A DNA stretch of 64,000 nucleotides, from positions 2,486,932 through 2,550,931 of the forward strand of contig OZ244938.1 of the NCBI GenBank assembly GCA_965222175.1, given 5' to 3'. Under the pieces are notes generated by a model. That model saw only the letters and a list, made by a program, of their open reading frames with translations, did no database searches and had not been told where the DNA came from. This DNA is from an uncultured Pseudohongiella sp. Lineage in GTDB: Bacteria; Pseudomonadota; Gammaproteobacteria; Pseudomonadales; Pseudohongiellaceae. A program made the position numbers and the translations under genes. Below, piece after piece: positions 1-64,000 of the stretch; positions within the stretch are counted from its first letter, which is position 1; every line of letters starts with the position of its first letter.

Positions 1-26
1 TATCCGTTCTGCAACCAGGTACCGCC

Positions 27-2267
27 ATGGCCAACTTCTTTCAGGAGTTAAAGCGAAGAAAAGTATTTCGCGTTGCTGCGATCTACGCGGTGGGCGCCTG
101 GCTGCTTATTCAAGTCGCCGACACCGTCGCGCCGCTGCTGAATCTGCCGGAAATTACACCGCGTCTGGTGCTGTTCCTGCTGCTGATCCTGTTTCCCGTC
201 GCACTGTTCCTGGCATGGGCCTACGAGCTGTCACCGGAGGGAGTGCGAACGCTATCAGCAGGACACCCTGACCCGGAGCCGCCCGCCCCGCACCAGTCTG
301 ATCGAAGACTGCTCTACGCCACCTTTGGACTGGTTCTGCTGGTAGCCGCTTTCCAGATCAGCGATCGGTTTCTTGTCGACAACCGGGGAGAGAACGACCC
401 CGTCGGACCCAGTACGACAACGTCGTCAGATCGCGTCATTCAATTCGCCATACCGCTTGGCGAAGGCCAGGACCAAAACATTTACCTGGGTGATTGGGCA
501 AATACGCTGTTTGGTCGGCCGAGCACACCGGCTGTCGCCCTTTCCAACGATGGCAGGACGCTGTATTACTCAGGCTGGTCTCTGGCAGAAGAGGTTGAGT
601 CCAGGATTTATGCCAGGCGACTGGATCGGGAACGGGCAAATCCGGTCCTGGGCACTGAAAGCGCAATCAGTTTCTTCTTATCAGCAGACAGCGAGTCGAT
701 TGGGTTTTTCACCAGCTCGGCACGATCAGGAGGCGAATACCGGTTGAACCGGGTGCCGGCAAGTGGTGGCAACGTGGAGGTTATCGCCACTGTGCAACCG
801 GACGCCTGTTGCGGTGCCTGGAGTGAGGACGGCACGATCGTTTATTCAGCACCCCTGGAAGATGATTCGAGTTACTTCGGACTGTATCGACTCCCGGCAA
901 ACGGCGGCGAACCTGAACTACTGGTAGACCCGCGTTCATCCGCATCGGAATTGCGACGGTACTCTCGCCCACACTTTCTGCCGGACGGCAATGCGCTGCT
1001 GTTCCACGGCACATCCGTCAACCTGGGCCCAGAGTTTTCAGAGATCCTCGTGCTGAATTTGCAGACTGGATTGCAGAGCACACTCTTTAACAATGGTTCA
1101 AACCCGCATTACCTGGTTGAAAGCGGGCATTTGCTGTTCGTCCGGGAGGGCATGCTGATGGGCGCAGGACTGGATGAAGCCACGCTGACGCTGACTTCAG
1201 ACGAATTCGTTCTCGCGGAGAACATTATGCACGCGTTGAACATGCCAAACTTTGCCACTGAGACCGGCATCGCTCAGTTTGCAGTTTCCCGGACTGGCGA
1301 CGTGGTTTATGCCAGTGGCGGAAAATTTCCGGATTTACAGATCGATTTGATGGAGGTGCAACAAGTTGGCGATGCACAGGAGATAAACCTGCAATCCTTT
1401 GCTGACCTGCAACCAATCCATGTCCGATTGTCACCCGATCAGCGCAGGCTGGCCGTATCCGGAACCCTTATCGGCGACCAGCGTCGTGAAAGAAATCTGT
1501 ATGTGATTGATCTTGAGCGTGATGTTGCTACGCTTATCGACATCGCAGCAGATCAGAACCGCGGGCCTATCTGGAGCCCGGATGGTGAGCGCCTCCTGTT
1601 CTCCTCGAACCTTGAAGACGGGATACTCAATATTTACACGGTATCCGTGGACGGCAGCGATGAGACGCCCCAGCGGCTTAGCCCATCATCTACTTTACAG
1701 GTGGCTGGATCCTGGTCACAGGATGGAACTATTGCCTACGTGGAAGGAGGTGATATCTGGGTGATTCCCCCAGGACGTGACCCGGAACCGTTTGTCGATA
1801 CCGCGGCGGTCGAATGGTATCCGACGTTTTCACCGGACGGGCGCTGGCTGGCTTACACAGCTTCCACCGAGACGGCGGGCGGAGTCTACGTGCGCCCCTT
1901 TCCCGGACCTGGACCTGCAATAACCCTCTCTTCTGCGCCGAATGTTCAAGAACTGGCCTGGTCAAAGGATGGAGCAAAGCTCTACTTTTCGCAGGAGGAC
2001 AGTTTACTGCAGCGGTGGGTCATGATGTCGGTGGACTTTAATGATGGTCAACCTTCGCGGGCACAGCGCATAATCGACGACTGGCATTATACGCGCACCC
2101 TTGTAGTCCGCAGCTACGACGTCTCAGCGGACGATACGTTTTTCGCTTTGTTGCTGGGAGGAGGCTTTGTGCCGGATGAATCGGGATGGCGTCAGACTTT
2201 CAGATCTAACGAGTTACATCTTATGATGAATTTTTCGGCGCTTCTCCGGGAACGCACCAGCAACTGA
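27..2267 (+). CDS. TolB-like periplasmic beta-propeller repeat protein with N-terminal two-TM anchor domain
   Basis: 746 aa ORF. The N-terminus (KRRKVFRVAAIYAVGAWLLIQVADTV...) is hydrophobic and membrane-anchoring. Repeated WSPDG/FSPDG TolB/WD40-like propeller motifs follow (WSPDGERLLFSS, FSPDGRWLAYT). Confidence 0.6.
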   Translation: MANFFQELKRRKVFRVAAIYAVGAWLLIQVADTVAPLLNLPEITPRLVLFLLLILFPVALFLAWAYELSPEGVRTLSAGHPDPEPPAPHQSDRRLLYATFGLVLLVAAFQISDRFLVDNRGENDPVGPSTTTSSDRVIQFAIPLGEGQDQNIYLGDWANTLFGRPSTPAVALSNDGRTLYYSGWSLAEEVESRIYARRLDRERANPVLGTESAISFFLSADSESIGFFTSSARSGGEYRLNRVPASGGNVEVIATVQPDACCGAWSEDGTIVYSAPLEDDSSYFGLYRLPANGGEPELLVDPRSSASELRRYSRPHFLPDGNALLFHGTSVNLGPEFSEILVLNLQTGLQSTLFNNGSNPHYLVESGHLLFVREGMLMGAGLDEATLTLTSDEFVLAENIMHALNMPNFATETGIAQFAVSRTGDVVYASGGKFPDLQIDLMEVQQVGDAQEINLQSFADLQPIHVRLSPDQRRLAVSGTLIGDQRRERNLYVIDLERDVATLIDIAADQNRGPIWSPDGERLLFSSNLEDGILNIYTVSVDGSDETPQRLSPSSTLQVAGSWSQDGTIAYVEGGDIWVIPPGRDPEPFVDTAAVEWYPTFSPDGRWLAYTASTETAGGVYVRPFPGPGPAITLSSAPNVQELAWSKDGAKLYFSQEDSLLQRWVMMSVDFNDGQPSRAQRIIDDWHYTRTLVVRSYDVSADDTFFALLLGGGFVPDESGWRQTFRSNELHLMMNFSALLRERTSN

Positions 2268-2313
2268 GCCGCTCGTAAATGACCAGACTCACATTGATAG
2301 TTTTAATGGTCGT

Positions 2314-2721
2314 TTGGCCTTGCTACTGCTGGTATTCTCACTGCCGGTGCAGGCGGCGGTGGATCCGATCTATACTGGATTTTTCGGCAATGAAGCGATC
2401 AAAGGCTATGATGCTGTTGCTTATTTCAGTCAGGGGGAACCGGTCAAGGGCAGCGATGATTTCACCTATGACTATATGGGTGCCTAATGGAAGTTTTCCT
2501 CACAGGAACACCTGAACATGTTCAGGGCAGACCCGGACGCTTATGCACCGCAGTACGGTGGTTATTGCGCTTATGCGGTGGCCAGCGGCGACACGGCATC
2601 GGCCGATCCGGAATTATGGACAATTCACGGCGGCAAACTCAATTTGAATTACAACCGACGCACCAACAGTGAATTCAAGTCTGAACTGGATAGTTTTATC
2701 CAGCGCGCGGATAGCTTATAG
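2314..2721 (+). pseudogene. Secreted YHS-domain-family protein gene interrupted by an in-frame TAA (2485..2487); start codon uncertain
   Basis: Frame 1 translates to a signal peptide (RLALLLLVFSLPVQA/AVDP), then DPIYTGFFGNEAIKGYDAVAYFSQGEPVKGSDDFTYDYMGA-TAA-WKFSSQEHLNMFRADPDAYAPQYGGYCAYAVASG... The YHS-like (seleno)protein family has Lys at the position of the stop. There is no in-frame ATG; a TTG lies at 2314, and an ATG at 2279 is in another frame. Confidence 0.45.
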
Positions 2722-2739
2722 AAGATATAGACGCCCCCA

Positions 2740-4236
2740 CCCCTTAATGGTTCGGGGGCTACCATCGAAGATGGATACCTCAAGGTGGTATCGTGCACCA
2801 CCAATTCAAGTTTCATAATGGAGGCGTCTATGCAAGCAAACATAATCCATATCGGCCTGGATGTCGATGATACCAACTACCACGGTTCCGCCCTGGACAA
2901 ACACAGTGGCGAGTGCCTGTCCTTCAAATGCCGGCCCACACTCAAAGGTTTGCTAAGCCAGCTGAATAAGCTACAAAAACAGTTTCCTGGCACAGTCTTT
3001 CACTTGTGCTATGAAGCCTCCTATATCGGTTATACCCTGCAACGGGACTTGAGCAAACAAGGTTTCCACTGTGATGTCGTGGCACCTACCAGTATTCCCA
3101 GCCCCCGGGGCAAACAGATCAAGACCGACCGGATCGATGCGGCCCAACTGGTTCAGTTCTACGCCAATGGGTTACTGACCCTGGTTGGGGTTCCCGAGAC
3201 CGAACAGGAGCAGGACCGGGATCTGCTGCGCACGCGTAAACGCCTGGTCAAACATCAAGCAGAGCTGCGCTCTCACCTGCAGGCTTTATTGCGTCGTCAC
3301 GGCTTACACTACCGTGCTCAGACCGGTTACAAATCCCACTGGACCAAGTTGCACTACAGCTGGTTACGTCGAACGGTGGAAACGACAACAGGCAGCCTCA
3401 AAATCAGTCTCGACGTTCTCTTACGCCAACTGGGCACTACCGACCGGACGATTGCCGAATATGATCAACATATAGAGGCTTTAGCCAAATCGCCCCGCTA
3501 CGAGGAGGCTGTCAAAGCCCTGGTCTGCTACAAGGGCATCAAGAATCATTATGCCTTGACTCTGATCACTGAAATCGGCGATATCAAGCGTTTCCCTCAC
3601 CCGCGACAACTTGTGTCCTGGGCGGGTATGGATATCCGGGAATATTCCTCAGGGGGTAAACACAATCGATTCGGCATAACCAAACACGGCAACAAGTTCC
3701 TGCGCACCGCGCTGATTGAAGCTAACCAGCGGGGTTATCGGACCACTCGGATTACCAAGGACCTGAGCGCCAGGCGCAGTCATGTGGATGCGGAGCTGGT
3801 TAACATCGCTGATCGTTGTTTGCGTCGCTTACATAAAAAGGGAACACGCCTGTTGGATGCCGGCAAACACCCAAACAAGATCAAGGTCGCCTGCGCACGG
3901 GAGATGGCAGGGTTCATTTGGGAATCGTTGAACAAAGTGGCGGCTTGATGAAGAGTAAGAACCAGACTTCAACAAACTGAACGTAAACAGACACAATTAT
4001 CGAATGTCACTTGCCTGAGTGCATTGACTGATCTGAAGAAGTAAGACAGAGATTGGGAAGCCCACGGGTTTTTCTTTAGAACACCGACTTCTGGTTATAG
4101 ATCGTGGTAACCCCAAAACGGACAAATCTTAATGCGTTATCCAGTACGCGAATACGAGGATGTCAGTCCAAGGTCATAACTCTTTTAACGATCAGATCAA
4201 GGTACTCTCAGGTTGACATAGGGGGCGTCTATACGA
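2740..4236 (+). mobile_element. IS110-family insertion sequence (approximate limits), long non-coding 3' flank
   Basis: Contains an IS110/IS116/IS902-type transposase gene. It lies between a hairpin after the YHS gene and the start of the 130-bp repeat. A GAGGCGTCTAT motif occurs at both 2820 and 4222. Confidence 0.45.
2830..3948 (+). CDS. IS110 family transposase (DEDD-type)
   Basis: The N-terminus MQANIIHIGLDVDDTNYHGSALD matches the IS110 start (MxxxVGIDVaK). The C-terminal region is WAGMDIREYSSGGKHNRFGITKHGNKFLRTALIEAN. A GGAGG Shine-Dalgarno lies 5 nt upstream of the ATG at 2830. Confidence 0.85.
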   Translation: MQANIIHIGLDVDDTNYHGSALDKHSGECLSFKCRPTLKGLLSQLNKLQKQFPGTVFHLCYEASYIGYTLQRDLSKQGFHCDVVAPTSIPSPRGKQIKTDRIDAAQLVQFYANGLLTLVGVPETEQEQDRDLLRTRKRLVKHQAELRSHLQALLRRHGLHYRAQTGYKSHWTKLHYSWLRRTVETTTGSLKISLDVLLRQLGTTDRTIAEYDQHIEALAKSPRYEEAVKALVCYKGIKNHYALTLITEIGDIKRFPHPRQLVSWAGMDIREYSSGGKHNRFGITKHGNKFLRTALIEANQRGYRTTRITKDLSARRSHVDAELVNIADRCLRRLHKKGTRLLDAGKHPNKIKVACAREMAGFIWESLNKVAA

Positions 4237-4372
4237 AGAAGTACAAAAAGGTATCTCCGAACCCGGGCAATGTCCTGATGTGTGAATACTCGGCTTCAGC
4301 AATTCATGGAAACAGGTTCAAATCTGCAGAAGATCCCAGGATAGTCCCTTTTGGTTGGCCCTAAGGTAATGA
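4237..4372 (+). repeat. Copy A of ~130 bp repeat (second copy at 15290..15427, ~85% identical, same orientation)
   Basis: Direct alignment: gaagtacaa..tatctccgaacccgggcaatgtcc(t/a)gatgtgtgaata..gcttcag(c/t)aattcatggaaacag..cagaagatccca..ttggtt.gcc..aaggt. Confidence 0.8.
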
Positions 4373-4375
4373 AAA

Positions 4376-4978
4376 TCAGCACTCATACCAGTGTCCAATC
4401 GAGTGGTGTTTGCCGTTGCGTGCGAATACCCCATGAAATCTTGTCAGGTTGACTCTCGGCTTGGGTACCAGGGCCGCGAGTCTGGCTATAAAATCCACCG
4501 GTTCGAAGATCACATGGGTAGTGCCATTGCGGAATGGGGTCTTCAGCTCGTAGCGCACCTTGTCCGCGGGGGTGAATGACAGGCGCGGCTCGGCGACTGC
4601 GGGACGGGTGATGTAACGGCACAACCTCTCTACCTTGTCCACCAGCAGTGCGGTACTTTCCACCATGCGACGGGCGCCGCAGCTGGGGCGGAAGCCTCGT
4701 CTTTTGCAGGAGAAGGTCACCAGCTTTTCGCGGTGACAACTCTCACAGTGGACTCTGAGAAACCCGTGTTCCAGCCGGCAGCACTTCAGGTAGCCGGTGA
4801 ACTCCTGCTGCACGTAGTGAGGCACGGTTCTGCCTTCGGCCTTCAGGTGGGCGACGAACGCGGGGTAATACTGCTCGACAAGCGGATAGAGCAGTGTCGT
4901 TTCCGGCTGGTGGCACCGGCAGCGGCGCGGGGGTCCGGCGGCAGGAAGCCCGCCGGGCGAGATGGCTGGCAGCGGCAC
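4376..4978 (-). pseudogene. IS91-family (rolling-circle, Y2) transposase remnant with internal deletion of the catalytic core
   Basis: 200 aa. The N-terminal zinc-binding region (HCESCHREKLVTFSCKRRGFRPSCGARRMVESTALLVD) is fused directly to a C-terminal segment typical of IS91 transposases (RLSFTPADKVRYELKTPFRNGTTHVIFEPVDFIARLAALVPKPRVNLTRFHGVFA). The ~200 aa HUH/Y2 middle is absent. Confidence 0.6.
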
Positions 4979-5266
4979 GTCGAGGTCCCTTTCGACTGGG
5001 TGTTATTGCCAGAGTAGTTTGTAACAGCGTAACTGGCGCTGAATGTTGGTTTTTTCCTGGAACGCCGGTATCAGGCTGTCTGAATCTGCTTCGTTCGCGT
5101 CGCGGAGGTTTGAACTCAGGCGATAGTGGCTATATCCACGCCAGGTTCGGACACCGCCCTACTCTACCAATGCGCTGAAATGAGACGGTGATCAGTAGCC
5201 TCTTCATGCCAATATCAATCCACGCCTGACATTAACCTTACGTAAGCGTCCGGCCATCACGTCTTG

Positions 5267-6838
5267 CTATTCCGGTTGCCAGTTATGTGGCAATAGGTCA
5301 TTAATGCGACTGGCCTTCTGAGTCGGTAGCCTGGCCATGGCATCCTTCAGATAGACGTAGGGGTCAAGCCCGTTCATCCGGGCTGACTGAATAAGGCTCA
5401 TGACAGCGGCAGCACGCTGACCACTACGGAGCGATCCGGCGAACAACCAGTTGGAACGACCCAAGGCCCATGGGCGTATCTGATTCTCGACCCAGTTGTT
5501 GTCAATAGGCACCGCGCCATCCTCCAGGTAGCGAGTCAACGCGCGCCAGCGTTTCAGACTGTAATCGATAGCACGGGCTATGGCCGAACCCTCCGGCACC
5601 TTTTGCCGCTGCGCCAGCAGCCAGGTATGGAAGGCATCCATGAGTGGCCCAACTCGTTGCTGTCTTAGTCGATACCGTTGCTCGTCATCCAGATCCCTGG
5701 CCTGGCGCTCTATTTCGTACAGCTGACCGATGGTCTCCAGCGCGCTGGCCGCCAGGGTGCTCTTGTTGGTGGCATGCAGGTCAAAGAACTTGCGACGGGC
5801 ATGGGCCATACACCCGATCTCGGTGATGCCCTGACCAAAGCCTGCCTTGTAGCCGCTGTAATCGTCGCACACCAGCTTGCCCTGCCAGTCGCCCAGGAAG
5901 ACCCGGGCATGGTCCCCGGCACGGCTCGGGGCGAAGTCATAGACCACGGCCCGGGTCTCCGCATTGGAGGTGGTGCAGTAGGCCCAGATATAGGCGCGGT
6001 GGGTTTTCTTCTTGCCCGGCGACAGCATCGGCACCGGGGTCTCGTCGGCATGAACCACCGAGTGGCTCAGGATGGTCTCGCGTAAGGCATCCGCCAGGGG
6101 CTGCAACCCCACGCCGCAGCGGCCTACCCATTCGGCCAGCGTGGAACGGGGAATGGCCAGTCCGGCACGCTCAAAGATCTTTTCCTGACGATACAGCGGC
6201 AGGTGGTCGGCGTACTTGGCCACCAACACCTGTGCCAGCAGGCCGGTGGTAGGCAGCCCTTTGTCGATCACGTGAGGCGGCACCGGGGCCTGCACCAACG
6301 TTTCGCAGTCTTTGCACACCCACTTGCCGCGGACGTGCCGTTCAACGGTAAACTCTCCTGGCGTATAGTCCAGCTTCTCACTGATCTCTTCACCGATACG
6401 GGTGAGCTGGCAGCCGCACTGACACTGGGTCGTGTCAGGCTCGTGTTCGATCAGTTTGCGTGGTAACCCGGGTGGCAACGGCACACGCTTGGGTTGCTGT
6501 TTCGATTTAGGCTGTGGGGGATGGATCTTCGCCGCTTCCAGTTCCGCCTCAATGCCACCCAGGTCGGCATCAACAATGTCTTCAAGCAGGGTGCGTTGCA
6601 GAACGTTCAGTTTTTCGCTGTGCTTGCCAAAGCGATGGCGTTTGAGTAACGCCATCTCGTGAGTCAGTTTTGCATTGAGTGTTTCTAGAAAGCGGTTACG
6701 CTGGGTGAGGCGATCGTTGTGTTCAGTGCGATGTTGAAGTTTCTTATCCTGCTCGGCGAGGCGCGATAGCAACGAGGCGGTAAGGGCTCGTAATTGGTCT
6801 GCATCAAGCTGGCTGACGTCAGGCTGTGACATAGGCAA
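5267..6838 (-). CDS. tnpC: IS66 family transposase TnpC
   Basis: 523 aa. N-terminal leucine-zipper/coiled coil, a CxxC...CxxC zinc finger (CQCGCQ...CKDCE), and a DDE region typical of IS66 TnpC. Confidence 0.85.
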   Translation of the reverse strand: MPMSQPDVSQLDADQLRALTASLLSRLAEQDKKLQHRTEHNDRLTQRNRFLETLNAKLTHEMALLKRHRFGKHSEKLNVLQRTLLEDIVDADLGGIEAELEAAKIHPPQPKSKQQPKRVPLPPGLPRKLIEHEPDTTQCQCGCQLTRIGEEISEKLDYTPGEFTVERHVRGKWVCKDCETLVQAPVPPHVIDKGLPTTGLLAQVLVAKYADHLPLYRQEKIFERAGLAIPRSTLAEWVGRCGVGLQPLADALRETILSHSVVHADETPVPMLSPGKKKTHRAYIWAYCTTSNAETRAVVYDFAPSRAGDHARVFLGDWQGKLVCDDYSGYKAGFGQGITEIGCMAHARRKFFDLHATNKSTLAASALETIGQLYEIERQARDLDDEQRYRLRQQRVGPLMDAFHTWLLAQRQKVPEGSAIARAIDYSLKRWRALTRYLEDGAVPIDNNWVENQIRPWALGRSNWLFAGSLRSGQRAAAVMSLIQSARMNGLDPYVYLKDAMARLPTQKASRINDLLPHNWQPE

Positions 6839-6889
6839 AGTATGCCATTAATGGTCTGACGACGCGACTTCATCGTGCTGCCAGTTGGT

Positions 6890-7225
6890 CTACAAAGTCC
6901 GGATAACTCCCGCTTCACCCAGGCGCTGCCAGGGCAGCCCCTGGACCAAGGCCTGAAGCTGTTCCTCATCCACAACCAGGTGCTTCCCCCGCCAGGGTTC
7001 GGCCCAGTGAAACTTGCCCCGGTTCAGGCGTCGGGCAAACAGCCACAGTCCCAGCCCATCGTGCACCAGAATCTTTATCCGGTTGCTGCGCTTGTTGGTA
7101 AAGGCATAGGCACAGTGTGGTCTGGCACTACCGAACACCTGGACTACCCGGGCCAGAGCTTTGTCCGGCCCGGCACGCATGTCCAGCGGCTCGGTGGCCA
7201 GCCAGATCTCATCAATACGGATCAC
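6890..7225 (-). CDS. tnpB: IS66 family accessory protein TnpB (Orf2)
   Basis: 111 aa: MIRIDEIWLATEPLDMRAGPDKALARVV...ILVHDGLGLWLFARRL, characteristic IS66 Orf2. Confidence 0.8.
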   Translation of the reverse strand: MIRIDEIWLATEPLDMRAGPDKALARVVQVFGSARPHCAYAFTNKRSNRIKILVHDGLGLWLFARRLNRGKFHWAEPWRGKHLVVDEEQLQALVQGLPWQRLGEAGVIRTL

Positions 7226-7605
7226 TGCAACAGTTCACGCAGCAGCGCCAGACATCGCTCCGACTGAGACACTGGCCAGCTCACTTTGATCGATTGCTGA
7301 TGGAAGGGAATCTCCAGCTGGACACGCTCGTCCGTTCCGCTCCTCGGATTGGTTAGTGACGCTTGCACAGAGTTCACCGGTAATGCTACAAAAGCTGGCG
7401 AGATCGCCGGCAACGAATTCGCCTTGGCTTGACGAATCCACTTATGGACAAGGTTGGCATTGAGGTCGTGTTCCCGGGCAATCCTGGCAACGGATGCACC
7501 GGGTTCTTTGCAAGCTGCTACAATCTTGTGTTTGAAATCCGGAGCAAACCTTCGACGCTTAACAGGTGTGGCGAATACGCTTAACTCGTTCATGATAGTG
7601 TCCAC
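7222..7605 (-). CDS. tnpA: IS66 family TnpA (Orf1, HTH)
   Basis: 127 aa containing KRRRFAPDFKHKIVAACKEPGASVARIAREHDLNANLVHKWIRQ. GTG at 7605 or ATG at 7593. Its stop overlaps the tnpB start (ATGA). Confidence 0.75.
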   Translation of the reverse strand: MDTIMNELSVFATPVKRRRFAPDFKHKIVAACKEPGASVARIAREHDLNANLVHKWIRQAKANSLPAISPAFVALPVNSVQASLTNPRSGTDERVQLEIPFHQQSIKVSWPVSQSERCLALLRELLQ

Positions 7606-7627
7606 TTAAAAATAGGTGGACACTATC
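7594..7627 (-). promoter_or_regulatory. Perfect 12-bp-stem hairpin abutting the IS66 tnpA initiation codon
   Basis: gatagtgtccac-ttaaaaatag-gtggacactatc is directly 5' of the ATG (cat at 7591..7593 on plus). Confidence 0.5.
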
Positions 7628-8139
7628 GGCGGATCAGACTGGACTAGCAAGATGGGTTTGCCAGACGGTTACAACCTTACTAAGGCGGAAGCCGATCTTC
7701 TGATTGCCAACAACCTGGCAGCCTGCTGTTTGCACGCCAACTTATTGAGTCTATAAAATAAATCCTGGCTTCCAGGCTTCCTTCATAGACTCAAACGCAG
7801 TCTTTACCTCTGGAGGCGGTGCTATGTAAAGGGTTCTATATGCGTCCACCATGGGCAGTCAATTTATTTACGCTAAACCAAACACTTACTTCGCAATCCC
7901 CCACTCCCCTGTTGTTTACATAGCGAATTAATCAGCACGACAGATTAGTGCTGTCTGTCCCTCATTTGTTACTCCGAACCAAGCCAGGTCCATTGGCATT
8001 TTGACCCCTGCTAACTCGCGGGTGCAGGATGACTGCGATCGACTCCTTTCCGGGGCAATAACCATGAATCACTGAACGTTAATGACTTCGCCACTTAAAG
8101 CATTTACGTGTCTGCGCAGTTGACGCAAGTCACCTTGTG

Positions 8140-9546
8140 TTAACGATTATTGCTACTCTTCTCTCTTTCAGTTAAGCGGACCGAAAATTGCTCTGCGGGC
8201 TGCCAATGAAATGTTGCTCGAAATGGCGGGCCATCGGCGATTGCCTCAACTTTATGATTCATGGCAAGCATTTTGATGAAGATCGAACTCAATTTAATTG
8301 AAATTTGAGCGAAGGGACAGCTGTGATTACCCAGCCCAAAGGGTGAGAACTGATTCTTGGTGGGGTGTTGATGAATAAATCGACCTGGGTCAAAAATGAA
8401 TGGCTCGGCAAAGGACTCGGAAGATTTATGAGATTCCCACAAACATAAACGGACCAATGACCCTCGCGGAATGAAGAAACCTTCAAAGTTGATATCACGA
8501 TTGACAGATCTCATCAGCCTCTCGCTTTGATTCAACCGTAAGGTCTCCAACACAAAGGCTTCTTCTAACGAAACGCGCCCATCATGATCCACGGTATTTC
8601 CTGCGGCGATGCGCTCAAGTAGTGTGGGATTCTCTGCCGCGTATTTACTCAACCACCGAAACAACAGGCGCATATCGTAGCGACCCATTTCCACCATGTA
8701 TATCAGATTGCCCAGGCTGGTTTCGTCGAGGTCCCCAGCGCGGTACATTCTACCAATAATGCTCCGTTGCAGCCCTGACCCTTCGTTATCAATATGTTTT
8801 TTCAGCTGGTTGAGAAGATAGTCGCGAATGGTATTAAAGGTCCGCTTTTGCTTTTCTTCTGGAACCCATACCAGGCCATCAGGTCCCAATTCGTTGTACA
8901 TTTTTTCAAGTTTTTCAAAGTAATCCGATCCCGGTTGAGCACCAAAGAAAATATAAATCAACAATCGGTTGGCGATATTTTTCAGTGTTTGGATATACCG
9001 CTCTGGCGGGCATACATCACCTTTTTGCTGGGATTGATAGGCCGCCAATTCATCTGTGACGATTTTTTCAAGCAGTGTGGAATCCCTGGTGATGATCTGT
9101 GAATCAATACTTTTAAGAATCAATCGACGGTACTTCTTGTGATCCTCTCCCTGCATTCTGCGAAGAAAACCCTTGGGAAACAAAGATTCCAATTCCAACG
9201 ATTGAGGCCTCACGTCATTGGAGTGTTGGTCCAGAAAACGCCGGCACAACGGTAAACCCACTATACAAGTACAATACTTTCTACCCCAGATAGCCTTAAA
9301 TACCGGACCAATCCGCTGGGACTGCTTCAGTAAAAACTGTTGGTCGGACAGCTCCGCCAAGTTAAGTGCGACAAATCCGCCTGGCGGCAAACGCTTTTTT
9401 TGCCTCATCGCTTTGTAAGATACAGAGACAATAGGCCGCAAGCGGCTGTATTTGATTCGGCGTGTTATTTTTTCGATGATAACTGGTGGCGCAGACCACG
9501 CCAGTCGAAAAACATTATTGATTTTTTGTGATTCCATCAAGTTCAC
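8140..9546 (-). CDS. Cytochrome P450 (atypical I-helix and heme loop)
   Basis: 468 aa. Carries the ExxR (ETLR) and PERF-like (FDPGRF) motifs and a heme-thiolate loop FGLGNHSCPF. The I-helix reads MVEMGRYDM, lacking the usual acid-Thr pair. Local GC is about 45%. Its start overlaps the xdhB 3' end by about 30 nt. Confidence 0.7.
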   Translation of the reverse strand: MNLMESQKINNVFRLAWSAPPVIIEKITRRIKYSRLRPIVSVSYKAMRQKKRLPPGGFVALNLAELSDQQFLLKQSQRIGPVFKAIWGRKYCTCIVGLPLCRRFLDQHSNDVRPQSLELESLFPKGFLRRMQGEDHKKYRRLILKSIDSQIITRDSTLLEKIVTDELAAYQSQQKGDVCPPERYIQTLKNIANRLLIYIFFGAQPGSDYFEKLEKMYNELGPDGLVWVPEEKQKRTFNTIRDYLLNQLKKHIDNEGSGLQRSIIGRMYRAGDLDETSLGNLIYMVEMGRYDMRLLFRWLSKYAAENPTLLERIAAGNTVDHDGRVSLEEAFVLETLRLNQSERLMRSVNRDINFEGFFIPRGSLVRLCLWESHKSSESFAEPFIFDPGRFIHQHPTKNQFSPFGLGNHSCPFAQISIKLSSIFIKMLAMNHKVEAIADGPPFRATFHWQPAEQFSVRLTEREKSSNNR

Positions 9547-11830
9547 CTGACTGTAGAAAATCCGGGTACAAGGAAAGCAACACCCGCTCTGGCGTCATCG
9601 GAGACAGACTGACTTTACTGCGTGTGGGTTTATCATCATGTTGCTGCAACTTGAATGCGCTGATGGCCTGTTTCAGAGCAAAATAAGCGCCAATCCCGTA
9701 CATAAACGGCGGTTCGCCCACAGCTTTGCTACCAAATGGGCCGCTCCGCTTGCTGTCCGTTTCGAGAAACTTGATATCCATAACATCTGGCATGAAGTAA
9801 TTATCAGGTACTTTGTAGGTTGACAGACTGTCGGAGGCGAGCCTCCCTTCGTTATCGTAGCTCAACTCCTCCAAAGTGACCCAGCCGATACCCTGGGCAA
9901 GCCCCCCTTCCACCTGCCCAAGGTCAACACTGGGAATTAAGGGCCGCCCTAAATCATGCACTACCCTGGCGGAATCCAGAACATAACTCCCATTCAAACA
10001 ATCCACGGTCAGTTCAATCAGACTTACTCCGAATGCATAGTACTGGAAGGGACTGCCCTTGCCCGCCAGGTTATCAAAATGAATACCAGGTGAAGTATGG
10101 AAACCATGGGCCATCAATGGAACACGCGAGTAATAGGCCATCGACACCAGCTCCTGCCAACTGAGTTCGGTGTCGCTGCCATTGACCTGCACTCGTTCGT
10201 TAACGATGCTTATCGATTCCGGATTGGATGCAAAATGCCTGGCGGCAACGCCCTTTAATCCTGCGAGTATTTTTTTACAGGCAACTATCGTCGCGCCACC
10301 GTTTATGTCAGTGGTTGAACTTGCCGCGCTCGGCGAGATGTTTGCGATTCGGGACGTGTTGGTACTGTTGTAGCGAATCCGCTTTGCTGAGATACCCAAA
10401 GTTCGGGCCGCAATGGCAATCAGATTCGAGCTGATACCCTGCCCCATCTCAACGCCACCAGAGGCCAGCGCGACGGAACCATCTGTATAGACATGAATCA
10501 GACAACTGCCTTGATTAAGATAGGTTCTCGTGAAGCTGATACCAAAGCAAACAGGCATTAATGCCAGGCCTTTCTTTCGGCTTTTGTGAGCAGCATTAAA
10601 CACAGCCACGCGTTTTTTAGCACCCCGTAAATCAAAGCATTCCTTTGCCTCGCGCCACACTTTCTTTAAACGGCATTCGTTTATGGTCTGGCCATAATGG
10701 AAAAGATAACCGTCACTGATAAGATTTTGTTCTTGAATGAAGTCAGGGTCGACACCCATCTTTTCGGCAGCCGTGAATATAGCAGCCTCCAAAGCAAACA
10801 TGCCCTGCGGCCCGCCGAAACCTCTGAATGCCGTGCTCGGTGGCAGATTGGTACGACAAGGTGTACCTACTATATGAACGTTGGCAATGGCATAAGCGTT
10901 TGTTGAATGCAATATTGATCTTTCCAGGACCGCTGCCGACAAATCCATATAGGCTCCGGCATTCTGATAGTGGGTGACCTGATACGCCAGGATGGTACCG
11001 CGGTCGTCCAACCCTATTTTATAGTCCTGTTTATAAGGATGGCGTTTTCCGGTCATTCGCATGTCTTCTGCGCGATTCAACACCAGTTGCACGGGTTGCT
11101 GCAGATGATATGCAGCAAGGGCCGCCATGCAGCACCAGGGAGTAGCCTGACTTTCTTTACCACCAAAACCACCGCCAATGCGCCTGACATCAATTTCCAC
11201 AAGGTGCATGGGTATGCCCAGAACCTGTGCTATGTTTTTCTGCTCGGCAGAGGGGCTTTGGGTGGACGAGTACACTTTGAGTCGGCCATCCTCCTGTGGA
11301 ATCGCCCGGGCGCGATTGGTTTCCAGATACAAATGCTCCTGGCCACCAATTTCTATACTGCCCTCAACAACCGTCGAGCACATAGGCCAGGCGGCTTCAA
11401 CATCTCCCTTGCTGTAAACCCGTGGAGCCTGCAGTATCAAGCCCTGTTCGAACGCCACCCGGGGGCAGCTAACTACGTCCAGGGGCTCGGTCTCCAGTAG
11501 TATCCGCGCGGCTGCTTCTCGAGCCACACTTGCACTGGTAGCGACAACGAGCGCGATGGGTTGGCCTTGATACATCAGCTGCCTGTGCGCAAATAGGGGC
11601 TCATCCTGCATAAGTACACCAAGGTACCCGTTTCCGGGAATATCATCGAAGCAATACACTCCCTTGACTCCCGGCACAGCCAGGGCAGGGCTTATATTCA
11701 GTGCGGAGATAGTTCCGTGGGCGATGGGTGAACCGAACACGGCGGCATGCAGCATACCCTGTGGAGCAGGGCCGTCATCGACAAACTCTGCACTGCCGCT
11801 GACGTGGAGCCTGCTATCGTAATGCTTCAA
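9515..11830 (-). CDS. xdhB: Xanthine dehydrogenase family molybdopterin-binding subunit
   Basis: 771 aa. Contains a GGGFGGKE motif and aldehyde-oxidase/XDH Moco-binding domain signatures. Confidence 0.85.
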   Translation of the reverse strand: MKHYDSRLHVSGSAEFVDDGPAPQGMLHAAVFGSPIAHGTISALNISPALAVPGVKGVYCFDDIPGNGYLGVLMQDEPLFAHRQLMYQGQPIALVVATSASVAREAAARILLETEPLDVVSCPRVAFEQGLILQAPRVYSKGDVEAAWPMCSTVVEGSIEIGGQEHLYLETNRARAIPQEDGRLKVYSSTQSPSAEQKNIAQVLGIPMHLVEIDVRRIGGGFGGKESQATPWCCMAALAAYHLQQPVQLVLNRAEDMRMTGKRHPYKQDYKIGLDDRGTILAYQVTHYQNAGAYMDLSAAVLERSILHSTNAYAIANVHIVGTPCRTNLPPSTAFRGFGGPQGMFALEAAIFTAAEKMGVDPDFIQEQNLISDGYLFHYGQTINECRLKKVWREAKECFDLRGAKKRVAVFNAAHKSRKKGLALMPVCFGISFTRTYLNQGSCLIHVYTDGSVALASGGVEMGQGISSNLIAIAARTLGISAKRIRYNSTNTSRIANISPSAASSTTDINGGATIVACKKILAGLKGVAARHFASNPESISIVNERVQVNGSDTELSWQELVSMAYYSRVPLMAHGFHTSPGIHFDNLAGKGSPFQYYAFGVSLIELTVDCLNGSYVLDSARVVHDLGRPLIPSVDLGQVEGGLAQGIGWVTLEELSYDNEGRLASDSLSTYKVPDNYFMPDVMDIKFLETDSKRSGPFGSKAVGEPPFMYGIGAYFALKQAISAFKLQQHDDKPTRSKVSLSPMTPERVLLSLYPDFLQSGELDGITKNQ

Positions 11831-13391
11831 AGACGATATCCTCTGAAATATGCTCTGGAAACCCTCTCATAAAGTGGGCAAGCAACTGCTGGCGAACCAG
11901 CAACCGTTTGTAGTCGGCACTGCCACGAATATCGCTGATAGGTGCAATTTCCTTTTGAGCCCATGCAAGCGCTTCGAAAAGCAACTCAACATCCAGTTCT
12001 TTGTCCGTCAGGAATTGGCCAGTCTTATCCAGCAACAGCGGGATCTCAGCTACCCCGCCTACCGCCAGACGCGCAGATTTTATTCGTCGTTTGCCTTCCA
12101 GTTCAACGACTACGGCCGAATTAACCGTAGCGATGTCAAGGTGTGGGCGCTTTGAGATTTTCTGCCAACCCACAAAAGCGTTTATTGAGGGTTTGGGAAA
12201 TTGAATCGTGCGTAGAATTTCATTGTCAGTCTTGTTGATTCTTCGATAGCCCAGATAAAATTCGCGTAATGGCAATGACCGCTCTCCGTCATCCCCTTCC
12301 AGGCCCAGTTCCGCGCCAAGCGCCAGCATCAGGCAGGTAAGATCGCCGCTAGGCGAGGCATTGCAGAGGTTACCCGCTAAGGTAGCACGAATTCTTATGG
12401 GCCAACTGGCGATAAGTTCATTGTAAATCTGGATGTCCGGTATGGCATCTTGTACCAGCGGATCTCGGCCAAAGCTCTCAAAGCTCATTCGAGCATCCAC
12501 TATTAGCCAATTGTTTTCGTCCACAACGGCCGCAGCCGGCGCGGTACACTGGATTAAATCAAGAGCCATCGGTTGAGCATGAGCACCTTGCTCAAGAAAG
12601 AAGTTGGTCCCTCCGGCAACTCTGATGGCAGCCCCACCAGCAATGGGGACCGCATCCTTTCCGCGGGCATCATTAGGGAAACTGCTCTGCGAGAGTTCGA
12701 GCAGCCGTCTTTCAATGCCAAGAAAATACGCAGGTAAATCGCCGCGCTCACAGAGTGCCTCGATTCGGTCCACTCGCTGAACCAGATCACTCAGACTATC
12801 GGCGATGCGTTGACCAGCCTTTCGAATTGAATTGTAGCCGGTACAGCGACACAGGTTTCCAGATATTGCCTGGTTGAACCCATTGCGGTCCAGCGGCTGA
12901 CCAGGATCGGCAATCCATCCGGTTAGCGACATGATGAATCCGGGAGTACAATAACCACATTGTGTTCCACCACATTCAATCATGGCAGCTTGAACCGTGC
13001 TCAGCTGTTCACCCTCTGAATCTGAATCTTCCGGATCAACGCCCTTTACGCAAGTTGCATCCCTTGCGCCCCGTAAACCTTCAATGGTAACCAGGTGTTT
13101 TCCCTGCAAGTCACCGACGGGTAGCAAGCAGGATGTCATCGGCTGATAGTGCATGCCGCTTTTCACGGTATTCTTTTCAAGACTGGACTCCCCGGAATTA
13201 TCTGCCCAAGCTGACTCCAATTCGCCAACGAGCACGATGCAGGCACCACAGTCGCCTCCTCGGCAACCTTCTTTGGTGCCCGATAGGTGCCTTTGATCTC
13301 GAATAAAATCCAGGACAAGGGTTCCAGCTGGCACCTCTGCTGTGACTAGATCCGCGTTAAGTATCAACTGAATGGGGAGTTTTTTGCTCAT
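11814..13391 (-). CDS. xdhA: Xanthine dehydrogenase small subunit ([2Fe-2S] + FAD-binding)
   Basis: 525 aa. Ferredoxin-type cysteines (CRGGDCGAC) are followed by a second FeS motif (QCGYCTPG) and then a FAD-binding/CO dehydrogenase flavoprotein domain. Confidence 0.85.
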   Translation of the reverse strand: MSKKLPIQLILNADLVTAEVPAGTLVLDFIRDQRHLSGTKEGCRGGDCGACIVLVGELESAWADNSGESSLEKNTVKSGMHYQPMTSCLLPVGDLQGKHLVTIEGLRGARDATCVKGVDPEDSDSEGEQLSTVQAAMIECGGTQCGYCTPGFIMSLTGWIADPGQPLDRNGFNQAISGNLCRCTGYNSIRKAGQRIADSLSDLVQRVDRIEALCERGDLPAYFLGIERRLLELSQSSFPNDARGKDAVPIAGGAAIRVAGGTNFFLEQGAHAQPMALDLIQCTAPAAAVVDENNWLIVDARMSFESFGRDPLVQDAIPDIQIYNELIASWPIRIRATLAGNLCNASPSGDLTCLMLALGAELGLEGDDGERSLPLREFYLGYRRINKTDNEILRTIQFPKPSINAFVGWQKISKRPHLDIATVNSAVVVELEGKRRIKSARLAVGGVAEIPLLLDKTGQFLTDKELDVELLFEALAWAQKEIAPISDIRGSADYKRLLVRQQLLAHFMRGFPEHISEDIVFEALR

Positions 13392-13409
13392 CCTGACCCA
13401 ATACCTGCT

Positions 13410-14408
13410 TTACTTTAAGTTCAGCCTGTCAGCCTCTTTCAGAATTTGCGCAGCTATGCTTACTGCGATTTCCTCCGGAGAGTCGCTGTCGATGGACAAT
13501 CCCGCCGGGGCTGTTACTCGCTCCCATTCCTGAAGGTCAAAATTCATCGAGCAAAGGCCTTCCTGTATTTTTACTAATTTAGCGGGACTACCCATTACTC
13601 CGATATAAGGAAACGGACAACGAAGAATTCCGCTCAACGCATTGACATCATCGTGGTATGAAGGTGACAAGATCACGGCGAAGGTTTTTTCTGGATGATC
13701 GACCAGGCTAGCGCCTGCGGCGAAATTTTTGGAATTTAATATTCGCGGACCACGGGCCTGATTTTGAAAAGGCATGAGCGTAAACAGTCCTTCGCGTGGC
13801 TCAATGATGGTGACAACATAGTCGAGTAGCTCCATTTGCCTTGCCAGCGCCACACCGCAATGCCCGCCGCCAAAGATTGCAACCCTGCGTCGATTCAGCG
13901 TTGAAAGTTCAACTCGCCAACTGTCCGCCGATTCTTCAAAACAAATGCCATGATCGGATTCCAGACCGGGCTCATAGCACCACGAATCCGCTGTGATACT
14001 GAGCACGCCAGGATTGCCAGAGACCAGGCTGTCAGTAACTGACTCCACTACAGGCAATTGTGCGGGGCTTACTAATGCTAAAAGGTTTGATTGGCTGCCG
14101 CCGCAAATCAATCCAGAGGCATTTGAATCGTCAGTTTTGTGATGAACAAGTGTCTGTACCCGGGTCCTGAAAGACCCACTCGCCAGTGCATCACGACCGG
14201 TGCGAAGTAATTCTCTCTCCATACAGCCGCCACCAATCGTCCCAACCTGCACGCCGTTTTCCGTCAACAACAGCAAGCAACCCGCCTTACCCGGAGAGCC
14301 TTTGCTCGAGTCTGTTACCAAAATAAAGAAAACCCTGCGGTGCCCACTGAGTTCCGAGGCTAGACGTTTCCATATTTTCAGCATTCGGCGTACAACATCC
14401 TTGCGCAA
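13410..14408 (-). CDS. xdhC: XdhC/CoxI family molybdenum cofactor insertion accessory protein
   Basis: 332 aa in the XdhC family. Has a Rossmann-like VAIFGGGHCGVALARQ motif. TTG start. Confidence 0.75.
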   Translation of the reverse strand: MRKDVVRRMLKIWKRLASELSGHRRVFFILVTDSSKGSPGKAGCLLLLTENGVQVGTIGGGCMERELLRTGRDALASGSFRTRVQTLVHHKTDDSNASGLICGGSQSNLLALVSPAQLPVVESVTDSLVSGNPGVLSITADSWCYEPGLESDHGICFEESADSWRVELSTLNRRRVAIFGGGHCGVALARQMELLDYVVTIIEPREGLFTLMPFQNQARGPRILNSKNFAAGASLVDHPEKTFAVILSPSYHDDVNALSGILRCPFPYIGVMGSPAKLVKIQEGLCSMNFDLQEWERVTAPAGLSIDSDSPEEIAVSIAAQILKEADRLNLK

Positions 14409-15289
14409 GTCACTCGGTTATTTACTAAGGAACCTCTGAGCCTGTTGCATCGCTTCGATTTCACGCATACCTCTTTCTCGTACCTTCGTTGGTTGATGAA
14501 AAAGTTCTGCCTTGTTATACGACGTCTGATTCGAGTCGTGAGTTGCATTCGGTTCGTTCCTCGCTTTCCGCAGAAAACGCGTGAAAAAAACACTTGTCAG
14601 CAGCTCCATCGAGATTCTGTTGAGCATCGACATCTACCACCTCAGAGTCCTGATCGACCGCTTGCCAGAGATAACTGTACGCCACGGATTTACACAGCAA
14701 CTGGTCGACTGCGAGTATATCACCGAATCCTTTATGTCTTCGCTTCAGGCGTCTTGCATAAAGCAATCCAAACTTGGTATATAGCAGCCGGACGATCTCG
14801 TAACTCATTTAAATTCCACGCTTGACTGACAGACCTCCAATATCTCTGTGGCTCAGGTTGACTCGAAAACACAACCAGACTGCATGCAGGATAATTTCAG
14901 GCGGAAAGCGGTTTCGTTTGTAAATTTTACTGAGGTTCATGCCTCGATCATGGCAGATACCCAGTTAACTTGTCAGTGCCATTCCTCACACTTCTACAAG
15001 GCGGATGGCCACGCATTCTGCAACAATTCCCCGCCACCGGGGGGTGCAAAATCGGTCTGCAGAGTACTCAGGAATATTACGGAGGGAAATCTCCCGGTGA
15101 ACCACGACAAAACATCGACTATCGATGATTCATGTCACCTGAAGGCCGTTAATCCCTGCATCGGGAGACTGAAGCTGGAATGAGTACTTAATGTGTCGTT
15201 ACGGCCATTTGTTGAGAGCCTACGATAGAGGGGTTTTCATTATTTGAAGAACACTTACGGTATAAGACTATGTGCCGCTGGTGAGAACG

Positions 15290-15427
15290 CTTTTTGGGAA
15301 GTACAATTGTTATCTCCGAACCCGGGCAATGTCCAGATGTGTGAATAATCCGCTTCAGTAATTCATGGAAACAGTTCCAACTCGCCAGAAGATCCCAGAA
15401 AATCCACTTCTGGTTAGCCGCAAGGTG
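15290..15427 (+). repeat. Copy B of ~130 bp repeat (see 4237..4372)
   Basis: About 85% identity to copy A in direct orientation. It is followed by a perfect hairpin at 15440..15469. Confidence 0.8.
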
Positions 15428-15439
15428 CCGCCTGATCTC

Positions 15440-15469
15440 GATAGCAGTCATATTGTGATGACTGCTATC
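15440..15469. other. Perfect 12-bp inverted repeat hairpin (gatagcagtcat-attgtg-atgactgctatc)
   Basis: Read directly from the sequence. It has the same GATAG...CTATC framing as the IS66 hairpin at 7594..7627. Confidence 0.7.
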
Positions 15470-15678
15470 AGAGATTACCTGGGTTGAGTCCTGCCCGGTT
15501 AAAACTCACGCGTCAGTGGAGCAAGCAGATAGCCAGTGGCCCATATGTCAACTTTTTGAATATATCGGATAGATCCAGGTTGGTGAGCCTCTTTCATAGA
15601 TTCGAACGCAGAATTGGCCGTAAATAGACCGCTTCAGTAGAGGCATGGGCGCGAAGCTTCCTGCGCCCCCTGCTGAAT

Positions 15679-16479
15679 TCAGCGGCCTTTGAACACCGGT
15701 TTACGCTTGTCCATGAAGGCCTTCCGACCTTCTTTGTAGTCTTCACTTTCGAAACACGCGGCCACCAGCTTATCGACATATTCCGGGCTCGCCTGGCCCG
15801 GATCGTTGACTGTTTCATTGACCGCTGCCTTGATCGATCGGATTGTAAGAGGCGCATTCGCAACCAGTCGTTCAGCATAACCCTGAATGGCGTTATCCAG
15901 TTCCTCGCTCTCTACCATCTGATGCAACAGCCCGATTCGAAGAGCCTCGTCTGCTTCAAGCATACGGGCACTGAACAGAATATCCTTCGCGAATGCAGGA
16001 CCCACGATCGAGGTCAACGTCTTGATTGAGTCGTAGCCGTACCCCAGGCCCAACTTTGCCGCAGGAATCGCAAACTTTGAATTACGTGACGCGATACGGA
16101 TATCGGCATTCAGCGCAAGTGCCAGCCCACCGCCAACGCAGTATCCGTCTATCATGGCGATCACGGGTTCTTTGAATGCCGCCAGCGCGTCCTGCGCCCG
16201 GTCAAACGCGCTTTCATAAAGTTCCTGCTGTTCAGCACTGGAACGCCGGGTTTCAAATTCAGAGATATCCGCACCGGAGACAAACGCCTTGCCACCTGCC
16301 CCCGCCAGAATCAGCACCCGTAGCGACGCCGACGCCGAGAACTGTTCGAGTACGTCACCCAGAGCCTGCCACATCTCCAGCGACATCGCATTATGCCGCT
16401 GCGGATTGTTGAATGTGATGCGTCCAATACCATCGCTCTCATCGGCCAGGACTTTGTCACTTGGTGAGGAAACACTCAT
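15679..16479 (-). CDS. Enoyl-CoA hydratase/isomerase (crotonase) family protein
   Basis: Contains a GAGGKAFVSGADISEFE crotonase oxyanion motif. GGAAG Shine-Dalgarno lies 6 nt before the ATG at 16479. Confidence 0.8.
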   Translation of the reverse strand: MSVSSPSDKVLADESDGIGRITFNNPQRHNAMSLEMWQALGDVLEQFSASASLRVLILAGAGGKAFVSGADISEFETRRSSAEQQELYESAFDRAQDALAAFKEPVIAMIDGYCVGGGLALALNADIRIASRNSKFAIPAAKLGLGYGYDSIKTLTSIVGPAFAKDILFSARMLEADEALRIGLLHQMVESEELDNAIQGYAERLVANAPLTIRSIKAAVNETVNDPGQASPEYVDKLVAACFESEDYKEGRKAFMDKRKPVFKGR

Positions 16480-16493
16480 ACAATCTTCCTTGG

Positions 16494-17699
16494 TTACTCT
16501 GCCTGCCTGCACATGGCTTTCACCACGCCTGCCGATACCAGTTCATCGATTTCACCCCCGCTGAACCCCGCTTCTCTCAGTATCTCGATACTGTGTTCTC
16601 CGAGCCCAGGTCCGGCACGCGCAAAACGCTCGGACCGCTCAAAATGTGAAAGATTTATCGGCGAGCGCAACAGATTCAACTCGCCTTCAGTCGCGTGCGT
16701 GGCTGATTGCGTCATGCGCAGATGCTGCACCTGTAGGTCTGCAAATGCCTCGTCGATGCGATTGATCGGGCCGCAGGGTATGCCGGCATCATTCAGCATG
16801 CCCACGAGGTCAGCGGTCGTATAGGTTGATGTCAGCTTGTTCACTGCTGCCCACATCGCTTCACGATTCGCCAGCCTGTCAGGCACGCTTGCGAAGCGCG
16901 GGTCTTGTGCCAGATATTCAGCCTGCAGCGCTTCGCATAGCGCAGCGAACATCTTGTCCGTGCTGGCGGCCAGGTTTACCTGGCCATTCCTGGTATCGAA
17001 CACACCCATCGGCGACAGCGTTGGGTGGTTGTTGCCCTCCTGCCCGGCGACTTCGCCACGCATCGTGTAGCGTGCCGCCTGGAAATCAAGTTTGCACATC
17101 ATGGCCTCGAGTAACGAGGTAGTTACCCACTGCCCTTCTCCGGTTCGTTGCCGATGCAGCAGTGCCAACAGTATGCCCTGACCCAGAAACATGCCGGCGG
17201 AGGTGTCACTGACGGCGATACCGGCGCGCATGGGTCCATCCCCCGGCTTGCCGGTAATCGACATCAGGCCGCTCAAGCCCTGGATTATCTGATCGACCGC
17301 CGGTCGTTCGCAATACGGGCCATCCTGTCCGAAGCCGGAGATGCTCCCGTAAATGAGCGCCGGATTGAGCTTCCTCACCGATTCGTAGTCGATACCCAGT
17401 CGATGCTTCACGCTGACGCGAAAATTCTCGACAAGTATATCAGCCTGTTTGACCAGTTCATAAAAAACAGCTTTGCCGACCGCTGATTTCAGGTCCAGAC
17501 AGAGGCTGCGCTTGTTGCGATGCAGGTTCTGCGAATCCGGCCCATTCCGCTTTCCGGCAATGTCTCCGACGTGCGGGGGCTCGATACGAATTACGTCTGC
17601 CCCCCAGTCCGCGAGCAGGCGTACGGCGGTCGGTCCGGCCCTGGCGAGAGTAAGATCCAGCACGCGGTAACCTGACAGGGGTAAGTCTTTCTTGTCCAC
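16494..17699 (-). CDS. CaiB/BaiF family III CoA-transferase
   Basis: 401 aa. N-terminus LSGYRVLDLTLARAGPTAVRLLADWGADVIRIEPP. Confidence 0.8.
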   Translation of the reverse strand: MDKKDLPLSGYRVLDLTLARAGPTAVRLLADWGADVIRIEPPHVGDIAGKRNGPDSQNLHRNKRSLCLDLKSAVGKAVFYELVKQADILVENFRVSVKHRLGIDYESVRKLNPALIYGSISGFGQDGPYCERPAVDQIIQGLSGLMSITGKPGDGPMRAGIAVSDTSAGMFLGQGILLALLHRQRTGEGQWVTTSLLEAMMCKLDFQAARYTMRGEVAGQEGNNHPTLSPMGVFDTRNGQVNLAASTDKMFAALCEALQAEYLAQDPRFASVPDRLANREAMWAAVNKLTSTYTTADLVGMLNDAGIPCGPINRIDEAFADLQVQHLRMTQSATHATEGELNLLRSPINLSHFERSERFARAGPGLGEHSIEILREAGFSGGEIDELVSAGVVKAMCRQAE

Positions 17700-17908
17700 G
17701 GCCTGGTCTCCCTGAAATTCGCCTGCCCTGTCCCGTTAGCCAATTAACAGGACAGCACACAGGGTTTTCGTTATTGATCATTCCGAGTGATCGCGAGTAT
17801 GGCTGGCATCAACCAGAAATCGATACCAGTTGGTGAAGCGGCACAGCCGTCGGGGTCAGCGTGGCGTGAACCCTGTGTTCACTTCGGCGGATTTCTATTT
17901 TCCGACGT

Positions 17909-18388
17909 TCAATCCGCCAACAATACCCGGGTCTGCGAGGGAGCGACCTGCAGTCCAGGTGGCGCATTGGTTGAAGCGCTCGGCATGAACCTTACCAGAG
18001 GCCCGCCTTCGACCATTATGTTTCCTGGTACGGTGCTGAAGTGAACCTTGCCCCGGTTTTTGAATGAAAGAGTTTTAAGCCCGAGAGCCGCCCCGGTGGC
18101 CGAACTGGACTTGTATCCGACAGTTGCCGCATCGTTGATCAATGCCTTCTGGGTCTTCATGGCCGCTTCATCACCACCGGCGGCCATCCCGTCCACCAGG
18201 TTGGCATAGGGAATCGGTATTAGCGTGGTTCCGACAGCACCTGGGGTTCTACAGGTATCCGGCACATTCGGGATAGCGGGGTCCGCCTCGTTATTCCTAG
18301 TGGCTGCTTTCAAAATCGATTCTCCCTGGAGCTCATTGTTTTTGAGGAGTACTGAAGGTGTAACCGAAGCTGCTTTCACACGGGACAA
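17909..18388 (-). CDS. Hypothetical protein (weak call)
   Basis: 159 aa ORF with plausible codon usage. No recognisable domain. Confidence 0.25.
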   Translation of the reverse strand: MSRVKAASVTPSVLLKNNELQGESILKAATRNNEADPAIPNVPDTCRTPGAVGTTLIPIPYANLVDGMAAGGDEAAMKTQKALINDAATVGYKSSSATGAALGLKTLSFKNRGKVHFSTVPGNIMVEGGPLVRFMPSASTNAPPGLQVAPSQTRVLLAD

Positions 18389-18579
18389 AAGTTATATCGG
18401 GCGGGGCAGATTGTCCAGTTTCACCGGGTTTCATTTGCAGTGATCCAGGTTAAGCCTGAGATCAGCGGACAGTCGTGGAGAAAAATTCACACTGCCTGCC
18501 CTGGGCGTGGCTGCCAGCGTTGGATACTCCTGCCGGGACAGCCAGCAGGCCGGACTTCTGCGGTCCGGCCTTGTCCGGT

Positions 18580-19320
18580 TCAGGGCTCAATCACGCCGGG
18601 CAGGCTCAGGTCTCCCGAGGCCACATCGAAAACATTCACCACGCAAAGCAGTGGCGCATGCACGCTCTCATTGACTCGCAATCCAGCCGTCACACCATCG
18701 AAATTGCTTCCCTGCACCGCCCCGATATCATCGAAAGCAACACGGATACTGACCCTGTTTGATGTCATAAGCGGATCCCAGCCAGGGCTGTCGATCAGGA
18801 TTGGCAGGCCAGGCCAGGTTGCCGGCAGGCGCGGCTGACTGCCTTGCGGTATATCAACCACGGCAAGCGCTCCCGGCCCGCAATTTTCATTGGAATGCAG
18901 CACAACCCAGTGGCTGTGCCAGACATCACCGTCGTTGTCCGGATTATTGTCGCCGTTTTCATCGAACAGCGGTGTATCATCAAAATCCGCATGGGCTGTG
19001 ACTGCCAGAGCAAGAATGCCGGCATCGGCCTCAAAGCCTACCTCGGAACTGTTTATGCTGGTGGGCCAGACATAGCTGAATACTTCACTGCCTGCCAGCT
19101 TGCCCGTCGCAGTCGGCCTGCTTTTGCCTGCGGTCGCGGCAACTTCCATATCAAATATTGCCATTTTGCCTTCTGTTCGTATGGCAGCCCTGACGATATC
19201 GAATTCCGCCAGGCTGCCGGCACCAGTCGGAGAATGAATCGCATCTGCGCTCAACGATGTAGAATACAGGGCTACTGCCAGGGTAGATCCGAGAAGGAAT
19301 GTGCCTGTAATGGATTTCAT
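18580..19320 (-). CDS. Secreted hypothetical protein (signal peptide MKSITGTFLLGSTLAVALYSTSLSA)
   Basis: ORF with an internal Met start followed by a signal peptide. Asp/Asn-rich with possible Ca-binding character (DENGDNNPDNDGD). Confidence 0.55.
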   Translation of the reverse strand: MKSITGTFLLGSTLAVALYSTSLSADAIHSPTGAGSLAEFDIVRAAIRTEGKMAIFDMEVAATAGKSRPTATGKLAGSEVFSYVWPTSINSSEVGFEADAGILALAVTAHADFDDTPLFDENGDNNPDNDGDVWHSHWVVLHSNENCGPGALAVVDIPQGSQPRLPATWPGLPILIDSPGWDPLMTSNRVSIRVAFDDIGAVQGSNFDGVTAGLRVNESVHAPLLCVVNVFDVASGDLSLPGVIEP

Positions 19321-19481
19321 GAAAATATCCTCTTCAGCTGTCAAAAAAAGCAGAATAGGCCACGACAAATCGTCGAGCCTGACATAGACTCTAGGCGGGT
19401 TGGATAATCAAAAAAAGCACGTACAAATCGGTGCCCCAGGCACTTTTTGGTGTAATTTACTGAAATAGCAGCACTAAAAAA

Positions 19482-19796
19482 ATGTCCAGCAAACAATCAG
19501 TCTACCGGAAACTCGAAGAGGTCATCGGCTGTAAATGGTCAGTCTCGGTCCTGACCGCCGTGGGCGAAGGTGTCGACAGGCCCGGCGCACTGGAACGGCA
19601 TATCGTCGGGATATCGACCAAGGTTCTTTCGGAACGTCTGCGCAAATTGACCCACTATGGATTGCTGAACAAGCAGGTATTTGCCGAGGTGCCACCCCGC
19701 ACAAAATATACCCTGACCGATGCCGGCGAGAAAGTGCTGGAGATTATCAGCAATATTCGTGCACTGGACGAGGAGCTGAGCGAAGAGCGCCAGTAG
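19482..19796 (+). CDS. HxlR-family winged-helix transcriptional regulator
   Basis: 104 aa: CKWSVSVLTAVGEGVDRPGALERHIVGISTKVLSERLRKLTHYGLL. Confidence 0.8.
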   Translation: MSSKQSVYRKLEEVIGCKWSVSVLTAVGEGVDRPGALERHIVGISTKVLSERLRKLTHYGLLNKQVFAEVPPRTKYTLTDAGEKVLEIISNIRALDEELSEERQ

Positions 19797-19951
19797 CGTC
19801 CAATTCCCCCGCTTAAAAAATCCAGCCGCGGGAGTGTCCGGCAGGCTCCTCGCCCTTCGGCCTGCAGACGACGACCACAGCAGGACGGACTGGGTCCATG
19901 TCTGCATTCTATGCGGGACTGCACGGTAACCGGACAAATAAACACCTCCGC

Positions 19952-20839
19952 CTACTGATTGCGTAGTCGCTCAAACTCCGCCTGCAGTTCCGGTGACAGC
20001 GGGTAAATGTCCCTGAATCGGAATTCGCGATCCTGGAGAAGCTGTAACTGAAAAGCCTCCCGATCTTCGACAAGATCGGCATAGTCCAGCACGCGCTCCA
20101 CCAGCCCGGGAGGAAAGAAAAACACGCCCCCGTCATCGCCGACCACGACATCCCCGGGCAGCACGGTGACACTGCCGATTCGCACCGGGGCGTTGTACTC
20201 CACGCCGAGCCAGGACGTGGTGTGAGGGTCTGAAAACTTGTGCAGCACCGGGAAATCGGCAAACCGTGGATCCCGTAACCCCAGCGGATCCCGCATGCCG
20301 CCGTCTATAACTATTCCCGCCGCGCCCCGCACCTGGATCCCGGTGGCTCCCATGTCCCCGAAGAAGTTGTGCCCGTCACTGCCACCCAATTCGGCAACGA
20401 TGACATCGTTGGGCTGTGCCTCTTCAGCCGCACGCGCATAGTATCGCCTGTCCCAATTGCCCTCTTCAGCCAATTGATCAGCCGCCCGGGACAGGTCCGG
20501 CCGGGGTGGCAGGAAGCGCATGGTCAGGGCTCGACCCACGACGCGCTTACCCGGCTGGGTGCTCTGAAAACCGGTGGCGTAATTGAGCCGGTAATCCCCC
20601 AGGGCACTGAAAATCACCTCCAGAGGAACCTCCCTGAGGCGCTCCAGTTGCGCATCCGAGACCACCTGGCGTTGGGGATTCAACACCTCCATGACGGCCG
20701 AATAGGAGGTACGGTTCGTCCGCATGCCAGGCGGAGCGGGCACGTCGGGTGCGAATTCCTGGTCATAGGCACCCTGCCCGTAGGCTGGCAGCGTCGAAAT
20801 AACGGAAAACACCAGGAAAGTGGCAGGCATCAGGCGCAT
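19952..20839 (-). CDS. RraA-family (RraA/4-hydroxy-4-methyl-2-oxoglutarate aldolase-like) protein with N-terminal signal peptide
   Basis: Core GDMGATGIQVRGAAGIVIDGGMRD and VLPGDVVVGDDGGV. Predicted signal peptide MRLMPATFLVFSVISTLPAYG. Confidence 0.65.
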   Translation of the reverse strand: MRLMPATFLVFSVISTLPAYGQGAYDQEFAPDVPAPPGMRTNRTSYSAVMEVLNPQRQVVSDAQLERLREVPLEVIFSALGDYRLNYATGFQSTQPGKRVVGRALTMRFLPPRPDLSRAADQLAEEGNWDRRYYARAAEEAQPNDVIVAELGGSDGHNFFGDMGATGIQVRGAAGIVIDGGMRDPLGLRDPRFADFPVLHKFSDPHTTSWLGVEYNAPVRIGSVTVLPGDVVVGDDGGVFFFPPGLVERVLDYADLVEDREAFQLQLLQDREFRFRDIYPLSPELQAEFERLRNQ

Positions 20840-21186
20840 GGGTAGCTTCCTCCAGTTATCGATTGGTAATTCCTGCCTGTAGTCTACTCAGGAACTGACA
20901 TACAGCGATATACCTTTTTCCCCGGTGCCGGAACCTGTCAGTGGCTAAGGACAGAAAACCTGCAATTCATTTTCCGGGATAGCGTGCCTTTTGACACCGG
21001 ATGGCAAGATACCGATTACGGATATGGTGGCTGAATATCACCCCGTGGATCACGATGCAGCGGCGGACACTGGGATTCTTCCATTACTACCCTGTATATT
21101 CTGTCGTGAAGAGCGGCTCAATATCAAAGCGTGCTGCTGACGGCAGGGGTCGCGATCTCTGGGGAATAATAAAGGGGACTTGCTCC

Positions 21187-22467
21187 ATGAAACCACTTTC
21201 TCGGTACAACTTCCGACTCAGTCGAAGAAGGCTCCTGCAGAATACCGGCAGGTATGCGGCACTGGCTGCTACCGCGGGTGCAATACCGGTTCCAGGACTG
21301 GAAACACTTGCCCAGACCCCCAATCTGCGTATCGACCAGGTCAGCGCCTACCCGGTATACATTAATCAGCGGTCCGATGGTCTGCTGGATACCCCTGTTT
21401 TCTCCAGTGATTCTGATCCTCGACGCTGGCGTTATGGTGGTCCTTTTGAGCAGCTGCCATCGGCGATCGTGGCCATCGTGAAGACCAACCAGGGCATCAC
21501 CGGTTTCGGCATGGGTGCCGGCGGCAGTGCAGCGGTAGAGATTATCGACGGGCACTTACAACATCTGTTGCTGGGTGCCAATCCTCTGAACGTGGAGCAG
21601 TTGTGGGACCAGATGTACACCTCCGGCGTTTTTTACGGTCGCCGCGGCCTGTTCGTGATGGCCCTGAGTGCGCTGGATAATGCGCTGTGGGACATCGCCG
21701 GCAAATACGCAGGAAGTCCGGTCCACCAGTTGCTGGGTGGCGCCAACCGCGATCGACTGCCGATCTACCAGACCAATGGGGATTTCGCTGCCGGTTACGC
21801 AGCGGGCATACGCAATTTTAAACGCACGACTGCCGGTGGACCGAGAATGCGCCAGCAGGACCTGGACCGGTACGTAGACTCGGTGCTTGAAGCCCGGGAC
21901 CTGCTCGGACCGGACGTCAGGCTGATGACCGATTGCGTGTCCCGCGATGGCACCGTGGAATGGGCTCTGGGACTGGCTGAGCGATTGCGTCCGGCAAACC
22001 TGTATTTCATGGAGGAATTACTGTCACCCGACAATGTTTTTGGCTACGCCGAACTGACACGCCGGATAGGTAACCGTGGACAAGGCTGGACTCGAATAGC
22101 CTGTGGCGAACACGAGTATTCCGAGCATGGCTTCAACGTACTGGTGCAGCTGGGCTCGGCGGACATCCTGCAACCGGACATCACCTGGTGTGGCGGCACC
22201 ACGGCTGGACGCCGGATTGCCAGGGTGGTTGAGAACGCCGGGTTGGAACTTATCCCCCATCGCGGTGGCAGCTCCTGGGGTTTCCCCATCGCCCTTACTT
22301 CATCAAGCTGCACAATGGCTGAAAGCTTTCCGCAAGGCTCGGCGATTCTCGACGCCATGTCCTGCCAGGTTGTGAACGGCTACGTGATTGCGCCAACCGA
22401 GCCTGGTTTTGGAACGTCTCTATCAGAACAAATGGTGCTGGACTACCGACTGACGGAAAACATCTGA
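21187..22467 (+). CDS. Enolase-superfamily (mandelate racemase/muconate lactonizing enzyme-like) protein with Tat signal
   Basis: N-terminus MKPLSRYNFRLSRRRLLQNTGRYAALAATAGA (twin-arginine). The MR/MLE fold follows. Confidence 0.65.
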   Translation: MKPLSRYNFRLSRRRLLQNTGRYAALAATAGAIPVPGLETLAQTPNLRIDQVSAYPVYINQRSDGLLDTPVFSSDSDPRRWRYGGPFEQLPSAIVAIVKTNQGITGFGMGAGGSAAVEIIDGHLQHLLLGANPLNVEQLWDQMYTSGVFYGRRGLFVMALSALDNALWDIAGKYAGSPVHQLLGGANRDRLPIYQTNGDFAAGYAAGIRNFKRTTAGGPRMRQQDLDRYVDSVLEARDLLGPDVRLMTDCVSRDGTVEWALGLAERLRPANLYFMEELLSPDNVFGYAELTRRIGNRGQGWTRIACGEHEYSEHGFNVLVQLGSADILQPDITWCGGTTAGRRIARVVENAGLELIPHRGGSSWGFPIALTSSSCTMAESFPQGSAILDAMSCQVVNGYVIAPTEPGFGTSLSEQMVLDYRLTENI

Positions 22468-22490
22468 AGGCGACGATGCAGATCGCTGGT

Positions 22491-22690
22491 GATTCAAGGA
22501 CTGTCTGAATAAGTATGGAAGTGCTCTGCGGGAATCTGCGGGGCATTACTGCAGGGCGTCGAGCGCCGGGAATGGCCATCGCCCTTGCCAGGCGCGGCAA
22601 CACCGCGGTAGTGCGCGACAGACTCCGATCGCCCCGGATGCACTGCGAAGGAGCGACCGGAACGACCAGTGTCTGATAGGGTAAGAGCGC
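22491..22690 (-). repeat. MITE-like repeat, degenerate copy (inverted relative to 36943..37232)
   Basis: Reverse-complement alignment with the 36.9 kb copy across tatggaagtgctctgcggga..ctgcagggcgtcgagcgccgggaatggccatcgcccttgccaggcgcggcaacaccgcgg..gcgcgacag. Confidence 0.75.
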
Positions 22691-22711
22691 GTTAAGCCCG
22701 GTTATTTCCGC

Positions 22712-24973
22712 TCACACCACCCCGCTTTCTGCGCCACCGATATTGAAATTGTAGCGTTTCAGCGGCAACTGGCGAACCCGGATTCCGGTGGCATCATAGA
22801 CCGCGTTGGCCAGGGCCGGAGCAATTCCGGGTGTCCCCGGTTCACCGGCACCACCGATAGCCTCGCCGCTGTTGATGACATGCGTCTCGATGACCGGCGC
22901 CTCGTCCATCCGCACCGCCTGGTAGTCGTGAAAGTTGCTCTGTACAACCGCGCCGTTTTCAATGGTGATTTCACCGTGCAACGCCGCTGTGAGACCGTAG
23001 ATAATACCGGATTCCAGTTGAGCGGCAATGCCGTCCGGAGAAATGGCGATACCGGCATCGATGGCGGCCACCACCCGGTCGACAGACACCTGGCCGTCGG
23101 CCACGGTGACTTCCACAACCTGGGCCACCAGCGAGCCGAAGGATTCCTGCAGGGAAATACCACGCCCCCGCCCTTCCCCAAGTGGTTGACCCCATTGCGC
23201 TTCCTCCGCTGCTCTGGTCAGCACCGCCAGGTGACGTGGGTGCTCCCGGAGCAGCTCGGCACGAAACTCGAAAGGGTCTTTACCCGCCGCGTGGGCAACC
23301 TCATCGATAAAGGATTCGGTAAAGAAGCCATGCTGGGAGTGATCGACGCTGCGCCAGGCACCGAAAGGTATATGGGTAGGACTGTTCACGTAGCCGATAT
23401 CCTGGGCCTCAACGGCGTAGGGAATGAGTGGAGCCTCGATGGGTTCATTCTTGTTGGTATAGGTATTTTCCCAGGCCAGGAGCCTGCCGGCATTATCCAA
23501 CGCGGCGCGAAAACGACTCTGGACCGCCGGCCGGTAAAAATCCTGGCGCACGTCTTCTTCCCTTGACCAGATAAGCTGCACCGGGCGACCCACGGACTGC
23601 GCCACGCGCGCTGCCTGAATGGCGTAGTCCGGAACAGCCTTGCGGCCAAAGCCACCGCCCATGGAATGGTTATGGAGCGTGACATTCGCCTCGTCCAGTT
23701 CAAGCGCCGCGGCCACCTGTCGGAGGAACCCCAGCGGATTCTGGCAACCTACCCAGATCTCAGCCTCACCGCCGCTCACCCGGGCCGTGGCATTCATCGG
23801 TTCCATGCAGGCGTGAGCCAGGTACGGTACGTGATAGTCGGCTTCCAGTACCCGGGCGGCACCGGCAAACTGCGACTCCAGGTCGCCCTGTACAATATCG
23901 TTTTCCCGGTCCCTGGCGGCGCTTATATCACGATCAAACTGGGCAAAAATGGCGTCACTGGATACCGTTTCGGTGGCGACATCACTCCAGCTGACCTGCA
24001 GGGCATCGAGGCCTTTTTTGGCCGACCAGTAACTGTCCGCTACCACGGCAATGGACTCCCCGGTCCGGTAGGCACCGACCATGGAGCTGGACGAACTGGA
24101 TGGCAGCCTGACTACATCCACGACACCATCGACCTGCCGTGCTGCACTGTCGTCGACGTCGGTTACGTTGCCACCGAATACCGGGGAACGCACCACCGTT
24201 GCATAGAGCATGTCGGGAAGCTGCACATCCAGCGCAAATTTCAGGGAGCCGTCAACTTTGGCCGGAATGTCACGGCGCGGCACATGCTGGCCGATTATCC
24301 TGAAGTCAGCAGGATCCTTCAGCGTCGGCGTATAGGAAGGCGTCATGCCGGCCACCGCGGTGGCAAACGCCGCATAAGGCGCCCTGTTCGCCGTTGCCTG
24401 ATGAACCAGGTGACTGTCTTCGGTCATGACCTCGGCAAACGGCACACCCCATTCGTCAGCGGCCGCCTGCCGCAACATCTGCCGGGTTGCCGCACCGGCA
24501 ACCCGCATGACATAGACACCGGTGGTGCGCACACTCATGCTGCCGCCGGTAATCTGCATATCCAGCGCGTCGGCGACCCGCATCATCAGTCCATCGACGG
24601 ACGGTACCATGATGTCCGGAAAATCCATCCCGGCAAACAGGTAGCCCCGCCCCAGTCCGTACTGGGCATACTCACCGATGGCCGGCGCCTCTTCAACGAC
24701 CAGATTGTCCCAGTCGGCATCGAGTTCTTCCGCCAGCATCTGGCCCAGTGCGGTATGCACCCCCTGGCCCATCTCCGCATGGGGGATGATGGCTGTTACC
24801 GTGTTGTCGCTGTCTATTTTTACGTAGGCATGAACCAGCTGGCCGCCCTCGCTGCCTACCAGGCCGCTGAGCTTCTCCGCCCGGTTCCCCGGTCGCATCG
24901 CCACACCGACCACCAGGCCTCCACCTGCTACCAGTCCGCTGGTGATAAAGGCACGTCTTGTCCACTTATGCAT
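22712..24973 (-). CDS. Aldehyde oxidase/XDH-family molybdopterin oxidoreductase large subunit (IorB-like), Tat signal
   Basis: 753 aa. N-terminus [25 protein letters not shown] (twin-arginine). Moco-binding domains follow. Confidence 0.8.
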
Positions 24974-25478
24974 GATCCACCTCCCTCATCGCGTTGGTGT
25001 ACAGTGGCTGGTCATGACTGGCGACCTGGCTGGTTGACCTGATCGCCTGGCGGATACGTCCGTACATGCCACAGCGGCAGACATTGCCGCGCATTGCCTG
25101 GTCTATTTCCGCATCGCTGGGGTTCGGATTGCTGGACAACAGCGCCGCCGCAGACATCAGCTGGCCTGACTGGCAGTAGCCGCATTGCGGTACCTGGTGA
25201 TCGATCCAGGCCTGTTGCAGCGGATGAAGCTGGTCAGGCGCCGACCCCAGCCCTTCAATAGTGGTCACCTGTCTACCGGCAACGCTGTCAATGGACCTGA
25301 CGCAGGACCGTACCGCCTGTCCATCAACATGGACGGTGCAGGCACCACACTGGGCGATACCACAGCCAAACTTGGTCCCGGTGAGCGCCAGTTGCTCCCG
25401 CAATACCCAAAGCAAAGGTTTAGACGGGTCGACGTCCACCGTTTGCTGGACGCCGTTTACCCAGAAAGTAGTACTCAT
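24966..25478 (-). CDS. (2Fe-2S)-binding small subunit (IorA-like)
   Basis: Contains [16 protein letters not shown] and QCGYCQSG motifs. Overlaps the downstream large-subunit gene. Confidence 0.8.
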
Positions 25479-25780
25479 CCTGTTCTCCATGTTCAAATTG
25501 GAACGATTCTTTAATCAGCTCATGCACCCGGTATTGCAGTGTACTGAGACGCGCCGACGGCTGATACGGATACTGACGGTGCGGAGCAACTGTCCGGAAC
25601 GACCGTTGGTATCGGCCGTTGGTATCGGCCGTTGGTATCGACTGCCGACGATCCTCGCTACCGGTCGACATGACATAATATGCATAATATGTCAGAATGT
25701 CTATCTTTAAGCGGAAATGGCAGTGTCCCGGTTCCCCAGGGACTTTTCACCAGGACATATCTCAAGGATAGTACCCACGC

Positions 25781-26392
25781 ATGACAAACTTGAACCAGGA
25801 TTCCACCCGTGACTGGGCCAAACGCGTTGTCGTCTTTGAGGCGGCCGCGACGGTTTTTGCTCAGTACGGATTCCGGCGCACAACAATGAACGACATCGCC
25901 CAGGCGGCCGGCATTTCCCGACCGGCCCTGTACGTGTTGTTCGACAACAAGGAGCATCTTTTTCACGAGCTGGCTTCCTACCGGCTGGACCAGGCTATCG
26001 ATCGGGCGACTGCCGTACTGTCGGGCAAGGGGGAAGTGCAGGAACGCTTTATAGAAGCCTTGCTGGACTACGAAAAGATGTACTACGAACCGGTGATGAA
26101 TTCGCCCCATGGAGAAGACCTGATGGACATCAATCAGAGTCTGGCAACCGACATCATGAAAGAGGGATACACCAGGCTGGTCAACACCCTGGCCAGGGAA
26201 CTCACCGAGGCAGAAGCGGCTGGCGAAGTGGACTTTAGCAACTCACCGCTGAAACCGGAGCCCTTCGTTGAACTGTTACTGGCCTCCATCGTGGGCATCA
26301 AGAAGAAAGTCAGCACTACGGCGGAATTCAGGAAAAAGATCCGGCAGGTCTCGCTGATTTTCCTGCAGGCCATCACCGCGCCACAACGCTGA
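25781..26392 (+). CDS. TetR/AcrR family transcriptional regulator
   Basis: The HTH region FAQYGFRRTTMNDIAQAAGISRPALYVLF. Confidence 0.8.
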   Translation: MTNLNQDSTRDWAKRVVVFEAAATVFAQYGFRRTTMNDIAQAAGISRPALYVLFDNKEHLFHELASYRLDQAIDRATAVLSGKGEVQERFIEALLDYEKMYYEPVMNSPHGEDLMDINQSLATDIMKEGYTRLVNTLARELTEAEAAGEVDFSNSPLKPEPFVELLLASIVGIKKKVSTTAEFRKKIRQVSLIFLQAITAPQR

Positions 26393-26504
26393 ATCCCCAC
26401 GACGCACCATTGCCGCGACGGCGCCTGGTCATAAATCGACCTGTTGTCTATTACCTGTCGCCTGTAACCTGTAGTCTTCGTTGGGTCAGGCCAGAATATG
26501 ACAG

Positions 26505-27707
26505 CTAGTCAGTCGCCAGCCGACCAGCAGTCCGGCCGGCAATAAGGAGAGTTGTCAGCAACACTAACAGACCCGGCAGGACAAATCCCATCACGCCGGT
26601 CCAGCCAGTAGTCGCCAACAGCACCCCGGCACTGAGTGAACCGACGGCCTGCAGGCCAAAAACAATGAAGTCGTTAACGGCCTGGACTCTGAACCGCTCT
26701 GAAGGGCGATAACTCTGAGCCAGTAACGTGGTGCCGCCCAGGAACAGGAAATTCCATCCGATCCCGAGGAACACCAGCGCCCCCCAGTAATGGATAAACC
26801 CCGGCTCCCCCCAGCCGATCAGGACACAGATCAGCATCAGCACCAGCCCTGCCTTGATAATTCTGATGACACCAAACCAGGAGATCAACAGGCCGCTGAA
26901 AAATGACGGAACGTACATGGCAAGAATATGACTCTGAATGACACGGGTGGTGCTGGCCAGAGAGAAATTGTCAAACTCATGCATGCTCAACGGTGTCGCC
27001 GTCATGACCAGGGCCATGATGCTATAACCCATGGCAGCAGCGGCTATGGCAAGAATTATCGCGGGATTATTCAGAATCTGCAGCAGCGGCCTCGTTGCGC
27101 TCCCGTGGCCCACCGATTCAACGCTGGCATTCCTGTAAAACAGCAGCAGGATTACGAAGGAAATGGAAAGCATCACCGCCAGCCCCAGAAAAGACCCGAC
27201 ATACAGCGGTAATCCCTGAACATTGCTGAATCGTCTTCCCACTTCCGGGCCGAGCAATGCGGCCACGATTCCTGCCAGCATCAATATTGACAGGCATCGC
27301 GGTACCAGTTCACCGGGAACCGACTCCGCCACGGCAAAACGAAACTGCTGCAGGAATGCGATATAGTTGCCCACCAGGAAACAGGCGCCGATAAACAGGG
27401 CAAAGGACTCGATATAAACAGCCCAGGCGGCCAGCAGCGCGGCAACAACGCCCAGTGCCGTTGAAGCCAGGAAGCCGGACCGTCGCCCTATCCTTGACAT
27501 CAACAGGGATGCTGGAATGGCGGCACAGGCAATCCCGATAATCTGTATGGCAAGAGGCAGGGTTGCCAGGTCCGGCGACGGTGCGATCTGCGTGCCGACG
27601 ATACCGCCCAGCAATACCAGCACGGGGGCCGCGGTCATGCCAAAGCATTGCGCAAAGGTCAGGACGATAAGCGTTCGGAAATTTCCCAGGATGGACACAC
27701 TCCCCAT
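26505..27707 (-). CDS. MFS transporter
   Basis: 400 aa with about 12 TM segments and an MFS motif-A-like loop (SRIGRRSGF). Confidence 0.8.
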   Translation of the reverse strand: MGSVSILGNFRTLIVLTFAQCFGMTAAPVLVLLGGIVGTQIAPSPDLATLPLAIQIIGIACAAIPASLLMSRIGRRSGFLASTALGVVAALLAAWAVYIESFALFIGACFLVGNYIAFLQQFRFAVAESVPGELVPRCLSILMLAGIVAALLGPEVGRRFSNVQGLPLYVGSFLGLAVMLSISFVILLLFYRNASVESVGHGSATRPLLQILNNPAIILAIAAAAMGYSIMALVMTATPLSMHEFDNFSLASTTRVIQSHILAMYVPSFFSGLLISWFGVIRIIKAGLVLMLICVLIGWGEPGFIHYWGALVFLGIGWNFLFLGGTTLLAQSYRPSERFRVQAVNDFIVFGLQAVGSLSAGVLLATTGWTGVMGFVLPGLLVLLTTLLIAGRTAGRLATD

Positions 27708-27770
27708 TCAAGTTTTCAACCTGCAGGTATTAAAACCATGGTCTCTGTTGTCCTGCAATCCCCTCCCCCG

Positions 27771-28346
27771 CTACTCGATAAAGGGATTCACGTAGCCCGC
27801 AGGTAGAACTTTTTCCGGGTCCGGGCGAATACTCACCATTTCGACGCGCTCTTCCGCTTCGTGCCAGCCGTGGAAAACACCTGCCGGTATCACGATTATG
27901 TCCCCTTCCGAGACCAGGCGGACCTGGCCATCGCCCCTGGCAACAGCAGCGCTGTAACTTTCCCCAACCAGTTCGGTAACAATATCGCTGTCGGCCGGAA
28001 TATCGTTGCGGCCGAGTATTGTCCCGCCGGTGACCAATACACCGGAGCCCCGGGTAATGTAATAGACTTCAGACACGCGGGTATGAACGATGCCGCGAAC
28101 CGGTGCGTCAGTCGCCACTATAGGGTCCCGGAACAATACGCCGACAGCAACGTGGGAATTTCCTATGTCCACTACCTTGACCTGCCGATCCACTCGTCCC
28201 TCCGGCGCATGAATGACGGCCTGCCATTGCTGATAAGGCACGTCGGTGGCCAGCCTGATGGAATCCTCCTGGGATACGGCGCCGAATATCACCAGCGAAC
28301 TGGCAATGAAGGCTATGAACTTTACCGGTTTTCCTGTCATGACCAT
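27771..28346 (-). CDS. Secreted cupin-domain protein
   Basis: Signal peptide plus a cupin beta-barrel (GDIIVIPAGVFHGWHE). Confidence 0.6.
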   Translation of the reverse strand: MVMTGKPVKFIAFIASSLVIFGAVSQEDSIRLATDVPYQQWQAVIHAPEGRVDRQVKVVDIGNSHVAVGVLFRDPIVATDAPVRGIVHTRVSEVYYITRGSGVLVTGGTILGRNDIPADSDIVTELVGESYSAAVARGDGQVRLVSEGDIIVIPAGVFHGWHEAEERVEMVSIRPDPEKVLPAGYVNPFIE

Positions 28347-28366
28347 TATGGGTACCTCAGATTGCG

Positions 28367-28876
28367 TTATTGAAAAGCGACGAAAGCGTCATTGAAAACC
28401 TGCGTGGCAAACAGAACTGTACCGATACCCTGCTTGCTCAACATCAGGTAGATAAGTAACAGCACTCCTGCAAAAGCCGGCACTCCCAGTGCCATCCATA
28501 GTTTCATTAACCCGGCACAGTGCTCCACTGTACCACCGCCACTCAGGATTTTAGCTATCCGAATCTGAATAAATACCACTGGCAACCAGCAAAGTCCGAT
28601 AACCGTGAAAATACCTATGACGCTTATAAACCAGACAGAGTTGAAAGAGATCCCCATAGACGCGGTTAACAGGAAACCAGTTACTACCTGGGTGACCATG
28701 GCAGGCGCTGTGAAAAGCCAATCGGCCAGGACAACGGTACGAGCCGTGACTTTCAAGGCTTCCACATTACCGCTGAGATACGCCCTCAACATGAAGAAGG
28801 CGATTCCTGACCCGGTTCCCAGAATTAAAGTTGCCCCGACAATGTGAATCAGTTTAAGCCAAAGGTAGGTGTTCAT
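28367..28876 (-). CDS. DUF2269-family integral membrane protein
   Basis: 169 aa with 4 TM segments: LKLIHIVGATLILGTGSGIAFF... Confidence 0.6.
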   Translation of the reverse strand: MNTYLWLKLIHIVGATLILGTGSGIAFFMLRAYLSGNVEALKVTARTVVLADWLFTAPAMVTQVVTGFLLTASMGISFNSVWFISVIGIFTVIGLCWLPVVFIQIRIAKILSGGGTVEHCAGLMKLWMALGVPAFAGVLLLIYLMLSKQGIGTVLFATQVFNDAFVAFQ

Positions 28877-28888
28877 AAGCGCAATCCA

Positions 28889-30022
28889 CTAAGGAACCTC
28901 TGAGTCAACCTGCCAGGAAATCTCCAGTTCCTCAATTTCCGCATCAAATTCGTGCAGCGTGATCAATCCCAGGCATGGGTATGCCCCGGTCCTGGATAAC
29001 TCGTTCCGGGCGAGTTTTCTCGCCAGCACCAATGCCGGTGTACAAGGTATCTCCGGGCCGTGATTCCGCCTGGCTGTCAGGTACCAGTCCAGTACCATGG
29101 CATTTCCATCCGTTCCTGTTCCTGATATTCGCACCTGCATGCCTCCCGTATCGGAGCCGAAACCGCTGAGCTTTTCACTGATGAAATTAAGGCAAGGTGC
29201 CAACCCAACCCAGCTTTTTACAATTCCAAGACGGGTGAGCCATGCCATGCAGTACAGACCCAACTGTTCCCAGCGCGCCTCCAGTGCCGCATGAAAGGTG
29301 ACAGTTTCAAGGCCCGGTACATAGTCTTCAAGTAACGACAGATCAGGCACATCGCAGGACCCGGACAGGCGCCTGCCAAGCAGTGGATAGTGCTGCCAAC
29401 GGAGATCCTGCCAGCCGTACCTGTTAACTGCCTTTCCCTGTTCCGGAACGGCAAATGGCTTTCCGCAGTAGCTTAGTACGGCCTGGATTGTACCGATTCC
29501 CCTGGGCGTCTGATGGGCAGGCGCAATGGAAATATTAACAGCCTGGATGGACCGGAAACTGTCTCTGTAATGAGCAATGACAGCACTGGAAAGTCCGGGC
29601 AGCGTACTCGCGCCGGACACTGCCAGAACCCCGGCCCCTTTCGCACTTTCATCAAGTTCGCTGAACCCGTCGACAAATTCCCGGCCGTCAGCCAGGTCGA
29701 TATAGTGAGAACCCGCCGTAATACAAGCTTTTGCCACGCGGTAGCTTTGACCTTGATAGGGCCCGGCTGTATGCAGAACGATGTCCGGGTTGAGATTCAG
29801 CAAATCCTGCTCGAAGTTGTCTGCGGACTGGTCAATTGCTGACGGAGAGACTTCATAGGCAGCGTTGATGTCCTGCAATTCCTCGGCAAGGGACTTTGCC
29901 CTGGGAAGACTTCGACTCGTAACAATGAGTCGCGTGTTCGGCTCGCCAACCAGCCGTCGACAAATCCTGCCACCGAAATGCCCGGTTGCCCCGAGTACAA
30001 GTAAGGTTTTGGTTTGTGACAA
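28889..30022 (-). CDS. Saccharopine dehydrogenase-like NAD(P)-binding protein
   Basis: N-terminal Rossmann TLLVLGATGHFGGRICRRL. Fold resembles trans-acting enoyl reductase/saccharopine dehydrogenase. Confidence 0.6.
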   Translation of the reverse strand: MSQTKTLLVLGATGHFGGRICRRLVGEPNTRLIVTSRSLPRAKSLAEELQDINAAYEVSPSAIDQSADNFEQDLLNLNPDIVLHTAGPYQGQSYRVAKACITAGSHYIDLADGREFVDGFSELDESAKGAGVLAVSGASTLPGLSSAVIAHYRDSFRSIQAVNISIAPAHQTPRGIGTIQAVLSYCGKPFAVPEQGKAVNRYGWQDLRWQHYPLLGRRLSGSCDVPDLSLLEDYVPGLETVTFHAALEARWEQLGLYCMAWLTRLGIVKSWVGLAPCLNFISEKLSGFGSDTGGMQVRISGTGTDGNAMVLDWYLTARRNHGPEIPCTPALVLARKLARNELSRTGAYPCLGLITLHEFDAEIEELEISWQVDSEVP

Positions 30023-30393
30023 CCCGCCAACGCCTATAGTGATGTACCGATTCTCAAGTATGATGAACGGCTGGAATAATCGCCAGGCGATGCGTCCACC
30101 AGCCCCAGTGAGCCGGTCAAAGATCGAGTAACACTCTGATGAATCTGATGAACCTAAAGTAGCTTCGAAGCCGGAAGGTGTCCAGTCCTGGTGACGAACA
30201 GTCCGGGATGATCCCCTGGCCGTAGGAAACTGACTGCGAGGCGCTTTGGGTATTAATTATACCGGTAGCTATCATAGACTGCGGTTCTTTCCTGATTGCC
30301 CGAAGATAAATACAAACTTCAACCAATTCGCCGGATTTCTGTACCTTGCGGTGGAATTCTGTTTCTGAGACACTTCCCTGCGCGGGGTCAATA

Positions 30394-30578
30394 ATAAGGA
30401 ACCCCTGATTAATTGTGGAAATACTCTGGCTTTCAGACAAGTTCACTGACGAGGCGCCTAGCCGCCGGCACGCATCGGCCTGTCAAGGCAAGACAACGAT
30501 GACAGTGGTCTCGCCTGGAAGCCCCTTCGGGCGCGGCCTGTCGGGCAGAGCACTTCCATAATCAGTAAGAGGTTCCAC
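30394..30578 (+). repeat. MITE-like repeat, short copy (~185 bp) with imperfect TIRs
   Basis: aaggaacccctgattaattgtggaaatactctggctttcag...gagcacttccataatcagtaagaggttcc. Homologous to 36943..37232 with about 90 bp of internal deletion. Confidence 0.8.
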
Positions 30579-30609
30579 AAGTTCTGGTCAGCCAGGAAGG
30601 GGGTGGTAA

Positions 30610-31131
30610 TTGGACAGCGGAGTCGTTGACATAAGCTGGGTCGCTTCACTGTTACACGTACTATCATACGTAGTCGTGGTCGGGTTGGTCCTGTGGATGG
30701 GATTCTCACTGCTTGGCTACCTGCATCGGCGCGCCTACAACCTGAAGGCCGCCGAAACGACCAGCGGCGGAAAATCTCCCGCATTCCTCGACAACACCGG
30801 TCGTTCCGAGGAAATCCGCAAGAAAGCGGAAGCATTCGATGAACGGATGGCAGCCGAAGCGACGGAGGAAGCGACAGTCCCTACCGGCAGGGCCTGCAGA
30901 ATTGTCCGCTCTGTAACCATCATTGCGTCGGTTCTGACGTTTGTTGTCGCGATAGTCAGTGCCGTTGCCCGCATACAGATGTATGACAGCTTTGTGGAGA
31001 ACCTGAGCAGTGCCGAGCATTTTTTCAATATTCTCAGAACCTATTGGCTCGGTGCCACAGTAGCCGGACTCATTATTCTGGTCCAGGCCATCCGCATTAC
31101 AATTGCCATAAAAAACAACAAAGTACCCTAG
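30610..31131 (+). CDS. Small integral membrane protein (3 TM), first gene of kinase operon
   Basis: 173 aa. TM helices near residues 10-35, 105-125 and 145-165. NfeD-like positional partner of the downstream SPFH protein. Confidence 0.55.
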   Translation: MDSGVVDISWVASLLHVLSYVVVVGLVLWMGFSLLGYLHRRAYNLKAAETTSGGKSPAFLDNTGRSEEIRKKAEAFDERMAAEATEEATVPTGRACRIVRSVTIIASVLTFVVAIVSAVARIQMYDSFVENLSSAEHFFNILRTYWLGATVAGLIILVQAIRITIAIKNNKVP

Positions 31132-31217
31132 TCGAGCTGCTGGCTTAGTCGGTAGCCAGGAACCCGAATACATCTTCCCAGTTCAGTTTATCAAATATAA
31201 AAACAAGGGGTCCGGAC

Positions 31218-32783
31218 ATGCTTTCCAACAACATCTCACTGAGCGGCGATGAGGTCTTGTGTGAATACGTTCCCATGGAGCAATTCAAGGGGTTTCTGCA
31301 GCAGCGGATCGGCATCGCTCCCGATACGCTCACCGTACTGATCAGGGACGGCCAGGTTGCGGACGTGTCTCACGGGGCGCACCTGTCCGTCGGGGGGATC
31401 TGGCAGTCTGTCAAGGAATCAATAGGTGGAAGCCATGCACTGCAACTGCTCATCGCCGACGCCAGGCCTTTTGAATCCACATTTTCCTTTCAGGGACGCT
31501 CTCGGGACAACGTGGAGGTCGACGCGGAAATCACCCTGCAGATCCAGGTTGATCCACAGTCTGGCAGTAATATTCTTGGCCTGGCGAGCCAGAACAACAT
31601 AACCAATAAATCCGCTGTTTTCGAACGCCTCATCCCCCATTTCAATGATCGGGCACTGCAATCCATCGTCGGCCAGGTGGACGCAACCAGCTTACGTGGT
31701 GCCGTCGACGTACAGGACAAACTGCAGGCAGAAATGCTCAATGTCGCCGAGGATGTGCTCGGCGACATGGGCATTGTGGTGCGGGCGAGTTCGGTTAACT
31801 GGGCTGTCAACGAGGAAGAAATCGCTCAGATGGCCAGTCGGGATCGCGAGCGGGAACAGGCTCTGCTGGATGAAAAGCTGGCGCACTACCAGAAGGAAAT
31901 CGAGAGAGCGGAAACGTCCACCGTGCTGAAACTGGAATCCGACCTGGCAATCGAAAAAATAAAGGCCATGAGCGAAGACGAATTGCGCAAAATGATTGCG
32001 ACGCAGGAAGCGGAATTTGTCGAGGTCAAGGAAGCAGCGAAACGGGCCGCCAGACTCAGTGCCCTGGAAGGAGAAATCGCCGAATTTAACGTCGAACAAC
32101 ATGCCAGGTTCGACAATGCCCTGAACGAGGCCAAGAACGAGGTCGAAGTTAAAAAGATACAGCTTGAGATAAAACAACTGGACCTGAAAACGGAAGAGCT
32201 GGAACGCCGCCAGGAAGTTGCCCTTCACAAGCTTGAGGAGCTGTCCAAGCTGGAGGTTGCCGCGGCTGCCCGGGAAAACCAGATCAAATCCATCGAGGGA
32301 TTGAATGCAGCGGACCTGGCACTCGAACAAGGCAAAACCTCGATTGCCGACGAAAGTGCCGACAGGGCTACACAGCGCCGTCTCGACGAAGCGCGCCAGG
32401 CGGACACCACGGAAATAGAAAAACTGAAACTGCAGCAGGGCATGTCTGCCGATCAATTACTGGCGCTGCAGGCGGGGCTCTCTCCGGAGGTGGCGGCAGT
32501 TTTCGCAGAACGGGCCAAGACAGATCAATCCTCGGCTGCTGAACAGAAAGCCATGATGGAAAAGCTGATTGAGAGCGGAGCCAGGTCCAGTGCAGACGCC
32601 AGGTACTTCTTCGAACAGTTCAAGGAAGGCGTGATCGGGGTAGCAGCCGGAGCCGGTCCGGGCAATGCGGGCAATCCGGCGGCTGGCAGTTCTACCGTCA
32701 GCGCAAATTGTCCACAGTGCAAGGTTGCAAACGCCGCGGGTAATGAATTCTGTGTTGGCTGCGGTGCTCCGCTGCGAGGCTGA
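31218..32783 (+). CDS. SPFH/band-7 (flotillin-like) domain protein with long coiled coil and C-terminal zinc ribbon
   Basis: 521 aa. N-terminal SPFH-like segment (FSFQGRSRDNVEVDAEITLQIQV...LGDMGIVVRASSVNWAVNEEE). About 250 aa of E/K/A-rich coiled coil follows. C-terminus is CPQCKVANAAGNEFCVGCGAPL. Confidence 0.6.
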   Translation: MLSNNISLSGDEVLCEYVPMEQFKGFLQQRIGIAPDTLTVLIRDGQVADVSHGAHLSVGGIWQSVKESIGGSHALQLLIADARPFESTFSFQGRSRDNVEVDAEITLQIQVDPQSGSNILGLASQNNITNKSAVFERLIPHFNDRALQSIVGQVDATSLRGAVDVQDKLQAEMLNVAEDVLGDMGIVVRASSVNWAVNEEEIAQMASRDREREQALLDEKLAHYQKEIERAETSTVLKLESDLAIEKIKAMSEDELRKMIATQEAEFVEVKEAAKRAARLSALEGEIAEFNVEQHARFDNALNEAKNEVEVKKIQLEIKQLDLKTEELERRQEVALHKLEELSKLEVAAAARENQIKSIEGLNAADLALEQGKTSIADESADRATQRRLDEARQADTTEIEKLKLQQGMSADQLLALQAGLSPEVAAVFAERAKTDQSSAAEQKAMMEKLIESGARSSADARYFFEQFKEGVIGVAAGAGPGNAGNPAAGSSTVSANCPQCKVANAAGNEFCVGCGAPLRG

Positions 32784-32821
32784 GGCACACGATAATCAGC
32801 ATCCTACAAATGTGACGGATT

Positions 32822-33973
32822 ATGGGCTACAAAGAGTGTTGCCATCTCGAGGCGGTGGACCCGAACGCCAGTTTCTGCGGCACCTGTCGCACACCGCTAC
32901 TCCGCTGTATTTCTTACCAGGAATGCAAACAGCTGGTTGAACCGTTCCAGCCCTGCCCGGTGTGTCTGGCACCACAACTGGTTATAGATGCGGGCGCGGT
33001 GGTCAGTGCCCAGGTCGGCGAACGTCTTGCCTTACCGATGATCGTGCGGAATCAGATAGATTCCACGGCGCCCATTCTGAGACCGATCTGGGCCAAGCGA
33101 ATCTATAAGCGGGAACGCGACCAGAAGCTTGTGTCGGTCAATATCGACTGGCAGTCTATAGATGCCGGCAAGGAACGCGAGTTTTATGTCGAAACCGGTA
33201 CATTCGGCGCGGGTGGTACGGACAAGGTGGATGTATTTCTGGAACTGGCGACCCGTTCCAAGGAAGGATTCGAAGAGAACCACGTCTTTAAAGGTACCCT
33301 GATGTTTTCCGTAGCCTCGCAGTCCGGTTCGCAACAGGTGGTGCAGAATATCAATCTATCCGGCGCCCACATGGAAGACAATGCATTGCTGCATATCCCC
33401 AGCACCAATACCGGAGGCAGCCAGGAAGAGACAACAGGCAGAACCGTGGACCAGCGCCAGGTAGTGAAACTGGAGCACGTGGAAAGCCTGGAACGGGAAC
33501 TGGGTACGCGTGGCTATACACAGTCCGGAATGCAGGTATCGCGAGCAGCCAAGTTTCGGCTGAGAGGATTCAATGAAGACGATGCACCCAGCTGGGAAGT
33601 CGGACTCGGCGCCAAGGGCCACCTGGCATTTGGGCGCTCTGATCGTGAACGGAGCGACGCCAATCCACTGCCGATGGATGTCCGCCTGCGCTGTTACAAT
33701 GCAACCGGTGAACTGGATGTAGACCAGTCGCTGTTATTGTCCCGACATCATTTTGATTTATTGGTCCTGAACGACCGGCTCGTGGTATTTGCCAGGAGCG
33801 GCAAGGGACTCGCCTTGAACGGGAAAATGCTGGGCTCGAACACGATCACCGATGTGAACGATGGAGATGTTATTGCTCCCTTGGCCGGCCAGGCAAGATC
33901 CCTTTCATTGCAGGTAAAATTCATCAGTGACATGCATGGTTCCGTAAATACAATCGAAGTTGCCCGTCTTTAG
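32822..33973 (+). CDS. Zinc-ribbon + FHA domain protein
   Basis: N-terminal CxxC pairs (CCHLEAVDPNASFCGTCRTPL and CKQLVEPFQPCPVC). C-terminal FHA signature: GRSDRER...SRHHFDLLVLNDRLVVFARSGKGLALNGKML. Confidence 0.65.
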   Translation: MGYKECCHLEAVDPNASFCGTCRTPLLRCISYQECKQLVEPFQPCPVCLAPQLVIDAGAVVSAQVGERLALPMIVRNQIDSTAPILRPIWAKRIYKRERDQKLVSVNIDWQSIDAGKEREFYVETGTFGAGGTDKVDVFLELATRSKEGFEENHVFKGTLMFSVASQSGSQQVVQNINLSGAHMEDNALLHIPSTNTGGSQEETTGRTVDQRQVVKLEHVESLERELGTRGYTQSGMQVSRAAKFRLRGFNEDDAPSWEVGLGAKGHLAFGRSDRERSDANPLPMDVRLRCYNATGELDVDQSLLLSRHHFDLLVLNDRLVVFARSGKGLALNGKMLGSNTITDVNDGDVIAPLAGQARSLSLQVKFISDMHGSVNTIEVARL

Positions 33974-34011
33974 CTGGCCAGGGTGATTTCCTGATATCAA
34001 AGGGAACGACT

Positions 34012-35487
34012 ATGAGTGACAACATAAGTGGTGTTGAGACGGTATACAAGTCAAGTGGGGCCTCAGTAGACGTAGAGCTCAACTTGAATGAACTGTTCGA
34101 CGGTCGGTATATGATAACAGAACGCCTTGGTGCTGGCGGCATGGGTACCGCTTATCTGGCCAGTGATCAGTTGACCGACGAAGAAGTCGTAATCAAGGTG
34201 ATTCATCCGTCATTGATGGACGAAGAGTCCAAGCAACGTATGATTGCCGAAGGAGTCAATGCACGGAAGATCAAGCACCCGAACGTCGTATCGGTACATG
34301 ACGTCAAGGAGGTGGACGGCCAGGTCTACCTGACCATGGAGCACGTCAAGGGCAAGTCATTGCGGAATTGGATGGCTGCCACCATGGCGTCAGGCAGCAA
34401 TGCTCCCGTAAATCACGTCGTGAAAATCATCAGGGAAATTCTATCAGGCCTCACTGCAGCCCATGATGCAGGGGTCATTCACCGGGATTTGAAACCCGAA
34501 AACGTCATGTTGGAGGGAACTCCCGGGGACGGTGAATTCAGGATAAAGATAATTGACTTTGGTATCGCCACCGGCCTGAAGGCGCCAGGCACCACCACTT
34601 CCAAGGGGGCAATTGGCGCGCCGCTTTACATGGCGCCTGAGCAGATGACCATGCCCGACTCCGTGGGCCCCAGTGCCGACATTTACTCAGTGGGACGTAT
34701 GTTTTACGAAATGCTAATGGACGTGCTCCCGGACGGAATGTGGAACCCGCCGAGTGCCACGCGTTCGGATGTCCCACAGGAACTGGACCAGGTGATTCAG
34801 AAAGCTCTGCAACCGCCCCGCAGCCGCTACTCCAGTGCAACAGAATTTTCCACGGCAATCAGCCAATGCATGTCGGGTGAACTGCGGCATGAACGCCCTG
34901 TTGAGGGTGATGAAAAAAATTCGGGACCGTCGCTGGTGGATTTTTTCAAACCCGGGAAGCTTGATTTCAAAAATAAGAAAACGCGAATCTGGGCGGTGGT
35001 GATTGCATTCCTCGTTATTGGTTCAGTGCTCTATGAGGATTACACAAGCCTTGATGACACCATTTACAATGGGTCGGATAATTCCGGATTTAATAGTGAT
35101 TTCAGCATCGACAACACGGCACAGGACTTCGTTGACGATTTCGTCGATGATGTGGCGCCCCCACCGCCCGAAGTACAGGTAAAGCAGGCGGTGACACCAG
35201 CGTCCTCATCACAGGCATGGCGGGGTGGAGATGGCAGTATCTTCGACATGACCGTGACTAACGGAGTTGTAAGCGGCTCCGGGTTTCTACAGCCCTGGGG
35301 CCGAGTCTCCCTGCGCGGCGACCCTGGCAGTTACGTCGACGTCTACAATTACCAGAATCAGAATGTGGCAGCGCTTTCCGGAAACATGGTTCCTTCCAAT
35401 TCCGCTCCGGGTGTCTGGGATTATACCGGCAGTATTCTGGTAAACGGCCAGATTGTCGGCGGTTTTATTTTTCACATTGATCATTAG
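34012..35487 (+). CDS. Hanks-type Ser/Thr protein kinase with one TM helix and ~130 aa extracytoplasmic C-terminal domain
   Basis: Kinase subdomains GAGGMGTAY, VIKV, HRDLKPENVML, DFGIA and APE are all present. TM helix IWAVVIAFLVIGSVLY. The C-terminal domain is unrecognised. Confidence 0.85.
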   Translation: MSDNISGVETVYKSSGASVDVELNLNELFDGRYMITERLGAGGMGTAYLASDQLTDEEVVIKVIHPSLMDEESKQRMIAEGVNARKIKHPNVVSVHDVKEVDGQVYLTMEHVKGKSLRNWMAATMASGSNAPVNHVVKIIREILSGLTAAHDAGVIHRDLKPENVMLEGTPGDGEFRIKIIDFGIATGLKAPGTTTSKGAIGAPLYMAPEQMTMPDSVGPSADIYSVGRMFYEMLMDVLPDGMWNPPSATRSDVPQELDQVIQKALQPPRSRYSSATEFSTAISQCMSGELRHERPVEGDEKNSGPSLVDFFKPGKLDFKNKKTRIWAVVIAFLVIGSVLYEDYTSLDDTIYNGSDNSGFNSDFSIDNTAQDFVDDFVDDVAPPPPEVQVKQAVTPASSSQAWRGGDGSIFDMTVTNGVVSGSGFLQPWGRVSLRGDPGSYVDVYNYQNQNVAALSGNMVPSNSAPGVWDYTGSILVNGQIVGGFIFHIDH

Positions 35488-35763
35488 GTTGGCTGACCGG
35501 TGCCCGTCCGCCGGCTGCAGAGGTAGAGAAATTACAGAATTTGCAGGAAGCACGAAAGAAAGTGTAAAAAAAAAACCAGTGAGCGATGTGAATCAGGCGT
35601 TAGAGAACTCGGACGCCAGCCTGGACAATGCCGGCATCCCGACTGTTTGAACTGTCGAATTCAGTCATTCCGGGCAGCCAGAGCTACCCGGTACAAGAGC
35701 CTCGCCAGATTAAGAAATCTCTGCAAGCCGCTGGATGTCAAGGTGGCTGATCAAAGGTCCGGA

Positions 35764-36678
35764 CTAATTATCCCGGAGTCGAGATCGGATTCCTTTCCTG
35801 GCCTCGTCGATTTCCGATTTCAGGTCATCCCCGATTTCCTTACGCAATTCTGCAAGTAACGATTCCGTCGACTTTTTCATCTCATCCATTGTCGGGCCGG
35901 CCAGGCTGAATCCTGGCGCTTTTTCGATTGCACCGATGGTCCAGAAGTGCGCAGGGTCGGAATAAGAAGCCAGCGTTTCGAAAGGCAGTCGGAAGTATCC
36001 TCCGTCAGCCCATTCAGGACCCCAGGAATTTCTGACAATCCAGACCTTAGCCGGTATATCGTAGCCGACAAGCAGCATGGCATGGCCGCTTGCCGGTCGT
36101 CTGGCTCGCGTGCCGTCCACCGGCATGCTTCCGGTTCTGGCAGCCTCCTGGTAATACTCGCCGGGAATGTAAGTACCGAAAACGACCGGCAGCCCCACTG
36201 CCAGCGCAGCCATGGCCGAATTACCGAGTTCCGTGCGAGCGTATTGCACGGCTTCGTAACTCATCGCGTTCTGATAAGCCTGTTGAGACGGCATGGTGGC
36301 GGTCATCGCCGGATTGAATGGCCAGAGGCGCTCCTCGCAGGCGCCATAGGCCAGAACCGCAGCCATGGCATGATGGATGAAACTCCCGGTATCCTGGGAC
36401 TGGGTATCTGACATCCTGCGGGCATTGTAGTAGACAAACAGCCGCGACATATCAGTAACCCCACTGCCTGCCTTGCGTTGGTGATATTCCAGCGCTCCGA
36501 CAACGGCGTTGGCCGTACAGGAGTTGGTCTGGCCCTGATTCTCCACAGGCGAACAGAGCGATCGGAGATCCACTTTTTCCGGCACTGAACCCGGTGGCGC
36601 CACTAGCGCGGGGGCGGTGCTGGGCTTGGTTTCGAAAAGACAGCCATTGAGCGGATGTTCATTCCAGGCATCAGTCAT
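35764..36678 (-). CDS. Papain-like (C1 family) cysteine peptidase, no signal peptide
   Basis: Catalytic Cys context QGQTNSCTANA, His GHAMLLVGYD, and Asn/Trp NSWGPEWADGGYF. A coiled-coil-like C-terminal tail follows. Confidence 0.75.
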   Translation of the reverse strand: MTDAWNEHPLNGCLFETKPSTAPALVAPPGSVPEKVDLRSLCSPVENQGQTNSCTANAVVGALEYHQRKAGSGVTDMSRLFVYYNARRMSDTQSQDTGSFIHHAMAAVLAYGACEERLWPFNPAMTATMPSQQAYQNAMSYEAVQYARTELGNSAMAALAVGLPVVFGTYIPGEYYQEAARTGSMPVDGTRARRPASGHAMLLVGYDIPAKVWIVRNSWGPEWADGGYFRLPFETLASYSDPAHFWTIGAIEKAPGFSLAGPTMDEMKKSTESLLAELRKEIGDDLKSEIDEARKGIRSRLRDN

Positions 36679-36942
36679 CGGGGTATCTCCTACGAGGTTG
36701 GGATTAGGCGTACATAGAGCGCCGTAACGCAGGCAGACCGAAACAGGCGCATAGAAATTGCGATACGAAGCCGGTCGATGTCGGCACTTTCATTATTTCA
36801 TTATTTCATTATTATTAATTATTCCTGCACGTGGTGCCTGGATCATTAGCGTTTTCCAAAGCTCGACTACCAATGAATCCCCGCCAGCGACCTGGGACTA
36901 TACACAGGTTTCCACGGATTATAGAAAATCTTATACTGCGAC

Positions 36943-37232
36943 ACTAGGGAACCTCTGATCAATTATGGAAATACTCTGGCTTTCAGGCGAGTTCACTGAC
37001 GAGGCGCCTTGCCGCCGGCATGCGTCGGCCTGTCAAGGCGAGGCAACCCTTTTAAGCCAACAAGGGCAGTGCGCTCGCCTGAAAGCCCCGACCGGCGGGG
37101 CCTGTCGGGCGCCACTGCGGTGTTGTCGCGCTTGGCAAGGGCGACGGCCATTCCCGGCGCACGACGCCTTGCAGTAGCGCCCGACAGACTCCCGCAGAGC
37201 ACTTCCATAATTGATCAGAGGTTCCCTGGAGT
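36943..37232 (+). repeat. MITE-like element (~290 bp) with near-perfect ~28 bp terminal inverted repeats
   Basis: The left end actagggaacctctgatcaattatggaa is the exact reverse complement of the right end ttccataattgatcagaggttccctggagt. The interior is GC-rich with nested inverted repeats (ggctttcaggcgag/ctcgcctgaaagcc; ctgtcgggcgc/gcgcccgacag). Confidence 0.85.
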
Positions 37233-37480
37233 CGGGATCAAAAGCTTTGTCCTCCATTGCCTGGGATTGGCCCGAGTCGTGACGTTGGCGTCGGGACTGA
37301 TCAGGATGAATCGTTGTAACCGTGGCGGATCCCCGCGAATCGAGCTCTGCCGACGACACGCTGCCTCGTTATGTGACGGTTATACCTTCCCTGCCGCGAT
37401 GACTGGATTCTTGTTACTTCCGGGGGGCATAATGGAGCAGGTAAGTAACCTGTTATTCAGAAACAATCGGAGATCCGAAA

Positions 37481-38647
37481 ATGATAATAAAATACATCAA
37501 GCGAGAATGTATCCGGATACCGGTTCTGAGCTTACTGATTTTCAGCTCGGCCGCCTCGGCACAGGATACAAGCGCAGAATCGACCTATGGTTCGGCAGAA
37601 CTGACAGGCAATTTCCTCCCTGACCCCCACAGCGTCCAGTTGCAGGCGGGAGGCGCCATCGACGCCAGCGCCATCGACGGCTGTATTGGATACATCAGCA
37701 ACGCACCGGACTACGAAATAAGCTACTCCGACCGCGCTGAATTCGATCTGAGCGTTTTCGTGGTAAGTGACACCGATACCACGCTGGTGGTCAATGCACC
37801 ATCAGGAGAGTGGTACTGCAACGACGATTTCGACGAAGCCGGCGGGACCAACCCGGGCATGGTGTTTTCACCCCCGGAAGAAGGTGTTTACGACATCTGG
37901 GTAGGGACTTACGAAGCCACAGACTCCTTTCCGGCGGCGGAGCTTGTAGTGACCGAAATCGGCCCGCCCTGGCTATTGACCTCCTCGGATCCCGGGAATG
38001 ACTCGGGGGAACCGACTTTAAGCAGTTCCGGTACGGGGTTCGTGGTAAGCCGTAATGGCCACGTGCTGACCAATAACCACGTGATCGAGGGCTGCAGTCG
38101 GACTACCTTTCAGTTACGTGGCGGGCTTCCCCAGGAAGCCAGCCTGATAGCAAGCAATGCAACAACCGACCTGGCGTTGTTGAAAACCTCTCTTGCCACA
38201 ATCCCGGCAATGTTCCGGGGGCCGAGGAGGCTGCGCCTGGGTGACGAGGTCATCGTCTACGGTTTTCCATTGCTGGGTGATCTATCCTCTCAGGGGAACC
38301 TGACCTATGGGATTGTCAGCGCCCTCAGTGGACTGGACGATGATTTGAGCAGACTGCAGATGACCGCGCAGATTCAACCCGGTAACAGCGGTGGACCGGT
38401 AATGAATCGTTCCGGTGAAATCGTCGGCGTCGTCGTGGAGACTGCCAATGAAGACTATTTTCGCGAACAACGGGGCACCGACACCCAGAATCTCAATTTC
38501 GCCGTACGGGATTCACTGGCTGTCTCGTTCCTGGATACCAACAACGTGGACTATCAATTGGGCGCGGCCGACGGTGAATCGATGGCCATTGCCGATATAG
38601 CAGAAATCGCGCAGGATTTTACCGGGCTGATTCTTTGTTATCAGTAG
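37481..38647 (+). CDS. Secreted trypsin-like (S1/DegP-type) serine peptidase with N-terminal beta-rich pre-domain
   Basis: Signal peptide present. Catalytic triad context TNNHVIEGC (His), DLALLKT (Asp), GNSGGPV (Ser). Confidence 0.75.
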   Translation: MIIKYIKRECIRIPVLSLLIFSSAASAQDTSAESTYGSAELTGNFLPDPHSVQLQAGGAIDASAIDGCIGYISNAPDYEISYSDRAEFDLSVFVVSDTDTTLVVNAPSGEWYCNDDFDEAGGTNPGMVFSPPEEGVYDIWVGTYEATDSFPAAELVVTEIGPPWLLTSSDPGNDSGEPTLSSSGTGFVVSRNGHVLTNNHVIEGCSRTTFQLRGGLPQEASLIASNATTDLALLKTSLATIPAMFRGPRRLRLGDEVIVYGFPLLGDLSSQGNLTYGIVSALSGLDDDLSRLQMTAQIQPGNSGGPVMNRSGEIVGVVVETANEDYFREQRGTDTQNLNFAVRDSLAVSFLDTNNVDYQLGAADGESMAIADIAEIAQDFTGLILCYQ

Positions 38648-38750
38648 ATGACTGAGATCTTAGTGAGTGTGTTGTGTTCAGGATGGTACTTCGCAATGCA
38701 GGGAGAATACACAAGCGCCAATCGACATGCCTGTGATGCTGTAGCTGAAG

Positions 38751-39548
38751 TCAGCGTGGAAGTTTGACCGCATAGGCAGTAAATCCAAGATAAAGGCCCA
38801 CAAAAACGTACAGTCCAAGGATAAATTGCAGCAATGCAGGACCCTGTTCAAAGCGGGGCCCCCTGGTATCCAGCCTTACCAGGATCATGTCTTCAATTGC
38901 TTTCAGATCATGTTCGCTCATAGCCCGGGCAACGATTCTGTTATAAAAGTTACGCTGGCCGTATTTCCAGCTCACAACGTAACCGAAGCGATGATCGGCC
39001 GAAAGTTCTTCGTACTCTCCATGTATTGCCCAGACCCTCACCGGAACGGATGGATCCCATTGTTCAGTAACAAAAGGATCGGCATAGGTCAGCTTTCTGG
39101 ACCGCACCGTGGTTTCAAGACCTACTCCGTAGTCATGGAAGGCAAAACCGTCACGGAATTCCACAACGCCACGAATATCTCCTTCAGGTAATTCTGTGAC
39201 CGAAACTGGGCCAGACAACGGACCGTCGGGCAGATAGCGCCAAGGCACCTCAATGAAGATCAGGACAATCAACGGCAGTATAAAAGCAAGAACGGCAGCG
39301 CTGAGTGCATTCCACCGAACGAACCCTGAAGCGATTTTCGGGGAAAAATAATCTGAGTCACAACCGAAAAAATTCAGCAGCCGTTCAACGATCAGTAGAT
39401 CAGTCGATATTGACAGTAGCGCCCAACCCAACATTTTGTTGCTCATCCAATGGATGTTCAACAGAGCATAAAAAATGCAGAATCGAATCAACTGAAAAAG
39501 TATCAGGCTGACCCACAATCTGACCCATAGCCTGCTACTACCGTTCAA
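38751..39548 (-). CDS. Integral membrane protein, unknown function
   Basis: 265 aa with TM helices at both ends. Confidence 0.45.
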   Translation of the reverse strand: MNGSSRLWVRLWVSLILFQLIRFCIFYALLNIHWMSNKMLGWALLSISTDLLIVERLLNFFGCDSDYFSPKIASGFVRWNALSAAVLAFILPLIVLIFIEVPWRYLPDGPLSGPVSVTELPEGDIRGVVEFRDGFAFHDYGVGLETTVRSRKLTYADPFVTEQWDPSVPVRVWAIHGEYEELSADHRFGYVVSWKYGQRNFYNRIVARAMSEHDLKAIEDMILVRLDTRGPRFEQGPALLQFILGLYVFVGLYLGFTAYAVKLPR

Positions 39549-40042
39549 AATTTTGCCAGCTTCCTCAATTCAGCAATTTTTATTGTTTCGGCCCTGAGAT
39601 CGAGAACAAAGGGTAGTTTCCGACCGGCAAAGTTCAGCTTGATCCACGGAGCGTCGACTGTCTGATCCAGTTGCAGCCTGCCCTCGAAACGGGCAGCTTT
39701 CCTGATGTCTCTGACGCTGAAAACACGCTGCCGAAGACCAAAGCCGGACGGAGACAGGGTTTGCACGAGAATTTTTTCACCGTCCCTCTCAAGTTTCAAA
39801 AGGTATGAAGTTGCATACAGGAGCATACCCCCACCAAATGCACAACCGGCCAACGCGATGCCACCACCCATAACCAGCCGCATTCCAAAGGGTTTCAATA
39901 CCCCCCCATCGGCTTCTGCAAGTCCGTAGCCATTGAAAAGAATCCAGCCGGAGTACAGGCACACCACACTCAGAAGTAACGCGAACCAGAGCACCAGACG
40001 AACTTTCAATGCCTGCTTTCTGTTTTCGTATAGTATTCTCAA
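39545..40042 (-). CDS. Membrane protein, unknown function
   Basis: 165 aa with 3 TM helices. 4-bp overlap with the downstream ORF. Confidence 0.45.
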   Translation of the reverse strand: MRILYENRKQALKVRLVLWFALLLSVVCLYSGWILFNGYGLAEADGGVLKPFGMRLVMGGGIALAGCAFGGGMLLYATSYLLKLERDGEKILVQTLSPSGFGLRQRVFSVRDIRKAARFEGRLQLDQTVDAPWIKLNFAGRKLPFVLDLRAETIKIAELRKLAKF

Positions 40043-40389
40043 TACGGCTCACCTGAATTCGTGCCTGGGTCGGCGTGAAAGTCGAAACGGAACCAAAGGT
40101 CAATCGTGGTCGAATCCAGCAAATAAAGTTTGTCGCAGAAGCGGAACCCATGCCTTGGCGCTAGCTCCTGGCAGCGGACCATCAGTTTATGGAACAGTAC
40201 TTCGTATAGCATAAAGATTTGTTGTTCATTGATACGGGTTAGAGATGTCCTGGTGATGCGAGCGCTGCCAAGATGGTAGGGCTTGAATCTCCCTGTTATT
40301 ACAGTGTGGTTGCACATCCATTGTACCAATTTATTGAGATTCAGGCCTTTATTAATGCAAAGTTATGGGACAACAGCGATCAGCCCTAC
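40039..40389 (-). pseudogene. IS4-family (DUF4372-type) transposase remnant: IS left end fused to codons ~88-160 only
   Basis: Translation YHLGSARITRTSLTRINEQQIFMLYEVLFHKLMVRCQELAPRHGFRFCDKLYLLDSTTIDLW matches the IS4-family N-terminal region. The ORF shares a ~110 bp 5' leader with 42297..42409 but skips the first ~87 codons. It is truncated after DSTTIDL. Confidence 0.65.
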
Positions 40390-40575
40390 AAATGCCGGGC
40401 GACCTGGCAAGACCCGGATTTTAAAATATCTGTCCTAGCGCGAACGTATTTCGGTCTTGTTTTCAACAGTGTGCGCAATCGATTTCTTAAGCTGTATTTG
40501 AATCCACACGACCGGAAGCCAGCTCATCCCGATAAGAAAATAGATTCCAACTGTCAGCAATAGCCATGTAGTGTT

Positions 40576-40788
40576 TCAATCATAGCCAACCTCGTGAAGA
40601 AGCCAGAATCCTGTCAATGGTTGCAGAATTACCGCTGGAATCGTAAATATACAGTCAGCCAACACCGTATTTCTGACTGCATAGTATTTGCCGTGCTGAT
40701 TGGGAATTAAATAGGAACGAAACATAAAAAATACGATACCTGCTAATAGCAAACAGGACGGTTGAGCCAATGATGTGCAGAATGACAT
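40576..40788 (-). pseudogene. N-terminal fragment of a DUF2269 membrane protein paralog
   Basis: 70 aa (IVFFMFRSYLIPNQHGKYYAVRNTVLADCIFTIPAVILQPLTGFWLL) homologous to the N-terminus of the 28367..28876 protein. Truncated where the IS remnant begins. Confidence 0.55.
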
Positions 40789-40883
40789 TCATAACTGAAT
40801 CTTGAAATCGGCCAGTTACTGGCCCTATACAGAGAATTCACATACCAGTCTGAGGAGTGTACCTGTAAACCCCTCCGCGGACC

Positions 40884-41987
40884 TCAGGTATATCCTTTGC
40901 CACCACAGGAATTGCACCGCCCGTAGCCAAAACATTTGAGACAGTTAGAATCCGCTGAAACGTTAATACCTCTGCCTCCACAGAAAAAGCAGCTTCCGGA
41001 ACCTCCGCAAGTGAAGCACGACGCGCCATAACCCTGGGGGGTTTTAGTGATCCTATCCATTGATCCACTGCCAAGTGAAGCACGCAAGTCAGCCACGTCG
41101 GATTGAATTTCACGACGAGACTGATCCAGCTGACTACGTAAACTGTCCGGATTCCCATTGGAGATCGGCGCGGGTGTGGCAGGGGCGCTTTGTGGAACGG
41201 GCTTGACCAGCGAGAAATTTCCTTTTGGCTCCAGCTCCAGAATTATCCAGAAGGTATCTGGAGGCGAAAACAAAGCCATCTCCTTAAACGGAATCTTACA
41301 ATAACCATCGTTGCCCCATTCCTTACCCCAGCTGTTTCTTACGATAAAGTGACCCGCTGTGGAATCATAACCAACAATCAACATGCAGTGACCACTGGCT
41401 GGCTGGGAAACCAGTTCTGCCGGCTCTGAAGGCGGCATAAGACCAGTTTTCCCTGCTTCTTCATAAAGCCTTTGGGGAAGAAAGGTACCGAATACGACCG
41501 GGTAGTTGTTTGCGAGAGCCAGCATCGCACCATCCGGACCGGGAACCCGTGCATACTGTATTGCTTCATGTAACTTGCCGTTTTCGTATGCCTGTTGCGG
41601 TGGTTCCTTTATATAATTGTTGATGTCATAAGGCCAGAACTTGGATTCGCAGGCGCCAAAGGCCATTACCGCAGCCATTGCCTCGTTAATTGCCGCTCCA
41701 GAATCCTGCTCAGTCATCCCTTTCAAACGGCGAGTATTATAGTAGACAAACAGTCGGCTCAGTTCCGTCGAGTGTCCATCGCGCCTGGTATAGGCATACT
41801 CCAGTGCCCCCACACAGGCATTTGCTGTGCAACTGCCGATCCGCCCCTGATCTTCAACAGGTGAACAGTATTGTCGCAAATCAACTTTGGTGGGTAGATC
41901 CTGTTGCCCGAATTCAAGCCTATAATCACCGGCTTCAATACTCCCGAAGTCACACCCGTCAAGTCGATTTCCATCACTTGTCAACAT
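40884..41987 (-). CDS. Papain-like C1 cysteine peptidase fused to C-terminal DnaJ-type zinc finger (4x CxxCxGxG)
   Basis: Paralog of the 35764..36678 protein (QGRIGSCTANA; GHCMLIVGYD; NSWGKEWGNDGYC). C-terminus carries four DnaJ-type repeats: CFTCGGSG, CFFCGGRG, CLKCFGYG, CNSCGGKG. Confidence 0.75.
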   Translation of the reverse strand: MLTSDGNRLDGCDFGSIEAGDYRLEFGQQDLPTKVDLRQYCSPVEDQGRIGSCTANACVGALEYAYTRRDGHSTELSRLFVYYNTRRLKGMTEQDSGAAINEAMAAVMAFGACESKFWPYDINNYIKEPPQQAYENGKLHEAIQYARVPGPDGAMLALANNYPVVFGTFLPQRLYEEAGKTGLMPPSEPAELVSQPASGHCMLIVGYDSTAGHFIVRNSWGKEWGNDGYCKIPFKEMALFSPPDTFWIILELEPKGNFSLVKPVPQSAPATPAPISNGNPDSLRSQLDQSRREIQSDVADLRASLGSGSMDRITKTPQGYGASCFTCGGSGSCFFCGGRGINVSADSNCLKCFGYGRCNSCGGKGYT

Positions 41988-42107
41988 CTATCAAGCCTCA
42001 CGTTTTTCAACATCAGTTAAAAATGGGCCGGCTTCTTTTATCTGCCATACCTCGAATCCCGGTATACCAGGTGAGCAGCCAGCCCACCGCTATCAAACGT
42101 AACCCAA

Positions 42108-42409
42108 TTACAGACTGCATCCACCATTTTCAGAGTTAGGTCTGTATCGCCATGAAGATTTCCTGAATTCCCCGTAGTCTGGCCACCGAGACATTTTACG
42201 CAGTTTCTGGCCAACATGATGCCGATTGGCCAGGGATTCGAATTCATGTCTCGGAATGAATTTTAGCAATTGAGCGAAGACCGTATGATGATGTGCCAAG
42301 GCTTGAATCTCCCTGTTATTACAGTGTTTGGTTGCACATCCATTGTATCAACTTGTTGAGATTCAGGCCTTTTTTAATGCAAAGTTATGGAACAGCAGTG
42401 ATCTGATTC
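42108..42409 (-). pseudogene. IS4-family transposase remnant: IS left end plus first ~38 codons
   Basis: TTG-start ORF reading AHHHTVFAQLLKFIPRHEFESLANRHHVGQKLRKMSRW (DUF4372 N-terminus), then unrelated sequence. Its leader is about 90% identical to 40283..40389. Confidence 0.65.
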
Positions 42410-42778
42410 TGAAAAATTGGGTAGAATTTACGCAACAATATTCTTGACGATTCAGCTGCAGGACTGGCGAAGTCTCCGGAAAATTCCGGATTGGAAGACA
42501 GCCTTCCCGATCCGGCACTCAAGAGAGACTGCAGCGAGTATTGTGCCGTCTGTAATATCGCGCGACGCTGCTATTATTGCAATGGCACGGGACGAATCTC
42601 TGGTGACGGTTGCTGGAAATGCTCCGCATCCGGCAGATGTTACGCCTGCATGTACTGGTAACCTTTCAGGAAAACCTTCTTTGAATCGTCTCAAACCATG
42701 GCATCACTACCAGGTTAAATTGTCAACACTGTGAGATTCCGGCAAGCAACGCCGACAGTAAGACGGCAAGGTAACAGA

Positions 42779-43753
42779 CTACTCAGCGAGCCGGGATTGT
42801 TCATCATCCCAACGGTAGCCTCTGTTCAGCAGGCAAAGGACGTAGCGGTCCGAAGTTGCCGGGTCTTCCCGATGCTGTTTCTCGATACGCAGGTCGTGGG
42901 TCGCGGGATGCCAGTCATTGTCATTGACAATGCCGTGAGGGACCAGGGTACCGTCACCGGCCTGTAGCAGGAACGCCTGGGTGCTGCGACCCTGCAGCAA
43001 GTCAGAAGCGACCGGGGCAGATTGACTACCGACTGACCGGGCCACCGCCATGCAAGCCACTGCCTGGTCGTAACCGGACCAGTCTGGTGCATTGACAGGC
43101 GGCAACAGTACCTGGATCGAAACCGGTTGCTGGCGCACGCCCCCGGGCAACATGACCACTGCCGAATCCGGGAGAATTTCCGGTGATCGTTCGAACCGGA
43201 ACCAGTAGCTGGCTTTAAAAGCAATGGGGACAACAGCCAGTGCGCCCGCGCTTAATTCGTGGTTCTCCATGATCAGGGCACCATCCGCAGAGCGAAACAG
43301 GCGCCTTTCCACGGAACTGCGGGCCAGCACCGGCAGAAACGGCGGCACGCCACCGAACTGCCAGTCACTATTGTGGAGCACCAGTTGCCCATCCACACAA
43401 TCAAATTCGTCACGGGCAATCTGTCTTTCAAACAGCAGCTCGTCACCAACCCAGGCCTGAATAGCCAGAGCGGACTGGACGCCAACGGCCAGGGTCAGCC
43501 TGGTAACCGCCAGCCGTTCATAATAGTACAGACGAGGCTCGGAAATTTTCAACGGAAAAAAAAGGTCGGCCAACACCACCTGGTCGCCGTCGTCCCAGAC
43601 GCCAAAATTTTCAAACGAGCCGTCAAGGCTGACACAATCCGCCGCAGCCTGCTGCAACGGGGGTGACCAGTCAGCCGGGTACGGGTTTGCAGTACAGCCG
43701 GTCAGAACCAGCACCATTGGCAACCGCAGATAAGAACTGCAATGGTGAGACAT
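42779..43753 (-). CDS. Lipoprotein, unknown function
   Basis: Lipobox LVLTGC. Coding T8 tract at 43557..43564 (LFFPL). Confidence 0.55.
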   Translation of the reverse strand: MSHHCSSYLRLPMVLVLTGCTANPYPADWSPPLQQAAADCVSLDGSFENFGVWDDGDQVVLADLFFPLKISEPRLYYYERLAVTRLTLAVGVQSALAIQAWVGDELLFERQIARDEFDCVDGQLVLHNSDWQFGGVPPFLPVLARSSVERRLFRSADGALIMENHELSAGALAVVPIAFKASYWFRFERSPEILPDSAVVMLPGGVRQQPVSIQVLLPPVNAPDWSGYDQAVACMAVARSVGSQSAPVASDLLQGRSTQAFLLQAGDGTLVPHGIVNDNDWHPATHDLRIEKQHREDPATSDRYVLCLLNRGYRWDDEQSRLAE

Positions 43754-44429
43754 TACCGATTCCCTTCCCCGGACTGGTCGCCGGATTCAACCCGGTCATA
43801 TACAAACCACACCTGTTCACCCTTGATATACATGGGAAACACCAGGAAAAATGTGCCGGTGAGCCTGCCCACGTAATGTACAGCCAACTCTCCGTCTTCG
43901 GTAAATGCCAGCGTATACTCATCTCTTTCCGCAGCCGGTAAAAAAATTCCCCCGGTCCAGAACAAACCCGCCACTACACCATCGAGCACCAGGGCATTCC
44001 AGCGGGTCGTGAAGCGCCAGCGACCGTCATCGCAGTCCCTGTCTCGTGGCTGCAGGATGACGCTCTCATCAAACCTGGAGCCTTCAGACCACGCGTACAG
44101 GACCAGTCTGTTGTCATTATCCCTATCAAACTGAACGCGGTCGATGGCAAAACCGGCCAACTCACCCCCCATATCAGCGAGGACAGTCGTGGAGTGGTTG
44201 TCTGCTGCTCACTGATTGTGCGGCCCGTATTGGCATAAAAACCGGTGGGCGATTGACAGGCGGCCGCAGTGTTGGCTACCAGTCGGGGTTCCTGCAACGC
44301 TTTCGTCACACAGCCACTCGGAACAAGTAGTGCCAGGAGCAGAGGAGCCAGGATTAACAAATTGATCCCGATGAAGCGGCCAGGATTGCCGCGCAGCGCC
44401 CGGTTTACCAATCGGTGGCTGGTGAACAT
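43753..44429 (-). pseudogene. Lipoprotein gene with frameshift at G6 homopolymer (44164..44169)
   Basis: Signal peptide with lipobox (LLLALLVPSGC) is in one frame. The protein-like remainder (GGELAGFAIDRVQFDRD...) is in the -1 frame. The two frames meet at the gggggg run, and one extra G restores a single ORF. Confidence 0.55.
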
Positions 44430-44558
44430 TTGAGCCACCGATAATAGTATCGACCTCGCAGCGGAGATGGCCGTGGTAACACAGTCAATCTCGACCATTC
44501 CCGTCACCTGCCCTCCCCGATTAAAGAATTGAACTTCTTCTTGCGGATTCCACCTGGA

Positions 44559-45344
44559 TCACTCGGACGACAGGTGCAAGCCTTGGAGGGCATTGCCGAA
44601 GTCGATTTCCAGGCTGTATCGCTGCGGGTCGGGGTTCAGTTGATACTCCAGTCGGAGTTTCCGCGGTGATGGCGTCAGGGGGAAAAACAGGTCCAGTCCC
44701 CGGGACTCGCCTGGCTCCAGAAACATCGGCAGAACTGTCTGGCGGCTGCTTATTTCGGTATCGACCCGCCCCTGATTCAGTGATTTAACCACGCCGCCAG
44801 CAACCAGTACCGGTGCGGCCAACAGGACGCCCACTGTTGTAGCGGCCGCCGCAGAACTCATGTACAGCGCTGCTGCACCGGCACTGACGGCGGCTGCGCC
44901 TCCTACCGCGCCTGCCGCCAATAGTGCGCCTGCCCCCACTCCCGCTTTTACCTGGATATCGTTATCCGCATAGCGCCTTGCGGTCTGTCTTGAGCCGGCT
45001 ACCAGTCCGCGGCGACTTTCACCCGATGACCTCCGCACAAGCATTGAATCGTAAACACCAATGTCCTCGATGAGCAGGCGATCTTGCGAATGATTCTGAA
45101 CTCGAACAAGGTATTCATCCCAATCGGCATTCTTCGCCCAGGTGCCCGGCCCCTCCCGAACAATTACCCAGTCCACCGACACCGTAACCTGCTCATCAGC
45201 CGCCTCGGCAATGGGCTGTCCAATTGCCATGGGCAGTGGTTCCTTCAGTATTTTTGTTCCGCCACAGGCGGCCAGTGCCAGGTAGAGCAGGGAGACAAGA
45301 ACAGGCCTGACTAAGCGGATAGTTAGTGGGTTAAAATTTAGCAT
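44559..45344 (-). CDS. Lipoprotein with Gly/Ala-rich zipper-like segment
   Basis: Internal Met start MLNFNPLTIRLVRPVLVSLLYLALAACGG (lipobox). Contains GVGAGALLAAGAVGGAAAVSAGAAALY. Confidence 0.55.
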   Translation of the reverse strand: MLNFNPLTIRLVRPVLVSLLYLALAACGGTKILKEPLPMAIGQPIAEAADEQVTVSVDWVIVREGPGTWAKNADWDEYLVRVQNHSQDRLLIEDIGVYDSMLVRRSSGESRRGLVAGSRQTARRYADNDIQVKAGVGAGALLAAGAVGGAAAVSAGAAALYMSSAAAATTVGVLLAAPVLVAGGVVKSLNQGRVDTEISSRQTVLPMFLEPGESRGLDLFFPLTPSPRKLRLEYQLNPDPQRYSLEIDFGNALQGLHLSSE

Positions 45345-45630
45345 GGGTCCAGACGCTCCGTTTTGGAGAAATGCGTGAAAAGGCCTGAAACCAATGCCCA
45401 CTATTCCGCGTGGCGTTAGTGGCGAGTGGGTCGCGGACAGTGACACGTCCCGATGGATTCGGGCTGTCCGGCTTAAAACCATTGGGCAGTTGCTGGCAAA
45501 GTACGCCCGAACCCGAAGTTTGTAAATACACAGTCAAAAATATAATTTGCCCCCCGGCAATGTCCACATACCAGGACAGCCAGGGCTGTTTACTGTTGAC
45601 AGTATCATTTATGTCCATTATTCTCGACAA

Positions 45631-45996
45631 ATGGACATTACGCAGGCAACCAGGTCGCTGAGCGCCCTCTCCCAGGAAACGCGGCTGGAGACTTTCCGGT
45701 TGCTGGTACGTGCCGGCAACGATGGCATGGCGGCAGGAGAAATTGCCCGCACCCTGGGTATTCCCCACAACACCATGTCGTCACACCTGGCCATTCTTGT
45801 TGCTGCCGGGCTGGTTTATTCCCGGCGCGAAGGCCGCTCCATTATCTACACGGTCAACTTTGACGGCACGCGGGGTCTGCTGGCGTTCCTGATGGAAGAC
45901 TGCTGTCAGGGCCGTGCCGAGGTCTGTGCACCGGTACTGGACAGTATTCTGCCTGGTTGCTGTAACCAGGTACCCCCTCAAGGAGAAGTACTATGA
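45631..45996 (+). CDS. ArsR/SmtB family metalloregulator
   Basis: HTH region ETRLETFRLLVRAGNDGMAAGEIARTLGIPHNTMSSHLAILVAAGLV. C-terminal Cys pairs. Confidence 0.75.
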   Translation: MDITQATRSLSALSQETRLETFRLLVRAGNDGMAAGEIARTLGIPHNTMSSHLAILVAAGLVYSRREGRSIIYTVNFDGTRGLLAFLMEDCCQGRAEVCAPVLDSILPGCCNQVPPQGEVL

Positions 45997-46454
45997 AACG
46001 ACTGCACGTCAACCTGGCGGTTAGCGATATTCAAGCGTCTACCGCGTTTTATACGTCTCTGTTCAATGCACAACCCACCCTGCTGAAAGAAGACTACGCC
46101 AAGTGGATGCTGGACGATCCCCGGGTAAATTTCGCCATCACCTCCCGTGGTTCCAACAAGGGCATTGACCATCTGGGCATACAGGTGGAAGACGAAGTCG
46201 AACTCGACGAAGTGTATACGCGGCTCAAATCTGCCGGCGCCCGGATTGTTGAGCAGGGCGAAACCACCTGCTGTTACGCGCAATCCGAGAAGAACTGGAT
46301 TTTCGATCCGGAAGGCATACCCTGGGAGACGTTTTTGACCAGGGGACAAAGTCCTGTTTACGGCAGCCATGAATCCGGTTCAGCCAAGAACGAGTCAGCC
46401 TGTTGCGCACGACCGGAAGTGCCTGCCGGCCGGTCCGGGTCGTCCTGCTGCTAG
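45993..46454 (+). CDS. ArsI/CadI-family VOC (glyoxalase-fold) metalloenzyme with Cys-rich C-terminus
   Basis: N-terminus MKRLHVNLAVSDIQASTAFYTSLF (VOC fold). C-terminal tail ...CCYAQ...CCARPEVPAGRSGSSCC. Confidence 0.6.
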   Translation: MKRLHVNLAVSDIQASTAFYTSLFNAQPTLLKEDYAKWMLDDPRVNFAITSRGSNKGIDHLGIQVEDEVELDEVYTRLKSAGARIVEQGETTCCYAQSEKNWIFDPEGIPWETFLTRGQSPVYGSHESGSAKNESACCARPEVPAGRSGSSCC

Positions 46455-46540
46455 TCACTGAAAAGGAATCCACGCGGTCTGCAAATGATGCTGGTGGAAG
46501 AGGACCGCCAGACGGGCGACAAAGAGCCTGATGATCAGGC

Positions 46541-47140
46541 TCAGTTGCCGCCGTAAGTCTCCCGCAGGGGTAAGTTGGCCTGCTGCCGAATAAGGTTTTC
46601 GGTGATACTGCGGTGTGGTCCGGGGCCAAGGCCCACGGTAGCCATCTCCTCCTGTTCAACCTCCCCGTTCCTGTTCATTATCGTTCCCGATGGCCTGCCC
46701 TTACCCTTCAGGTTGTAATAGGCATGAATGAGTTCGTGAGCCAGGCCCACCCAGGGTGGGCGCGCTCCATCCGGTGTGTTGATCATATTCGGGTTATACG
46801 TGATTGCAGTAACAGAATGTCCGCCGGACGTGGCATCTTTTTCGTTACCACGCTTGGCGACGTTCGTTCCCAGCCAACCCGTCACGCACCCTTCGTCATA
46901 GTGCATGTTGGCGCGCATGATACATACCGTATAGCCAAATTTCTGGTAGCGAACCCGCTGAGAAATACCTGCAAGTAGCTTCCTGCCAGCAGCCGTGATA
47001 GCTATGTCTGCCAACGCCTTTTTGACCAGGGTTGGGAACAATACACTGTCATGCTGATTCTTCATTCGGATAATGATGCCGGGATAGTCAGTCTCTGTAT
47101 CAAAGGGCACGTCGATTCTCCTTTCTGGCTGCGATTCCAC
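46541..47140 (-). CDS. HExxH zinc-metallopeptidase-like protein (effector/toxin-like, no signal peptide)
   Basis: GLAHELIHAYY motif. 199 aa. No secretion signal. Confidence 0.5.
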   Translation of the reverse strand: MESQPERRIDVPFDTETDYPGIIIRMKNQHDSVLFPTLVKKALADIAITAAGRKLLAGISQRVRYQKFGYTVCIMRANMHYDEGCVTGWLGTNVAKRGNEKDATSGGHSVTAITYNPNMINTPDGARPPWVGLAHELIHAYYNLKGKGRPSGTIMNRNGEVEQEEMATVGLGPGPHRSITENLIRQQANLPLRETYGGN

Positions 47141-47338
47141 AATGATCGAGCCTAAAATCCCGCAAATTCCTTGAAGAGTATATGGATCACCGAATTCATG
47201 TTTATTTGTACAGCATTAAGCGTTTCAATAGACCGATGCTGAATACCGGTGCAGCGATTGAAAACTGGCTGTCAAAAACCGGGAAAATCAGTACCATGAC
47301 AGGAACAGCCTTTTACAAGAAACCCGGAGGAGCAATCT

Positions 47339-47512
47339 GTGGAATTTATTATCGGTTTATTGGTTCTGGTACTGGATATAATCGCGATCATGGCGGTATT
47401 GGGCTCCAGTAATACCACTGCCATGAAACTTGTCTGGGTAGTGATTATCCTTCTGTTGCCAATCGTCGGGATGCTGCTCTGGTTTTTTATAGGAGCCAAG
47501 CAGAAAATCTGA
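47339..47512 (+). CDS. Small two-TM membrane protein (PLDc_N-like), not in ORF track as such
   Basis: GTG start with GGAGG 10 nt upstream. Translation VEFIIGLLVLVLDIIAIMAVLGSSNTTAMKLVWVVIILLLPIVGMLLWFFIGAKQKI. Confidence 0.45.
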   Translation: MEFIIGLLVLVLDIIAIMAVLGSSNTTAMKLVWVVIILLLPIVGMLLWFFIGAKQKI

Positions 47513-47614
47513 TGGATTGGCTGTCAGTGCTGCGTCTGTTCATGGGGTTGGGTGGCGTTAAAAGCTGCCTGTCATTATCTGCTGAAAAATACGCGGCAGA
47601 TCCTGGCTGGACTA

Positions 47615-48493
47615 TCAGGCAGCTATACCCAACTTCCTGTGGGTTCGCGCAACAGCCCTGGCATTCTTGCTATCAATCCACGCCTGCCCTTTCAGTCGAC
47701 GCATCAGGTTGTCGAAGTGGCGCATCACCATCAGGTTGTACAGCGCCCTGGCCTGGTTTCCCGGCTTCCTGGCCACGGCGCGAAGGCTCAGGGAAAATCC
47801 GGGGGTCAGGTATCGCATGTAGTGCCAGTATCCTTCCGGCATGTACAGTACGTTGCCATGATCCAGAAACCCGGTAAATCCCCTGGCTCTTGTCAAGGCG
47901 GGCCATTTTCCGTAATCGGGATTCACAAAGTCGATATCCTCCCTGGTAATCAGCGAGTGCGGGATCTTGTACAGGTAGTCACTTTGTGTCTGGTCAAAAA
48001 GGATCACCTGTTTTCTGCCCTGAAAATGGCAGTGAAAGACGTTGGCCAGGTCGATATCGTAGTGCATAAAGGTATGGCTGTCTTTGCCGCCGAAGAACAT
48101 CATGGGCAGTCCTTGCAACAGTCTTAAGCCGAGATCAGGCCATTTGAAATCCTGCTGCAATTCCGGCACTTCCTTGAGCATGTTCCACAGGAAAATGCGG
48201 TACTTCGTCGGCTCCCGCTTCAGCAGGTCGATGTAGTCACTCATCTTCATTTTCGCATGGGGTTCGTTAAAGCCATCCTGGTAATCTACCGGACGGTCGT
48301 CATATAGCGATACCACCACGTCACCGGCGATTTTTGCCATGTAGTCCAGGTTCCATCTGGAACAGGCAGGCCAGTCGTCGATCAACCGTTCTATTATCAG
48401 CGGTTTCTGAGGCTTGAAATACTGGGTGAGAAATACTTCCTTCCCAAGAGTTTCGACCCGATCAATCTGCCGTAATTCCATGCCGGGGCTCAA
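47615..48493 (-). CDS. JmjC/cupin-8 domain protein (2-oxoglutarate/Fe(II)-dependent hydroxylase-like)
   Basis: 292 aa. HTFMHYDID...HCHFQGRK..LYMPEGYWHY is a JmjC-like HxD...H facial triad. Confidence 0.6.
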   Translation of the reverse strand: MSPGMELRQIDRVETLGKEVFLTQYFKPQKPLIIERLIDDWPACSRWNLDYMAKIAGDVVVSLYDDRPVDYQDGFNEPHAKMKMSDYIDLLKREPTKYRIFLWNMLKEVPELQQDFKWPDLGLRLLQGLPMMFFGGKDSHTFMHYDIDLANVFHCHFQGRKQVILFDQTQSDYLYKIPHSLITREDIDFVNPDYGKWPALTRARGFTGFLDHGNVLYMPEGYWHYMRYLTPGFSLSLRAVARKPGNQARALYNLMVMRHFDNLMRRLKGQAWIDSKNARAVARTHRKLGIAA

Positions 48494-48615
48494 TATGTGA
48501 TAGTGGTATGTACTGTCGCTTGAGGGTACCGCCGCGCTGGATCAGTGTCCATCCTGGTGGCTGTCAGCCAGTTGCCGGCCTCTGTGCAACTGGATAATTA
48601 CTGAGGAACCTCTGA

Positions 48616-50043
48616 TCATTCAAATATTGTCGCCCCGGGGAAAAAGGCCGTCCAGGCGTACCAGTAGGCAATGTACGAATTGGTTTTCTGCAGGCTCTGC
48701 CCTTCCCTGGGCCCGCTTACGGCATTGCCAAACAGGTCCCACAGGTTACCTTCATTGTCCGTCATTACTATCGGCAACTGGTTTTCCACGGGCAAAAAGT
48801 CCAGCCGGCTGCAGTCCTCCAACTGACGATTGTAGACGGCGCCGAAATTGCGGTCGCCACTGCCCACTACAACCACATCCATGTCACCAACAACTTCGTT
48901 CAGCACGGTGACACCTGGGTCGAAATTCCCGATTGGATAAACACGGGACGCATCCCCGACGTTGATCCCCAGTACCCGCTCCTTGCGGTGCAGGCGCCGG
49001 TCGTCGCTGTTCTCAACGGGAAATCTCAAGGACGGGTTGGTGCGGAAGGTGCCGTAGGGATAACTTTCATAGGGCCGACTGTAACCGGTAAAATCAGTCA
49101 ACAGCATTGTCTCCGGGTACATGGACTGCCAGGTTTTCCAGGTGGTCTCAATGACCTGTACGCGTTCCGGTATGGATAACAGTCGCGGGCCATTGATGGC
49201 CTGCTCGAGCATCTGGGACCAGAGACTTCCGGTCTCCCGGTCGTACAGAATCAGGTTGGAGTTTAACAGCAGGCCCGAGGTGCCGAAGGTACTATCCTGT
49301 GCGTCAATCTGGCCTTTCCACATCATCGCCGAACCGGTCAGAGGACAGTAGCTCAAGGTGAGATCCACAGCTTCGCCGTCGATGAGATACTGATCGTTCA
49401 CGATTTCATGCCAGTCCAGGATGTAATGCGGATAGGCGCGGACGTCCTCGCCGATCCTGACGCCAACCACCAGGTCGTCCGGTGCAAGTGTCGTCCTGCT
49501 CTGCAAACCGAATATCGGCGTATCGACGGGGGGAATTCCGTCCGGTCCCGGGCCGCCGTCGAATAAAAACTCCGTGGACACGGAAAACCCATCGACAATG
49601 TCCGGATTGTCAACACCGTGACTGGAGTCCGGGACGGGTCTGGCACAGGCGCCTACGTCGCTTTCATTGAGTCCGAAATCCACCAGCGTCAACTGCAACA
49701 CCGGCTCCGACTGTACCTCCAGGTTAACCCAGTAGGACAGATCTCCTACCGGGAGTGCCGGAATTTCCAGCAGCCCGTGGTTGAGACGGTTAGGTTCTGC
49801 AAAAGTGGAACCGTTGAGTTCAGTGAAATCCACGACAGTGAATGCCAGTGGGTCACTGGCCGGCACGATTTGCAACTCCACAGCATAGTAAAGCTGGCCA
49901 ACCTCCAGTTCATGGAGAGTGAGGATGTCACCATCCAACGTCGCTACCTGGGCCATTCCTGCCTGGGGTCGGCTCAACAGCAGGATCGTACAAAGAAAAG
50001 TAAGCGGAATTATCAGTAAACGGCCGGGCAACGCCTTTATCAT
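48616..50043 (-). CDS. Secreted DUF3179-domain protein
   Basis: Signal peptide. C-terminal YPHYILDWHEIVND...CPLTGS...LILYDRETGSLW...YIAYWYAWTAFFP. Confidence 0.6.
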   Translation of the reverse strand: MIKALPGRLLIIPLTFLCTILLLSRPQAGMAQVATLDGDILTLHELEVGQLYYAVELQIVPASDPLAFTVVDFTELNGSTFAEPNRLNHGLLEIPALPVGDLSYWVNLEVQSEPVLQLTLVDFGLNESDVGACARPVPDSSHGVDNPDIVDGFSVSTEFLFDGGPGPDGIPPVDTPIFGLQSRTTLAPDDLVVGVRIGEDVRAYPHYILDWHEIVNDQYLIDGEAVDLTLSYCPLTGSAMMWKGQIDAQDSTFGTSGLLLNSNLILYDRETGSLWSQMLEQAINGPRLLSIPERVQVIETTWKTWQSMYPETMLLTDFTGYSRPYESYPYGTFRTNPSLRFPVENSDDRRLHRKERVLGINVGDASRVYPIGNFDPGVTVLNEVVGDMDVVVVGSGDRNFGAVYNRQLEDCSRLDFLPVENQLPIVMTDNEGNLWDLFGNAVSGPREGQSLQKTNSYIAYWYAWTAFFPGATIFE

Positions 50044-50252
50044 TATTGGTCCCCGCACAATGGCCTGGTCGGTGGGAACTTCCCTGAATCAGGGAAACTC
50101 GTAGATGCCGAAAGGACCGATACACCGGGCATTTTATTTCAATGGTTGAAGCGTAGTTTCAAAATCTGATGACCTGCGGGACGAAACCGGGACGACTCTG
50201 GCAGGCCGCTGAGAAACGTCATGAGCAGAGCCAGTAGTTTTTCAACAGCGTT

Positions 50253-51278
50253 CTAGTCTTCCTCGTCGATTTCCGCGTTAACCTCCTCGGTTCGTGCGCC
50301 GGCCAGGATGCCCACCATGCCGTAGTTGCCTTCGTGGCAGGCATACTCGTAGATCGGCTCGTCCATACGGGACAGGGGGTATTCCCCGGTGAACTCAGCG
50401 GTAAACACGGTGGGATCGTTTACGGTGAAGCCATAGATCAGCTTGTTGTCCGTGACCCGGCGAAAACGTTCGGTCACCGTCAGGTTTTCCACCGGCAAGC
50501 CCCGTAATCGATGCCAGGTATTGAAATGCCTGGTCTCCACCACCAGGGTGTCACCGTCCCAGTAGCCGATTGAATCCCCCATCCACTTACGGTGCGCTGC
50601 CGCCGCCGGGTTGTGCTGGTCGGTGATTTTGATGATCCGTGCGTCGTGGACCATTTCGGCGACGATAACAACATAGCCTGGCGCCTGGACAAACTGCAGG
50701 TGGCTGTTGTAGATGATGGGACTCATTACCGGACCCGACAGGTTGCCGAAGGCCACCAGGCAGCGTTCACCCAGGCTGCGACCTTCCGGCCCGGTACTGC
50801 GGCGACCACGGGTGCCCTGGTCATCCCGGCGCTGCTCTTCCAGGCGCCCCACCATCTCGGGTTGTAATGGCGGCAGGCGGCCATTGGGCGGATCAATGAT
50901 TGCCGACGTCCTGAACTCGCCGTCGATGGTGGGAATGAACTGCGCGTCGTCCCGCCAGAACAGGTCGTAATTGCCAATGGGTGGCAGGGAATCAGCGACT
51001 TCTGGTGCTGGCCGGTCCGGATCCAGGGGCTCGTTGTCAGCATCGAAGCGTTGCTGGCGTTCACGCTCGATAGCGATGGCCTCTTCTTCCGTGTAGGCAC
51101 GCTTTTCGCCCAGGGCGACGGGACGCTCCATGGGGATAATGGAAGCGTGTTTCCACACCGCCTGCAGGTCGGGCACACCCCATTCAGTGCGCGGCACCTG
51201 GTAGTCCTGGGCTATCGCCCCTCCGGAAAATGCCAGCACGGTGGCAATGGCGGTAGTCAACAGGTCTCGGACGGCCAT
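50253..51278 (-). CDS. Secreted hypothetical protein
   Basis: Signal peptide MAVRDLLTTAIATVLAFSGGAIAQ. Conserved-looking YEYACHEGNY near the C-terminus. Confidence 0.5.
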   Translation of the reverse strand: MAVRDLLTTAIATVLAFSGGAIAQDYQVPRTEWGVPDLQAVWKHASIIPMERPVALGEKRAYTEEEAIAIERERQQRFDADNEPLDPDRPAPEVADSLPPIGNYDLFWRDDAQFIPTIDGEFRTSAIIDPPNGRLPPLQPEMVGRLEEQRRDDQGTRGRRSTGPEGRSLGERCLVAFGNLSGPVMSPIIYNSHLQFVQAPGYVVIVAEMVHDARIIKITDQHNPAAAAHRKWMGDSIGYWDGDTLVVETRHFNTWHRLRGLPVENLTVTERFRRVTDNKLIYGFTVNDPTVFTAEFTGEYPLSRMDEPIYEYACHEGNYGMVGILAGARTEEVNAEIDEED

Positions 51279-51469
51279 GGATTCGCTCCTCATCAGTTTA
51301 TGCCGGGGACAACAGATTGTTGTTGGCTTTCATCCTATCGGTTGCACCCTGACAAGACAACCGTATTGGCTGGTCCGTCGGGCAGGCCCGGAATGCAGCC
51401 TAGGCTCACTAAGCAACAGGCCTCGACACCGGTCCGCCGGACCGCACGCCTCAGGGTTTCTTCATGTCA

Positions 51470-53053
51470 TTACGGCCTGGCACAATAAAAATTTTCCGCC
51501 TCGTCGGTACTGCCATCGCCATCGTAAATGGCCACCTGTGGGTGCACACACAGTGGCCTGGTGCGGATCACGGCACCATCTTCCACCTTCGAGGCGATGA
51601 TGCGTTCCGGCGCAATGCCCTTCTCCACCCAGTTTTCCAGTGCAGTCAGCGCATCGAATCGATCCGGTCCAGGCCCACCCGAGCAATGGCCCATACCCGG
51701 CACCATGAACAGCCGGAAAAAATCCTGTGTCTCGGCAAGTGCCACCTCCCTGTCCGCGGTTTTGATGTCTTTCTGGATAAAGTCCACGACCTCGCGGAAA
51801 TAATCGATTGAAGCTAACGGTGAAATGTCCGGATCGCTCCATCCGTGATAAACGATCAGCTTGGAGCCGGCATCCCGGAACAAAGCGAGATTCGGATTCG
51901 CGGCGTCCACCGCCGGTCCGACTTTCTGCAGGGCGAAATCCAGATCCCTATCGTAATCGAAAGTTCTAAAATCCCATTCCGGGTCATCAAAAACAAACCA
52001 GCGGAAAAAACCCTCGCCTCCCAGCCAGTGCAGAGAACGAAAAGGCTCACTCCCTGTCACCCACCTGGCCCAGCCACCCGGTGCGGCTTCGCCGCCGGGC
52101 ACCAACCCGGGATAGACCAGTTCGCCTGCCGAATTGCTGACCCCTGACCAGATTTTCTCCACAGCCGATACCTGCTTCGGCGTCAGGCAGCTGTCATCGT
52201 CGGTGCCGGCCGGACAGGCCAGCGACTCGGGCCTGAACTTACAGGCCAGCGGATCCATCAGGATGCCGTCTTCGATACCATCCCGGGCATCGCAGGCCTC
52301 GTTAACCGCACTGCCCAGCGCGGGCAACTTGGCCGGAGGAATCCAGGCCTCTTCGTCGGCCAGCATGGCCAGTGAATACCACAGGTGGGCGCCGGCATAG
52401 AACCGCGTCCAGTCATTGGCCGGGTCTCCTGCGACAATGCCATCGAAGTCATAGGGGTAACGCTGCGCTTCCATCAGCCCCTGCTGCCCGCCTTTGGAAC
52501 AGCCCACGTAGTAGGAATAGTCGGGGGAAGCCTGGTAAAGCGCCTTGACAGCCTTTTTGCCATTGACCGTGGTTCGATGCAGACCACGATGACCAAAGTC
52601 CTCGATCAGATCCGGTCGACCGGAGGCCCACGACGCATCGAAAGGCGGGCCCGCCTCATGGCCGGTGTCGGTACTCGCTGTGGCATAGCCACGGCGCAAC
52701 GCGGCGGCCATGGGGCTGTAGCTGATCGTACCGGCCATGCCACCATTACCGACAACCTGGAATTTTCGATTCCAGTCGGTAGCGGGCAGCCACACCTCGA
52801 ACTTAACCGCGGGCCGGGTGACACCCTGGAGGCGGCAGAACGCCGGGGTAGTCAGCGCAGTGTCTGTACCCGGAGGTACAAAGCCGTTGGCCGCCACGAT
52901 TTCCGCCACAGTGATGGTGGTCATATCCAGCGTCAGTGACGTAAGCTGCTCACAGGCCCGGACAAAGCCAGGATCCTGTGCCTGCGCCGACCAGCAGGCT
53001 CCCAGTGCCATTATTGTGATACATGGCGCTTTAAATTGACAAACCAGATGCAT
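51470..53053 (-). CDS. Tannase/feruloyl-esterase family serine hydrolase (secreted)
   Basis: GCSKGGQQG nucleophile elbow in a tannase-family context. Signal peptide. Confidence 0.75.
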   Translation of the reverse strand: MHLVCQFKAPCITIMALGACWSAQAQDPGFVRACEQLTSLTLDMTTITVAEIVAANGFVPPGTDTALTTPAFCRLQGVTRPAVKFEVWLPATDWNRKFQVVGNGGMAGTISYSPMAAALRRGYATASTDTGHEAGPPFDASWASGRPDLIEDFGHRGLHRTTVNGKKAVKALYQASPDYSYYVGCSKGGQQGLMEAQRYPYDFDGIVAGDPANDWTRFYAGAHLWYSLAMLADEEAWIPPAKLPALGSAVNEACDARDGIEDGILMDPLACKFRPESLACPAGTDDDSCLTPKQVSAVEKIWSGVSNSAGELVYPGLVPGGEAAPGGWARWVTGSEPFRSLHWLGGEGFFRWFVFDDPEWDFRTFDYDRDLDFALQKVGPAVDAANPNLALFRDAGSKLIVYHGWSDPDISPLASIDYFREVVDFIQKDIKTADREVALAETQDFFRLFMVPGMGHCSGGPGPDRFDALTALENWVEKGIAPERIIASKVEDGAVIRTRPLCVHPQVAIYDGDGSTDEAENFYCARP

Positions 53054-53237
53054 GAAGTTGCTCCGCTCTTGCAGTCCCATGACAATCCAACAATCTTTTG
53101 CCAGTCCCTGTTGAATCCAGAATCTTTCGCGACTGCCGGAAACGTGAATAACCAGTCCCGGTCATCAGCACACCGCTAACAGGCGCGTTGTGCAGATCAG
53201 GGCTGGCGGAAAAACCAGTGGGCAGCGCTACCCCGGG

Positions 53238-53789
53238 TCAGCCTCTATAGGTAACTCGAAACGTCCACCAGTGATCGAAGCGCTGCTGATCCAGCGGCGG
53301 CCGAGGCGTCACCATGGTCTCTATATCGGTATGCTGCAACTTCAGTACACGCGCCTGGAAAGCCCGGTCCATGACGGCGGGATCGGTCTCGCGATTCAAG
53401 GTGACCGGATAGACCAGGTCTCCGAGCCGCAACAGGGCCGGTTCATCGGCTTCAACTTTCGAAGCCCAGTACTTGCGGTCACACACCGAACAGCTCAGGA
53501 ACAGCTCCCCTTCCGGCGTAGCCATGCAGTTCAGGTTAATGGAATGTGGTCGGATGCCGTCCCAGATCTGCAGCTGACAGAGGTTTTCCTGATTGGCCGC
53601 AGTGGTGGTCCAGTCACTCACCGGCTCATCCACCCGCTCACCAAACAGGTAACCGCCGGGCATCAGTCTGCAGGGGCAGATGCTGGAATAGATCAGGAAA
53701 CCCGCCATGCCAGCCACCAGCAGAACCGCCAGGCCGCCACCGACCCAGAGCCTGGGATTCCTGCCGTGCTGAACAGTTTTTCCATTCAT
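53238..53789 (-). CDS. Membrane-anchored hypothetical protein
   Basis: Internal Met MNGKTVQHGRNPRLWVGGGLAVLLVAGMAGFLIY, then a ~150 aa domain. Confidence 0.4.
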   Translation of the reverse strand: MNGKTVQHGRNPRLWVGGGLAVLLVAGMAGFLIYSSICPCRLMPGGYLFGERVDEPVSDWTTTAANQENLCQLQIWDGIRPHSINLNCMATPEGELFLSCSVCDRKYWASKVEADEPALLRLGDLVYPVTLNRETDPAVMDRAFQARVLKLQHTDIETMVTPRPPLDQQRFDHWWTFRVTYRG

Positions 53790-54203
53790 GGTATCGACTC
53801 TTAATTTATTGGTATTTGCTGTTGTACCTAAGTTCTGCGTTCTGCACGCTTTTTGCCAGATTGAACAGTGGACCCGATAGGAGCGACGTCCACAACACCA
53901 ATTTCCTGCCTGCGCATGGATCCCGTCTGGTTGCAGGGGACAGCAGGGATTGATGTTATTGATCACGGAGCCAAAAAACGAATTTTTCGCTTCCCCGGTC
54001 AAGCCTACGATTTTTCATCGTCCACCTGCAAGAGGTAACCGGCAACGTCACAGCACTCCGCAGAACCTCATTGATATGCGACGGAAGCCCTGTGGTCGGC
54101 TGGTTTATGCCGGAGCGGGTAATGTATAGTTGACGGTACACAATGACGGTTGTAGCAACGTGGCTATACGCCTATTTTCAAGGTTTTCAGGAGAGTTTTC
54201 CCC

Positions 54204-54764
54204 ATGCGTTCATTTTTTCTTGCCCTCATACTGACCTGCAGCACTGCCGTACTGGCACAGGACAATCCGGTGGTGGTCATGGAGACCAGCAAGGGCACCA
54301 TCACCATCGAACTGTTCGCGGACAAGGCCCCTGTGTCAGTTGAGAATTTCCTGCGCTATACCGACAATGACTTCTACGACGGCCTGATTTTTCACCGCGT
54401 CATCAACGGCTTCATGATTCAGGGCGGTGGGTTCGATACCGACATGGTTCAGCAATCCACCTACGATGCCATCAAGAACGAAGCCCGTGCGGATGTGCCC
54501 AATCGCCGCGGTACCCTGGCCATGGCACGGACCAGCGTGGTGGATAGCGCCACTTCCCAGTTTTTCATCAACCTGGTGGACAACGATTACCTGAATCACC
54601 AGGACGAAACGCCCCGCGGCTTCGGTTATGCGGTATTCGGCCAGGTGATTGACGGCATGGATGTCGTTGATACCATCGCCCAGGTGGAAACCGGCATGGT
54701 ACGGGGTTACGCTGATGTACCGAATGAGCCGGTGATCATCACTTCGGTTGCCCGCAAAGAATGA
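54204..54764 (+). CDS. ppiA: Periplasmic peptidyl-prolyl cis-trans isomerase (cyclophilin type)
   Basis: Signal peptide, then FHRVINGFMIQGGGF and other cyclophilin motifs. Confidence 0.9.
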   Translation: MRSFFLALILTCSTAVLAQDNPVVVMETSKGTITIELFADKAPVSVENFLRYTDNDFYDGLIFHRVINGFMIQGGGFDTDMVQQSTYDAIKNEARADVPNRRGTLAMARTSVVDSATSQFFINLVDNDYLNHQDETPRGFGYAVFGQVIDGMDVVDTIAQVETGMVRGYADVPNEPVIITSVARKE

Positions 54765-54820
54765 TTGTTAACGACGTGAAATCAATTGCCTGGCGGGTGC
54801 ATTGACCAACCGGGACCGCT

Positions 54821-56809
54821 TCAACTCTTGAACAGGCGGGTCACTTTTGCGGTTTCAGACATTTCTTCCTGACCGGGGGTGGACTCCAGCAGAAGTTGCT
54901 CCTGTCCCTGGGCGGCAGACCACAGCGGATCGGCTACTTCGTCCCCCGGCTCGAAGCCGTCCACCGCTTCCACCAGGATTTCCCGTGCGTTGACAAGATC
55001 ACCGCCCTGGCAGGCGATTTCCAGTCTTTCCAGCAGTTTCTCCAGCTTGCTCCACGCCAGGAACTCCTCCTCTGCCCGCAATATCTTGGGGTGGTCGGTG
55101 CCGGTAACGGATTCACCGATCAACAATTCCTCGTAGAGTTTCTCGCCCGGACGAAGACCGGAATACTCGATGGCGATGTCGCCTCGATAGGAGTTTTCAT
55201 CTTTCACGTCGTAACCCATTAGGTGGATCATTTTCTTGGCCAGATCGACGATCTTGATGGGTTCATGCATATCCAGCACGAAGACATCCCCGCCCCGCGC
55301 CATGGAACCGGCCTGGATGACCAGCTGAGCCGCTTCCTGCACCGTCATGAAATAGCGGGTTACCTCGGGATGGGTTACCGTTACCGGCCCGCCCTGGGCA
55401 ATCTGGCGCCTGAACAGGGGTACGACAGATCCGGAGGAACCCAGTACGTTGCCGAACCGGACCATGCTGAACCGGGTGCTGCCACCGTTCTGCGACATGG
55501 CCTGCAGTATCTGTTCGGCAAAGCGTTTCGTTGCCCCCATGACGTTGGTTGGCCGTACGGCCTTGTCGGTGGAAATAAAAACGAAGTTCCTGACACCGAA
55601 TTTTGCGGCGGCGGAGGCTGAAATCAGCGTGCCGAAAATATTGTTCTGCACGCCTTCGACGATATTTTTTTCAACCATTGGCACCTGCTTGTAGGCGGCC
55701 GCGTGGTAAACCGTGTCCAGCCTGAATCCGGACATGGCATTTTCCATCTGTACGCGATTGCACACCGAACCCAGCAGCGCAATGATTTCCACCTGCTGGG
55801 ACGCCTCGAGCCCGGCCAGGGTCTCCTGCAGCTCGCTTTCAATTTCGTAGAGTCCGAATTCGAAGTTGTCGAGCAGAACCAGGCGGGCGGGCCTCAACAG
55901 CACTATCTGACGACACAGTTCTGCGCCGATGGAGCCGGCCGCACCGGTGACCATGACCGATTGGCCCGTTATACAGGCTCCCAGCAGCTCCGGATTCGGA
56001 GGCACGGTATCGCGTCCCAACAGATCCTCGATGTCGACATCCCGTATCTCATCCACGCCCACTTTTCCGGTCACCATGTCGAACAGGTCCGGCACTGTCT
56101 TGACATGCACCGGCAGGTGCTCAAGGCGATTCAGAATCTCCTTGCGCTCGGCATGGGTGGCCGACGGTATGGCCAGCAGAATCTGCCGGACGGAAAAGGA
56201 TTCGATGAGTTCGTAAAGGGCATTGGGACTGTAAACGCGTATCCCGTGAACGGTGCTGCCGACAATTTCCTGACCGTCATCGACAAAGGCCACCGGCAGG
56301 TACTGGTCACCACTTTGCAGCGCTGCAACCAGCTGCATTCCCGAACTGCCCGCCCCGTAGATAATTACCGGTTCCTTGGGACGAAAATTCTGAATCAGCG
56401 CCTGCAGCACCATCTTGGCGGCAAAGCGGCTCCCGCCAATAAACAACAGGGACATCATCCAGTAGATGCCCAGCAGCGAATAGGCGGCGGCATCCAGCTG
56501 ATTGCCGCTCAGCAGTATCGCCGCCGCCACCAGGGCTGTGGCCACGGTAATACCCTGCAACAGGATAACCACGGACTGAAAGCCCATATACAGTACGATG
56601 GCCCGGTACAGGCCCATCCGTCCGAACAGCAGGATACTGCCCAGGTTTGCCAGCACCAGGTACACGTAGAAAGACTGATTGTAGGCAAAAAAATCCTGGC
56701 CAAGCAGGGCCATGGAAAACGCCAGGGTAATAACCAGCAACACGCTGTCCGACATCATCAGCAGGATCTGCTTTACCGATCGCGACAAGGTAATACTGTA
56801 GGGATTCAT
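54821..56809 (-). CDS. Membrane-bound nucleotide-sugar 4,6-dehydratase/epimerase (WbpM/PglF/CapD family)
   Basis: 662 aa. Four N-terminal TM helices and two Rossmann motifs (GAGSSG; VTGAAGSIG). Confidence 0.85.
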   Translation of the reverse strand: MNPYSITLSRSVKQILLMMSDSVLLVITLAFSMALLGQDFFAYNQSFYVYLVLANLGSILLFGRMGLYRAIVLYMGFQSVVILLQGITVATALVAAAILLSGNQLDAAAYSLLGIYWMMSLLFIGGSRFAAKMVLQALIQNFRPKEPVIIYGAGSSGMQLVAALQSGDQYLPVAFVDDGQEIVGSTVHGIRVYSPNALYELIESFSVRQILLAIPSATHAERKEILNRLEHLPVHVKTVPDLFDMVTGKVGVDEIRDVDIEDLLGRDTVPPNPELLGACITGQSVMVTGAAGSIGAELCRQIVLLRPARLVLLDNFEFGLYEIESELQETLAGLEASQQVEIIALLGSVCNRVQMENAMSGFRLDTVYHAAAYKQVPMVEKNIVEGVQNNIFGTLISASAAAKFGVRNFVFISTDKAVRPTNVMGATKRFAEQILQAMSQNGGSTRFSMVRFGNVLGSSGSVVPLFRRQIAQGGPVTVTHPEVTRYFMTVQEAAQLVIQAGSMARGGDVFVLDMHEPIKIVDLAKKMIHLMGYDVKDENSYRGDIAIEYSGLRPGEKLYEELLIGESVTGTDHPKILRAEEEFLAWSKLEKLLERLEIACQGGDLVNAREILVEAVDGFEPGDEVADPLWSAAQGQEQLLLESTPGQEEMSETAKVTRLFKS

Positions 56810-56942
56810 AATGCTTTTCCTGCTGTTTTCTTTTTCGACACGCTGTTCCCCCGGTTTCCGGCTCAGGCAATGACTGTGTTCCGTGGCTATCTTGTCAGGC
56901 TTGGCAATCTGGCCGTGTTATCTGTAGCAGCTACCTGACTTT

Positions 56943-57013
56943 GTTAATTATTCGGTGTTAATTATTCGGTGTTAATTATTCGGTGTTAATTGTTAGGTGT
57001 TAATTGTCCGGTG
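56943..57013. repeat. Tandem repeat, ~5 copies of 15-bp unit GTTAATTATTCGGTG (last copies degenerate)
   Basis: ttaattattcggtg x3, then ttaattgttaggtg, then ttaattgtccggtg. Lies in the 327-bp spacer between the wecA-like stop and the wbpM-like start. Confidence 0.85.
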
Positions 57014-57135
57014 ATCAAAAGCAGGTACCGGGCCTCAGAATCCCTGAGGCTTCCGGTAAAAACGGTATCTGCCCGGACTGATTGCTCAACCACCCCGGGA
57101 TCCCGCGGGGCTTGTCCTGGATTTATGTCGCAAGC

Positions 57136-58167
57136 TCAATTGGTCCCGCACATTTCCACTGCCGGCGTCCCTGCTCGCAGTCGCCTCGCCAGGTACAGCA
57201 ATGGCATCAATCCTATCACAGCCAGGTAAAATCCGGCTTCCGGTTTCATCGTGGCCAACCCCCCCAGCGGCGCCAGCCACAATAACGTGATAGTAATCAC
57301 GCCGACAGTCACCCGGCGATGGCTCCCGGCACGTCGCGCCGCATGCTGGTAGCCATGGTTGCTGTGCCCCTGGTACCAGGTCTGTCGGTCGATAAGGCGG
57401 TATGCCAGGGTGTAGGTTGAATCGACCACGAAGACTCCCAGCAGCAACAACCAGACCCAGGGGGTAGAACCGCCATTGGCGATGCCGGTCAGGGCCAGCG
57501 CCCCGATCAGGTAGGCCAGGAAGTTACTGCCGGCGTCGCCCATGAATATCTTCGCCGGTGGCCAGTTCCAGAACAGGAAGCCCAGGGTAACGGCAATAGC
57601 CAGGGAAGCCACGGGCAACTCCCGGGTCTCGCCCGCCAGCATAGCCAGCAGACATGACACCAGCATGACAATAACCGCCTCGCTGGCAGCCAGCCCGTCG
57701 ATGCCATCCATGAAATTAAACAGGTTCAACAGCCAGACGAAGGAAACCACGGCAAGAAGGTTGATTAACGGGGAGTTTTCCAGGCGCAGTGCACCAAACT
57801 GTATTGCCGGCAGGTCACCAACCCAGTAAATCACCCAGAGGGCGCTGGCCAGCTGGGCAGCAAGACGCCAGCGGATACTCAGACTCCTCAGATCATCGAT
57901 GTAGCCCACCAGGGCAAGAGGCAGACAACCGGCAAAAAGCAACAACGTGGTTGCATCCACCATGCCCCGGCCATTGTAGAACAGCAGTGTCACCAGGAAC
58001 ACCACCGCCATGGCGATGCCGCCACCGGAGGGCATGGGCCGCTTGTGGGCGCTGCGGTCCACTGGTCGATCGAACCAGTGCCTGCTGATGCTGACTCGGA
58101 TGAGGCCCCAGGTAAGCAGTACCGTGATACAAAACGAAACCGTCAGCGATCCCCAGCCAATCATCAA
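57136..58167 (-). CDS. Undecaprenyl-phosphate GlcNAc-1-phosphate transferase family (WecA/WbpL, MraY-like)
   Basis: 343 aa, polytopic. VGYIDD motif. Confidence 0.8.
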   Translation of the reverse strand: MMIGWGSLTVSFCITVLLTWGLIRVSISRHWFDRPVDRSAHKRPMPSGGGIAMAVVFLVTLLFYNGRGMVDATTLLLFAGCLPLALVGYIDDLRSLSIRWRLAAQLASALWVIYWVGDLPAIQFGALRLENSPLINLLAVVSFVWLLNLFNFMDGIDGLAASEAVIVMLVSCLLAMLAGETRELPVASLAIAVTLGFLFWNWPPAKIFMGDAGSNFLAYLIGALALTGIANGGSTPWVWLLLLGVFVVDSTYTLAYRLIDRQTWYQGHSNHGYQHAARRAGSHRRVTVGVITITLLWLAPLGGLATMKPEAGFYLAVIGLMPLLYLARRLRAGTPAVEMCGTN

Positions 58168-58385
58168 TACTGCACCCCGGTATGCGCAAGTACAAATAGC
58201 TGATTTTAATTCTGGTGGATCGACAATGACAGCCGGAATATCACCGACAGACCTGGAGGCCCTGAATCAAGGCCGACTTACCGCGCTGGCAGCCGCCGTG
58301 ATGCCGGTGTATTCCGGGATGAAACCGGGATCGGCAGCCAATCCGCAGGACACCGGCACCGTCGACGTTGCTCAGACCATGGCGG

Positions 58386-58709
58386 TCACTGCGGACTGAC
58401 CGTCAGGCGATGGCGATTCCGTTCCAGGGTCGCCAGCCCTATTCCGGAGACTTCCAGCAATTGCTCAACGGACTGGAACCGGCCTATCTGTTCACGGTAG
58501 TCAACAATTGCCTGGGCCTTGATCATGCCCACCCCGTCCATGACCTCCGCAAGTGTCATGGCATCGGCGGTATTAATGTCCACCTGGAACTGCACGGTGT
58601 TCTGTGCCAGGGGATTATCTGCCGCTGTCAGCGCCGCGGGAGAAAGCGTGACCAGCAGAGAGAGCAGGAGAATGTGAAAGAAGTGGAGCGGAACTGTTAC
58701 AAGTTTCAT
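58386..58709 (-). CDS. comEA: ComEA-family helix-hairpin-helix DNA-binding protein
   Basis: Signal peptide, then VDINTADAMTLAEVMDGVGMIKAQAIVDYREQIGRFQSVEQLLEVSGIG. Confidence 0.8.
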   Translation of the reverse strand: MKLVTVPLHFFHILLLSLLVTLSPAALTAADNPLAQNTVQFQVDINTADAMTLAEVMDGVGMIKAQAIVDYREQIGRFQSVEQLLEVSGIGLATLERNRHRLTVSPQ

Positions 58710-58783
58710 AGTAATTTCCCTATTACTGATTGGTCGACTTGGTCTGACTTTGCAGAAGCGATGCTGCCTCTACCCTCTCCAGT

Positions 58784-59521
58784 CTAGTCAGGATTTTCCA
58801 GAACGCCAGAAACTGCCGCATTAAAGACCTCGAGGCTCTGACCCGGCGAGTCAGCCCGGGTAATTGGACGACCCACCACCAGGTAAGTGCTGCCCAGGGC
58901 TATGGCTTCAGCCGGACCGACGACGCGTTTCTGGTCGGCGGCAGCATCTTCGGGGCGTCGAATGCCCGGTGTAACCAGACAGAAATCGGCGGGCAATGCC
59001 CCACGCAACAGGCGCGTCTCCGCGGCGGAACAGACCACCCCGTCAAGTCCGCAATCTGCACTCAGCGTTGCCAGCCGCCTGACCTGCTCTTCAGGACGGC
59101 AGTCAATGCCGATTTCAACGAGATCCTCCTGGGCCAGGCTGGTCAGTACCGTTACACCGATCAGCAGCGGCGCTTCCGCGCCACGTGACGACAATGCCCT
59201 TGAGGCCGCCTCCAGCATGGCACGTCCGCCCGAGGCATGAACGTTCAGCATCCACACGCCCAGATCCGCGGCTGCCTGCACCGCCGCGGCCACGGTATTA
59301 GGAATATCATGGTATTTCAGGTCCAGAAAGACGTCGAACCCCCGGTTGACGATGTTGCGTACCAGTTCCGGTCCACAGCTGGTGAACAGCTGTTTACCCA
59401 CTTTTACCCGACACCGGCCAGCTTCGAGCTGATCAAGGAGCCGGTACGCTTCATCCGCAGTGGCAACGTCCAGGGCGACGATGATTCGGTTCGGGTCTTG
59501 CAGCTTGGCGCTATCGGTCAC
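58784..59521 (-). CDS. pyrF: Orotidine 5'-phosphate decarboxylase
   Basis: IIVALDV...[15 protein letters not shown] motifs. Confidence 0.9.
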
Positions 59522-59574
59522 TTCGTCCTCCGGAAAATTTCAACAGGTTACAACGGGAGATTATCCTCGCCGGC

Positions 59575-60789
59575 TCAGTCACCTTCAGCACCCTTGATGG
59601 GGTGCAACTGGTCCCACTTCTGGCAGCTGGGACACTGCCAGTACAGCTTCCTGGTTTCAAACCCGCAATGTTCACAGCGGTAGGCCGGCTTGGAATCGAT
59701 ATAGCCCTGCAGGGTTTCCACGGCCAGGTCCAGATAGGGACGGCCGGCATCGTCGCTGGCCTGCAGCTGCAGCTGCAGCAGGGCCTTACAAGCCTTTAGT
59801 GACGGGTGTTTGCGCAGCCCGTCTGCCAGGGCCTGCCTGGCGGCATCCTCTCCTTCATCGGCACGCACAAGTTTCACCACCTCCAGCAGGATGGTCGATC
59901 CCGGATGCTCATCCAGCAGCTTCAGCAGCTCTTTCTTGAAGTTCCTGTTGAAACTTTCAGGATCTGCTGCCCTGAAAGACTCGCCCAGTGGCTTGACAAC
60001 ATCCTTGATCAGCTTTGGGTGATTATAGGCAACTTTCAGCAACTCTTTTCTGGCTTTTTCCGAGTTCCTAGCCTGCTGCTCAACCCGGGCCAGCAGCAGG
60101 GAAGCCCGGGCACCGTTACGATCGAAATGCTGGGCGTTGCGCAGGTAGCCCCTGGCCTGCTGCGTGTCATCCCTGGCCAATGACTGTTCGGCCAGTTCAC
60201 AACAGTAATGGGCGGCCACACTGCGCAGGGATTTTTCCCTGCGATACCTGGAATTTTTCAGCAGCTCGTTGACCGCATCAATGGCAAGCCCCCATTCCTT
60301 CTCGATCTGGTAGACGGTGACCAGTTGTGCCAGGGCGTCCCAACGCGACGGGTTGCTGTGGCTCAACAACTCTTTCAGCAGTCGCTCGGCGCGGTCCAGC
60401 AGACCGGCAGCAATATAGTCATTGGACAGTTCGAGACGCACCGAATCCCCGAACTCACTGGACAATCCAGACCGTTCCAGCAACTGCTGGTGTACCAGGA
60501 TCGCCCTGTCCACCTTGCCCCGCCGGCGAAGCAGCGTGCCCAGCGCGAGGTGGGTTTCCACCGTGTCACCATTGACTTCAAGACCCTTGATGAACGTATC
60601 AATGGCTTCGTCCGGTTCATCACGCAACAGGTAGTTTAGGCCCACGAAATAATCATGGTAGATATCCCTGGTTTTGCGCCCAGGCCTGCCCGAGGGCTTG
60701 CGATAAAAGCGCGCGAGAAACCATCCCGCTACCACCGCGAGCAATAACCACAAGTAAAATGTGATACTTGACGTTACCATTACAACCAT
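59575..60789 (-). CDS. lapB: LPS assembly protein LapB (TPR + rubredoxin-like zinc ribbon)
   Basis: N-terminal TM, TPR repeats, C-terminal CEHCGFETRKLYWQCPSCQKWD. Confidence 0.85.
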   Translation of the reverse strand: MVVMVTSSITFYLWLLLAVVAGWFLARFYRKPSGRPGRKTRDIYHDYFVGLNYLLRDEPDEAIDTFIKGLEVNGDTVETHLALGTLLRRRGKVDRAILVHQQLLERSGLSSEFGDSVRLELSNDYIAAGLLDRAERLLKELLSHSNPSRWDALAQLVTVYQIEKEWGLAIDAVNELLKNSRYRREKSLRSVAAHYCCELAEQSLARDDTQQARGYLRNAQHFDRNGARASLLLARVEQQARNSEKARKELLKVAYNHPKLIKDVVKPLGESFRAADPESFNRNFKKELLKLLDEHPGSTILLEVVKLVRADEGEDAARQALADGLRKHPSLKACKALLQLQLQASDDAGRPYLDLAVETLQGYIDSKPAYRCEHCGFETRKLYWQCPSCQKWDQLHPIKGAEGD

Positions 60790-60921
60790 TTCCAGTGACA
60801 GGAATTCGACAGGTTACCGGCATGCCTGTTTCGAGGCAGGCAGACCGCATCCTGATGACCAGAAAGCTGACTGGCCGCGCCTGTACTACGGCAGCCCTGG
60901 TGTTATCCAGCAGAAGGGACG

Positions 60922-60957
60922 ACAAAAAAGGCGACCCGACACAAGACCGGGTCGCCT
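60922..60957 (-). terminator. Rho-independent terminator after ihfB
   Basis: Minus strand ggcgacccggtcttgtgtcgggtcgcc followed by TTTTTT. Confidence 0.75.
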
Positions 60958-60982
60958 TCAGCTGGTCAGATCAAGGGGCCTT

Positions 60983-61294
60983 TCAGGGCAAGGACAGATG
61001 CTGCTCTGTCATCATGCTCTGATTAACCCGATCCCTGAGCTCCTTGCCAGGCTTGAAATGAGGCACGTATTTACCGGCCAGTGCCACGGGAGTACCGGTT
61101 TTCGGGTTGCGCCCGATCCGCGGCACACGGTAGTGAAGGGAAAAACTGCCGAATCCTCTTATCTCAATCCTGCCGCCACTCTCCAGTGTTTGCGACATGT
61201 ACTCGAGAATAGCCTTGACAGCCAGCTCCACGTCCTTGGCGGACAGCTGGGTCTGCTTCCCTGCAATTCGATCGATCAGTTCGGACTTGGTCAT
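60983..61294 (-). CDS. ihfB: Integration host factor beta subunit
   Basis: [11 protein letters not shown]...[22 protein letters not shown]. Confidence 0.9.
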
Positions 61295-61377
61295 GGCCTC
61301 ACTCCTTCACTTTCCTCGGCAATGCCGGCGGGAGCAGCCCGAAGGCCTGATCCCTGTGGCTCATCCTCTGTGCTCTT

Positions 61378-63054
61378 TCAGGACTTGTCCATCTGAGCCT
61401 TGATCAGGTCGCCGATAGTCGCGGGTGCCGCATCACCGGGTTCCTGGTTCTTGTGCTCCTTAATGGCAGTTCGTTCGTCGTCAATTTCTACTGCTTTGAT
61501 GGACAGGCTCAGTACCCGGTTTTTCCTGTCGACACTGACAACCTTGACCTCAACCTCGTCACCTTCACTCAAGGCGTTTCTCGCGTCTTCCACCTTGTCG
61601 CGACTGATCTCGGAGGCACGTAGAATTCCGTCGATGCCCTCGGCGAGGTTGACCGTCGCCGCCTTGGCGTCCACCGAGGTAACGGTGCCCTTGACCACGC
61701 TGCCCTTCTCGATGTCGGCGACGTAATTCATGAACGGATCGTCTTCAAGCTGCTTGATACCGAGTGAAATACGCTCACGCTCGGGATCGATAGACAGGAT
61801 TACCGTTTCGAGTTCATCACCTTTGGCGAATTCACGCACCGCTTCCTCACCGGGCTCATCCCAGGAGATATCGGACAGGTGAACCAGACCATCGATATTG
61901 CCTTCCAGCCCGATAAAAATACCGAAGTCGGTGATGGACTTGATCGTACCCTTGATGCGATCGCCCTTGTTGTAGGTCTCGGCAAAGTGATCCCAGGGAT
62001 TCTGGAAACACTGCTTGATTCCCAGGGAAATACGCCGGCGCTCCTCGTCGATGTCGAGAATCATGACGTCGACTTCATCGCCAAGCTGGACCACTTTTGA
62101 CGGGTGGATATTCTTGTTGGTCCAGTCCATTTCGGAAACATGGACCAGGCCTTCCACACCCTCTTCCAACTCGGCGAAACAGCCGTAATCGGTGAGATTG
62201 GTAACCGTCGCCTTGACGACCGTGTTTTCCGGGTAACGGCCCTTGATGGATACCCAGGGATCTTCCCCCAGCTGTTTCAGGCCCAGTGACACACGATTGC
62301 GCTCCCGGTCGTACTTCAGCACCTTGACCTCGATCTCATCGCCAACATTGACGATCTCGCTGGGGTGCTTGATCCGCTTCCAGGACATGTCGGTGATATG
62401 CAACAGGCCGTCGACGCCACCCAGGTCCACAAACGCACCGTAATCGGTGAGGTTCTTGACGATACCCTTGACCGTCATGCCTTCCTGGAGCTTCTCCAGC
62501 AGGGCGTCCCGCTCTTCGGAACTGACCGCTTCCAGCACTGCGCGACGGGAAACAACCACGTTGTTGCGCTTCTGGTCGAGCTTGATGAGCTTGAATTCCA
62601 GCTCCTGGCCCTCGAGGTGAGTCGTGTCCCGAATCGGTCGGATATCAACCAGCGATCCGGGCAGAAACGCTCTGATGTTGTTGAGGTCAACGGTGAATCC
62701 ACCTTTGACCTTGCCATTGATAACACCCTTGACGACTTCGTTTTCCTTGAATGCCTCTTCCAGTTCCTGCCAGGATTCGGCCCGCTTGGCCTTCTCTCTG
62801 GACAACCTGGTTTCACCAAATCCGTCTTCGACAGTTTCCAGCGCCACCTTGACCTGGTCCCCGACCTCCAGTTCGAATTCACCGCTTTCGTTGAGGAACT
62901 GTGATCGCGGGATAAAGCCCTCGGACTTGAGTCCGGCATTGACGGTGACCCAGTCTGAATCGATATCGACTACCGTACCGATCACGATGGCACCTGGAGT
63001 CATGTTAATATCGTTCAGGCTTTCTTCGAATAACTCTGCAAAATTTTCGCTCAT
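61378..63054 (-). CDS. rpsA: 30S ribosomal protein S1
   Basis: Six S1 repeats. [13 protein letters not shown] start. Confidence 0.95.
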
Positions 63055-63243
63055 TAATTTTCCTGATATCAATAGGTTATACGCTTTATTTAATTACATT
63101 TGGTAATATTTGCAAACGTACACCCGGTCCGTACCCCAGCAGATACGGAGTCAATTTTAAGATGCCCGCTGCCTGCCTATGCTGGTCAAGCAGACAGCGA
63201 ACGAACTTTCACCAGCCAGAATTTCCTGCCACAGTACCGAGCA

Positions 63244-63912
63244 CTAGCGCCCCGATTCCGGTACCAGATTCAGTACCTTTTCCACCACCTGGTCTATGGT
63301 CAGCTCGGTGGTATCCAGGGTGTGGGCGTCCTCGGCAGGCTTGAGGGGAGAGGCGCTTCGTTGACTGTCTCGCGCGTCCCGCTCCTGCAGCTCTCGCAAA
63401 AGGTCGGGCAGAATAGCACTAATACCCTTACCAATCAACTGGTTATATCGCCTTTTGGCACGTTCCTCCACACTGGCGGTCAGAAAGATTTTTACCTGGG
63501 CATCGGGGAAGACAACCGTACCCATGTCGCGGCCGTCGGCCACCAGCCCCGGGGGCTTGCGGAACGCCCGCTGCCGGTCGAAAAGCGCATCGCGTACCGC
63601 GGGAATGGCGCCGACCCTTGACGCCATGTCCCCGGCCGCCTCGGTACGGATGACCTCGGTAAAATCCTCGCCATCAACCTGGACGCTGCCCGGTCCCGGG
63701 ATCCCGAAGCGAATATCCAGTGTGCGGGCGGTCCGTGCCAATTCGTCAGGATCGGCAAGATCGAGTTGTCGCTGTGATGCCACGCAGCCGAGGATCCGGT
63801 ACAGCGCACCACTATCCAGGAGATGATAGCCCAGCTGCCGGGCGATCCGCTGGGCGATGGTGCCCTTGCCGGAGCCACTGGGTCCGTCGATGGTGATGAC
63901 CGGTACCTGCAT
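63244..63912 (-). CDS. cmk: Cytidylate kinase
   Basis: [14 protein letters not shown]-loop. Conserved cmk-rpsA-ihfB order. Confidence 0.9.
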
Positions 63913-64000
63913 GACTATTCTCCCCGGCTTCCGGTTTCCGCTCCGGCCCCGTGATCGATGCGTTGCACCTGAATACCGGCATCGCGGGCCAACTCGATGA
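63909..64000 (-). CDS. 3' end of upstream gene (partial, unidentified)
   Basis: The ORF runs off the window and ends ...[10 protein letters not shown], overlapping the cmk start. Confidence 0.3.

Follow-up and report, generated by a model that had tools for sequence, protein, structure and literature searches.

Urate oxidation is known to be carried out by four non-homologous enzymes, Uox, HpxO, HpyO and PuuD, and for HpxO and HpyO it is feasible by a monooxygenase mechanism (PMC4562309). P450s that couple nucleobases are found in cyclodipeptide pathways of the guanitrypmycin and guatyromycine type (PMC9401060, PMC11573659). The latter enzymes are a precedent for bacterial P450s with purine bases as co-substrates beside amino-acid-derived partners; they are paired with cyclodipeptide synthases, and not with XDHs or NRPS modules. 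The pairing of an XDH with a P450 was not described in the literature that we searched. NikQ, with NikP1, and NovI, with NovH, are P450s that work together with a free-standing NRPS module and whose substrate is an amino acid bound to a carrier. We know of no P450 for which oxidation of urate or xanthine has been described.

In the 64-kb window analysed here (the whole stretch of DNA, from a marine gammaproteobacterium), ORF and Pfam content agree on four co-directional minus-strand ORFs in the order xdhC-xdhA-xdhB-P450 (Table 1), just where the original prediction had placed them; we refer to the four genes as the cassette. The xdhC ORF extends to a TTG at 14408, the probable true start being the ATG at 14384, which has AAGGA 13 nt 5′ of it and from which the homologues are called at 324 aa. 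The TAA stop codon of xdhB (9517-9515) lies within the P450 ORF, at the about 30 nt originally noted: the overlap is 23 nt from the ATG at 9537, or 32 nt from the GTG at 9546. The ATG is preceded by AGGTGA, the public gene call for the source genome likewise gives 465 aa, and the 23-nt overlap is also called in relatives. We infer that xdhB and the P450 gene are probably translationally coupled, the P450 start lying inside the end of xdhB. Consensus scans for intrinsic terminators and promoters returned no more sites than in shuffled sequence. No Rfam family was found across the whole window, and thus no Moco riboswitch upstream of xdhC.

Table 1. Features of the 64-kb window, in window positions
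Feature	Position	Strand	Remarks
130-bp direct repeat, copy A	4238..4367	+	self-blastn; 83% identical to copy B
IS91-family transposase gene, internally deleted	4376..4978	-	Zn_Tnp_IS91 and C-terminal part only of Y2_Tnp
Complete IS66	5242..7672	-	tnpA 7222-7605, tnpB 6890-7225, tnpC 5267-6838; Pfam
Shared cassette block	8067..14439	-	6.4 kb; blastn to other genomes
Cytochrome P450 gene	8140..9537	-	465 aa; Pfam p450; GTG 9546 as alternative start
xdhB	9515..11830	-	molybdopterin subunit, 771 aa; Pfam Ald_Xan_dh_C, MoCoBD_1, MoCoBD_2
xdhA	11814..13391	-	small subunit, 525 aa; Pfam Fer2, Fer2_2, FAD_binding_5, CO_deh_flav_C
xdhC	13410..14384	-	Moco-insertion chaperone, 324 aa; Pfam XdhC_CoxI, XdhC_C
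Truncated, frameshifted IS6-family transposase gene	14440..14981 (about)	-	left end GGCACTG (about 14981); abuts cassette
130-bp direct repeat, copy B	15298..15426	+	self-blastn
IorA-like [2Fe-2S] small subunit gene	24966-25496		overlooked by Cys-motif pattern scan

The domains and residues of XdhC, XdhA and XdhB show them to be a complete predicted molybdenum hydroxylase with a xanthine/hypoxanthine-type active site. XdhB carries a hammerhead domain and two Moco-binding domains, XdhA has two [2Fe-2S] domains and a FAD domain, and XdhC provides the dedicated maturation factor. This is the same subunit and domain layout as in the R. capsulatus-type XdhAB with XdhC, and the catalytic and purine-binding residues of that enzyme are all retained. 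XdhB, for which human XOR and R. capsulatus XdhB are matches with E values of about 1e-152, keeps the equivalents of Gln767, Glu802, Arg880, Phe914, Phe1009, Thr1010 and Glu1261 (bovine numbering; alignment and column check); of these, we take Glu1261 to be catalytic, Glu802 and Arg880 to orient the purine, and Phe914 and Phe1009 to form the sandwich. The cassette differs, however, from R. capsulatus-type XDH in its gene order (C-A-B, with the P450 gene appended) and in scoring below the NCBIfam equivalog cut-offs, which all three proteins miss (XdhA, 302.8 against 467, TIGR02963; XdhC, 91.8 against 161.6, TIGR02964; XdhB, 754.9 against 849.5, TIGR02965). XdhA is also only weakly similar, its best solved match being R. 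capsulatus XdhA with E = 1.5e-41, and has two insertions in its Fe-S part. These are lineage-specific, L007 (loci related to the cassette or its P450 carry the prefix L) and other lineages being without them; a docking site for the P450 was rejected as their role because they are restricted to the gammaproteobacterial clade.

The fourth gene encodes a P450 of what, by its sequence, is a divergent, uncharacterised family. Its sole Pfam family match, PF00067 (score 75.3, cut-off 22.8), covers the C-terminal third only. An AlphaFold model (pLDDT 86) matched P450 structures with a Foldseek probability of 1.00. The nearest PDB entries, CYP90B1 and CYP120A1 (TM about 0.7, rmsd > 5 Å, 18-20% identity), have in common with the cassette protein the P450 fold, a PPG-type N-terminal motif, the ExxR and the Cys loop, and it is closest overall to the eukaryote-like CYP90, CYP120 and CYP51 types. 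The substrates of CYP120A1 and CYP90B1, which we take to be retinoic acid and sterols, are no guide to its own. Of the P450s that couple nucleobases in cyclodipeptide pathways it is an unrelated lineage (33.8 against 500 with the NCBIfam cyclodipeptide-associated model). Its motifs are the Cys407 loop (FSPFGLGNHSCPF), ETLR, FDPGRF and the I-helix (GNLIYMVEMGRYD), and FSPFGLGNHSC407PF (with His for the usual Arg), E331-T-L-R334 and FDPGRF are unchanged across 30 relatives. The I-helix does not have the acid-alcohol pair (D/E-T) of O2 activation: the cassette P450 and most of its relatives have Glu283-Met284 at this point, and a minority have Glu-Thr.

The block that the window shares with other genomes has a GC content of 50.3% (45.6% in the P450 gene and 51-52% in the xdh genes), and the rest 55.5%. 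The low-GC island of the original prediction is, therefore, a real dip and the lowest in the window, but not one of 45-50% against 60%; the gap is only about 5 points. The GC and tetranucleotide check that had been proposed along with it ranked the block lowest in GC and highest in tetranucleotide deviation among the 6.4-kb segments of the window, with 1.2% of sliding windows equally low. On the upstream side, the supposedly AT-rich, gene-poor stretch at 14.4-15.3 kb proved to be a decayed IS6-family transposase gene and a gene fragment. The translation of the IS6 remnant has internal stops and no Pfam match at 1e-5; by tblastn it matches IS6-family transposases, the best of them encoded on a plasmid of Halioglobus pacificus (48.7% identity, E = 1e-33). 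On the downstream side, the expected IS66 is a complete element with 35-nt terminal inverted repeats (5242-5276 and 7638-7672, starting GTAAGCG) and an 8-bp target duplication (AACCTTAC, direct, at 5234-5241 and 7673-7680); it is a simple insertion, some 0.4 kb away from the cassette. The 130-bp repeat is likewise present as described, in two direct copies that bracket the segment made up of the IS elements and the cassette; a further copy lies in L086, at 4058-4194.

The window contains no tRNA, which rules out a tRNA-targeted island at this locus, and no integrase was seen in it, so that the integrase, att site and tRNA of its own that would mark an island were not found. Megablast of the block against plasmids was empty, arguing against a plasmid origin, and rpsA and a lapB-like gene indicate that the window is chromosomal. 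An integron-like cassette was considered since GTGACTTGCG is present at both ends in the window, yet this sequence is only 8/10 conserved in relatives and is no match for attC core sites, and the idea was rejected.

The block recurs in related gammaproteobacteria; by blastn, it is 95.8% identical to L001, 85.8% to L002, 88.8% to L006 and 95.4% to L086. Beyond the genes themselves only about 40-55 nt 5′ of xdhC and about 73 nt 3′ of the P450 gene are shared, homology ending at 8067 in L001, L002, L086 and L101, and at 8138 in L006. The surroundings of the block in L002, in L006 and in the window have neither side in common, the block lying after tRNA-Ser in L002 and after tRNA-Leu in L006. These differing contexts speak against the vertical inheritance that had been named as a possible refutation, although one flank is in common with the nearest relative, L086, which matches the window on the upstream side only, IS6 remnant included. 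Because L086 has this same flank with the IS6 remnant, the acquisition is not recent. When cargo and host were compared by identity ranking, rather than by a full tree, XdhB had its nearest relatives outside the cassette among the Verrucomicrobia (Coraliomargarita, Pelagicoccus, Opitutaceae and Puniceicoccaceae; 60-65% identity), whereas the RpsA of the host was nearest to Pseudomonadales, near Pseudohongiellaceae. The deviant composition, the sharp edges, the varied contexts, the IS6 remnant and IS66 alongside, and an XdhB nearest to those of Verrucomicrobia in a Pseudomonadales host together indicate, in line with the island originally suggested, that 8067-14439 was acquired horizontally as an operon of four genes. 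All four cassette genes have dN/dS of 0.12-0.26 and similar dS, suggesting that they evolve as one functional unit.

All three verrucomicrobial operons that we examined (that of Coraliomargarita parva and two others) have the order amidohydrolase-xdhC-xdhA-xdhB-PuuD, in which we read the amidohydrolase as a guanine deaminase, and two of the three carry on with allantoin-pathway genes. The xdhC-first order of the cassette, which had been singled out as unusual, is real, and is explained as the C-A-B order of these operons, whose XDHs belong to the clade to which the cassette is similar; their XdhB sequences are the nearest ones outside the cassette clade (61-64% identity). In the verrucomicrobial operons, as in the cassette, a haem protein gene directly follows xdhB (the xdhB/puuD junction is an overlap or a 17-nt gap). 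This gene, however, encodes the membrane cytochrome-c urate oxidase PuuD and not a P450, and the verrucomicrobial order would, thus, put the cassette P450 in the position of a urate oxidase gene. The cassette is also without the amidohydrolase and allantoin-pathway genes; by tblastn, homologues of PuuD, OHCU decarboxylase and allantoinase were not found in the window, and no HIU hydrolase was seen there. The P450 has no homology to the known urate oxidases, being unrelated in sequence and fold to Uox, HpxO, HpyO and PuuD; what it has in common with them is its operon position, directly after xdhB, and its expected substrate, the XDH product. In Nitrospirota loci a PuuD-like gene lies alongside the P450 and XDH genes, which argues against a simple interchange of the P450 and PuuD.

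The P450 family comprises several hundred sequence clusters (468 representatives at E ≤ 1e-30), from at least eight phyla. A purine-type XdhB is encoded on the same strand as the P450 in 21 of 104 family loci, in separate P450 clades. In most paired loci the P450 gene abuts the XDH genes, lying directly after xdhB or, in L139, directly before xdhA; in L010 and L029 it follows a fused XdhAB. The XDH partners stem from several lineages: at least five separate clades of the P450 show same-strand, direct adjacency to XDHs that share only 37-40% identity, and the identities of the two proteins are incongruent (P450 56% and XdhB 40% in L139; XdhB 58% and P450 43% in L137). The XDHs adjoining P450 relatives in other phyla have the same purine residues, with the Thr1010 position sometimes replaced (Val in Nitrospirota, Met in L139). 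That the pairing was assembled repeatedly in unrelated bacteria suggests that XDH and P450 probably have one purine-like molecule as their common target.

Given the purine residues kept in XdhB, the puuD slot and the recurrent pairing across phyla, the reading that we prefer, tentatively and with somewhat less than even confidence, is that the cassette is an acquired operon whose XDH and P450 would oxidise the same purine-type molecule in two steps. The XDH would hydroxylate the purine ring with water, turning hypoxanthine or xanthine into urate or something closely similar; the P450 would next oxidise this product with O2 or peroxide. The cassette would, in that case, be self-contained, carrying out purine oxidation in two steps. 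Elsewhere, in bacteria where the XDH-P450 pair lies beside an A-T-TE NRPS module or ATP-grasp/FemAB-like ligases, the oxidised purine may be joined to an amino acid. Evidence against this reading is the NRPS partner of most family loci, the PuuD-like gene beside the pair in Nitrospirota, the scores of the three Xdh proteins below the equivalog cut-offs, the lack of HIU hydrolase, OHCU decarboxylase and allantoinase in the window, and the P450s that have outlived their XDH in L005 and L088. The two-step oxidation of an N-heterocycle or aldehyde that had been proposed earlier keeps its general form, narrowed to a purine; the aldehyde is dropped, since the retention of Glu802 and Arg880 also rules out an aldehyde oxidase reading of XdhB. 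On the whole, the original prediction was partly confirmed in its observations and partly supported in its interpretation; it did not mention the puuD slot or the usual NRPS partner of the family, and it took the translational coupling as given.

This commonest partner, a single NRPS module, neighbours the P450 in 72 of the 104 loci (11 have both it and a purine-type XDH), with the A-T(-TE) gene directly downstream of the P450, and two family members are C-A-T-TE-P450 fusions, and these associations argue for a substrate linked to a carrier protein instead of a free purine. At the family level this resembles NikQ and NovI, the P450 gene lying beside, or being fused with, an A-T-TE module. The cassette could, on this evidence, be the remnant, or one part, of a split natural-product pathway, in which the P450 would oxidise a small amino acid held by the NRPS carrier, or the module product, and the XDH would tailor or supply a purine-like partner, the A-T-TE module being elsewhere in the genome or lost. 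The A domains of the family loci retain the amino-group Asp, and their specificity code, DI[A/V]SITLVWK, presumably resembles those for small residues like Gly or Cys. Trios of XDH, P450 and A-T-TE are found in L015, L028, L078 and L137, and together with a PKS in Nitrospirota, and the P450-XDH pair of L139 sits among ATP-grasp, FemAB-like, GNAT and PhyH genes. Moreover, of 79 columns conserved among the NRPS-linked members, the cassette clade departs from only 4 and the cassette P450 retains 75, suggesting the same P450 chemistry in both. We nevertheless consider a remnant or split pathway unlikely. No A-T-TE homologue was found by tblastn in the 64-kb window, which sets the cassette apart from NikQ and NovI, or within 10 kb in L001, L006, L007, L010 and L029; what moves is exactly these four genes, all under purifying selection, suggesting a self-sufficient unit; and an amino-acid substrate would leave the retention of Glu802 and Arg880 in every XDH partner unexplained. 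No conserved neighbours were found beyond the P450-NRPS pair itself, the flanks being transporters and similar genes.

The XDH might, alternatively, serve the P450, either by passing electrons through the Fe-S centres and FAD of XdhA to the haem, or by releasing H2O2 or superoxide from its FAD to drive a peroxygenase, in which case a ferredoxin or reductase would be unneeded. The absence of such a partner nearby, already noted in the original prediction, was borne out by a pattern scan of 1-30 kb for ferredoxin-type Cys motifs, which found them only inside XdhA and missed the IorA-like small subunit (Table 1); no ferredoxin or reductase gene recurs in the related P450 loci either. The overlapping genes suggest equal dosage, the XDH partners of differing lineages are interchangeable, as a generic source of electrons or peroxide would be, and most members have Glu-Met where an acid-Thr pair is usual; a plain XDH would, besides, retain exactly the purine-type active site. 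However, in L005 the XDH is deleted and in L088 it is frameshifted, and the P450 is intact in both, suggesting that the P450 is useful even without the XDH beside it. Most of the family lacks an XDH nearby, some members do have Glu-Thr, and the insertions in XdhA, being lineage-specific, offer no conserved docking feature. Since, in addition, we know of no natural electron transfer from an XDH to a P450, we regard such a service as very unlikely.

That there is no functional link, the cassette being an ordinary extra purine-catabolism XDH with an unrelated passenger P450, is highly improbable, for although each of the two occurs without the other in relatives and the flanks are rich in insertion sequences, implying shuffled gene order, the adjacent pairing recurs in those five or more clades with their divergent XDHs, chance should hardly ever bring a family of this size next to a purine XDH, and the overlap of 23 nt is conserved and dS equal across the four genes.

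The shared-purine reading, in which the XDH product would be passed to the P450, can be extended to a bolder proposal, which we think quite unlikely to hold in full. The P450 would be a fifth, non-homologous urate- or purine-oxidising enzyme in the puuD slot, maybe taking electrons or peroxide from the XDH, and the unit would convert hypoxanthine or xanthine and O2 to 5-hydroxyisourate without a separate reductase; in the relatives, the amino acid supplied by the NRPS or ATP-grasp enzymes would capture the oxidised purine, and the products would be purine-amino acid metabolites of an unknown class.

If the purine substrate is indeed shared, a P450 would take part in purine oxidation, and possibly be a new solution to urate oxidation, a step for which four independent inventions are already on record. 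If it is the XDH that feeds the P450, the two would represent a natural redox pairing of a kind new to P450s. A P450 family wired both to purine XDHs and to a single NRPS module points to undiscovered purine-amino acid chemistry, which would lie in marine and freshwater bacteria.

A block of 6.4 kb (window 8067-14439, minus strand) carries xdhC, xdhA, xdhB and a cytochrome P450 gene, arranged head to tail. The P450 reading frame contains the xdhB stop codon (TAA, 9517-9515), and the likely P450 start, ATG 9537 with AGGTGA ahead of it, gives a 23-nt overlap with xdhB; for xdhC, ATG 14384 is the likeliest start. In the source genome's public annotation the P450 is likewise 465 aa long, and the overlap is called identically in relatives. 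Translational coupling of the two genes, as claimed in the original prediction, may be deduced from this overlap.

Features of the window, with those of the xdh-P450 cassette listed first
Feature	Coordinates	Strand	Remarks
xdhC (ORF)	13410-14408	-	Pfam: XdhC
xdhA	11814-13391	-	Pfam: two [2Fe-2S] domains and FAD domain
xdhB	9515-11830	-	Pfam: XdhB-type molybdopterin subunit
Cytochrome P450 (ORF)	8140-9546	-	Pfam match over C-terminal third only
GTGACTTGCG	8100-8140; 14398-14420		both cassette ends
IS66, complete	5242-7672		downstream side, about 0.4 kb past block; 35-nt GTAAGCG-type terminal inverted repeats
IS91-family transposase gene	4376-4978		beyond IS66; internally deleted, catalytic middle gone
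IS110-family transposase gene	2785-3948		beyond IS66
IS6-family transposase gene	about 14440-14981		upstream side of block; truncated, frameshifted
130-bp direct repeat	4238-4367; 15298-15426		copies 83% identical; brackets whole IS-plus-cassette mosaic
Coding fragment	14982-15183	+	just outside IS6 end
Second molybdenum hydroxylase pair	22712-25496	-	753-aa and 176-aa subunits
Kinase and protease genes	34012-41987		interspersed with repeats
Extragenic repeats, several families	30395-30546; 36945-37110; 22504-22627; 37096-37219; 40280-40381; 42300-42403		100-160 bp

XdhB aligns with human XOR and R. capsulatus XdhB (E about 1e-152) and retains Gln767, Glu802, Arg880, Phe914, Phe1009, Thr1010 and Glu1261 (bovine numbering), the residues that tell purine hydroxylases from aldehyde oxidases. 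Judged by its sequence, the cassette enzyme is a purine-type molybdenum hydroxylase. Since XdhC, XdhA and XdhB all score under the NCBIfam equivalog cut-offs, we call it a purine-type xanthine dehydrogenase (XDH) and leave xanthine as the exact substrate unasserted. The second hydroxylase pair in the window, an IorB-like Moco subunit and a double [2Fe-2S] subunit without an FAD subunit, is unrelated to it.

The P450 is distant from solved sequences (nearest E about 1e-9 only). Its predicted model is confident (pLDDT 86) and has the P450 fold, matching CYP90B1 and CYP120A1 with TM about 0.7 at 18-20% identity. Its relatives all keep the Cys loop and the ExxR and PERF-type motifs unchanged. In the I-helix (GNLIYMVEMGRYD), Glu-Met stands in place of the acid-Thr pair of most P450s; some family members carry Glu-Thr. 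At E <= 1e-30, 468 of 1.84 billion cluster representatives belong to the family, which ranges over Verrucomicrobia, Nitrospirota, Alpha- and Gammaproteobacteria, Actinomycetota, Acidobacteriota, Gemmatimonadota and Planctomycetota. In the literature searched, neither an xdhCAB-P450 operon nor this family turned up, an absence that is not proof of novelty.

The synteny search recovered the four-gene block in other genomes. Nucleotide identity was 95.8% to L001, 85.8% to L002 and 88.8% to L006, and homology reaches at most a few dozen bases beyond the start codon of xdhC and the stop codon of the P450 gene. The cassette follows alaS-lysC-csrA-tRNA-Ser in L002 and tRNA-Leu in L006; these sharp edges and differing contexts mark a discrete block that can be transferred. 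In the nearest relative, L086, the downstream flank departs from that of the window from position 8067 on, but the upstream flank (enoyl-CoA hydratase gene, 130-bp repeat, IS6 remnant) is shared, so acquisition is older than the split between the two strains. Of all 6.4-kb stretches in the window, the block (50.3% GC; P450 alone, 45.6%) has the lowest GC and deviates most in tetranucleotide composition; the low-GC island is thus genuine, although its contrast with the rest (55.5%) is smaller than claimed. GC is also reduced in another patch (48% at 40-42 kb), where genes for a Ser/Thr protein kinase, a trypsin-like protease and two paralogous papain-family cysteine proteases lie among repeats.

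Over its first 15 kb the window is a graveyard of insertion sequences. The expected IS66 element is present as a complete copy, and its inverted repeats and perfect 8-bp target duplication (AACCTTAC) point to a simple recent insertion. The supposed AT-rich, gene-poor stretch upstream is actually the decayed IS6-family gene. The predicted 130-bp repeat was found in two direct copies, with a third in L086 (4058-4194), and is a candidate old att site, MITE or REP. Neither tRNA genes nor Rfam matches turned up in the 64-kb window; its rpsA and lapB-like genes indicate that it is chromosomal. The motif at the cassette ends, conserved only 8/10 in L001 and L002, is a candidate recombination or regulatory site. 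The coding fragment (pattern ...HAF...PPP...KS.CR...NLP...) is conserved in L002 (4000-4175, minus strand), directly after tRNA-Ser, a hint that the window and L002 share an older cassette flank. One type of extragenic repeat is found again in L001 (1-48) and in L003 (1889-1962), and is thus common to related genomes.

By RpsA the host is a Pseudomonadales gammaproteobacterium near Pseudohongiellaceae. The best XdhB relatives beyond the cassette clade are verrucomicrobial (Coraliomargarita, Pelagicoccus, Opitutaceae and Puniceicoccaceae; 60-65% identity), and L007, an Opitutaceae MAG, has the identical operon layout. A related operon in three verrucomicrobial genomes reads amidohydrolase-xdhC-xdhA-xdhB-PuuD, continued in two by allantoin-pathway genes; PuuD is a cytochrome-c urate oxidase (PMC4562309). 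Comparison of these operons shows that the xdhC-first order, correctly noted but taken as unusual, is that of all three from this XDH clade, and that the cassette P450 holds the exact position of the urate oxidase gene. As the best fit to all contexts we tentatively favour, at somewhat less than even odds, a reading in which XDH and P450 would act on one purine-type molecule. The cassette would be a unit for two successive oxidations whose P450 stands in the urate-oxidase position, and other bacteria would go on to couple the oxidised product to an amino acid. The data show the gene content, the type of XDH active site, the gene overlap, the horizontal spread and the recurrence of the pairing; that the substrate is shared, in which order the steps run and where the P450 gets its electrons are what we infer here.

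The amino-acid step draws on the family's neighbours. Among 104 loci with a family member at at least 35% identity, 72 have an A-T or A-T-TE NRPS module directly downstream of the P450, 21 a purine-type XdhB on the same strand, and 11 both. Two proteins, P0383 and P0397, are C-A-T-TE-P450 fusions, each one chain of about 1700 aa whose P450 domain is of this family. The neighbouring A domains retain the alpha-amino-binding Asp, and their consensus code, DI[A/V]SITLVWK, presumably resembles those for small residues, e.g. Gly or Cys. Only 4 of 79 conserved columns differ between the cassette P450 and NRPS-linked members, which argues for a common P450 chemistry in all contexts. A Nitrospirota locus (L063) has P450-A-T-XdhAB-XdhC beside adenosine deaminase, amidohydrolase and PuuD-like genes; the coexistence with PuuD in Nitrospirota and the NRPS fusions weigh most heavily against a simple role as urate oxidase. 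That the cassette is instead a reduced natural-product cluster, its NRPS partner located elsewhere, is the strongest alternative, with perhaps one chance in four.

The pairing recurs with XDHs of various lineages and in various gene layouts: the P450 follows a split XdhA and XdhB in the cassette, L078 and L137, and a fused XdhAB in L010, L029 and L028; L139 has P450-xdhA-xdhB-xdhC among ATP-grasp, FemAB-like, GNAT and PhyH genes. All these XDHs, that of L063 included, keep the purine residues, the Thr1010 position being substituted in some. Identities are incongruent (L139, P450 56% versus XdhB 40%; L137, XdhB 58% versus P450 43%) and XDH-linked P450s are scattered over several clades of a neighbour-joining tree; thus, the pairing was assembled or kept many times. 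XDH was also lost twice independently with the P450 intact, by deletion of most of xdhCAB in L005 (locus at 9727-11357) and by xdhB frameshifts in L088 (4881-6962); that XDH feeds electrons or peroxide to the P450 is improbable. Least probable is that the P450 is a passenger gene; dN/dS is 0.12-0.26 across all four genes at similar dS, indicating purifying selection. In a gammaproteobacterial MAG (L032, 3129-14879) the cluster appears as an inverted duplication joined within the P450, with xdhB in pieces, which may be a true palindrome or an artefact of assembly. An Oxidored_molyb gene (sulfite-oxidase-family molybdoenzyme) recurs upstream of the P450 in Opitutaceae (L014, L019, L037), with one also on the downstream side of the L006 cassette (8243-9478).

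The cassette reads as a purine operon whose P450 gene stands in the place of the urate oxidase gene, on a small mobile block, and its mere four genes make the XDH-P450 hypothesis directly testable.

Follow-up and report, generated by a model that had tools for sequence, protein, structure and literature searches.

The window – the whole 64-kb stretch of DNA analysed here – carries three copies of what is probably a non-autonomous MITE family that depends on a transposase of the IS5 group acting in trans, its parent family being most likely IS5. MITEs are small (about 50-1000 bp), transposase-free elements with terminal inverted repeats (TIRs) (PMC4596501, PMC10969869). The members of the present family are 28-279 bp long, contain no transposase gene, end in TIRs flanked by a target-site duplication (TSD) and occur as dispersed copies with presence/absence differences between strains; their GGAA... 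ends and apparent 4-bp YTAR duplication would place them in the IS5 group. The MITE reading of the original prediction is upheld by further copies, by YTAR TSDs, by a precise empty site and by the identity of its termini with the ends of IS5-family insertion sequences (ISs). The family has been recently mobile in an uncultured marine gammaproteobacterium.

According to the mechanism that best accounts for these observations, a DDE transposase of the IS5 group, whose gene either lies elsewhere in the genome or has since been lost, would bind both ends and insert the element at YTAR (CTAG, TTAA, TTAG, CTAA), duplicating the four target bases. After insertion, the long palindromes would decay by losing their interior in place, leaving 180-bp and 115-bp derivatives, mini-palindromes of 28-63 bp, one-ended fragments and 11-nt solo tips. 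Co-transcribed copies would put very stable hairpins into mRNAs, likely as a side effect of insertion.

Architecture of the full-length copy

The copy that defines the family, copy A, comprises the following features:

36944-36947, no strand: left TSD copy, CTAG; a single CTAG stands in the sister-strain empty site
36948-37225, plus strand: copy A, full-length 278-bp MITE (nhmmer E=8e-102, profile positions 1-278)
36948-36970, plus strand: left TIR, GGAACCTCTGATCAATTATGGAA, continuing as an imperfect repeat to 36978
36978-37087, plus strand: hairpin module 1, GC-rich, with outer stem GGCTTTCAGGCGAG / CTCGCCTGAAAGCC, predicted by MFE and consensus folds
37095-37195, plus strand: hairpin module 2, predicted by folds and profile; found in copy C, absent from copy B
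37203-37225, minus strand: right TIR, the exact complement of the left TIR
37226-37229, no strand: right TSD copy, CTGG, with one change relative to CTAG

This element had originally been delimited as a 290-bp unit with near-perfect TIRs of ~28 bp. The element proper is shorter, at 278 bp (36948-37225) between CTAG and CTGG, and, while the near-perfect repeat is real, its outermost 'act' belongs to the flank and its perfect part measures 23 bp. Over those 23 nt (36948-36970 against 37203-37225) the left end is, as had been stated, exactly reverse-complementary to the right one; with the flanking A/G included the match reaches 25 nt, the longer arms agree over 40 nt at 90%, and shuffles of the window contained no such match. 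The interior has a GC content of 69%, compared with 39% in the TIR and 55% in the whole window, and the predicted fold consists of an outer TIR stem and two long GC-rich hairpins. The description of a GC-rich, structured interior holds on both strands, which fold far better than shuffles, with z about -13 to -14 (-13.8 for plus, -13.1 for minus).

Copy A is 84-96% identical to the full-length copies in related loci L007-L033. It lies in the spacer between divergent peptidase C1 and trypsin-like genes, and a Pfam scan of the ORF that crosses it returned no family match. A sigma-70-like site (TTTCCA-17-TATACT, a 9/12 match to consensus) occupies 36909-36937, its end 7 bp away from the point where copy A inserted; should this consensus match be a promoter of the trypsin-like protease gene (37481), copy A would lie in the 5' UTR of that gene, in this strain only.

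Partial copies and solo tips in the window

A family profile built from 12 members and run over the 64-kb window recovered exactly three copies, the same three that the original prediction had named (A, B and C), and no others. The two incomplete copies and three 11-nt solo tips are:

30398-30576, plus strand: copy B, 179 bp, a MITE with an internal deletion (matching profile positions 1-163 and 247-278; module 1 kept, module 2 gone)
22498-22627, minus strand: copy C, a one-ended fragment with a degenerate right TIR and module 2 (profile positions 149-272, the profile match itself spanning 22504-22627)
14429-14439, plus strand: solo tip GGAACCTCTGA, directly preceded by CTAA; probably an end remnant of the MITE family or of a related IS5-type element
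28893-28903, plus strand: solo tip, preceded by CTAA and overlapping the 3' end of the minus-strand Sacchrp_dh-like gene
48605-48615, plus strand: solo tip, preceded by CTGA and directly following the stop codon of a DUF3179 gene

Copy B had been placed at 30394..30578 as a shorter relative of copy A lacking about 90 internal bp. Its homology and internal deletion stand, but its borders are 30398-30576 and what it lacks is an 83-position gap (profile positions 164-246) plus a loop segment of ~14 bp, the latter also missing from the 264-bp subfamily. Over three blocks it is 89%, 81% and 88% identical to copy A; its flanks are ATAA (30394-30397) and ACAA (30577-30580), and its spacer separates the Sacchrp_dh-like gene from a divergent 173-aa ORF.

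Copy C, earlier drawn at 22491..22690, is indeed inverted and homologous (83-85% identity to the right half of copy A), but only 22498-22627 belongs to the family, with a single end, and 22628-22690 is unmatched; the segment 22628-22712 next to it had no homologue in the window or in the related contigs compared. It sits between convergent enolase-superfamily and molybdopterin-oxidoreductase genes, and the nearest relative found for its flanking gene (87% identity) stands among different neighbours.

All three copies are intergenic, as originally noted. Two of them had been assigned to convergent or divergent gene junctions; such settings are real, but they apply to all three, A and B being divergent and C convergent. 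The peptides LARAMAIPGARR and LARATAIPGARR, cited as corroboration of the homology, are likewise present in the two spurious ORFs, 22295..22603 and 37009..37623.

The solo tips at 14429, 28893 and 48605 touch the neighbouring genes in different ways. The Sacchrp_dh-like gene takes its final codons (..SEVP stop, within 28889-28903) from the tip at 28893; in a sister strain (L037 1836-1848) this tip is present with a 1-nt indel, and the 3' reading frame of the gene differs. The sister strain has an additional degenerate tip at the 48605 site. Three other readings of the 13-mer AAGGAACCTCTGA were rejected. The differing relations of the solo sites to genes speak against a ribosome-binding site and against a coding motif conserved at C-termini, and it is the conserved IS5-type tip rather than an uptake-sequence-like motif.

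The family beyond the window

The repeat family of the original prediction has many further copies in related metagenome contigs. A strict 26-nt pattern taken from the conserved right end matched 34 JGI metagenome contigs from four assemblies, corresponding to ~22 distinct regions. Pairing of the 11-nt tips in the window and the related contigs defined 21 distinct two-ended insertion sites, at which the element measures 28-279 bp, counting a sister-strain mini. These sites fall into size classes of 278-279 bp (n=6), 263-264 bp (n=5), 177-182 bp (n=3) and 114-117 bp (n=2), the remaining five being minis of 63, 42, 34, 33 and 30 bp; one-ended fragments and solo tips are also frequent in the related contigs. 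Every two-ended copy is intergenic (21/21), and orientation relative to the neighbouring genes, which could be assigned for 15 of the 21, runs both ways.

The TIR is conserved among 12 aligned copies, with a 23-bp family consensus, GGAACCTCTGATTAATTATGGAA, that continues imperfectly out to ~40 bp. Full-length members (~264-279 bp) consist of these TIRs around two GC-rich hairpin modules.

Exact-pattern scans of GTDB species genomes and viral contigs gave no match, nor did blastn of the whole element against a plasmid collection. A genome search with the neighbouring Sacchrp_dh protein reached, as its nearest relative, a 65%-identical gammaproteobacterial MAG with neither synteny nor element, and a literature search for the tip sequence returned unrelated primers only. 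The family turned up neither in the plasmid and phage collections searched nor in the literature, and its earlier designation as new is reasonable: the sequence appears to be undescribed, and the kind of element – an IS5-type MITE – is well known.

Target sites

At nearly all 21 sites, a YTAR-like 4-mer (CTAG, TTAA, TTAG, CTAA) adjoins GGAACC...GGTTCC on either side. A majority of them are palindromic (CTAG, TTAA) and hence uninformative on the length of the duplication. Among the informative sites, four favour a direct repeat: TTAG/TTAG, found twice (L010 4058-4321 and L009 1345-1386); ATAA/ACAA at copy B, with an unusual outer A on both sides; and TTAT/CTAT at L031, which is better fitted by a direct 4-mer. 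One site (CTAA/TTAT) favours the inverted pattern, and at ATAT/ATAG (L030) the direct and inverted patterns fit equally. The non-palindromic direct pairs thus favour a putative 4-bp target duplication, a 2-bp TA duplication being less well supported, and the YTAR-type flanks behave at these further copies as target duplications, a behaviour the original prediction had proposed to look for.

The choice of target also accounts for some of the positions that copies occupy. At L024 (3910-3913) and L022 (2426-2429) the neighbouring gene has its stop codon within the duplicated target, because YTAR includes the stop codons TAA and TAG; several other copies lie ~10-40 bp from the 3' end of a gene.

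Correia, ERIC and RUP elements target TA-containing sites, and the present family could in principle be a MITE of the same IS630/Tc1-mariner type, in which only the TA of an NTAN target is duplicated and the base beside GGAACC is owned by the element. The near-invariant central TA in both flanks agrees with this model, as does the single CTAA/TTAT site, which it fits better; most sites, being palindromic, are compatible with either model, and ATAT/ATAG fits both. It is nevertheless improbable, given that the non-palindromic sites are mainly direct 4-mers, that IS5-family ISs, themselves flanked by YTAR, have identical termini, and that Pfam scans of the proteins from the window and the related loci revealed no IS630 transposase.

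Empty site and probable decay in sister strains

The trypsin-like protein encoded beside copy A has a 99%-identical homologue on contigs of five samples. These sister contigs (L037-L041) are 94-97% identical in DNA to window positions 27055-50212, and copy A is exactly absent from all five, with one CTAG left. The sister sequence reads ..gacaCTAGggcc.. / ..gagacaCTAGggccggg.. where the window reads ..gcgacaCTAG[278 bp]CTGGagtcggg.., providing the precise empty site that had been put forward as a check. In this two-lineage comparison, the difference may reflect a gain by insertion or else a precise loss.

At the copy B site, the four spanning sister contigs (L037-L040) carry a 28-bp palindrome, GGAACCCCTGATTAATTTCAGAGGTTCC, with the same ATAA/ACAA flanks. 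Because palindrome and flanks occupy the same site in the sisters, the insertion would predate the split of the lineages, its interior having been lost later in one of them.

A further form of decay may be recorded in tandem arrays of 'tip GGAACCTCTGA + TTAA' (L013 7582-7640, L016 8038-8095, L027 8177-8230), which precede some of the element ends. Given the preference for YTAR, these arrays are consistent with insertion into a TTAA within the TIR of a resident copy; we infer that the far sides of such nested insertions were later deleted, yielding the arrays.

Two other differences between the window and the sister strain were noted in passing. Window positions 44021-44353 (333 bp, the apparent N-terminus of a gene) are absent from the sister at L037 15279-15291, where the junction consists of an element tip, CAGAGGTTCC, abutting TTAA; the gap looks like a deletion adjoining a former insertion. 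The region between two conserved genes spans 2.4 kb in the window (40096-42465) and 1.1 kb in the sister (L037 12615-13714). There, a papain-like peptidase gene is arranged differently in the two, and the window has direct repeats of 78-103 nt, ~2020 bp apart (40280-40381 and 42300-42403).

IS5-type termini and the search for a mobilising element

The link to IS5 came from a 52-nt plasmid query composed of TTAA and the consensus end. TTAA+GGAACCTCTGATTAATT matched 21/21 nt on plasmid pUP202 of Methylomonas sp. UP202 (NZ_CP123898.1), exactly where an element of 1204 bp (52817-54020) has its left terminus; this element carries a gene annotated as IS5-family transposase. Taken alone, this 21-nt match has an E value of 0.3, and its weight comes from the exact position at an IS terminus. 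The Methylomonas IS has the left end GGAACCTCTGATTAATTCC.. and the right end GGAATCTCTGAAAAACAGCC (GGAATCTCTGA..), with TTAA/CTAA as flanks; the first 17 nt of its left end are identical to the MITE consensus, and the two diverge beyond nt 17.

Two further ISs extend the comparison. The one encoding P0285, a transposase 65% identical to that of the Methylomonas IS, has the TIR GGAACCTCTGAACAAATCCCCGC and TTAG adjoining each end (the ends being read on different contigs), and one from Teredinibacter turnerae (transposase 55% identical) has the end GGTAACTCTGAAAAACG and CTAG/CTAG flanks. The 11-nt tip GGAACCTCTGA is identical in the Methylomonas and P0285 ISs and similar in the T. turnerae one, and all three ISs have YTAR flanks. 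The terminus of Escherichia coli IS5 itself, GGAAGGTGCGAATAAG, is similar to the MITE ends, and IS5 has a documented 4-bp YTAR target duplication (PMC5009759). With tip, initial GG and target shared with IS5 ISs, the MITE therefore matches the IS5 group.

The window, ~250 kb of related contigs and the sister loci yielded neither an IS5-family transposase nor a longer element with MITE ends. A tblastn search with E. coli InsH gave no match; the best 120 relatives of the Methylomonas transposase included none on the 4.79-Mb source contig or the sister contigs; the multi-copy ORFs of the related loci encode ordinary enzymes or an IS91 fragment rather than anything of IS5 type; and no transposase follows the 'odd' ends in L027. 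Among the window genes, Pfam identified transposases of three other families only, clustered at 2785-6838, none matching the MITE ends:

2785-3948, plus strand: IS110-family transposase
4376-4978, minus strand: IS91-family Y2 transposase fragment
5267-6838, minus strand: IS66-family transposase

In the Methylomonas IS, a frame change of one base within a T/A run (..CTGTTTTTATAAAGCC.., L045 3485-3500) divides the transposase gene, leaving either a pseudogene or a case of programmed frameshifting.

Hairpins: consequence or function

The pairing of the element was analysed over 102 pairs in 12 full copies, with 500 shuffles. Of all cells, 96.8% are paired, compared with ~40% in slid controls, and eight pairs have changed on both sides, compared with 3.0 expected from the shuffles, one of which (1/500) reached eight. 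The excess of two-sided changes is located in the TIR stem and module 1, with some in helices 3-6. In module 2 (helix 7), 14 of 40 pairs depart by unpaired cells only and one pair has changed on both sides. In window copy A, L024, L031 and L011, the same variant base occurs in both TIRs.

The original prediction had allowed that the repeats might equally be a structured small-RNA gene family. Read in this way – as small-RNA or cis-regulatory RNA genes whose inverted ends form a closing stem – the family would owe its very stable predicted structure and the pairing figures just given to its function, and copy A, just downstream of the promoter-like site, would maybe lie in a 5' UTR. Several observations make this very unlikely. 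Rfam yielded no match over the window and, for the element alone, only the plant miRNA family MIR918, whose gathering score of 268 contrasts with the 22 bits obtained, at a chance-level E of about 0.08. Both strands fold equally well, copies stand in both orientations relative to adjacent genes, and many have lost entire hairpin modules while retaining their ends; module 2, moreover, departs from pairing in the manner described above. Presence/absence with target duplication and IS5-type termini are properties of a transposon, and for these same reasons RNA-level effects are best seen as possible consequences of the element rather than as its nature.

For the MITE family itself, the pairing signal is modest; its source could be subfamily founders, correction templated by the hairpins or a weak selection that favours pairing. 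The two-sided excess hints at a hairpin-keeping pressure that simple transposon decay does not predict. The arms might conceivably be homogenised by hairpin-templated repair or conversion, a concerted evolution that would be unusual for a bacterial MITE. That the hairpins themselves, acting in cis as RNA or DNA structures, are the reason why the family was kept or exapted is a doubtful idea; it arises from the two-sided excess, the paired TIR variants and the location of copy A 7 bp downstream of a -10-like box. In that case the hairpins might stabilise a 5' UTR or a 3' end, serve as a target of RNase III or form a barrier that separates divergent promoters.

REP/BIME/REPIN palindromes are mobilised by RAYT Y1 transposases, and elements of the REP and IS200/IS605 types insert without duplicating their target and bear hairpins in subterminal position, not long TIRs. 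The family resembles such sequences in being intergenic, palindromic, GC-rich inside and abundant, with hairpin-forming arms that decay to many small palindromic derivatives, yet its origin as a REP/REPIN-type palindrome moved by a RAYT (Y1, IS200/IS605-like) transposase is hardly credible, as its flanking 4-mer varies by site, is present on both sides and persists once in the empty site, its ends match DDE-type IS5 elements, and the proteins scanned from the window and related loci include no Y1 transposase.

Relation to known elements

As a candidate IS5-group MITE, the family shares GGAA termini and 4-bp YTAR flanks with ISs of that group such as E. coli IS5 and the Methylomonas IS. The Methylomonas IS is 1.2 kb long and carries a transposase, whereas the MITE is 278 bp long and carries none; their interiors are unrelated, that of the MITE being made of two GC-rich hairpins, and the MITE TIRs (23-40 bp) are longer and more perfect.

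IS5-like MITEs are known from Porphyromonas gingivalis (BrickBuilt, MITE239, MITE464/PgRS and MITE700) and from Neisseria (ATR, with ISNme1 as parent) (PMC4596501). Like the present family, they are non-autonomous, multicopy and intergenic, have TIRs matching those of IS5 elements and commonly occur as partial or one-ended copies (PMC4596501). Their TIRs are unrelated, however (GAGACC.. as opposed to GGAACC..); the duplications of BrickBuilt vary in length and sequence (PMC4596501), whereas those of the present family are consistently YTAR; and their matching ISs reside in the same genome, whereas no parent of the present family was found in the host sequence searched.

Correia (CREE), ERIC and RUP elements are, similarly, small intergenic TIR elements that form long hairpins in mRNAs and vary in presence between strains (PMC10969869). 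They differ in having a 2-bp duplication, where that of the present family is apparently 4 bp and its interior GC-rich and bipartite; no sequence similarity to them was noticed.

The family opens no new category and answers no long-standing question. What it adds is the record of an IS5-type MITE, active in the recent past, in a lineage of marine gammaproteobacteria that has been poorly sampled, with a clear series of decay stages running from 279 bp to palindromes of 28 bp at the same site. Annotation gains an explanation for three odd palindromes between genes, for two spurious ORFs and for three 11-nt motifs in the window, and the final codons of one gene can be traced to an element tip. 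Such elements mark strain-level variation and can alter the expression of neighbouring genes; copies A and B both lie between divergent genes.

Other repeats in the region

A second, unrelated direct repeat of ~116-130 nt (83-84% identity) occurs at 4238-4367 and 15298-15426, both intergenic. One of its copies abuts the IS91 fragment, and no third copy was present in the related loci compared. In one related locus (L009 5801-10205), three tandem paralogous genes of about 440-500 aa, about 81-89% identical, lie between MITE copies; the one that was scanned matched no Pfam family. At 56942-57025, about 5-6 tandem copies of a 14-nt unit, TGTTAATTATTCGG, occupy the spacer between polysaccharide-biosynthesis and glycosyltransferase-4 genes.

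What the first reader, a model, noticed from the sequence alone, without database searches (positions are those of the whole stretch)
40039..42409. Two degenerate remnants of one IS4-family (DUF4372-type) element in direct orientation bracket the peptidase/DUF2269-fragment cassette
A ~110 bp leader (ending ...gggagattcaagcc) occurs twice: at 42297..42409 and at 40283..40389. In the upstream copy it runs into transposase codons 1-38 (AHHHTVFAQLLKFIPRHEF...RKMSRW), then unrelated DNA follows. In the downstream copy the same leader is fused directly to codon ~88 (YHLGSARITRTSLTRINEQQ...DSTTIDLW), and the gene is cut off at 40039. Between them lie a DUF2269 N-terminal fragment (paralog of the 28367 gene) and the C1-ZnF peptidase. 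The arrangement looks like a decayed composite transposon or an IS-mediated segmental duplication that copied genes from elsewhere in this window.
Basis: seen in the sequence. Interest (0 to 1): 0.55.

Follow-up and report, generated by a model that had tools for sequence, protein, structure and literature searches.

The report
Dead IS4 relics bound acquired cassette
Two broken copies of one insertion sequence mark the edges of a 2.3-kb piece of foreign DNA, carrying a cysteine-protease gene and a dead membrane-protein gene, that landed inside and destroyed this strain's own related protease gene; this is ordinary mobile-element biology, unusually well resolved.

Summary
A ~100-nt repeat (40280-40378 and 42300-42400, 93% identical, found only twice in 64 kb) is the left inverted repeat plus 5' leader of a 1272-bp IS4-family element related to ISAbe18. 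Relic B keeps IS positions 1-218 (codons 1-39). Relic A keeps positions 1-101 joined to 311-~497 (codons 71-~132) by a 209-bp microhomology deletion. No DDE domain or right end survives anywhere in the window.

Four near-identical sister-strain contigs (92-97% nt) settle what the structure is. They match the window collinearly except that window 40096-42400 (2305 bp) replaces 1022 bp holding the first 305 codons of a resident 396-aa C1-ZnF peptidase, pepX. One edge is exactly the IRL terminus of relic B. The other is the truncated interior of relic A.

The passenger genes are foreign. The peptidase is 47% identical to pepX and 45% to the other paralogue in the window, but 67% to its best outside hit. 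The DUF2269 pseudogene is 36-44% identical to the resident copy and 68% to its best outside hit. The "decayed composite-transposon-like cassette" reading is therefore broadly supported, and "segmental duplication from elsewhere in this window" is refuted. This is a new member of a known kind, of low general interest.

The parts
42183..42400 (-). IS relic B, IS positions 1-218. It comprises the IRL (CACTGCTGTTCCATAAC, terminus at 42400), the 101-nt leader with its conserved hairpin and SD, the TTG start at 42299, and transposase codons 1-39 (DUF4372 N-terminus). It is truncated between IS positions 218 and ~230.
   Evidence: blastn to the L004 IS gives 1-218 <-> 42400-42183 at 85%. Pfam DUF4372 1.1e-12. 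Breakpoint alignment. Terminus alignment.
42400..42401 (.). Junction J1. The IS terminus of relic B is joined precisely to target DNA inside the resident pepX gene. Sister strains read ...ATCAGAT|AGCAGC...; the window reads ...ATCAGAT|CACTGCTGTTCC...
41988..42182 (-). U1: 195 nt of foreign DNA of unknown origin between the relic B breakpoint and the peptidase start. No homology was found.
   Evidence: no Rfam hit
40884..41987 (-). Cassette gene: an intact 367-aa papain-family (C1) cysteine peptidase with a C-terminal 4xCxxC zinc-finger-like tail. It is a xenologue of the resident pepX.
   Evidence: Pfam Peptidase_C1 1e-16. Catalytic Q47/C53/H200/N218 are invariant. 47% identical to pepX, 67% to L009, 59% to the L006/L010 operon peptidases.
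40379..40788 (-). Cassette pseudogene: DUF2269 (155-aa subfamily) in a single frame, with in-frame stops at 40576-40578 and 40435-40437. Its 3' end (~20 codons) was removed by insertion of relic A.
   Evidence: tblastn to the resident paralogue, residues 23-139. Pfam DUF2269 hits on both halves. Best outside hit 68%.
40096..40378 (-). IS relic A. It comprises the IRL (CGCTGTTGTCCCATAAC, terminus at 40378, with CA mutated to CG), the leader (to 40280), a 209-bp internal deletion (IS 102-310) at the CAAGC(C/T) microhomology (40280-40285), and then codons 71-~132 (40278->40096).
   Evidence: blastn gives IS 4-101 <-> 40375-40280 (81%) and IS 305-496 <-> 40285-40094 (72%), with a 6-nt overlap. tblastn 64% aa.
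40095..40096 (.). Junction J2. The truncated IS interior (position ~497) is fused to native DNA 53 bp upstream of ORF165. Relative to the sister strains, 1022 bp of host DNA (pepX codons 1-305 plus 105 bp upstream) and IS positions ~498-1272 are missing.
42401..42661 (+). Orphaned 3' remnant of the resident peptidase gene pepX (the last ~87 codons, including the ZnF tail; it contains the 'znf56' ORF 42491-42661). It is decaying: 83% identical to the sisters, with a 12-nt indel and three in-frame stops at its 5' end.
40043..40095 (-). Native upstream region of ORF165 (SD AGGTGAG). It forms the tail of the spurious chimeric ORF 40039-40329.

Best explanation
Window 40096-42400 is a 2305-bp block of horizontally acquired DNA. 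Both of its ends are relics of one ISAbe18-like IS4-family insertion sequence, and both relics point the same way.

How it most likely arose:
1. The block entered the chromosome by a transposase-made joint. The left inverted repeat (IRL) of relic B is joined base-precisely to target DNA inside the resident C1-ZnF peptidase gene pepX.
2. The most likely vehicle was a composite, Tn-like unit that used the IRL of copy B and the IRR of copy A as its outer ends.
3. It carried a foreign C1-ZnF peptidase gene and a DUF2269 gene that copy A had already interrupted in the donor.
4. Three deletions then immobilised it. One removed IS positions ~219-1272 of B. A 209-bp microhomology deletion removed codons 1-70 of A. 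A third ran from IS position ~498 of A, through its IRR, into 1022 bp of host DNA (pepX codons 1-305 and its promoter region).
5. Neither relic keeps a DDE domain, so the structure is now a fixed scar. The incoming peptidase gene is still intact and may functionally replace the pepX gene it destroyed.

Shown here: the block is strain-specific; the J1 joint sits exactly at the IRL; the polarity is clear because a pepX fragment is left behind; the passengers are foreign; the three deletions are mapped.

Inferred: the whole block moved as one transposon; the order and location (donor or recipient) of the deletions; any functional replacement of pepX.
For: - Repeat and mapping: the repeat is unique and non-random. 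Both relics map to a single 1272-bp reference element that has matching IRs and a 9-bp TSD in L005. L001 bridges the two coding fragments.
- Family: DUF4372 and NF033592 IS4-family in relatives. The nearest named relative, ISAbe18, is IS4 family, 1269 bp, with 9-bp DRs, and is active (PMC6863613, PMC8552602).
- Sister strains: contigs L011-L014 are collinear with the window. Their homology breaks are at 42401 and 40095, which are the IRL-B terminus and the relic A truncation point.
- Polarity: the window retains the 3' ~87 codons of pepX as a decaying fragment (83% identical, against 94-98% for intact neighbouring genes).
- Foreign origin: see the identity matrix, the DUF2269 subfamily assignment, and block GC of 47.6% against 54.9% for the window and 57% for the sisters' pepX.
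- No other piece of the IS exists in the 64 kb.
Against: - The IRR of copy A and any 9-bp target duplication are gone, so transposition of the whole block as one unit cannot be demonstrated.
- No second copy of the block, and no donor context, was found in genome or metagenome collections. Mobility of the unit is therefore unproven.
- The peptidase-DUF2269 adjacency is not seen in any relative.
- The two leaders differ by 7% and share no derived changes relative to L001. This fits either long decay in place or copies that were already different on arrival.
- The sister strains are 3-8% diverged, so junction microhomologies cannot be read to single-base certainty.
Confidence: 0.75

Rival explanations
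1. IS-mediated or other segmental duplication: the peptidase and DUF2269 genes between the relics were copied from 35.8-36.7 kb and 28.4-28.9 kb of this same window.
For: Paralogues of both genes do exist in the window.
Against: - The paralogues are only 45% and 44% identical at the amino-acid level, with no nucleotide similarity beyond a 35-nt motif.
- The cassette peptidase is closer to proteins of other organisms (59-67%) than to either resident paralogue (45-47%).
- The DUF2269 pseudogene is 68% identical to an outside 155-aa subfamily.
- The short C1 paralogue lacks the ZnF tail. I did not check their arrangement.
Confidence: 0.02
2. Recombinational capture: a complete IS copy first transposed into pepX, creating J1. 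Foreign DNA carrying IS copies then recombined with it, using the IS as portable homology, and this loaded the cassette. Deletions followed.
For: This explains the precise IRL joint at J1 equally well. It also explains why the block starts with IS positions 1-218 and ends within IS sequence. The IS family is common in related environmental genomes.
Against: It needs an extra step compared with direct transposition. The sister strains carry no IS at this site or anywhere in the 20 kb examined. There is no hybrid-IS signature that could be tested.
Confidence: 0.15
3. The block is the surviving left edge of a larger inserted element (a bigger transposon or island). Relic A was an internal IS, not the right-hand terminal IS, and the J2 deletion removed an unknown amount of additional foreign DNA.
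For: J2 is an illegitimate deletion joint inside IS-A, so nothing constrains what once lay beyond it. The low-GC zone extends beyond the block (38.7-42.7 kb).
Against: The low-GC flanks (ORF165, ORF265) are present and collinear in all sister strains, so they are native. No trace of further foreign DNA remains.
Confidence: 0.08
4. Two independent in-situ insertions of the IS on either side of genes that were already resident, followed by decay. On this view nothing was acquired.
For: The leaders share no derived substitutions. Relic A clearly inserted into a DUF2269 gene.
Against: The genes between the relics are absent from the four sister contigs, which instead have an intact pepX at this site. 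The window still holds the 3' end of pepX, so the sister state is the ancestral one.
Confidence: 0.02

Closest known systems
ISAbe18 (IS4 family; Acinetobacter; ISfinder name as cited in PMC6863613 and PMC8552602)
   Same: - The transposase has the same architecture: a DUF4372 N-terminus plus DDE_Tnp_1, 383 aa, NF033592.
- The IR core is the same, CACTGCTGTCCCATA.
- The length is similar: 1269 bp against 1272 bp for the reference copy L005.
- Both make 9-bp target duplications (PMC6863613).
- The leader hairpin is the same, with compensatory changes.
   Different: Identity is only ~50% at the amino-acid level over the surviving fragments and ~67-71% in the leader, so this is a different IS species. 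The window copies are non-autonomous relics lacking the catalytic domain and the IRR.
IS4-family composite transposons Tn10 (IS10) and Tn5 (IS50) (from my own knowledge; not tested here)
   Same: Two IS4-family copies bracket passenger genes, the outer IS end is joined precisely to target DNA, and the target duplication is 9 bp.
   Different: In Tn5 and Tn10 the flanking IS copies are inverted and at least one is functional. Here they are in direct orientation and both are dead. The right outer end and the TSD are deleted, and the unit has not been seen anywhere else.
IS10-type 'fold-back inhibition' of transposase translation (from my own knowledge; not tested here)
   Same: A conserved long-range stem in the leader pairs an upstream segment with the SD region next to the start codon (14 bp, 5 covarying pairs).
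   Different: This is only a structural analogy. No expression data exist for this IS group, and the element's own promoter was not located.

Membership tests
IS4 family (ISAbe18-like, NF033592 / DUF4372 + DDE_Tnp_1) | DUF4372 N-terminal domain of the transposase | tested here: met
   Relic B codons 3-39 match PF14294 positions 1-37, at 48.3 bits against a cutoff of 25.
IS4 family (ISAbe18-like, NF033592 / DUF4372 + DDE_Tnp_1) | DDE_Tnp_1 catalytic domain (DDE triad) | tested here: not met
   It is absent from both relics and from the whole 64-kb window (tblastn with L004 and ISAbe18). It is present in close relatives (P0003 has PF01609, and NF033592 scores 145.9 bits against a cutoff of 115). 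The relics therefore descend from a family member but are not functional members themselves.
IS4 family (ISAbe18-like, NF033592 / DUF4372 + DDE_Tnp_1) | Terminal inverted repeats beginning 5'-CA, shared with relatives | tested here: met
   IRL-B is CACTGCTGTTCCATAAC and IRL-A is CGCTGTTGTCCCATAAC. The consensus CAYTGCTGTCCCATAA is present at both ends of L004 and L005 and at the IRL of ISAbe18. No IRR is present in the window.
IS4 family (ISAbe18-like, NF033592 / DUF4372 + DDE_Tnp_1) | 9-bp target-site duplication | not testable with these tools
   The right ends of both relics are deleted. A 9-bp TSD is seen in relative L005 (ACATAACAT) and is reported for ISAbe18 (PMC6863613).
Composite (compound) transposon | Two copies of the same IS bracketing passenger genes | tested here: met
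   Relics A and B come from one IS type, lie in direct orientation, and bracket the peptidase and the DUF2269 pseudogene.
Composite (compound) transposon | An empty site in related genomes, with the boundary exactly at an outer IS end | tested here: met
   This holds for the left outer end only. Sister-strain homology stops at 42401, and the IRL-B terminus is at 42400.
Composite (compound) transposon | Second outer IS end, and a TSD flanking the whole unit | tested here: not met
   The right boundary (J2) lies inside the transposase gene at IS position ~497. IRR-A and any TSD are deleted, along with 1022 bp of host DNA.
Composite (compound) transposon | The same unit found at other genomic locations (evidence that it moves as a unit) | tested here: not met
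   A 28-mer leader scan of 185,579 species genomes found only L001, which lacks the cassette. A metagenome pattern scan found nothing. A protein-guided metagenome scan found no close relative of the cassette peptidase.

The most novel reading that the evidence does not exclude
The block moved as a 'lopsided' transposon, in which a 218-bp relic supplying only a solo IRL was paired with the IRR of a then-intact downstream copy. It delivered a xenologous C1-ZnF peptidase into the resident homologue, so that insertion and functional replacement happened in a single event. The incoming gene might now be transcribed from the relic's leader promoter. This would be IS-driven, in-place xenologous gene displacement within a conserved FHA / Ser-Thr-kinase / peptidase system.
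Probability: 0.2. Interest if true: 0.35.

Novelty: new member of a known kind. Interest (0 to 1): 0.2.

Why it matters
The main value is for annotation and for reading the history of this locus.
- ORFs 40039-40329, 42108-42299, 40576-40788 and 42491-42661 are pseudogene debris. They should not be annotated as genes.
- The 367-aa peptidase is a horizontally acquired xenologue that replaced the strain's own pepX.
- The locus is a well-resolved example of an IS-bounded cassette arriving and then being locked in place by three deletions, two of which have mapped junctions.
- The comparison also defines a previously unnamed ISAbe18-like element: 1272 bp, IR CAYTGCTGTCCCATAA, a 9-bp TSD, and a conserved leader hairpin over the SD.

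None of this challenges current understanding.

Tried and rejected
1. Inversion hypothesis. In relatives L006, L007 and L010 the C1-ZnF peptidase directly follows a g1-g4 (FHA/kinase) operon. The window's copy is ~5.4 kb away on the other strand. I therefore suspected that an IS-mediated inversion had displaced it, with the relic B breakpoint as the junction. I rejected this because the sister strains share the window's gene order and have pepX at that position, and no IS relic lies at 35.5-35.8 kb.
2. A metagenome scan with a 33-base conserved leader pattern gave 0 hits.
3. A protein-guided metagenome scan for the cassette peptidase returned only distant relatives, 40% identity or less.
4. 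Exact-protein look-ups of the window's peptidase, ORF165 and P0121 returned 'not on record'. The source genome, a 4.79-Mb contig, could not be retrieved or named.
5. U1 (41988-42182) was compared with kinase C-termini and with the L009 upstream region. There was no homology.
6. The context of the nearest DUF2269 relative (L041) has no adjacent peptidase, so no donor arrangement was recovered.
7. The sigma-70 promoter and terminator scan found nothing on the minus strand that could show expression of the cassette gene.
8. There are no Rfam families or tRNAs in or near the block.
9. An IRL-like 16-mer at 57989 has 3 mismatches. About 0.5 such matches are expected by chance in 128 kb (my own calculation), so I dismissed it.
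10. My first plasmid tblastn call failed because the reading frame was wrong. It was repeated correctly.
Full report
**1. The observation**

Everything in this finding lies on the minus strand. A direct repeat of about 100 nt occurs at 40280-40378 and 42300-42400. A 28-nt core is identical in both copies and occurs nowhere else in the 64 kb, where 0 matches are expected from 100 shuffles. blastn reports 104 nt at 91%, and the leader-only alignment gives 93% with a single 2-nt indel. Similarity stops abruptly on both sides.

Downstream of the 42.3-kb copy is an ORF starting at TTG 42299. Its first 39 residues match Pfam DUF4372 positions 1-37 (1.1e-12). Downstream of the 40.3-kb copy the reading frame gives YHLGSARITRTSLTRINEQQ…DSTTIDL.

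**2. What the repeat is**

A scan of species-representative genomes with the 28-mer found one locus, L001, in a Pseudomonadales MAG. It carries the same leader followed by codons 1-82: MANHDTVF…KLYHLGSARVTRTS. That single copy spans both window fragments, so the two fragments come from one type of element.

Protein searches returned hundreds of DUF4372/DDE_Tnp_1 transposase fragments. Contigs carrying the closest ones gave a reference element:
- L004:57-1328 begins CATTGCTGTCCCATAAAT and ends with its inverse, ATTTATGGGACAGCAATG.
- L005:3901-5172 is a complete 1272-bp copy with both inverted repeats and a 9-bp target duplication, ACATAACAT.

An alignment of seven left ends shows that the window repeat begins exactly at this conserved terminus, at 42400 for copy B and 40378 for copy A, where CA has mutated to CG.

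The nearest named relative is ISAbe18, which is about 50% identical at the amino-acid level. It scores as NF033592, IS4 family. It is reported as IS4 family, 1269 bp, with 9-bp direct repeats (PMC6863613), and as active with outward promoter activity (PMC8552602).

The 'leader' is therefore the IRL plus the 5' UTR. It contains a 14-bp long-range stem joining IS positions ~30-43 to ~90-103. The stem covers the GGAG Shine-Dalgarno sequence and abuts the TTG start. Five of its pairs show compensatory changes across seven sequences. The single-sequence fold has a z-score of -2.15.

**3. Breakpoints**

Against the 1272-bp reference:
- **Relic B** is IS 1-218 (42400->42183, 85%). Homology ends just after codon W39.
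- **Relic A** is IS 4-101 (40375->40280, 81%) plus IS 305-496 (40285->40094, 72%). The two matches overlap by 6 nt, CAAGCC in the leader against CAAGCT at codons 68-70. This means a 209-bp deletion of IS 102-310 between short direct repeats, which fused the leader to codon 71.
- **Relic A's 3' end:** homology ends at about IS 497.
- **Rest of the element:** no other piece, neither DDE domain nor IRR, exists anywhere in the window.

**4. What lies between the relics**

The 367-aa ORF at 40884-41987 is a papain-family C1 peptidase (1e-16). It keeps the invariant Gln/Cys/His/Asn catalytic residues and a C-terminal 4xCxxC tail.

The DUF2269 sequence is more than an N-terminal fragment. A single frame runs from 40788 to 40379 and aligns to residues 23-139 of the resident paralogue. 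It has in-frame stops at 40576-8 and 40435-7, and it ends exactly at the IRL of relic A. Copy A therefore inserted into a DUF2269 gene.

**5. The decisive comparison**

The short C1 paralogue (P0209) is recorded on several metagenome contigs. Four of them, L011-L014, cover this locus at 92-97% nucleotide identity, in reverse orientation. They are collinear with window 25630-48538 except for three small indels and one replacement. In that replacement, L011 5841-6862 (1022 bp) corresponds to window 40096-42400 (2305 bp).
- **J1:** homology stops at 42401, one base outside the IRL-B terminus. The sisters read …ATCAGAT|AGCAGC… and the window reads …ATCAGAT|CACTGCTGTTCC….
- **J2:** homology resumes at 40095, where relic A's IS homology ends.

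In the sisters, the replaced DNA encodes the first 305 codons, plus 105 bp upstream, of an intact 396-aa C1-ZnF peptidase (pepX) on the opposite strand. The window still holds pepX's last ~87 codons at 42401-42661, which includes the small 'ZnF' ORF 42491-42661. The sister arrangement is therefore ancestral and the window arrangement is derived.

That pepX fragment is 83% identical to the sisters, with a 12-nt indel and three in-frame stops. The 53 bp at J2 are 75% identical. Intact neighbouring genes are 94-98% identical. The event is therefore old, and the relics could have decayed where they now lie.

**6. Origin of the passengers**

- **Peptidase:** it is 47% identical to pepX and 45% to the short paralogue at 35764-36678. 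It is 67% identical to L009 and 55-59% to the operon-terminal peptidases of L006, L007 and L010.
- **DUF2269 pseudogene:** it belongs to a 155-aa subfamily, with a best hit of 68%. It is only 36-44% identical to the resident 169-aa gene.
- **GC content:** the block is 47.6%, the window 54.9%, and the sisters' pepX 57%.
- **Nucleotide similarity:** the only match to the rest of the window is a 35-nt conserved motif.

These results refute a local segmental duplication and point to horizontal acquisition. No donor or second copy was found. The nearest DUF2269 relative has no adjacent peptidase.

**7. Mechanism**

Shown:
- A foreign block whose left edge is a base-precise IS-end/target joint was inserted into pepX.
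- Three deletions removed B 219-1272, A 102-310, and A ~498-IRR together with 1022 bp of host DNA. These left two relics with no catalytic domain.

Inferred as most likely: the block moved as a composite unit, using IRL-B and IRR-A as its outer ends.

Not excluded:
- Loading of the cassette by homologous recombination onto an IS already resident at the site.
- The block being the surviving edge of a larger insertion.

The leaders give no help in deciding. A-B is 93%, B-L001 is 96% and A-L001 is 93%, and A and B share no derived changes.

**8. A discarded idea**

In L006, L007 and L010 the C1-ZnF peptidase directly follows a conserved four-gene FHA/Ser-Thr-kinase operon, whose orthologues sit at 30610-35487 in the window. 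I first suspected an IS-mediated inversion. The sister strains show that this species already has pepX about 5 kb from the operon, in the same gene order. No inversion is needed.

**9. Verdict**

The 'decayed composite-transposon-like cassette' reading is supported as far as the surviving sequence allows. The 'segmental duplication from this window' reading is refuted. Biologically this is an ordinary IS-mediated acquisition scar involving an unnamed ISAbe18-like IS4-family element. It is useful for annotation and as a well-resolved example, but it is not surprising.

Noticed in passing
window 36950-37232, 30415-30567, 22504-22627: A MITE-like repeat family, 79-85% identical between copies, with ~30-bp terminal inverted repeats (GGAACCTCTGATCAATTATGGAAGTGCTCTG … CAGAGTATTTCCATAATTGATCAGAGGTTCC). 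The first two copies are absent from sister-strain contigs L011-L014. At the 30415 site the sisters carry only two abutted TIR halves, GGAACCTCTGAAATTAATCAGGGGTTCC.
   Followed up: partly
window 30610-35487 (+), 35764-36678 (-), 37481-38647 (+); loci L006, L007, L010: A conserved operon encodes a ~170-aa protein, a ~520-560-aa protein (weak Band_7), an FHA-domain protein and a Ser/Thr kinase. In three distant relatives it ends with the C1-ZnF peptidase. In this species a short C1 paralogue without the ZnF tail and a trypsin-like protease lie next to it, and the ZnF-type peptidase (pepX) is ~5 kb away. In one search, several pairs of ZnF-type and short C1 peptidases appear to share a contig. 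This may be an uncharacterised kinase/FHA/protease system.
   Followed up: partly
window 42300-42400 and 40280-40378; L001, L003, L004, L005, L002 left ends: The IS leader has a conserved 14-bp long-range stem that pairs positions ~30-43 with the SD region just upstream of the TTG start. Five pairs show compensatory changes, including GG/CC to AA/TT in ISAbe18. It looks like an IS10-style translational fold-back control, which as far as I know has not been described for this IS group.
   Followed up: partly
window 44021-44328: A 308-bp stretch is present in the window but absent from the sister strains, and is bounded by an 8-nt direct repeat, CTGGCRCT. It is either a microhomology deletion in the sisters or an insertion here. 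It changes the ORFs at 43753-44172 and 43974-44507.
   Followed up: no
L001:4098-4440, L004:57-1328, L005:3901-5172: Most of the close copies of this IS that I examined are defective. L001 is truncated after codon ~82, next to IS630-like and IS30-like genes. L004 has a frameshift. L005 has a split ORF despite intact IRs and a TSD. In L003 the transposase ORF ends after 185 aa, ahead of an unrelated HTH_Tnp_1 gene. Most database hits are 130-230-aa fragments. Part of this may come from assemblies breaking at repeats.
   Followed up: no
window 38700-42700: A lower-GC zone (44-51%, against 55-60% in the flanks) is wider than the acquired block. It includes ORF265 and ORF165, which are native because all sister strains have them. 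GC content alone would have placed the island boundary in the wrong position.
   Followed up: yes
window 38751-39548 (ORF265) vs L011 7440-8240: The ORF265 orthologues differ by 63 gap columns between the window and the sisters (768 aligned positions at 95%). This suggests an in-frame indel or a different start in this hypothetical membrane-protein gene.
   Followed up: no

What the first reader, a model, noticed from the sequence alone, without database searches (positions are those of the whole stretch)
40884..41987. Cytoplasmic papain-like C1 peptidase fused to a DnaJ-type CxxCxGxG zinc finger, with a paralog 5 kb away
The two proteins (35764..36678 and 40884..41987) share catalytic Cys, His and Asn contexts and are about 50% identical. 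Neither has a signal peptide. Both carry a charged helical linker (LRKEIGDDLKSEIDEARKGIRSRL versus LRSQLDQSRREIQSDVADLRASL). Only the second ends in four DnaJ-central-domain-type repeats (CFTCGGSG/CFFCGGRG/CLKCFGYG/CNSCGGKG). I do not recall a described architecture joining a C1 peptidase to a DnaJ-like zinc finger; it could mediate substrate or partner recognition. The paralog sits inside an IS-bounded cassette.
Basis: seen in the sequence. Interest (0 to 1): 0.65.

Follow-up and report, generated by a model that had tools for sequence, protein, structure and literature searches.

The report
Zinc-finger papain peptidase, IS-swapped operon effector
The gene is an intact cytoplasmic papain-type protease with a small DnaJ/BSD2-like zinc-finger tail; it belongs to a widespread, unstudied family that ends a conserved membrane-scaffold/kinase operon, and in this genome a foreign copy carried between insertion-sequence remnants has replaced the native one.

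The parts
40884..41987 (-). Long C1A peptidase CDS (367 aa + stop): N-terminal ~30-aa extension, papain-like core, linker, helix, Zn-finger tail. It is a xenolog relative to the sister strains.
   Evidence: ORF. Peptidase_C1 at 62 bits. Invariant Q47/C53/H200/N218/W220. AF2 pLDDT 85.8. Foldseek top hit xylellain 3OIS, E 2e-20. GC3 0.486 against 0.60-0.64 for the operon.
41223..41897 (-). Papain-fold catalytic domain (aa 31-255)
   Evidence: Pfam match spans aa 31-232. phmmer to 3ois_A spans aa 30-250, E 1e-32. pLDDT above 90.
41070..41150 (-). Conserved charged/amphipathic helix (aa 280-306), shared with short forms
   Evidence: DSSP helix 280-306. It aligns to the C-terminal helix of the short paralog. 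Conserved consensus MRxxIRxxLxxD..SSxKIDxLL.
40887..41018 (-). Compact DnaJ-CRD/BSD2-like zinc-finger tail (aa 324-367; 4 x CxxCxGxG; presumably 2 Zn)
35764..36678 (-). Short C1A peptidase paralog (304 aa; helix but no Zn finger). It is native and convergent to the kinase gene.
   Evidence: GC3 0.62. An identical protein sits in the same position in four sister-strain contigs.
30610..31131 (+). Operon gene 1: small membrane protein (173 aa)
   Evidence: Hydrophobic segments are visible in the sequence. It is syntenic with phmmer hits in most loci.
31218..32783 (+). Operon gene 2: soluble SPFH/Band-7-like protein with coiled coil and an invariant C-terminal CxxC..CxxC Zn ribbon (521 aa)
   Evidence: Precomputed Band_7 in orthologs and weak Band_7 in sister-strain copies. 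Band_7 at 9.6e-9 in 1 of 15 members, and Zn-ribbon families in 11 of 15. Invariant C498/C501/C512/C515.
32822..33973 (+). Operon gene 3: N-terminal 8-Cys Zn-ribbon region plus C-terminal FHA domain (383 aa)
   Evidence: The family profile hits only FHA domains (6c4u and Rad53 FHA1, E 2-3e-3). Invariant G271-R272 and S307-R308, and eight invariant N-terminal Cys. PF00498 FHA in orthologs.
34012..35487 (+). Operon gene 4: Hanks-type Ser/Thr kinase with one TM segment and a ~145-aa C-terminal extracytoplasmic region (491 aa)
   Evidence: Pkinase E 1.6e-44. HRDLKPEN and DFG motifs and the TM stretch IWAVVIAFLVIGSVLY are seen in the sequence.
40096..40381 (-). IS remnant A (left end plus decayed transposase N-terminus); left boundary of the foreign segment
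   Evidence: Direct repeats 40280-40381 and 42300-42403. Homology with sister strains ends at 40095.
42108..42403 (-). IS remnant B (left end plus DUF4372 transposase N-terminal fragment); right boundary of the foreign segment
   Evidence: DUF4372 at E 1e-12. Repeats. Sister-strain homology resumes at 42401.
40576..40788 (-). Foreign DUF2269 gene fragment, passenger in the cassette
   Evidence: Pfam DUF2269 at E 4e-11. Only 45% identical to the native DUF2269 at 28367-28876.
42413..42661 (+). 3' relic of the native long-form (396-aa, P0015-type) Zn-finger peptidase gene. It encodes the last 86 aa, including an intact 4 x CxxC tail.
   Evidence: tblastn of the sister-strain protein, aa 311-396, 70% identity, E 4e-33. 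Translation ends ...CAVCNIARRCYYCNGTGRISGDGCWKCSASGRCYACMYW*.
36950..37232 (.). 283-bp MITE-like insertion upstream of the short paralog (40-nt terminal inverted repeats); a second copy lies at ~30395-30576
   Evidence: Absent from sister strains.

Best explanation
SHOWN. The ORF encodes an intact, signal-peptide-less, xylellain-type papain-family (C1A) cysteine peptidase. It has a ~30-residue N-terminal extension with a conserved L-x-G-C motif, a conserved C-terminal helix, and a 45-residue tail of four CxxCxGxG motifs. The tail is a compact, BSD2-like member of the DnaJ cysteine-rich-domain superfamily. The protein belongs to a large uncharacterised family whose genes are the last one to three genes of a conserved operon: small membrane protein, soluble SPFH-like protein with a C-terminal Zn ribbon, Zn-ribbon+FHA protein, receptor-type Ser/Thr kinase, then the C1 peptidase(s). 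After the shared helix, family members carry alternative appendages: nothing, GPGxGGGY repeats, an N-terminal Zn ribbon, or the DnaJ-like finger (sometimes several modules). In this genome the operon (30610-35487) and the short paralog are native. The long gene is a xenolog lying between two truncated IS copies that replaced most of a native Zn-finger peptidase gene. INFERRED mechanism. The kinase senses an envelope or periplasmic cue through its extracytoplasmic domain. Phospho-threonine marks are read by the FHA protein. The SPFH protein, anchored by the small membrane protein, scaffolds the assembly. The peptidase(s) are recruited or released from inhibition there (the helix as docking element, the N-terminal extension as a xylellain-like cleft blocker) and cleave specific cytoplasmic or membrane-proximal targets. 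The zinc finger is a protein-protein recognition module for a substrate or partner, as in DnaJ, BSD2 and anti-TRAP. It is modular and exchangeable rather than part of catalysis.
Confidence: 0.6

Rival explanations
1. The operon is an anti-phage or conflict (abortive-infection-type) system and the peptidases are its toxic effectors. The variable tails and paralog turnover would then reflect an arms race.
For: Patchy distribution across distant phyla. Variable copy number of 1-3 and fused double peptidases. Peptidases are the most divergent operon component, at 41-46% identity against 50-61% for SPFH and kinase. Effector replacement by an IS-borne xenolog. IS or integrase genes next to other copies. 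The kinase resembles defence kinases in PADLOC and NCBIfam (PD-T4-6, MAD6).
Against: No PADLOC model matches the peptidases, the SPFH protein or the FHA protein, and the kinase hits are generic Hanks-domain similarity. The operon is found throughout the Hyphomonadaceae in conserved synteny and often sits among housekeeping genes, unlike typical defence islands. No copies with the helix or tail were found on plasmids or phages.
Confidence: 0.2
2. The zinc finger is a redox/zinc switch or thiol-oxidoreductase element, as proposed for the DnaJ CRD and ZnJ6, that gates the activity of the Cys peptidase under oxidative stress rather than recognising partners.
For: Eight invariant Cys next to a thiol-dependent enzyme. 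DnaJ-like fingers have reported oxidoreductase activity (PMC4428491, PMC7865324).
Against: Many family members work without any finger or carry non-Cys tails such as GPGxGGGY repeats in its place. That argues for an interchangeable interaction or targeting role. Flexible linkers separate the finger from the core.
Confidence: 0.1
3. The long gene is a functionless hitch-hiker: an orphaned passenger of a decayed composite transposon that is no longer expressed or integrated into any pathway.
For: It is detached from any kinase or operon and flanked by truncated IS copies and a gene fragment. No sigma-70-like promoter was found upstream. Its codon composition is foreign.
Against: The ORF is full length and every family-invariant residue is intact. 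A GAGG ribosome-binding site lies 8 nt before the ATG. It replaced a homologous native gene beside a resident operon of the same type, which is hard to credit as coincidence without selection.
Confidence: 0.1
4. One reading: a unique, locus-specific fusion of a C1 peptidase with a canonical DnaJ central domain.
For: Four perfect CxxCxGxG motifs. No literature on the combination.
Against: About 55 of the 120 best homologs share the architecture. The Pfam DnaJ model does not match. The spacing is not DnaJ-like. The same finger unit occurs in more than 4000 other proteins.
Confidence: 0.02

Closest known systems
Xylellain (Xylella fastidiosa C1A peptidase, PDB 3OIS) and 'short bacterial xylellain-type' C1A peptidases
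   Same: Best sequence hit (E 1e-32, aa 30-250) and best structural hit (Foldseek E 2e-20, TM 0.81 on the target). No classical I29 propeptide, and a short N-terminal extension instead. Intracellular type without a signal peptide. PMC10380794 notes that intracellular prokaryotic C1A peptidases lack signal peptides and names the xylellain type.
   Different: About 30% identity only. Xylellain has no C-terminal helix or zinc finger (291 aa, and the match ends at the core). Its genomic context was not examined here.
DnaJ/Hsp40 cysteine-rich domain (PF00684; E. coli DnaJ CRD, PDB 1EXK)
   Same: Four CxxCxGxG motifs, and the best PDB sequence-profile hit (E 8e-7). It presumably binds two zincs and acts as a protein-binding module.
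   Different: No Pfam match. Only one residue separates motifs 1-2 and 3-4 (start spacing 9-x-9), against roughly 14-22 in DnaJ (my recollection of the E. coli sequence). It is not inserted in a DnaJ C-terminal domain and there is no J domain.
BSD2 and other stand-alone DnaJ-like zinc-finger proteins (BSD2 PDB 6EKB; ZnJ2, ZnJ6, PSA2, OR; anti-TRAP)
   Different: Those are plastid or Bacillus chaperone or regulator proteins. None is fused to a peptidase. The window tail does not reach the Pfam BSD2_CRD threshold.
SPFH-protease partnerships (HflK/C-FtsH; stomatin-NfeD/STOPP) and the B. subtilis PspA-YdjGHI (SamGHI) module
   Same: An SPFH-family scaffold is encoded with a protease and a small membrane partner. 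As described for YdjI/SamI (PMC8581546), the SPFH protein here lacks a TM segment and ends in a zinc finger, so it probably needs the adjacent membrane protein for recruitment.
   Different: The protease here is papain-like rather than AAA+/metallo (FtsH) or ClpP-like serine (NfeD). A Hanks kinase and an FHA adaptor are integral parts. No PspA gene is present. Homology of SPFH521 to YdjI was not tested.

Membership tests
Peptidase family C1A (papain family), xylellain-type | Match to the family model above the curated threshold | tested here: met
   PF00112 at 62.1 bits against cutoff 20.7, aa 31-232
Peptidase family C1A (papain family), xylellain-type | Catalytic Cys-His dyad with Asn, plus oxyanion-hole Gln and the Trp after Asn | tested here: met
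   Q47, C53, H200, N218 and W220 are invariant in 41 sequences and align with xylellain and cathepsins
Peptidase family C1A (papain family), xylellain-type | Papain two-lobe fold | tested here: met
   AF2 core pLDDT above 90. Foldseek hits 3OIS at E 2e-20, followed by about 300 papain-family chains.
Peptidase family C1A (papain family), xylellain-type | Classical I29-type inhibitory propeptide and secretion signal (cathepsin-like zymogens) | tested here: not met
   Only about 30 residues precede the core, there is no hydrophobic N-terminus, and there is no I29 Pfam hit. This fits the short intracellular xylellain type, not cathepsin-like zymogens.
Peptidase family C1A (papain family), xylellain-type | Proteolytic activity | not testable with these tools
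   Needs an enzyme assay
DnaJ central cysteine-rich domain (PF00684) | Four CxxCxGxG motifs | tested here: met
   Motifs at residues 324, 333, 349 and 358; the Cys are invariant
DnaJ central cysteine-rich domain (PF00684) | Match to the Pfam model above the gathering score | tested here: not met
   No hit at E<=1 for the full protein or the isolated tail. Homologs with extra modules reach only 18-29 bits against cutoff 32.7.
DnaJ central cysteine-rich domain (PF00684) | DnaJ-type motif spacing and insertion within a J-protein C-terminal domain | tested here: not met
   Spacing is 9-16-9 here and 9-10-9 is the family mode. The domain is C-terminal to a peptidase and there is no J domain.
DnaJ-CRD superfamily (including BSD2_CRD and anti-TRAP) | Profile-level and fold-level similarity to solved CRDs | tested here: met
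DnaJ-CRD superfamily (including BSD2_CRD and anti-TRAP) | Binding of two zinc ions by the eight Cys | not testable with these tools
   Needs metal analysis. AF2 gives no metal.
Conserved TM / SPFH / FHA / Ser-Thr-kinase / C1-peptidase operon (defined here) | Peptidase gene immediately downstream of, and co-directional with, the kinase gene | tested here: not met
   This holds in 57 of 63 loci and for 7 long-form relatives. In the window the long gene is 5.4 kb away on the opposite strand inside an IS-bracketed insert. It is a family member by sequence, but a displaced one.
Conserved TM / SPFH / FHA / Ser-Thr-kinase / C1-peptidase operon (defined here) | Presence of all four upstream components in the same genome region | tested here: met
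   Window 30610-35487 encodes all four, at 97% nt identity to the sister strains
Known anti-phage defence systems (PADLOC-DB v2) | Match of the system's signature proteins to a defence-system model | tested here: not met
   No hits for either peptidase, the SPFH protein, the FHA protein or the TM protein. Only generic kinase-domain hits were found.
Composite-transposon-like cassette | Passenger DNA flanked by two copies of the same IS | tested here: inconclusive
   Two same-orientation copies of one IS end (28/28 and 90% over 78 nt) carrying transposase N-terminal fragments flank the 2.3-kb foreign segment. Both copies are truncated. No intact transposase, right ends or target-site duplication could be identified.

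The most novel reading that the evidence does not exclude
The five-gene unit is a previously unrecognised type of membrane-associated signalling-proteolysis system. It may be an immune or conflict system or an envelope-stress system. A receptor Ser/Thr kinase and an FHA adaptor, assembled on a soluble SPFH/Zn-ribbon scaffold, control papain-like effector peptidases. The target specificity of those peptidases is set by swappable appendages: the DnaJ/BSD2-like finger, GPGxGGGY repeats or an N-terminal Zn ribbon. The like-for-like replacement of the native Zn-finger peptidase by an IS-borne xenolog in this genome would then be a caught-in-the-act example of effector-cassette exchange.
Probability: 0.3. 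Interest if true: 0.75.

Novelty: new variant of a known kind. Interest (0 to 1): 0.55.

Why it matters
Bacterial intracellular papain-family peptidases are almost unstudied; xylellain is the only close solved relative. This work shows that a large subgroup of them is tied to one conserved operon that couples an SPFH scaffold to eukaryote-like Ser/Thr-kinase/FHA signalling. That gives a concrete and testable context for three things: regulated cytoplasmic cysteine proteolysis in bacteria, the function of a soluble zinc-ribbon SPFH protein, and a compact DnaJ/BSD2-like finger used as an add-on recognition module outside chaperones. Cultured hosts carry the operon (Hyphomonas polymorpha PS728, Henriciella pelagia and H. 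aquimarina), so genetics is feasible. The xenolog replacement also suggests that the peptidase is the exchangeable part of the system.

Tried and rejected
(1) Pfam and NCBIfam scans for a DnaJ-domain hit on the window protein or on the isolated tail found nothing, so I moved to profile and structure tests.

(2) PADLOC had no model for the peptidases or scaffold proteins.

(3) Single-sequence and profile PDB searches with the SPFH protein were uninformative, returning only Zn-ribbon-like noise. Single-sequence FHA383 against PDB returned nothing; the family profile was needed.

(4) Looking up the exact long protein in the contig index found no record. The listing of cluster members gave no organism names, so the source organism remains unidentified.

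(5) The literature searches and readings found no paper on the fusion or the operon.

(6) Plasmid and phage collections gave only distant catalytic-domain hits.

(7) The closest homolog's contig (P0002, 1998 bp) is too short to show the donor context.

(8) Promoter and terminator scans of 35.4-42.5 kb found no more sites than shuffled sequence does.

(9) My first tail-classification script counted CxxC after the alignment end and undercounted; it was redone.

(10) I considered that the low GC3 of the long gene alone proved foreign origin. I rejected that as insufficient because the neighbouring native genes M265 and M165 are also low. The sister-strain comparison settled the question.

Full report
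OBSERVATION. They are 45% identical over 296 aa (E 1e-87). Both pass Pfam Peptidase_C1 (62 and 59 bits; cutoff 20.7). In an alignment of 41 long-form homologs, the papain catalytic set Q47, C53, H200, N218 and W220 is invariant. So are all eight cysteines of the tail (C324, C327, C333, C336, C349, C352, C358, C361). Neither N-terminus has a hydrophobic stretch, so both proteins are cytoplasmic. The AF2 model (mean pLDDT 85.8) has a confident papain core, a helix at 280-306, low-confidence linkers at 274-279 and 306-319, and a tail at pLDDT 73-86. The closest solved structure by sequence and by fold is xylellain, 3OIS (E 1e-32; Foldseek E 2e-20).

THE FUSION IS RECURRENT. The homolog search returned 3881 proteins. 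Of the 120 best, about 55 carry the same helix plus four-CxxC tail, and some carry two or three extra finger modules. Short forms share the helix (ending ...LRxRLR) but lack the finger. Among peptidase ORFs in 82 non-duplicate loci, mostly from reference genomes, 6 have the finger, 30 end in one to five GPGxGGGY repeats, 15 have an N-terminal CxxC..CxxC ribbon, 32 have the helix only, and 16 could not be classified. The finger is thus one of several interchangeable appendages.

GENOMIC CONTEXT: A CONSERVED OPERON. Look-ups of long-form homologs showed the same same-strand gene string each time. The string is a ~170-aa membrane protein, a ~520-aa Band_7/SPFH protein, a ~380-aa FHA protein, a Ser/Thr kinase, and then the C1 peptidase(s). 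I then searched the window's proteins against six-frame ORFs of 85 fetched loci. Of 63 non-duplicate loci with at least 5.5 kb upstream, 57 have SPFH, FHA and kinase upstream on the same strand, and 54 have them in the same order. Forty-six have one peptidase, ten have two and one has three. Hosts span Alpha- and Gammaproteobacteria, Acidobacteriota, Gemmatimonadota, Planctomycetota and Geomonas.

The window contains this operon at 30610-35487(+). The kinase is a Hanks kinase (E 1.6e-44) with HRD and DFG motifs, one TM segment and a ~145-aa extracytoplasmic tail. The FHA assignment rests on a family profile that hits only FHA domains (E 2-3e-3), and on invariant G271-R272 and S307-R308 at the expected GR and SxxH positions. 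It is also supported by PF00498 hits in orthologs. The SPFH assignment is weaker. Band_7 appears in orthologs and appears weakly in the near-identical sister-strain protein. The C-terminal Zn ribbon of that protein is invariant. PADLOC has no model for any component except generic kinase similarity. No paper on the operon or on the fusion was found.

WHAT HAPPENED IN THIS GENOME. Four metagenomic contigs (L088-L091) carry an identical short peptidase and the same layout at 92-97% nucleotide identity. In window orientation, the lineage's layout is: [TM-SPFH-FHA-kinase] forward, short peptidase reverse, a secreted trypsin-like protease forward, two small membrane-protein genes reverse, a native 396-aa Zn-finger peptidase (P0015) forward, then lipoprotein genes.

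The window differs from the sisters in three ways.

- It has two MITE-like insertions, at about 30395-30576 and 36950-37232, that bracket the operon plus the short gene.
- It has a 2305-bp segment (40096-42400) in place of the sisters' 1022 bp.
- It has an unexplained extra 308 bp at 44021-44328.

The 2.3-kb segment consists of an IS-end remnant, a foreign DUF2269 fragment, the long peptidase gene, and a second copy of the same IS end with a DUF4372 transposase fragment. The DUF2269 fragment is only 45% identical to the native copy. The long gene is only 47% identical to the native protein and is inverted relative to it. Its GC3 is 0.486, against 0.597 for the native gene and 0.60-0.64 for the operon. 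Its nearest relatives (59-67% identity) lie in other lineages, where they directly follow a kinase. The last 86 codons of the native gene survive at 42413-42661(+), including an intact second finger sequence.

So a foreign Zn-finger peptidase allele, carried between two IS copies, replaced the native one. The block containing the short paralog is merely decorated by two later MITE insertions.

MECHANISM (INFERRED). The gene string pairs an SPFH scaffold with a protease, as in HflKC-FtsH and stomatin-NfeD. It also pairs a receptor kinase with an FHA phospho-threonine reader. The SPFH protein has no TM segment and ends in a zinc ribbon. In this it resembles B. subtilis YdjI/SamI, which needs small membrane partners for recruitment (PMC8581546; bioRxiv 10.64898/2026.02.06.704340). 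That resemblance comes from the literature and was not tested by sequence.

I propose the following. The kinase senses an envelope cue. The FHA protein reads the resulting pThr marks. The SPFH protein, anchored by the small membrane protein, assembles the complex. The peptidase is docked through its conserved helix and kept inactive by its N-terminal extension; my recollection of the xylellain structure paper is that its N-terminus occupies the cleft. Once activated, the peptidase cleaves specific targets. By analogy with DnaJ, BSD2 and anti-TRAP, the finger would recognise a partner or substrate. Its interchangeability with other tails argues against a catalytic role. The rivals are a defence or conflict system with toxic peptidase effectors, a redox or zinc switch, and a functionless passenger. 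They are listed with their evidence in the report sections.

VERDICT. However, the fusion is a recurrent family feature rather than an oddity, the finger is BSD2-like and compact rather than canonical DnaJ, and the important context was missed. That context is the conserved SPFH/FHA/kinase operon and the IS-mediated xenolog replacement. I rate it a new variant of known kinds, of moderate interest.

Noticed in passing
window 36950-37232, ~30395-30576, 22504-22627: A MITE-like repeat family. The full 283-bp copy has 40-nt terminal inverted repeats, a second copy is shorter and 79.5% identical, and there is an 85% partial copy. The first two bracket the operon plus the short peptidase and are absent from the sister strains.
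   Followed up: partly
window 42413-42661 (+): A pseudogene relic encoding the last 86 aa of the native 396-aa Zn-finger peptidase, with an upstream in-frame stop and several substitutions.
   Followed up: yes
L046, L067, L068, L073-L077, L079-L083 (peptidase C-termini): Hyphomonadaceae short-form peptidases end in one to five tandem GPGAGGGY(D/N)R repeats after the conserved helix. This is an unexplained Gly/Tyr-rich appendage that seems to take the place of the zinc finger.
   Followed up: partly
P0092, P0093, P0095, P0105, P0114, P0120; L023, L026, L030, L032, L045 and others: Acidobacteriota and Gemmatimonadota peptidases of the family carry an N-terminal CxxC..CxxC zinc ribbon instead of a C-terminal finger. 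The SPFH protein (C-terminus) and the FHA protein (N-terminus) also carry invariant Zn ribbons, so zinc modules recur in three operon components.
   Followed up: partly
P0003 (605 aa), P0010 (643 aa); L009, L010, L012, L014 ORFs ~8.3-10.9 kb: Single polypeptides with two C1 peptidase domains in tandem, at the operon's terminal position.
   Followed up: no
window 37481-38647 (+), 38751-39548 (-), 39545-40042 (-): A secreted trypsin-like protease (Trypsin_2, E 1e-26) and two small membrane proteins of unknown family sit between the two peptidase genes. They are conserved in the sister strains but not linked to the operon in other lineages. The two membrane-protein genes have low GC3 (0.50 and 0.54).
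   Followed up: partly
window 40576-40788 (-) and 28367-28876 (-): The foreign cassette carries a DUF2269 fragment that is 45% identical to the native DUF2269 gene lying just upstream of the resident operon. This may be coincidence, or a hint that DUF2269 neighbours this operon in the donor too.
   Followed up: no
window 44021-44328: 308 bp present in the window but absent from the sister strains. It is a unique sequence overlapping ORFs on the minus strand.
   Followed up: no
P0123-P0272 (representative library): There is a large, apparently undescribed population of proteins built from 8-32 compact CxxCxGxG units. Many have lipoprotein signal peptides, which is odd for a zinc finger, or TPR, PEGA or CHB_HEX_C domains.
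   Followed up: partly
L087 2629-4762; L001 11381-12729: Other copies of the operon are also next to mobile-element genes. In L087 an integrase plus IS91 transposase truncates the operon upstream, and in L001 Transposase_mut genes lie directly downstream.
   Followed up: no
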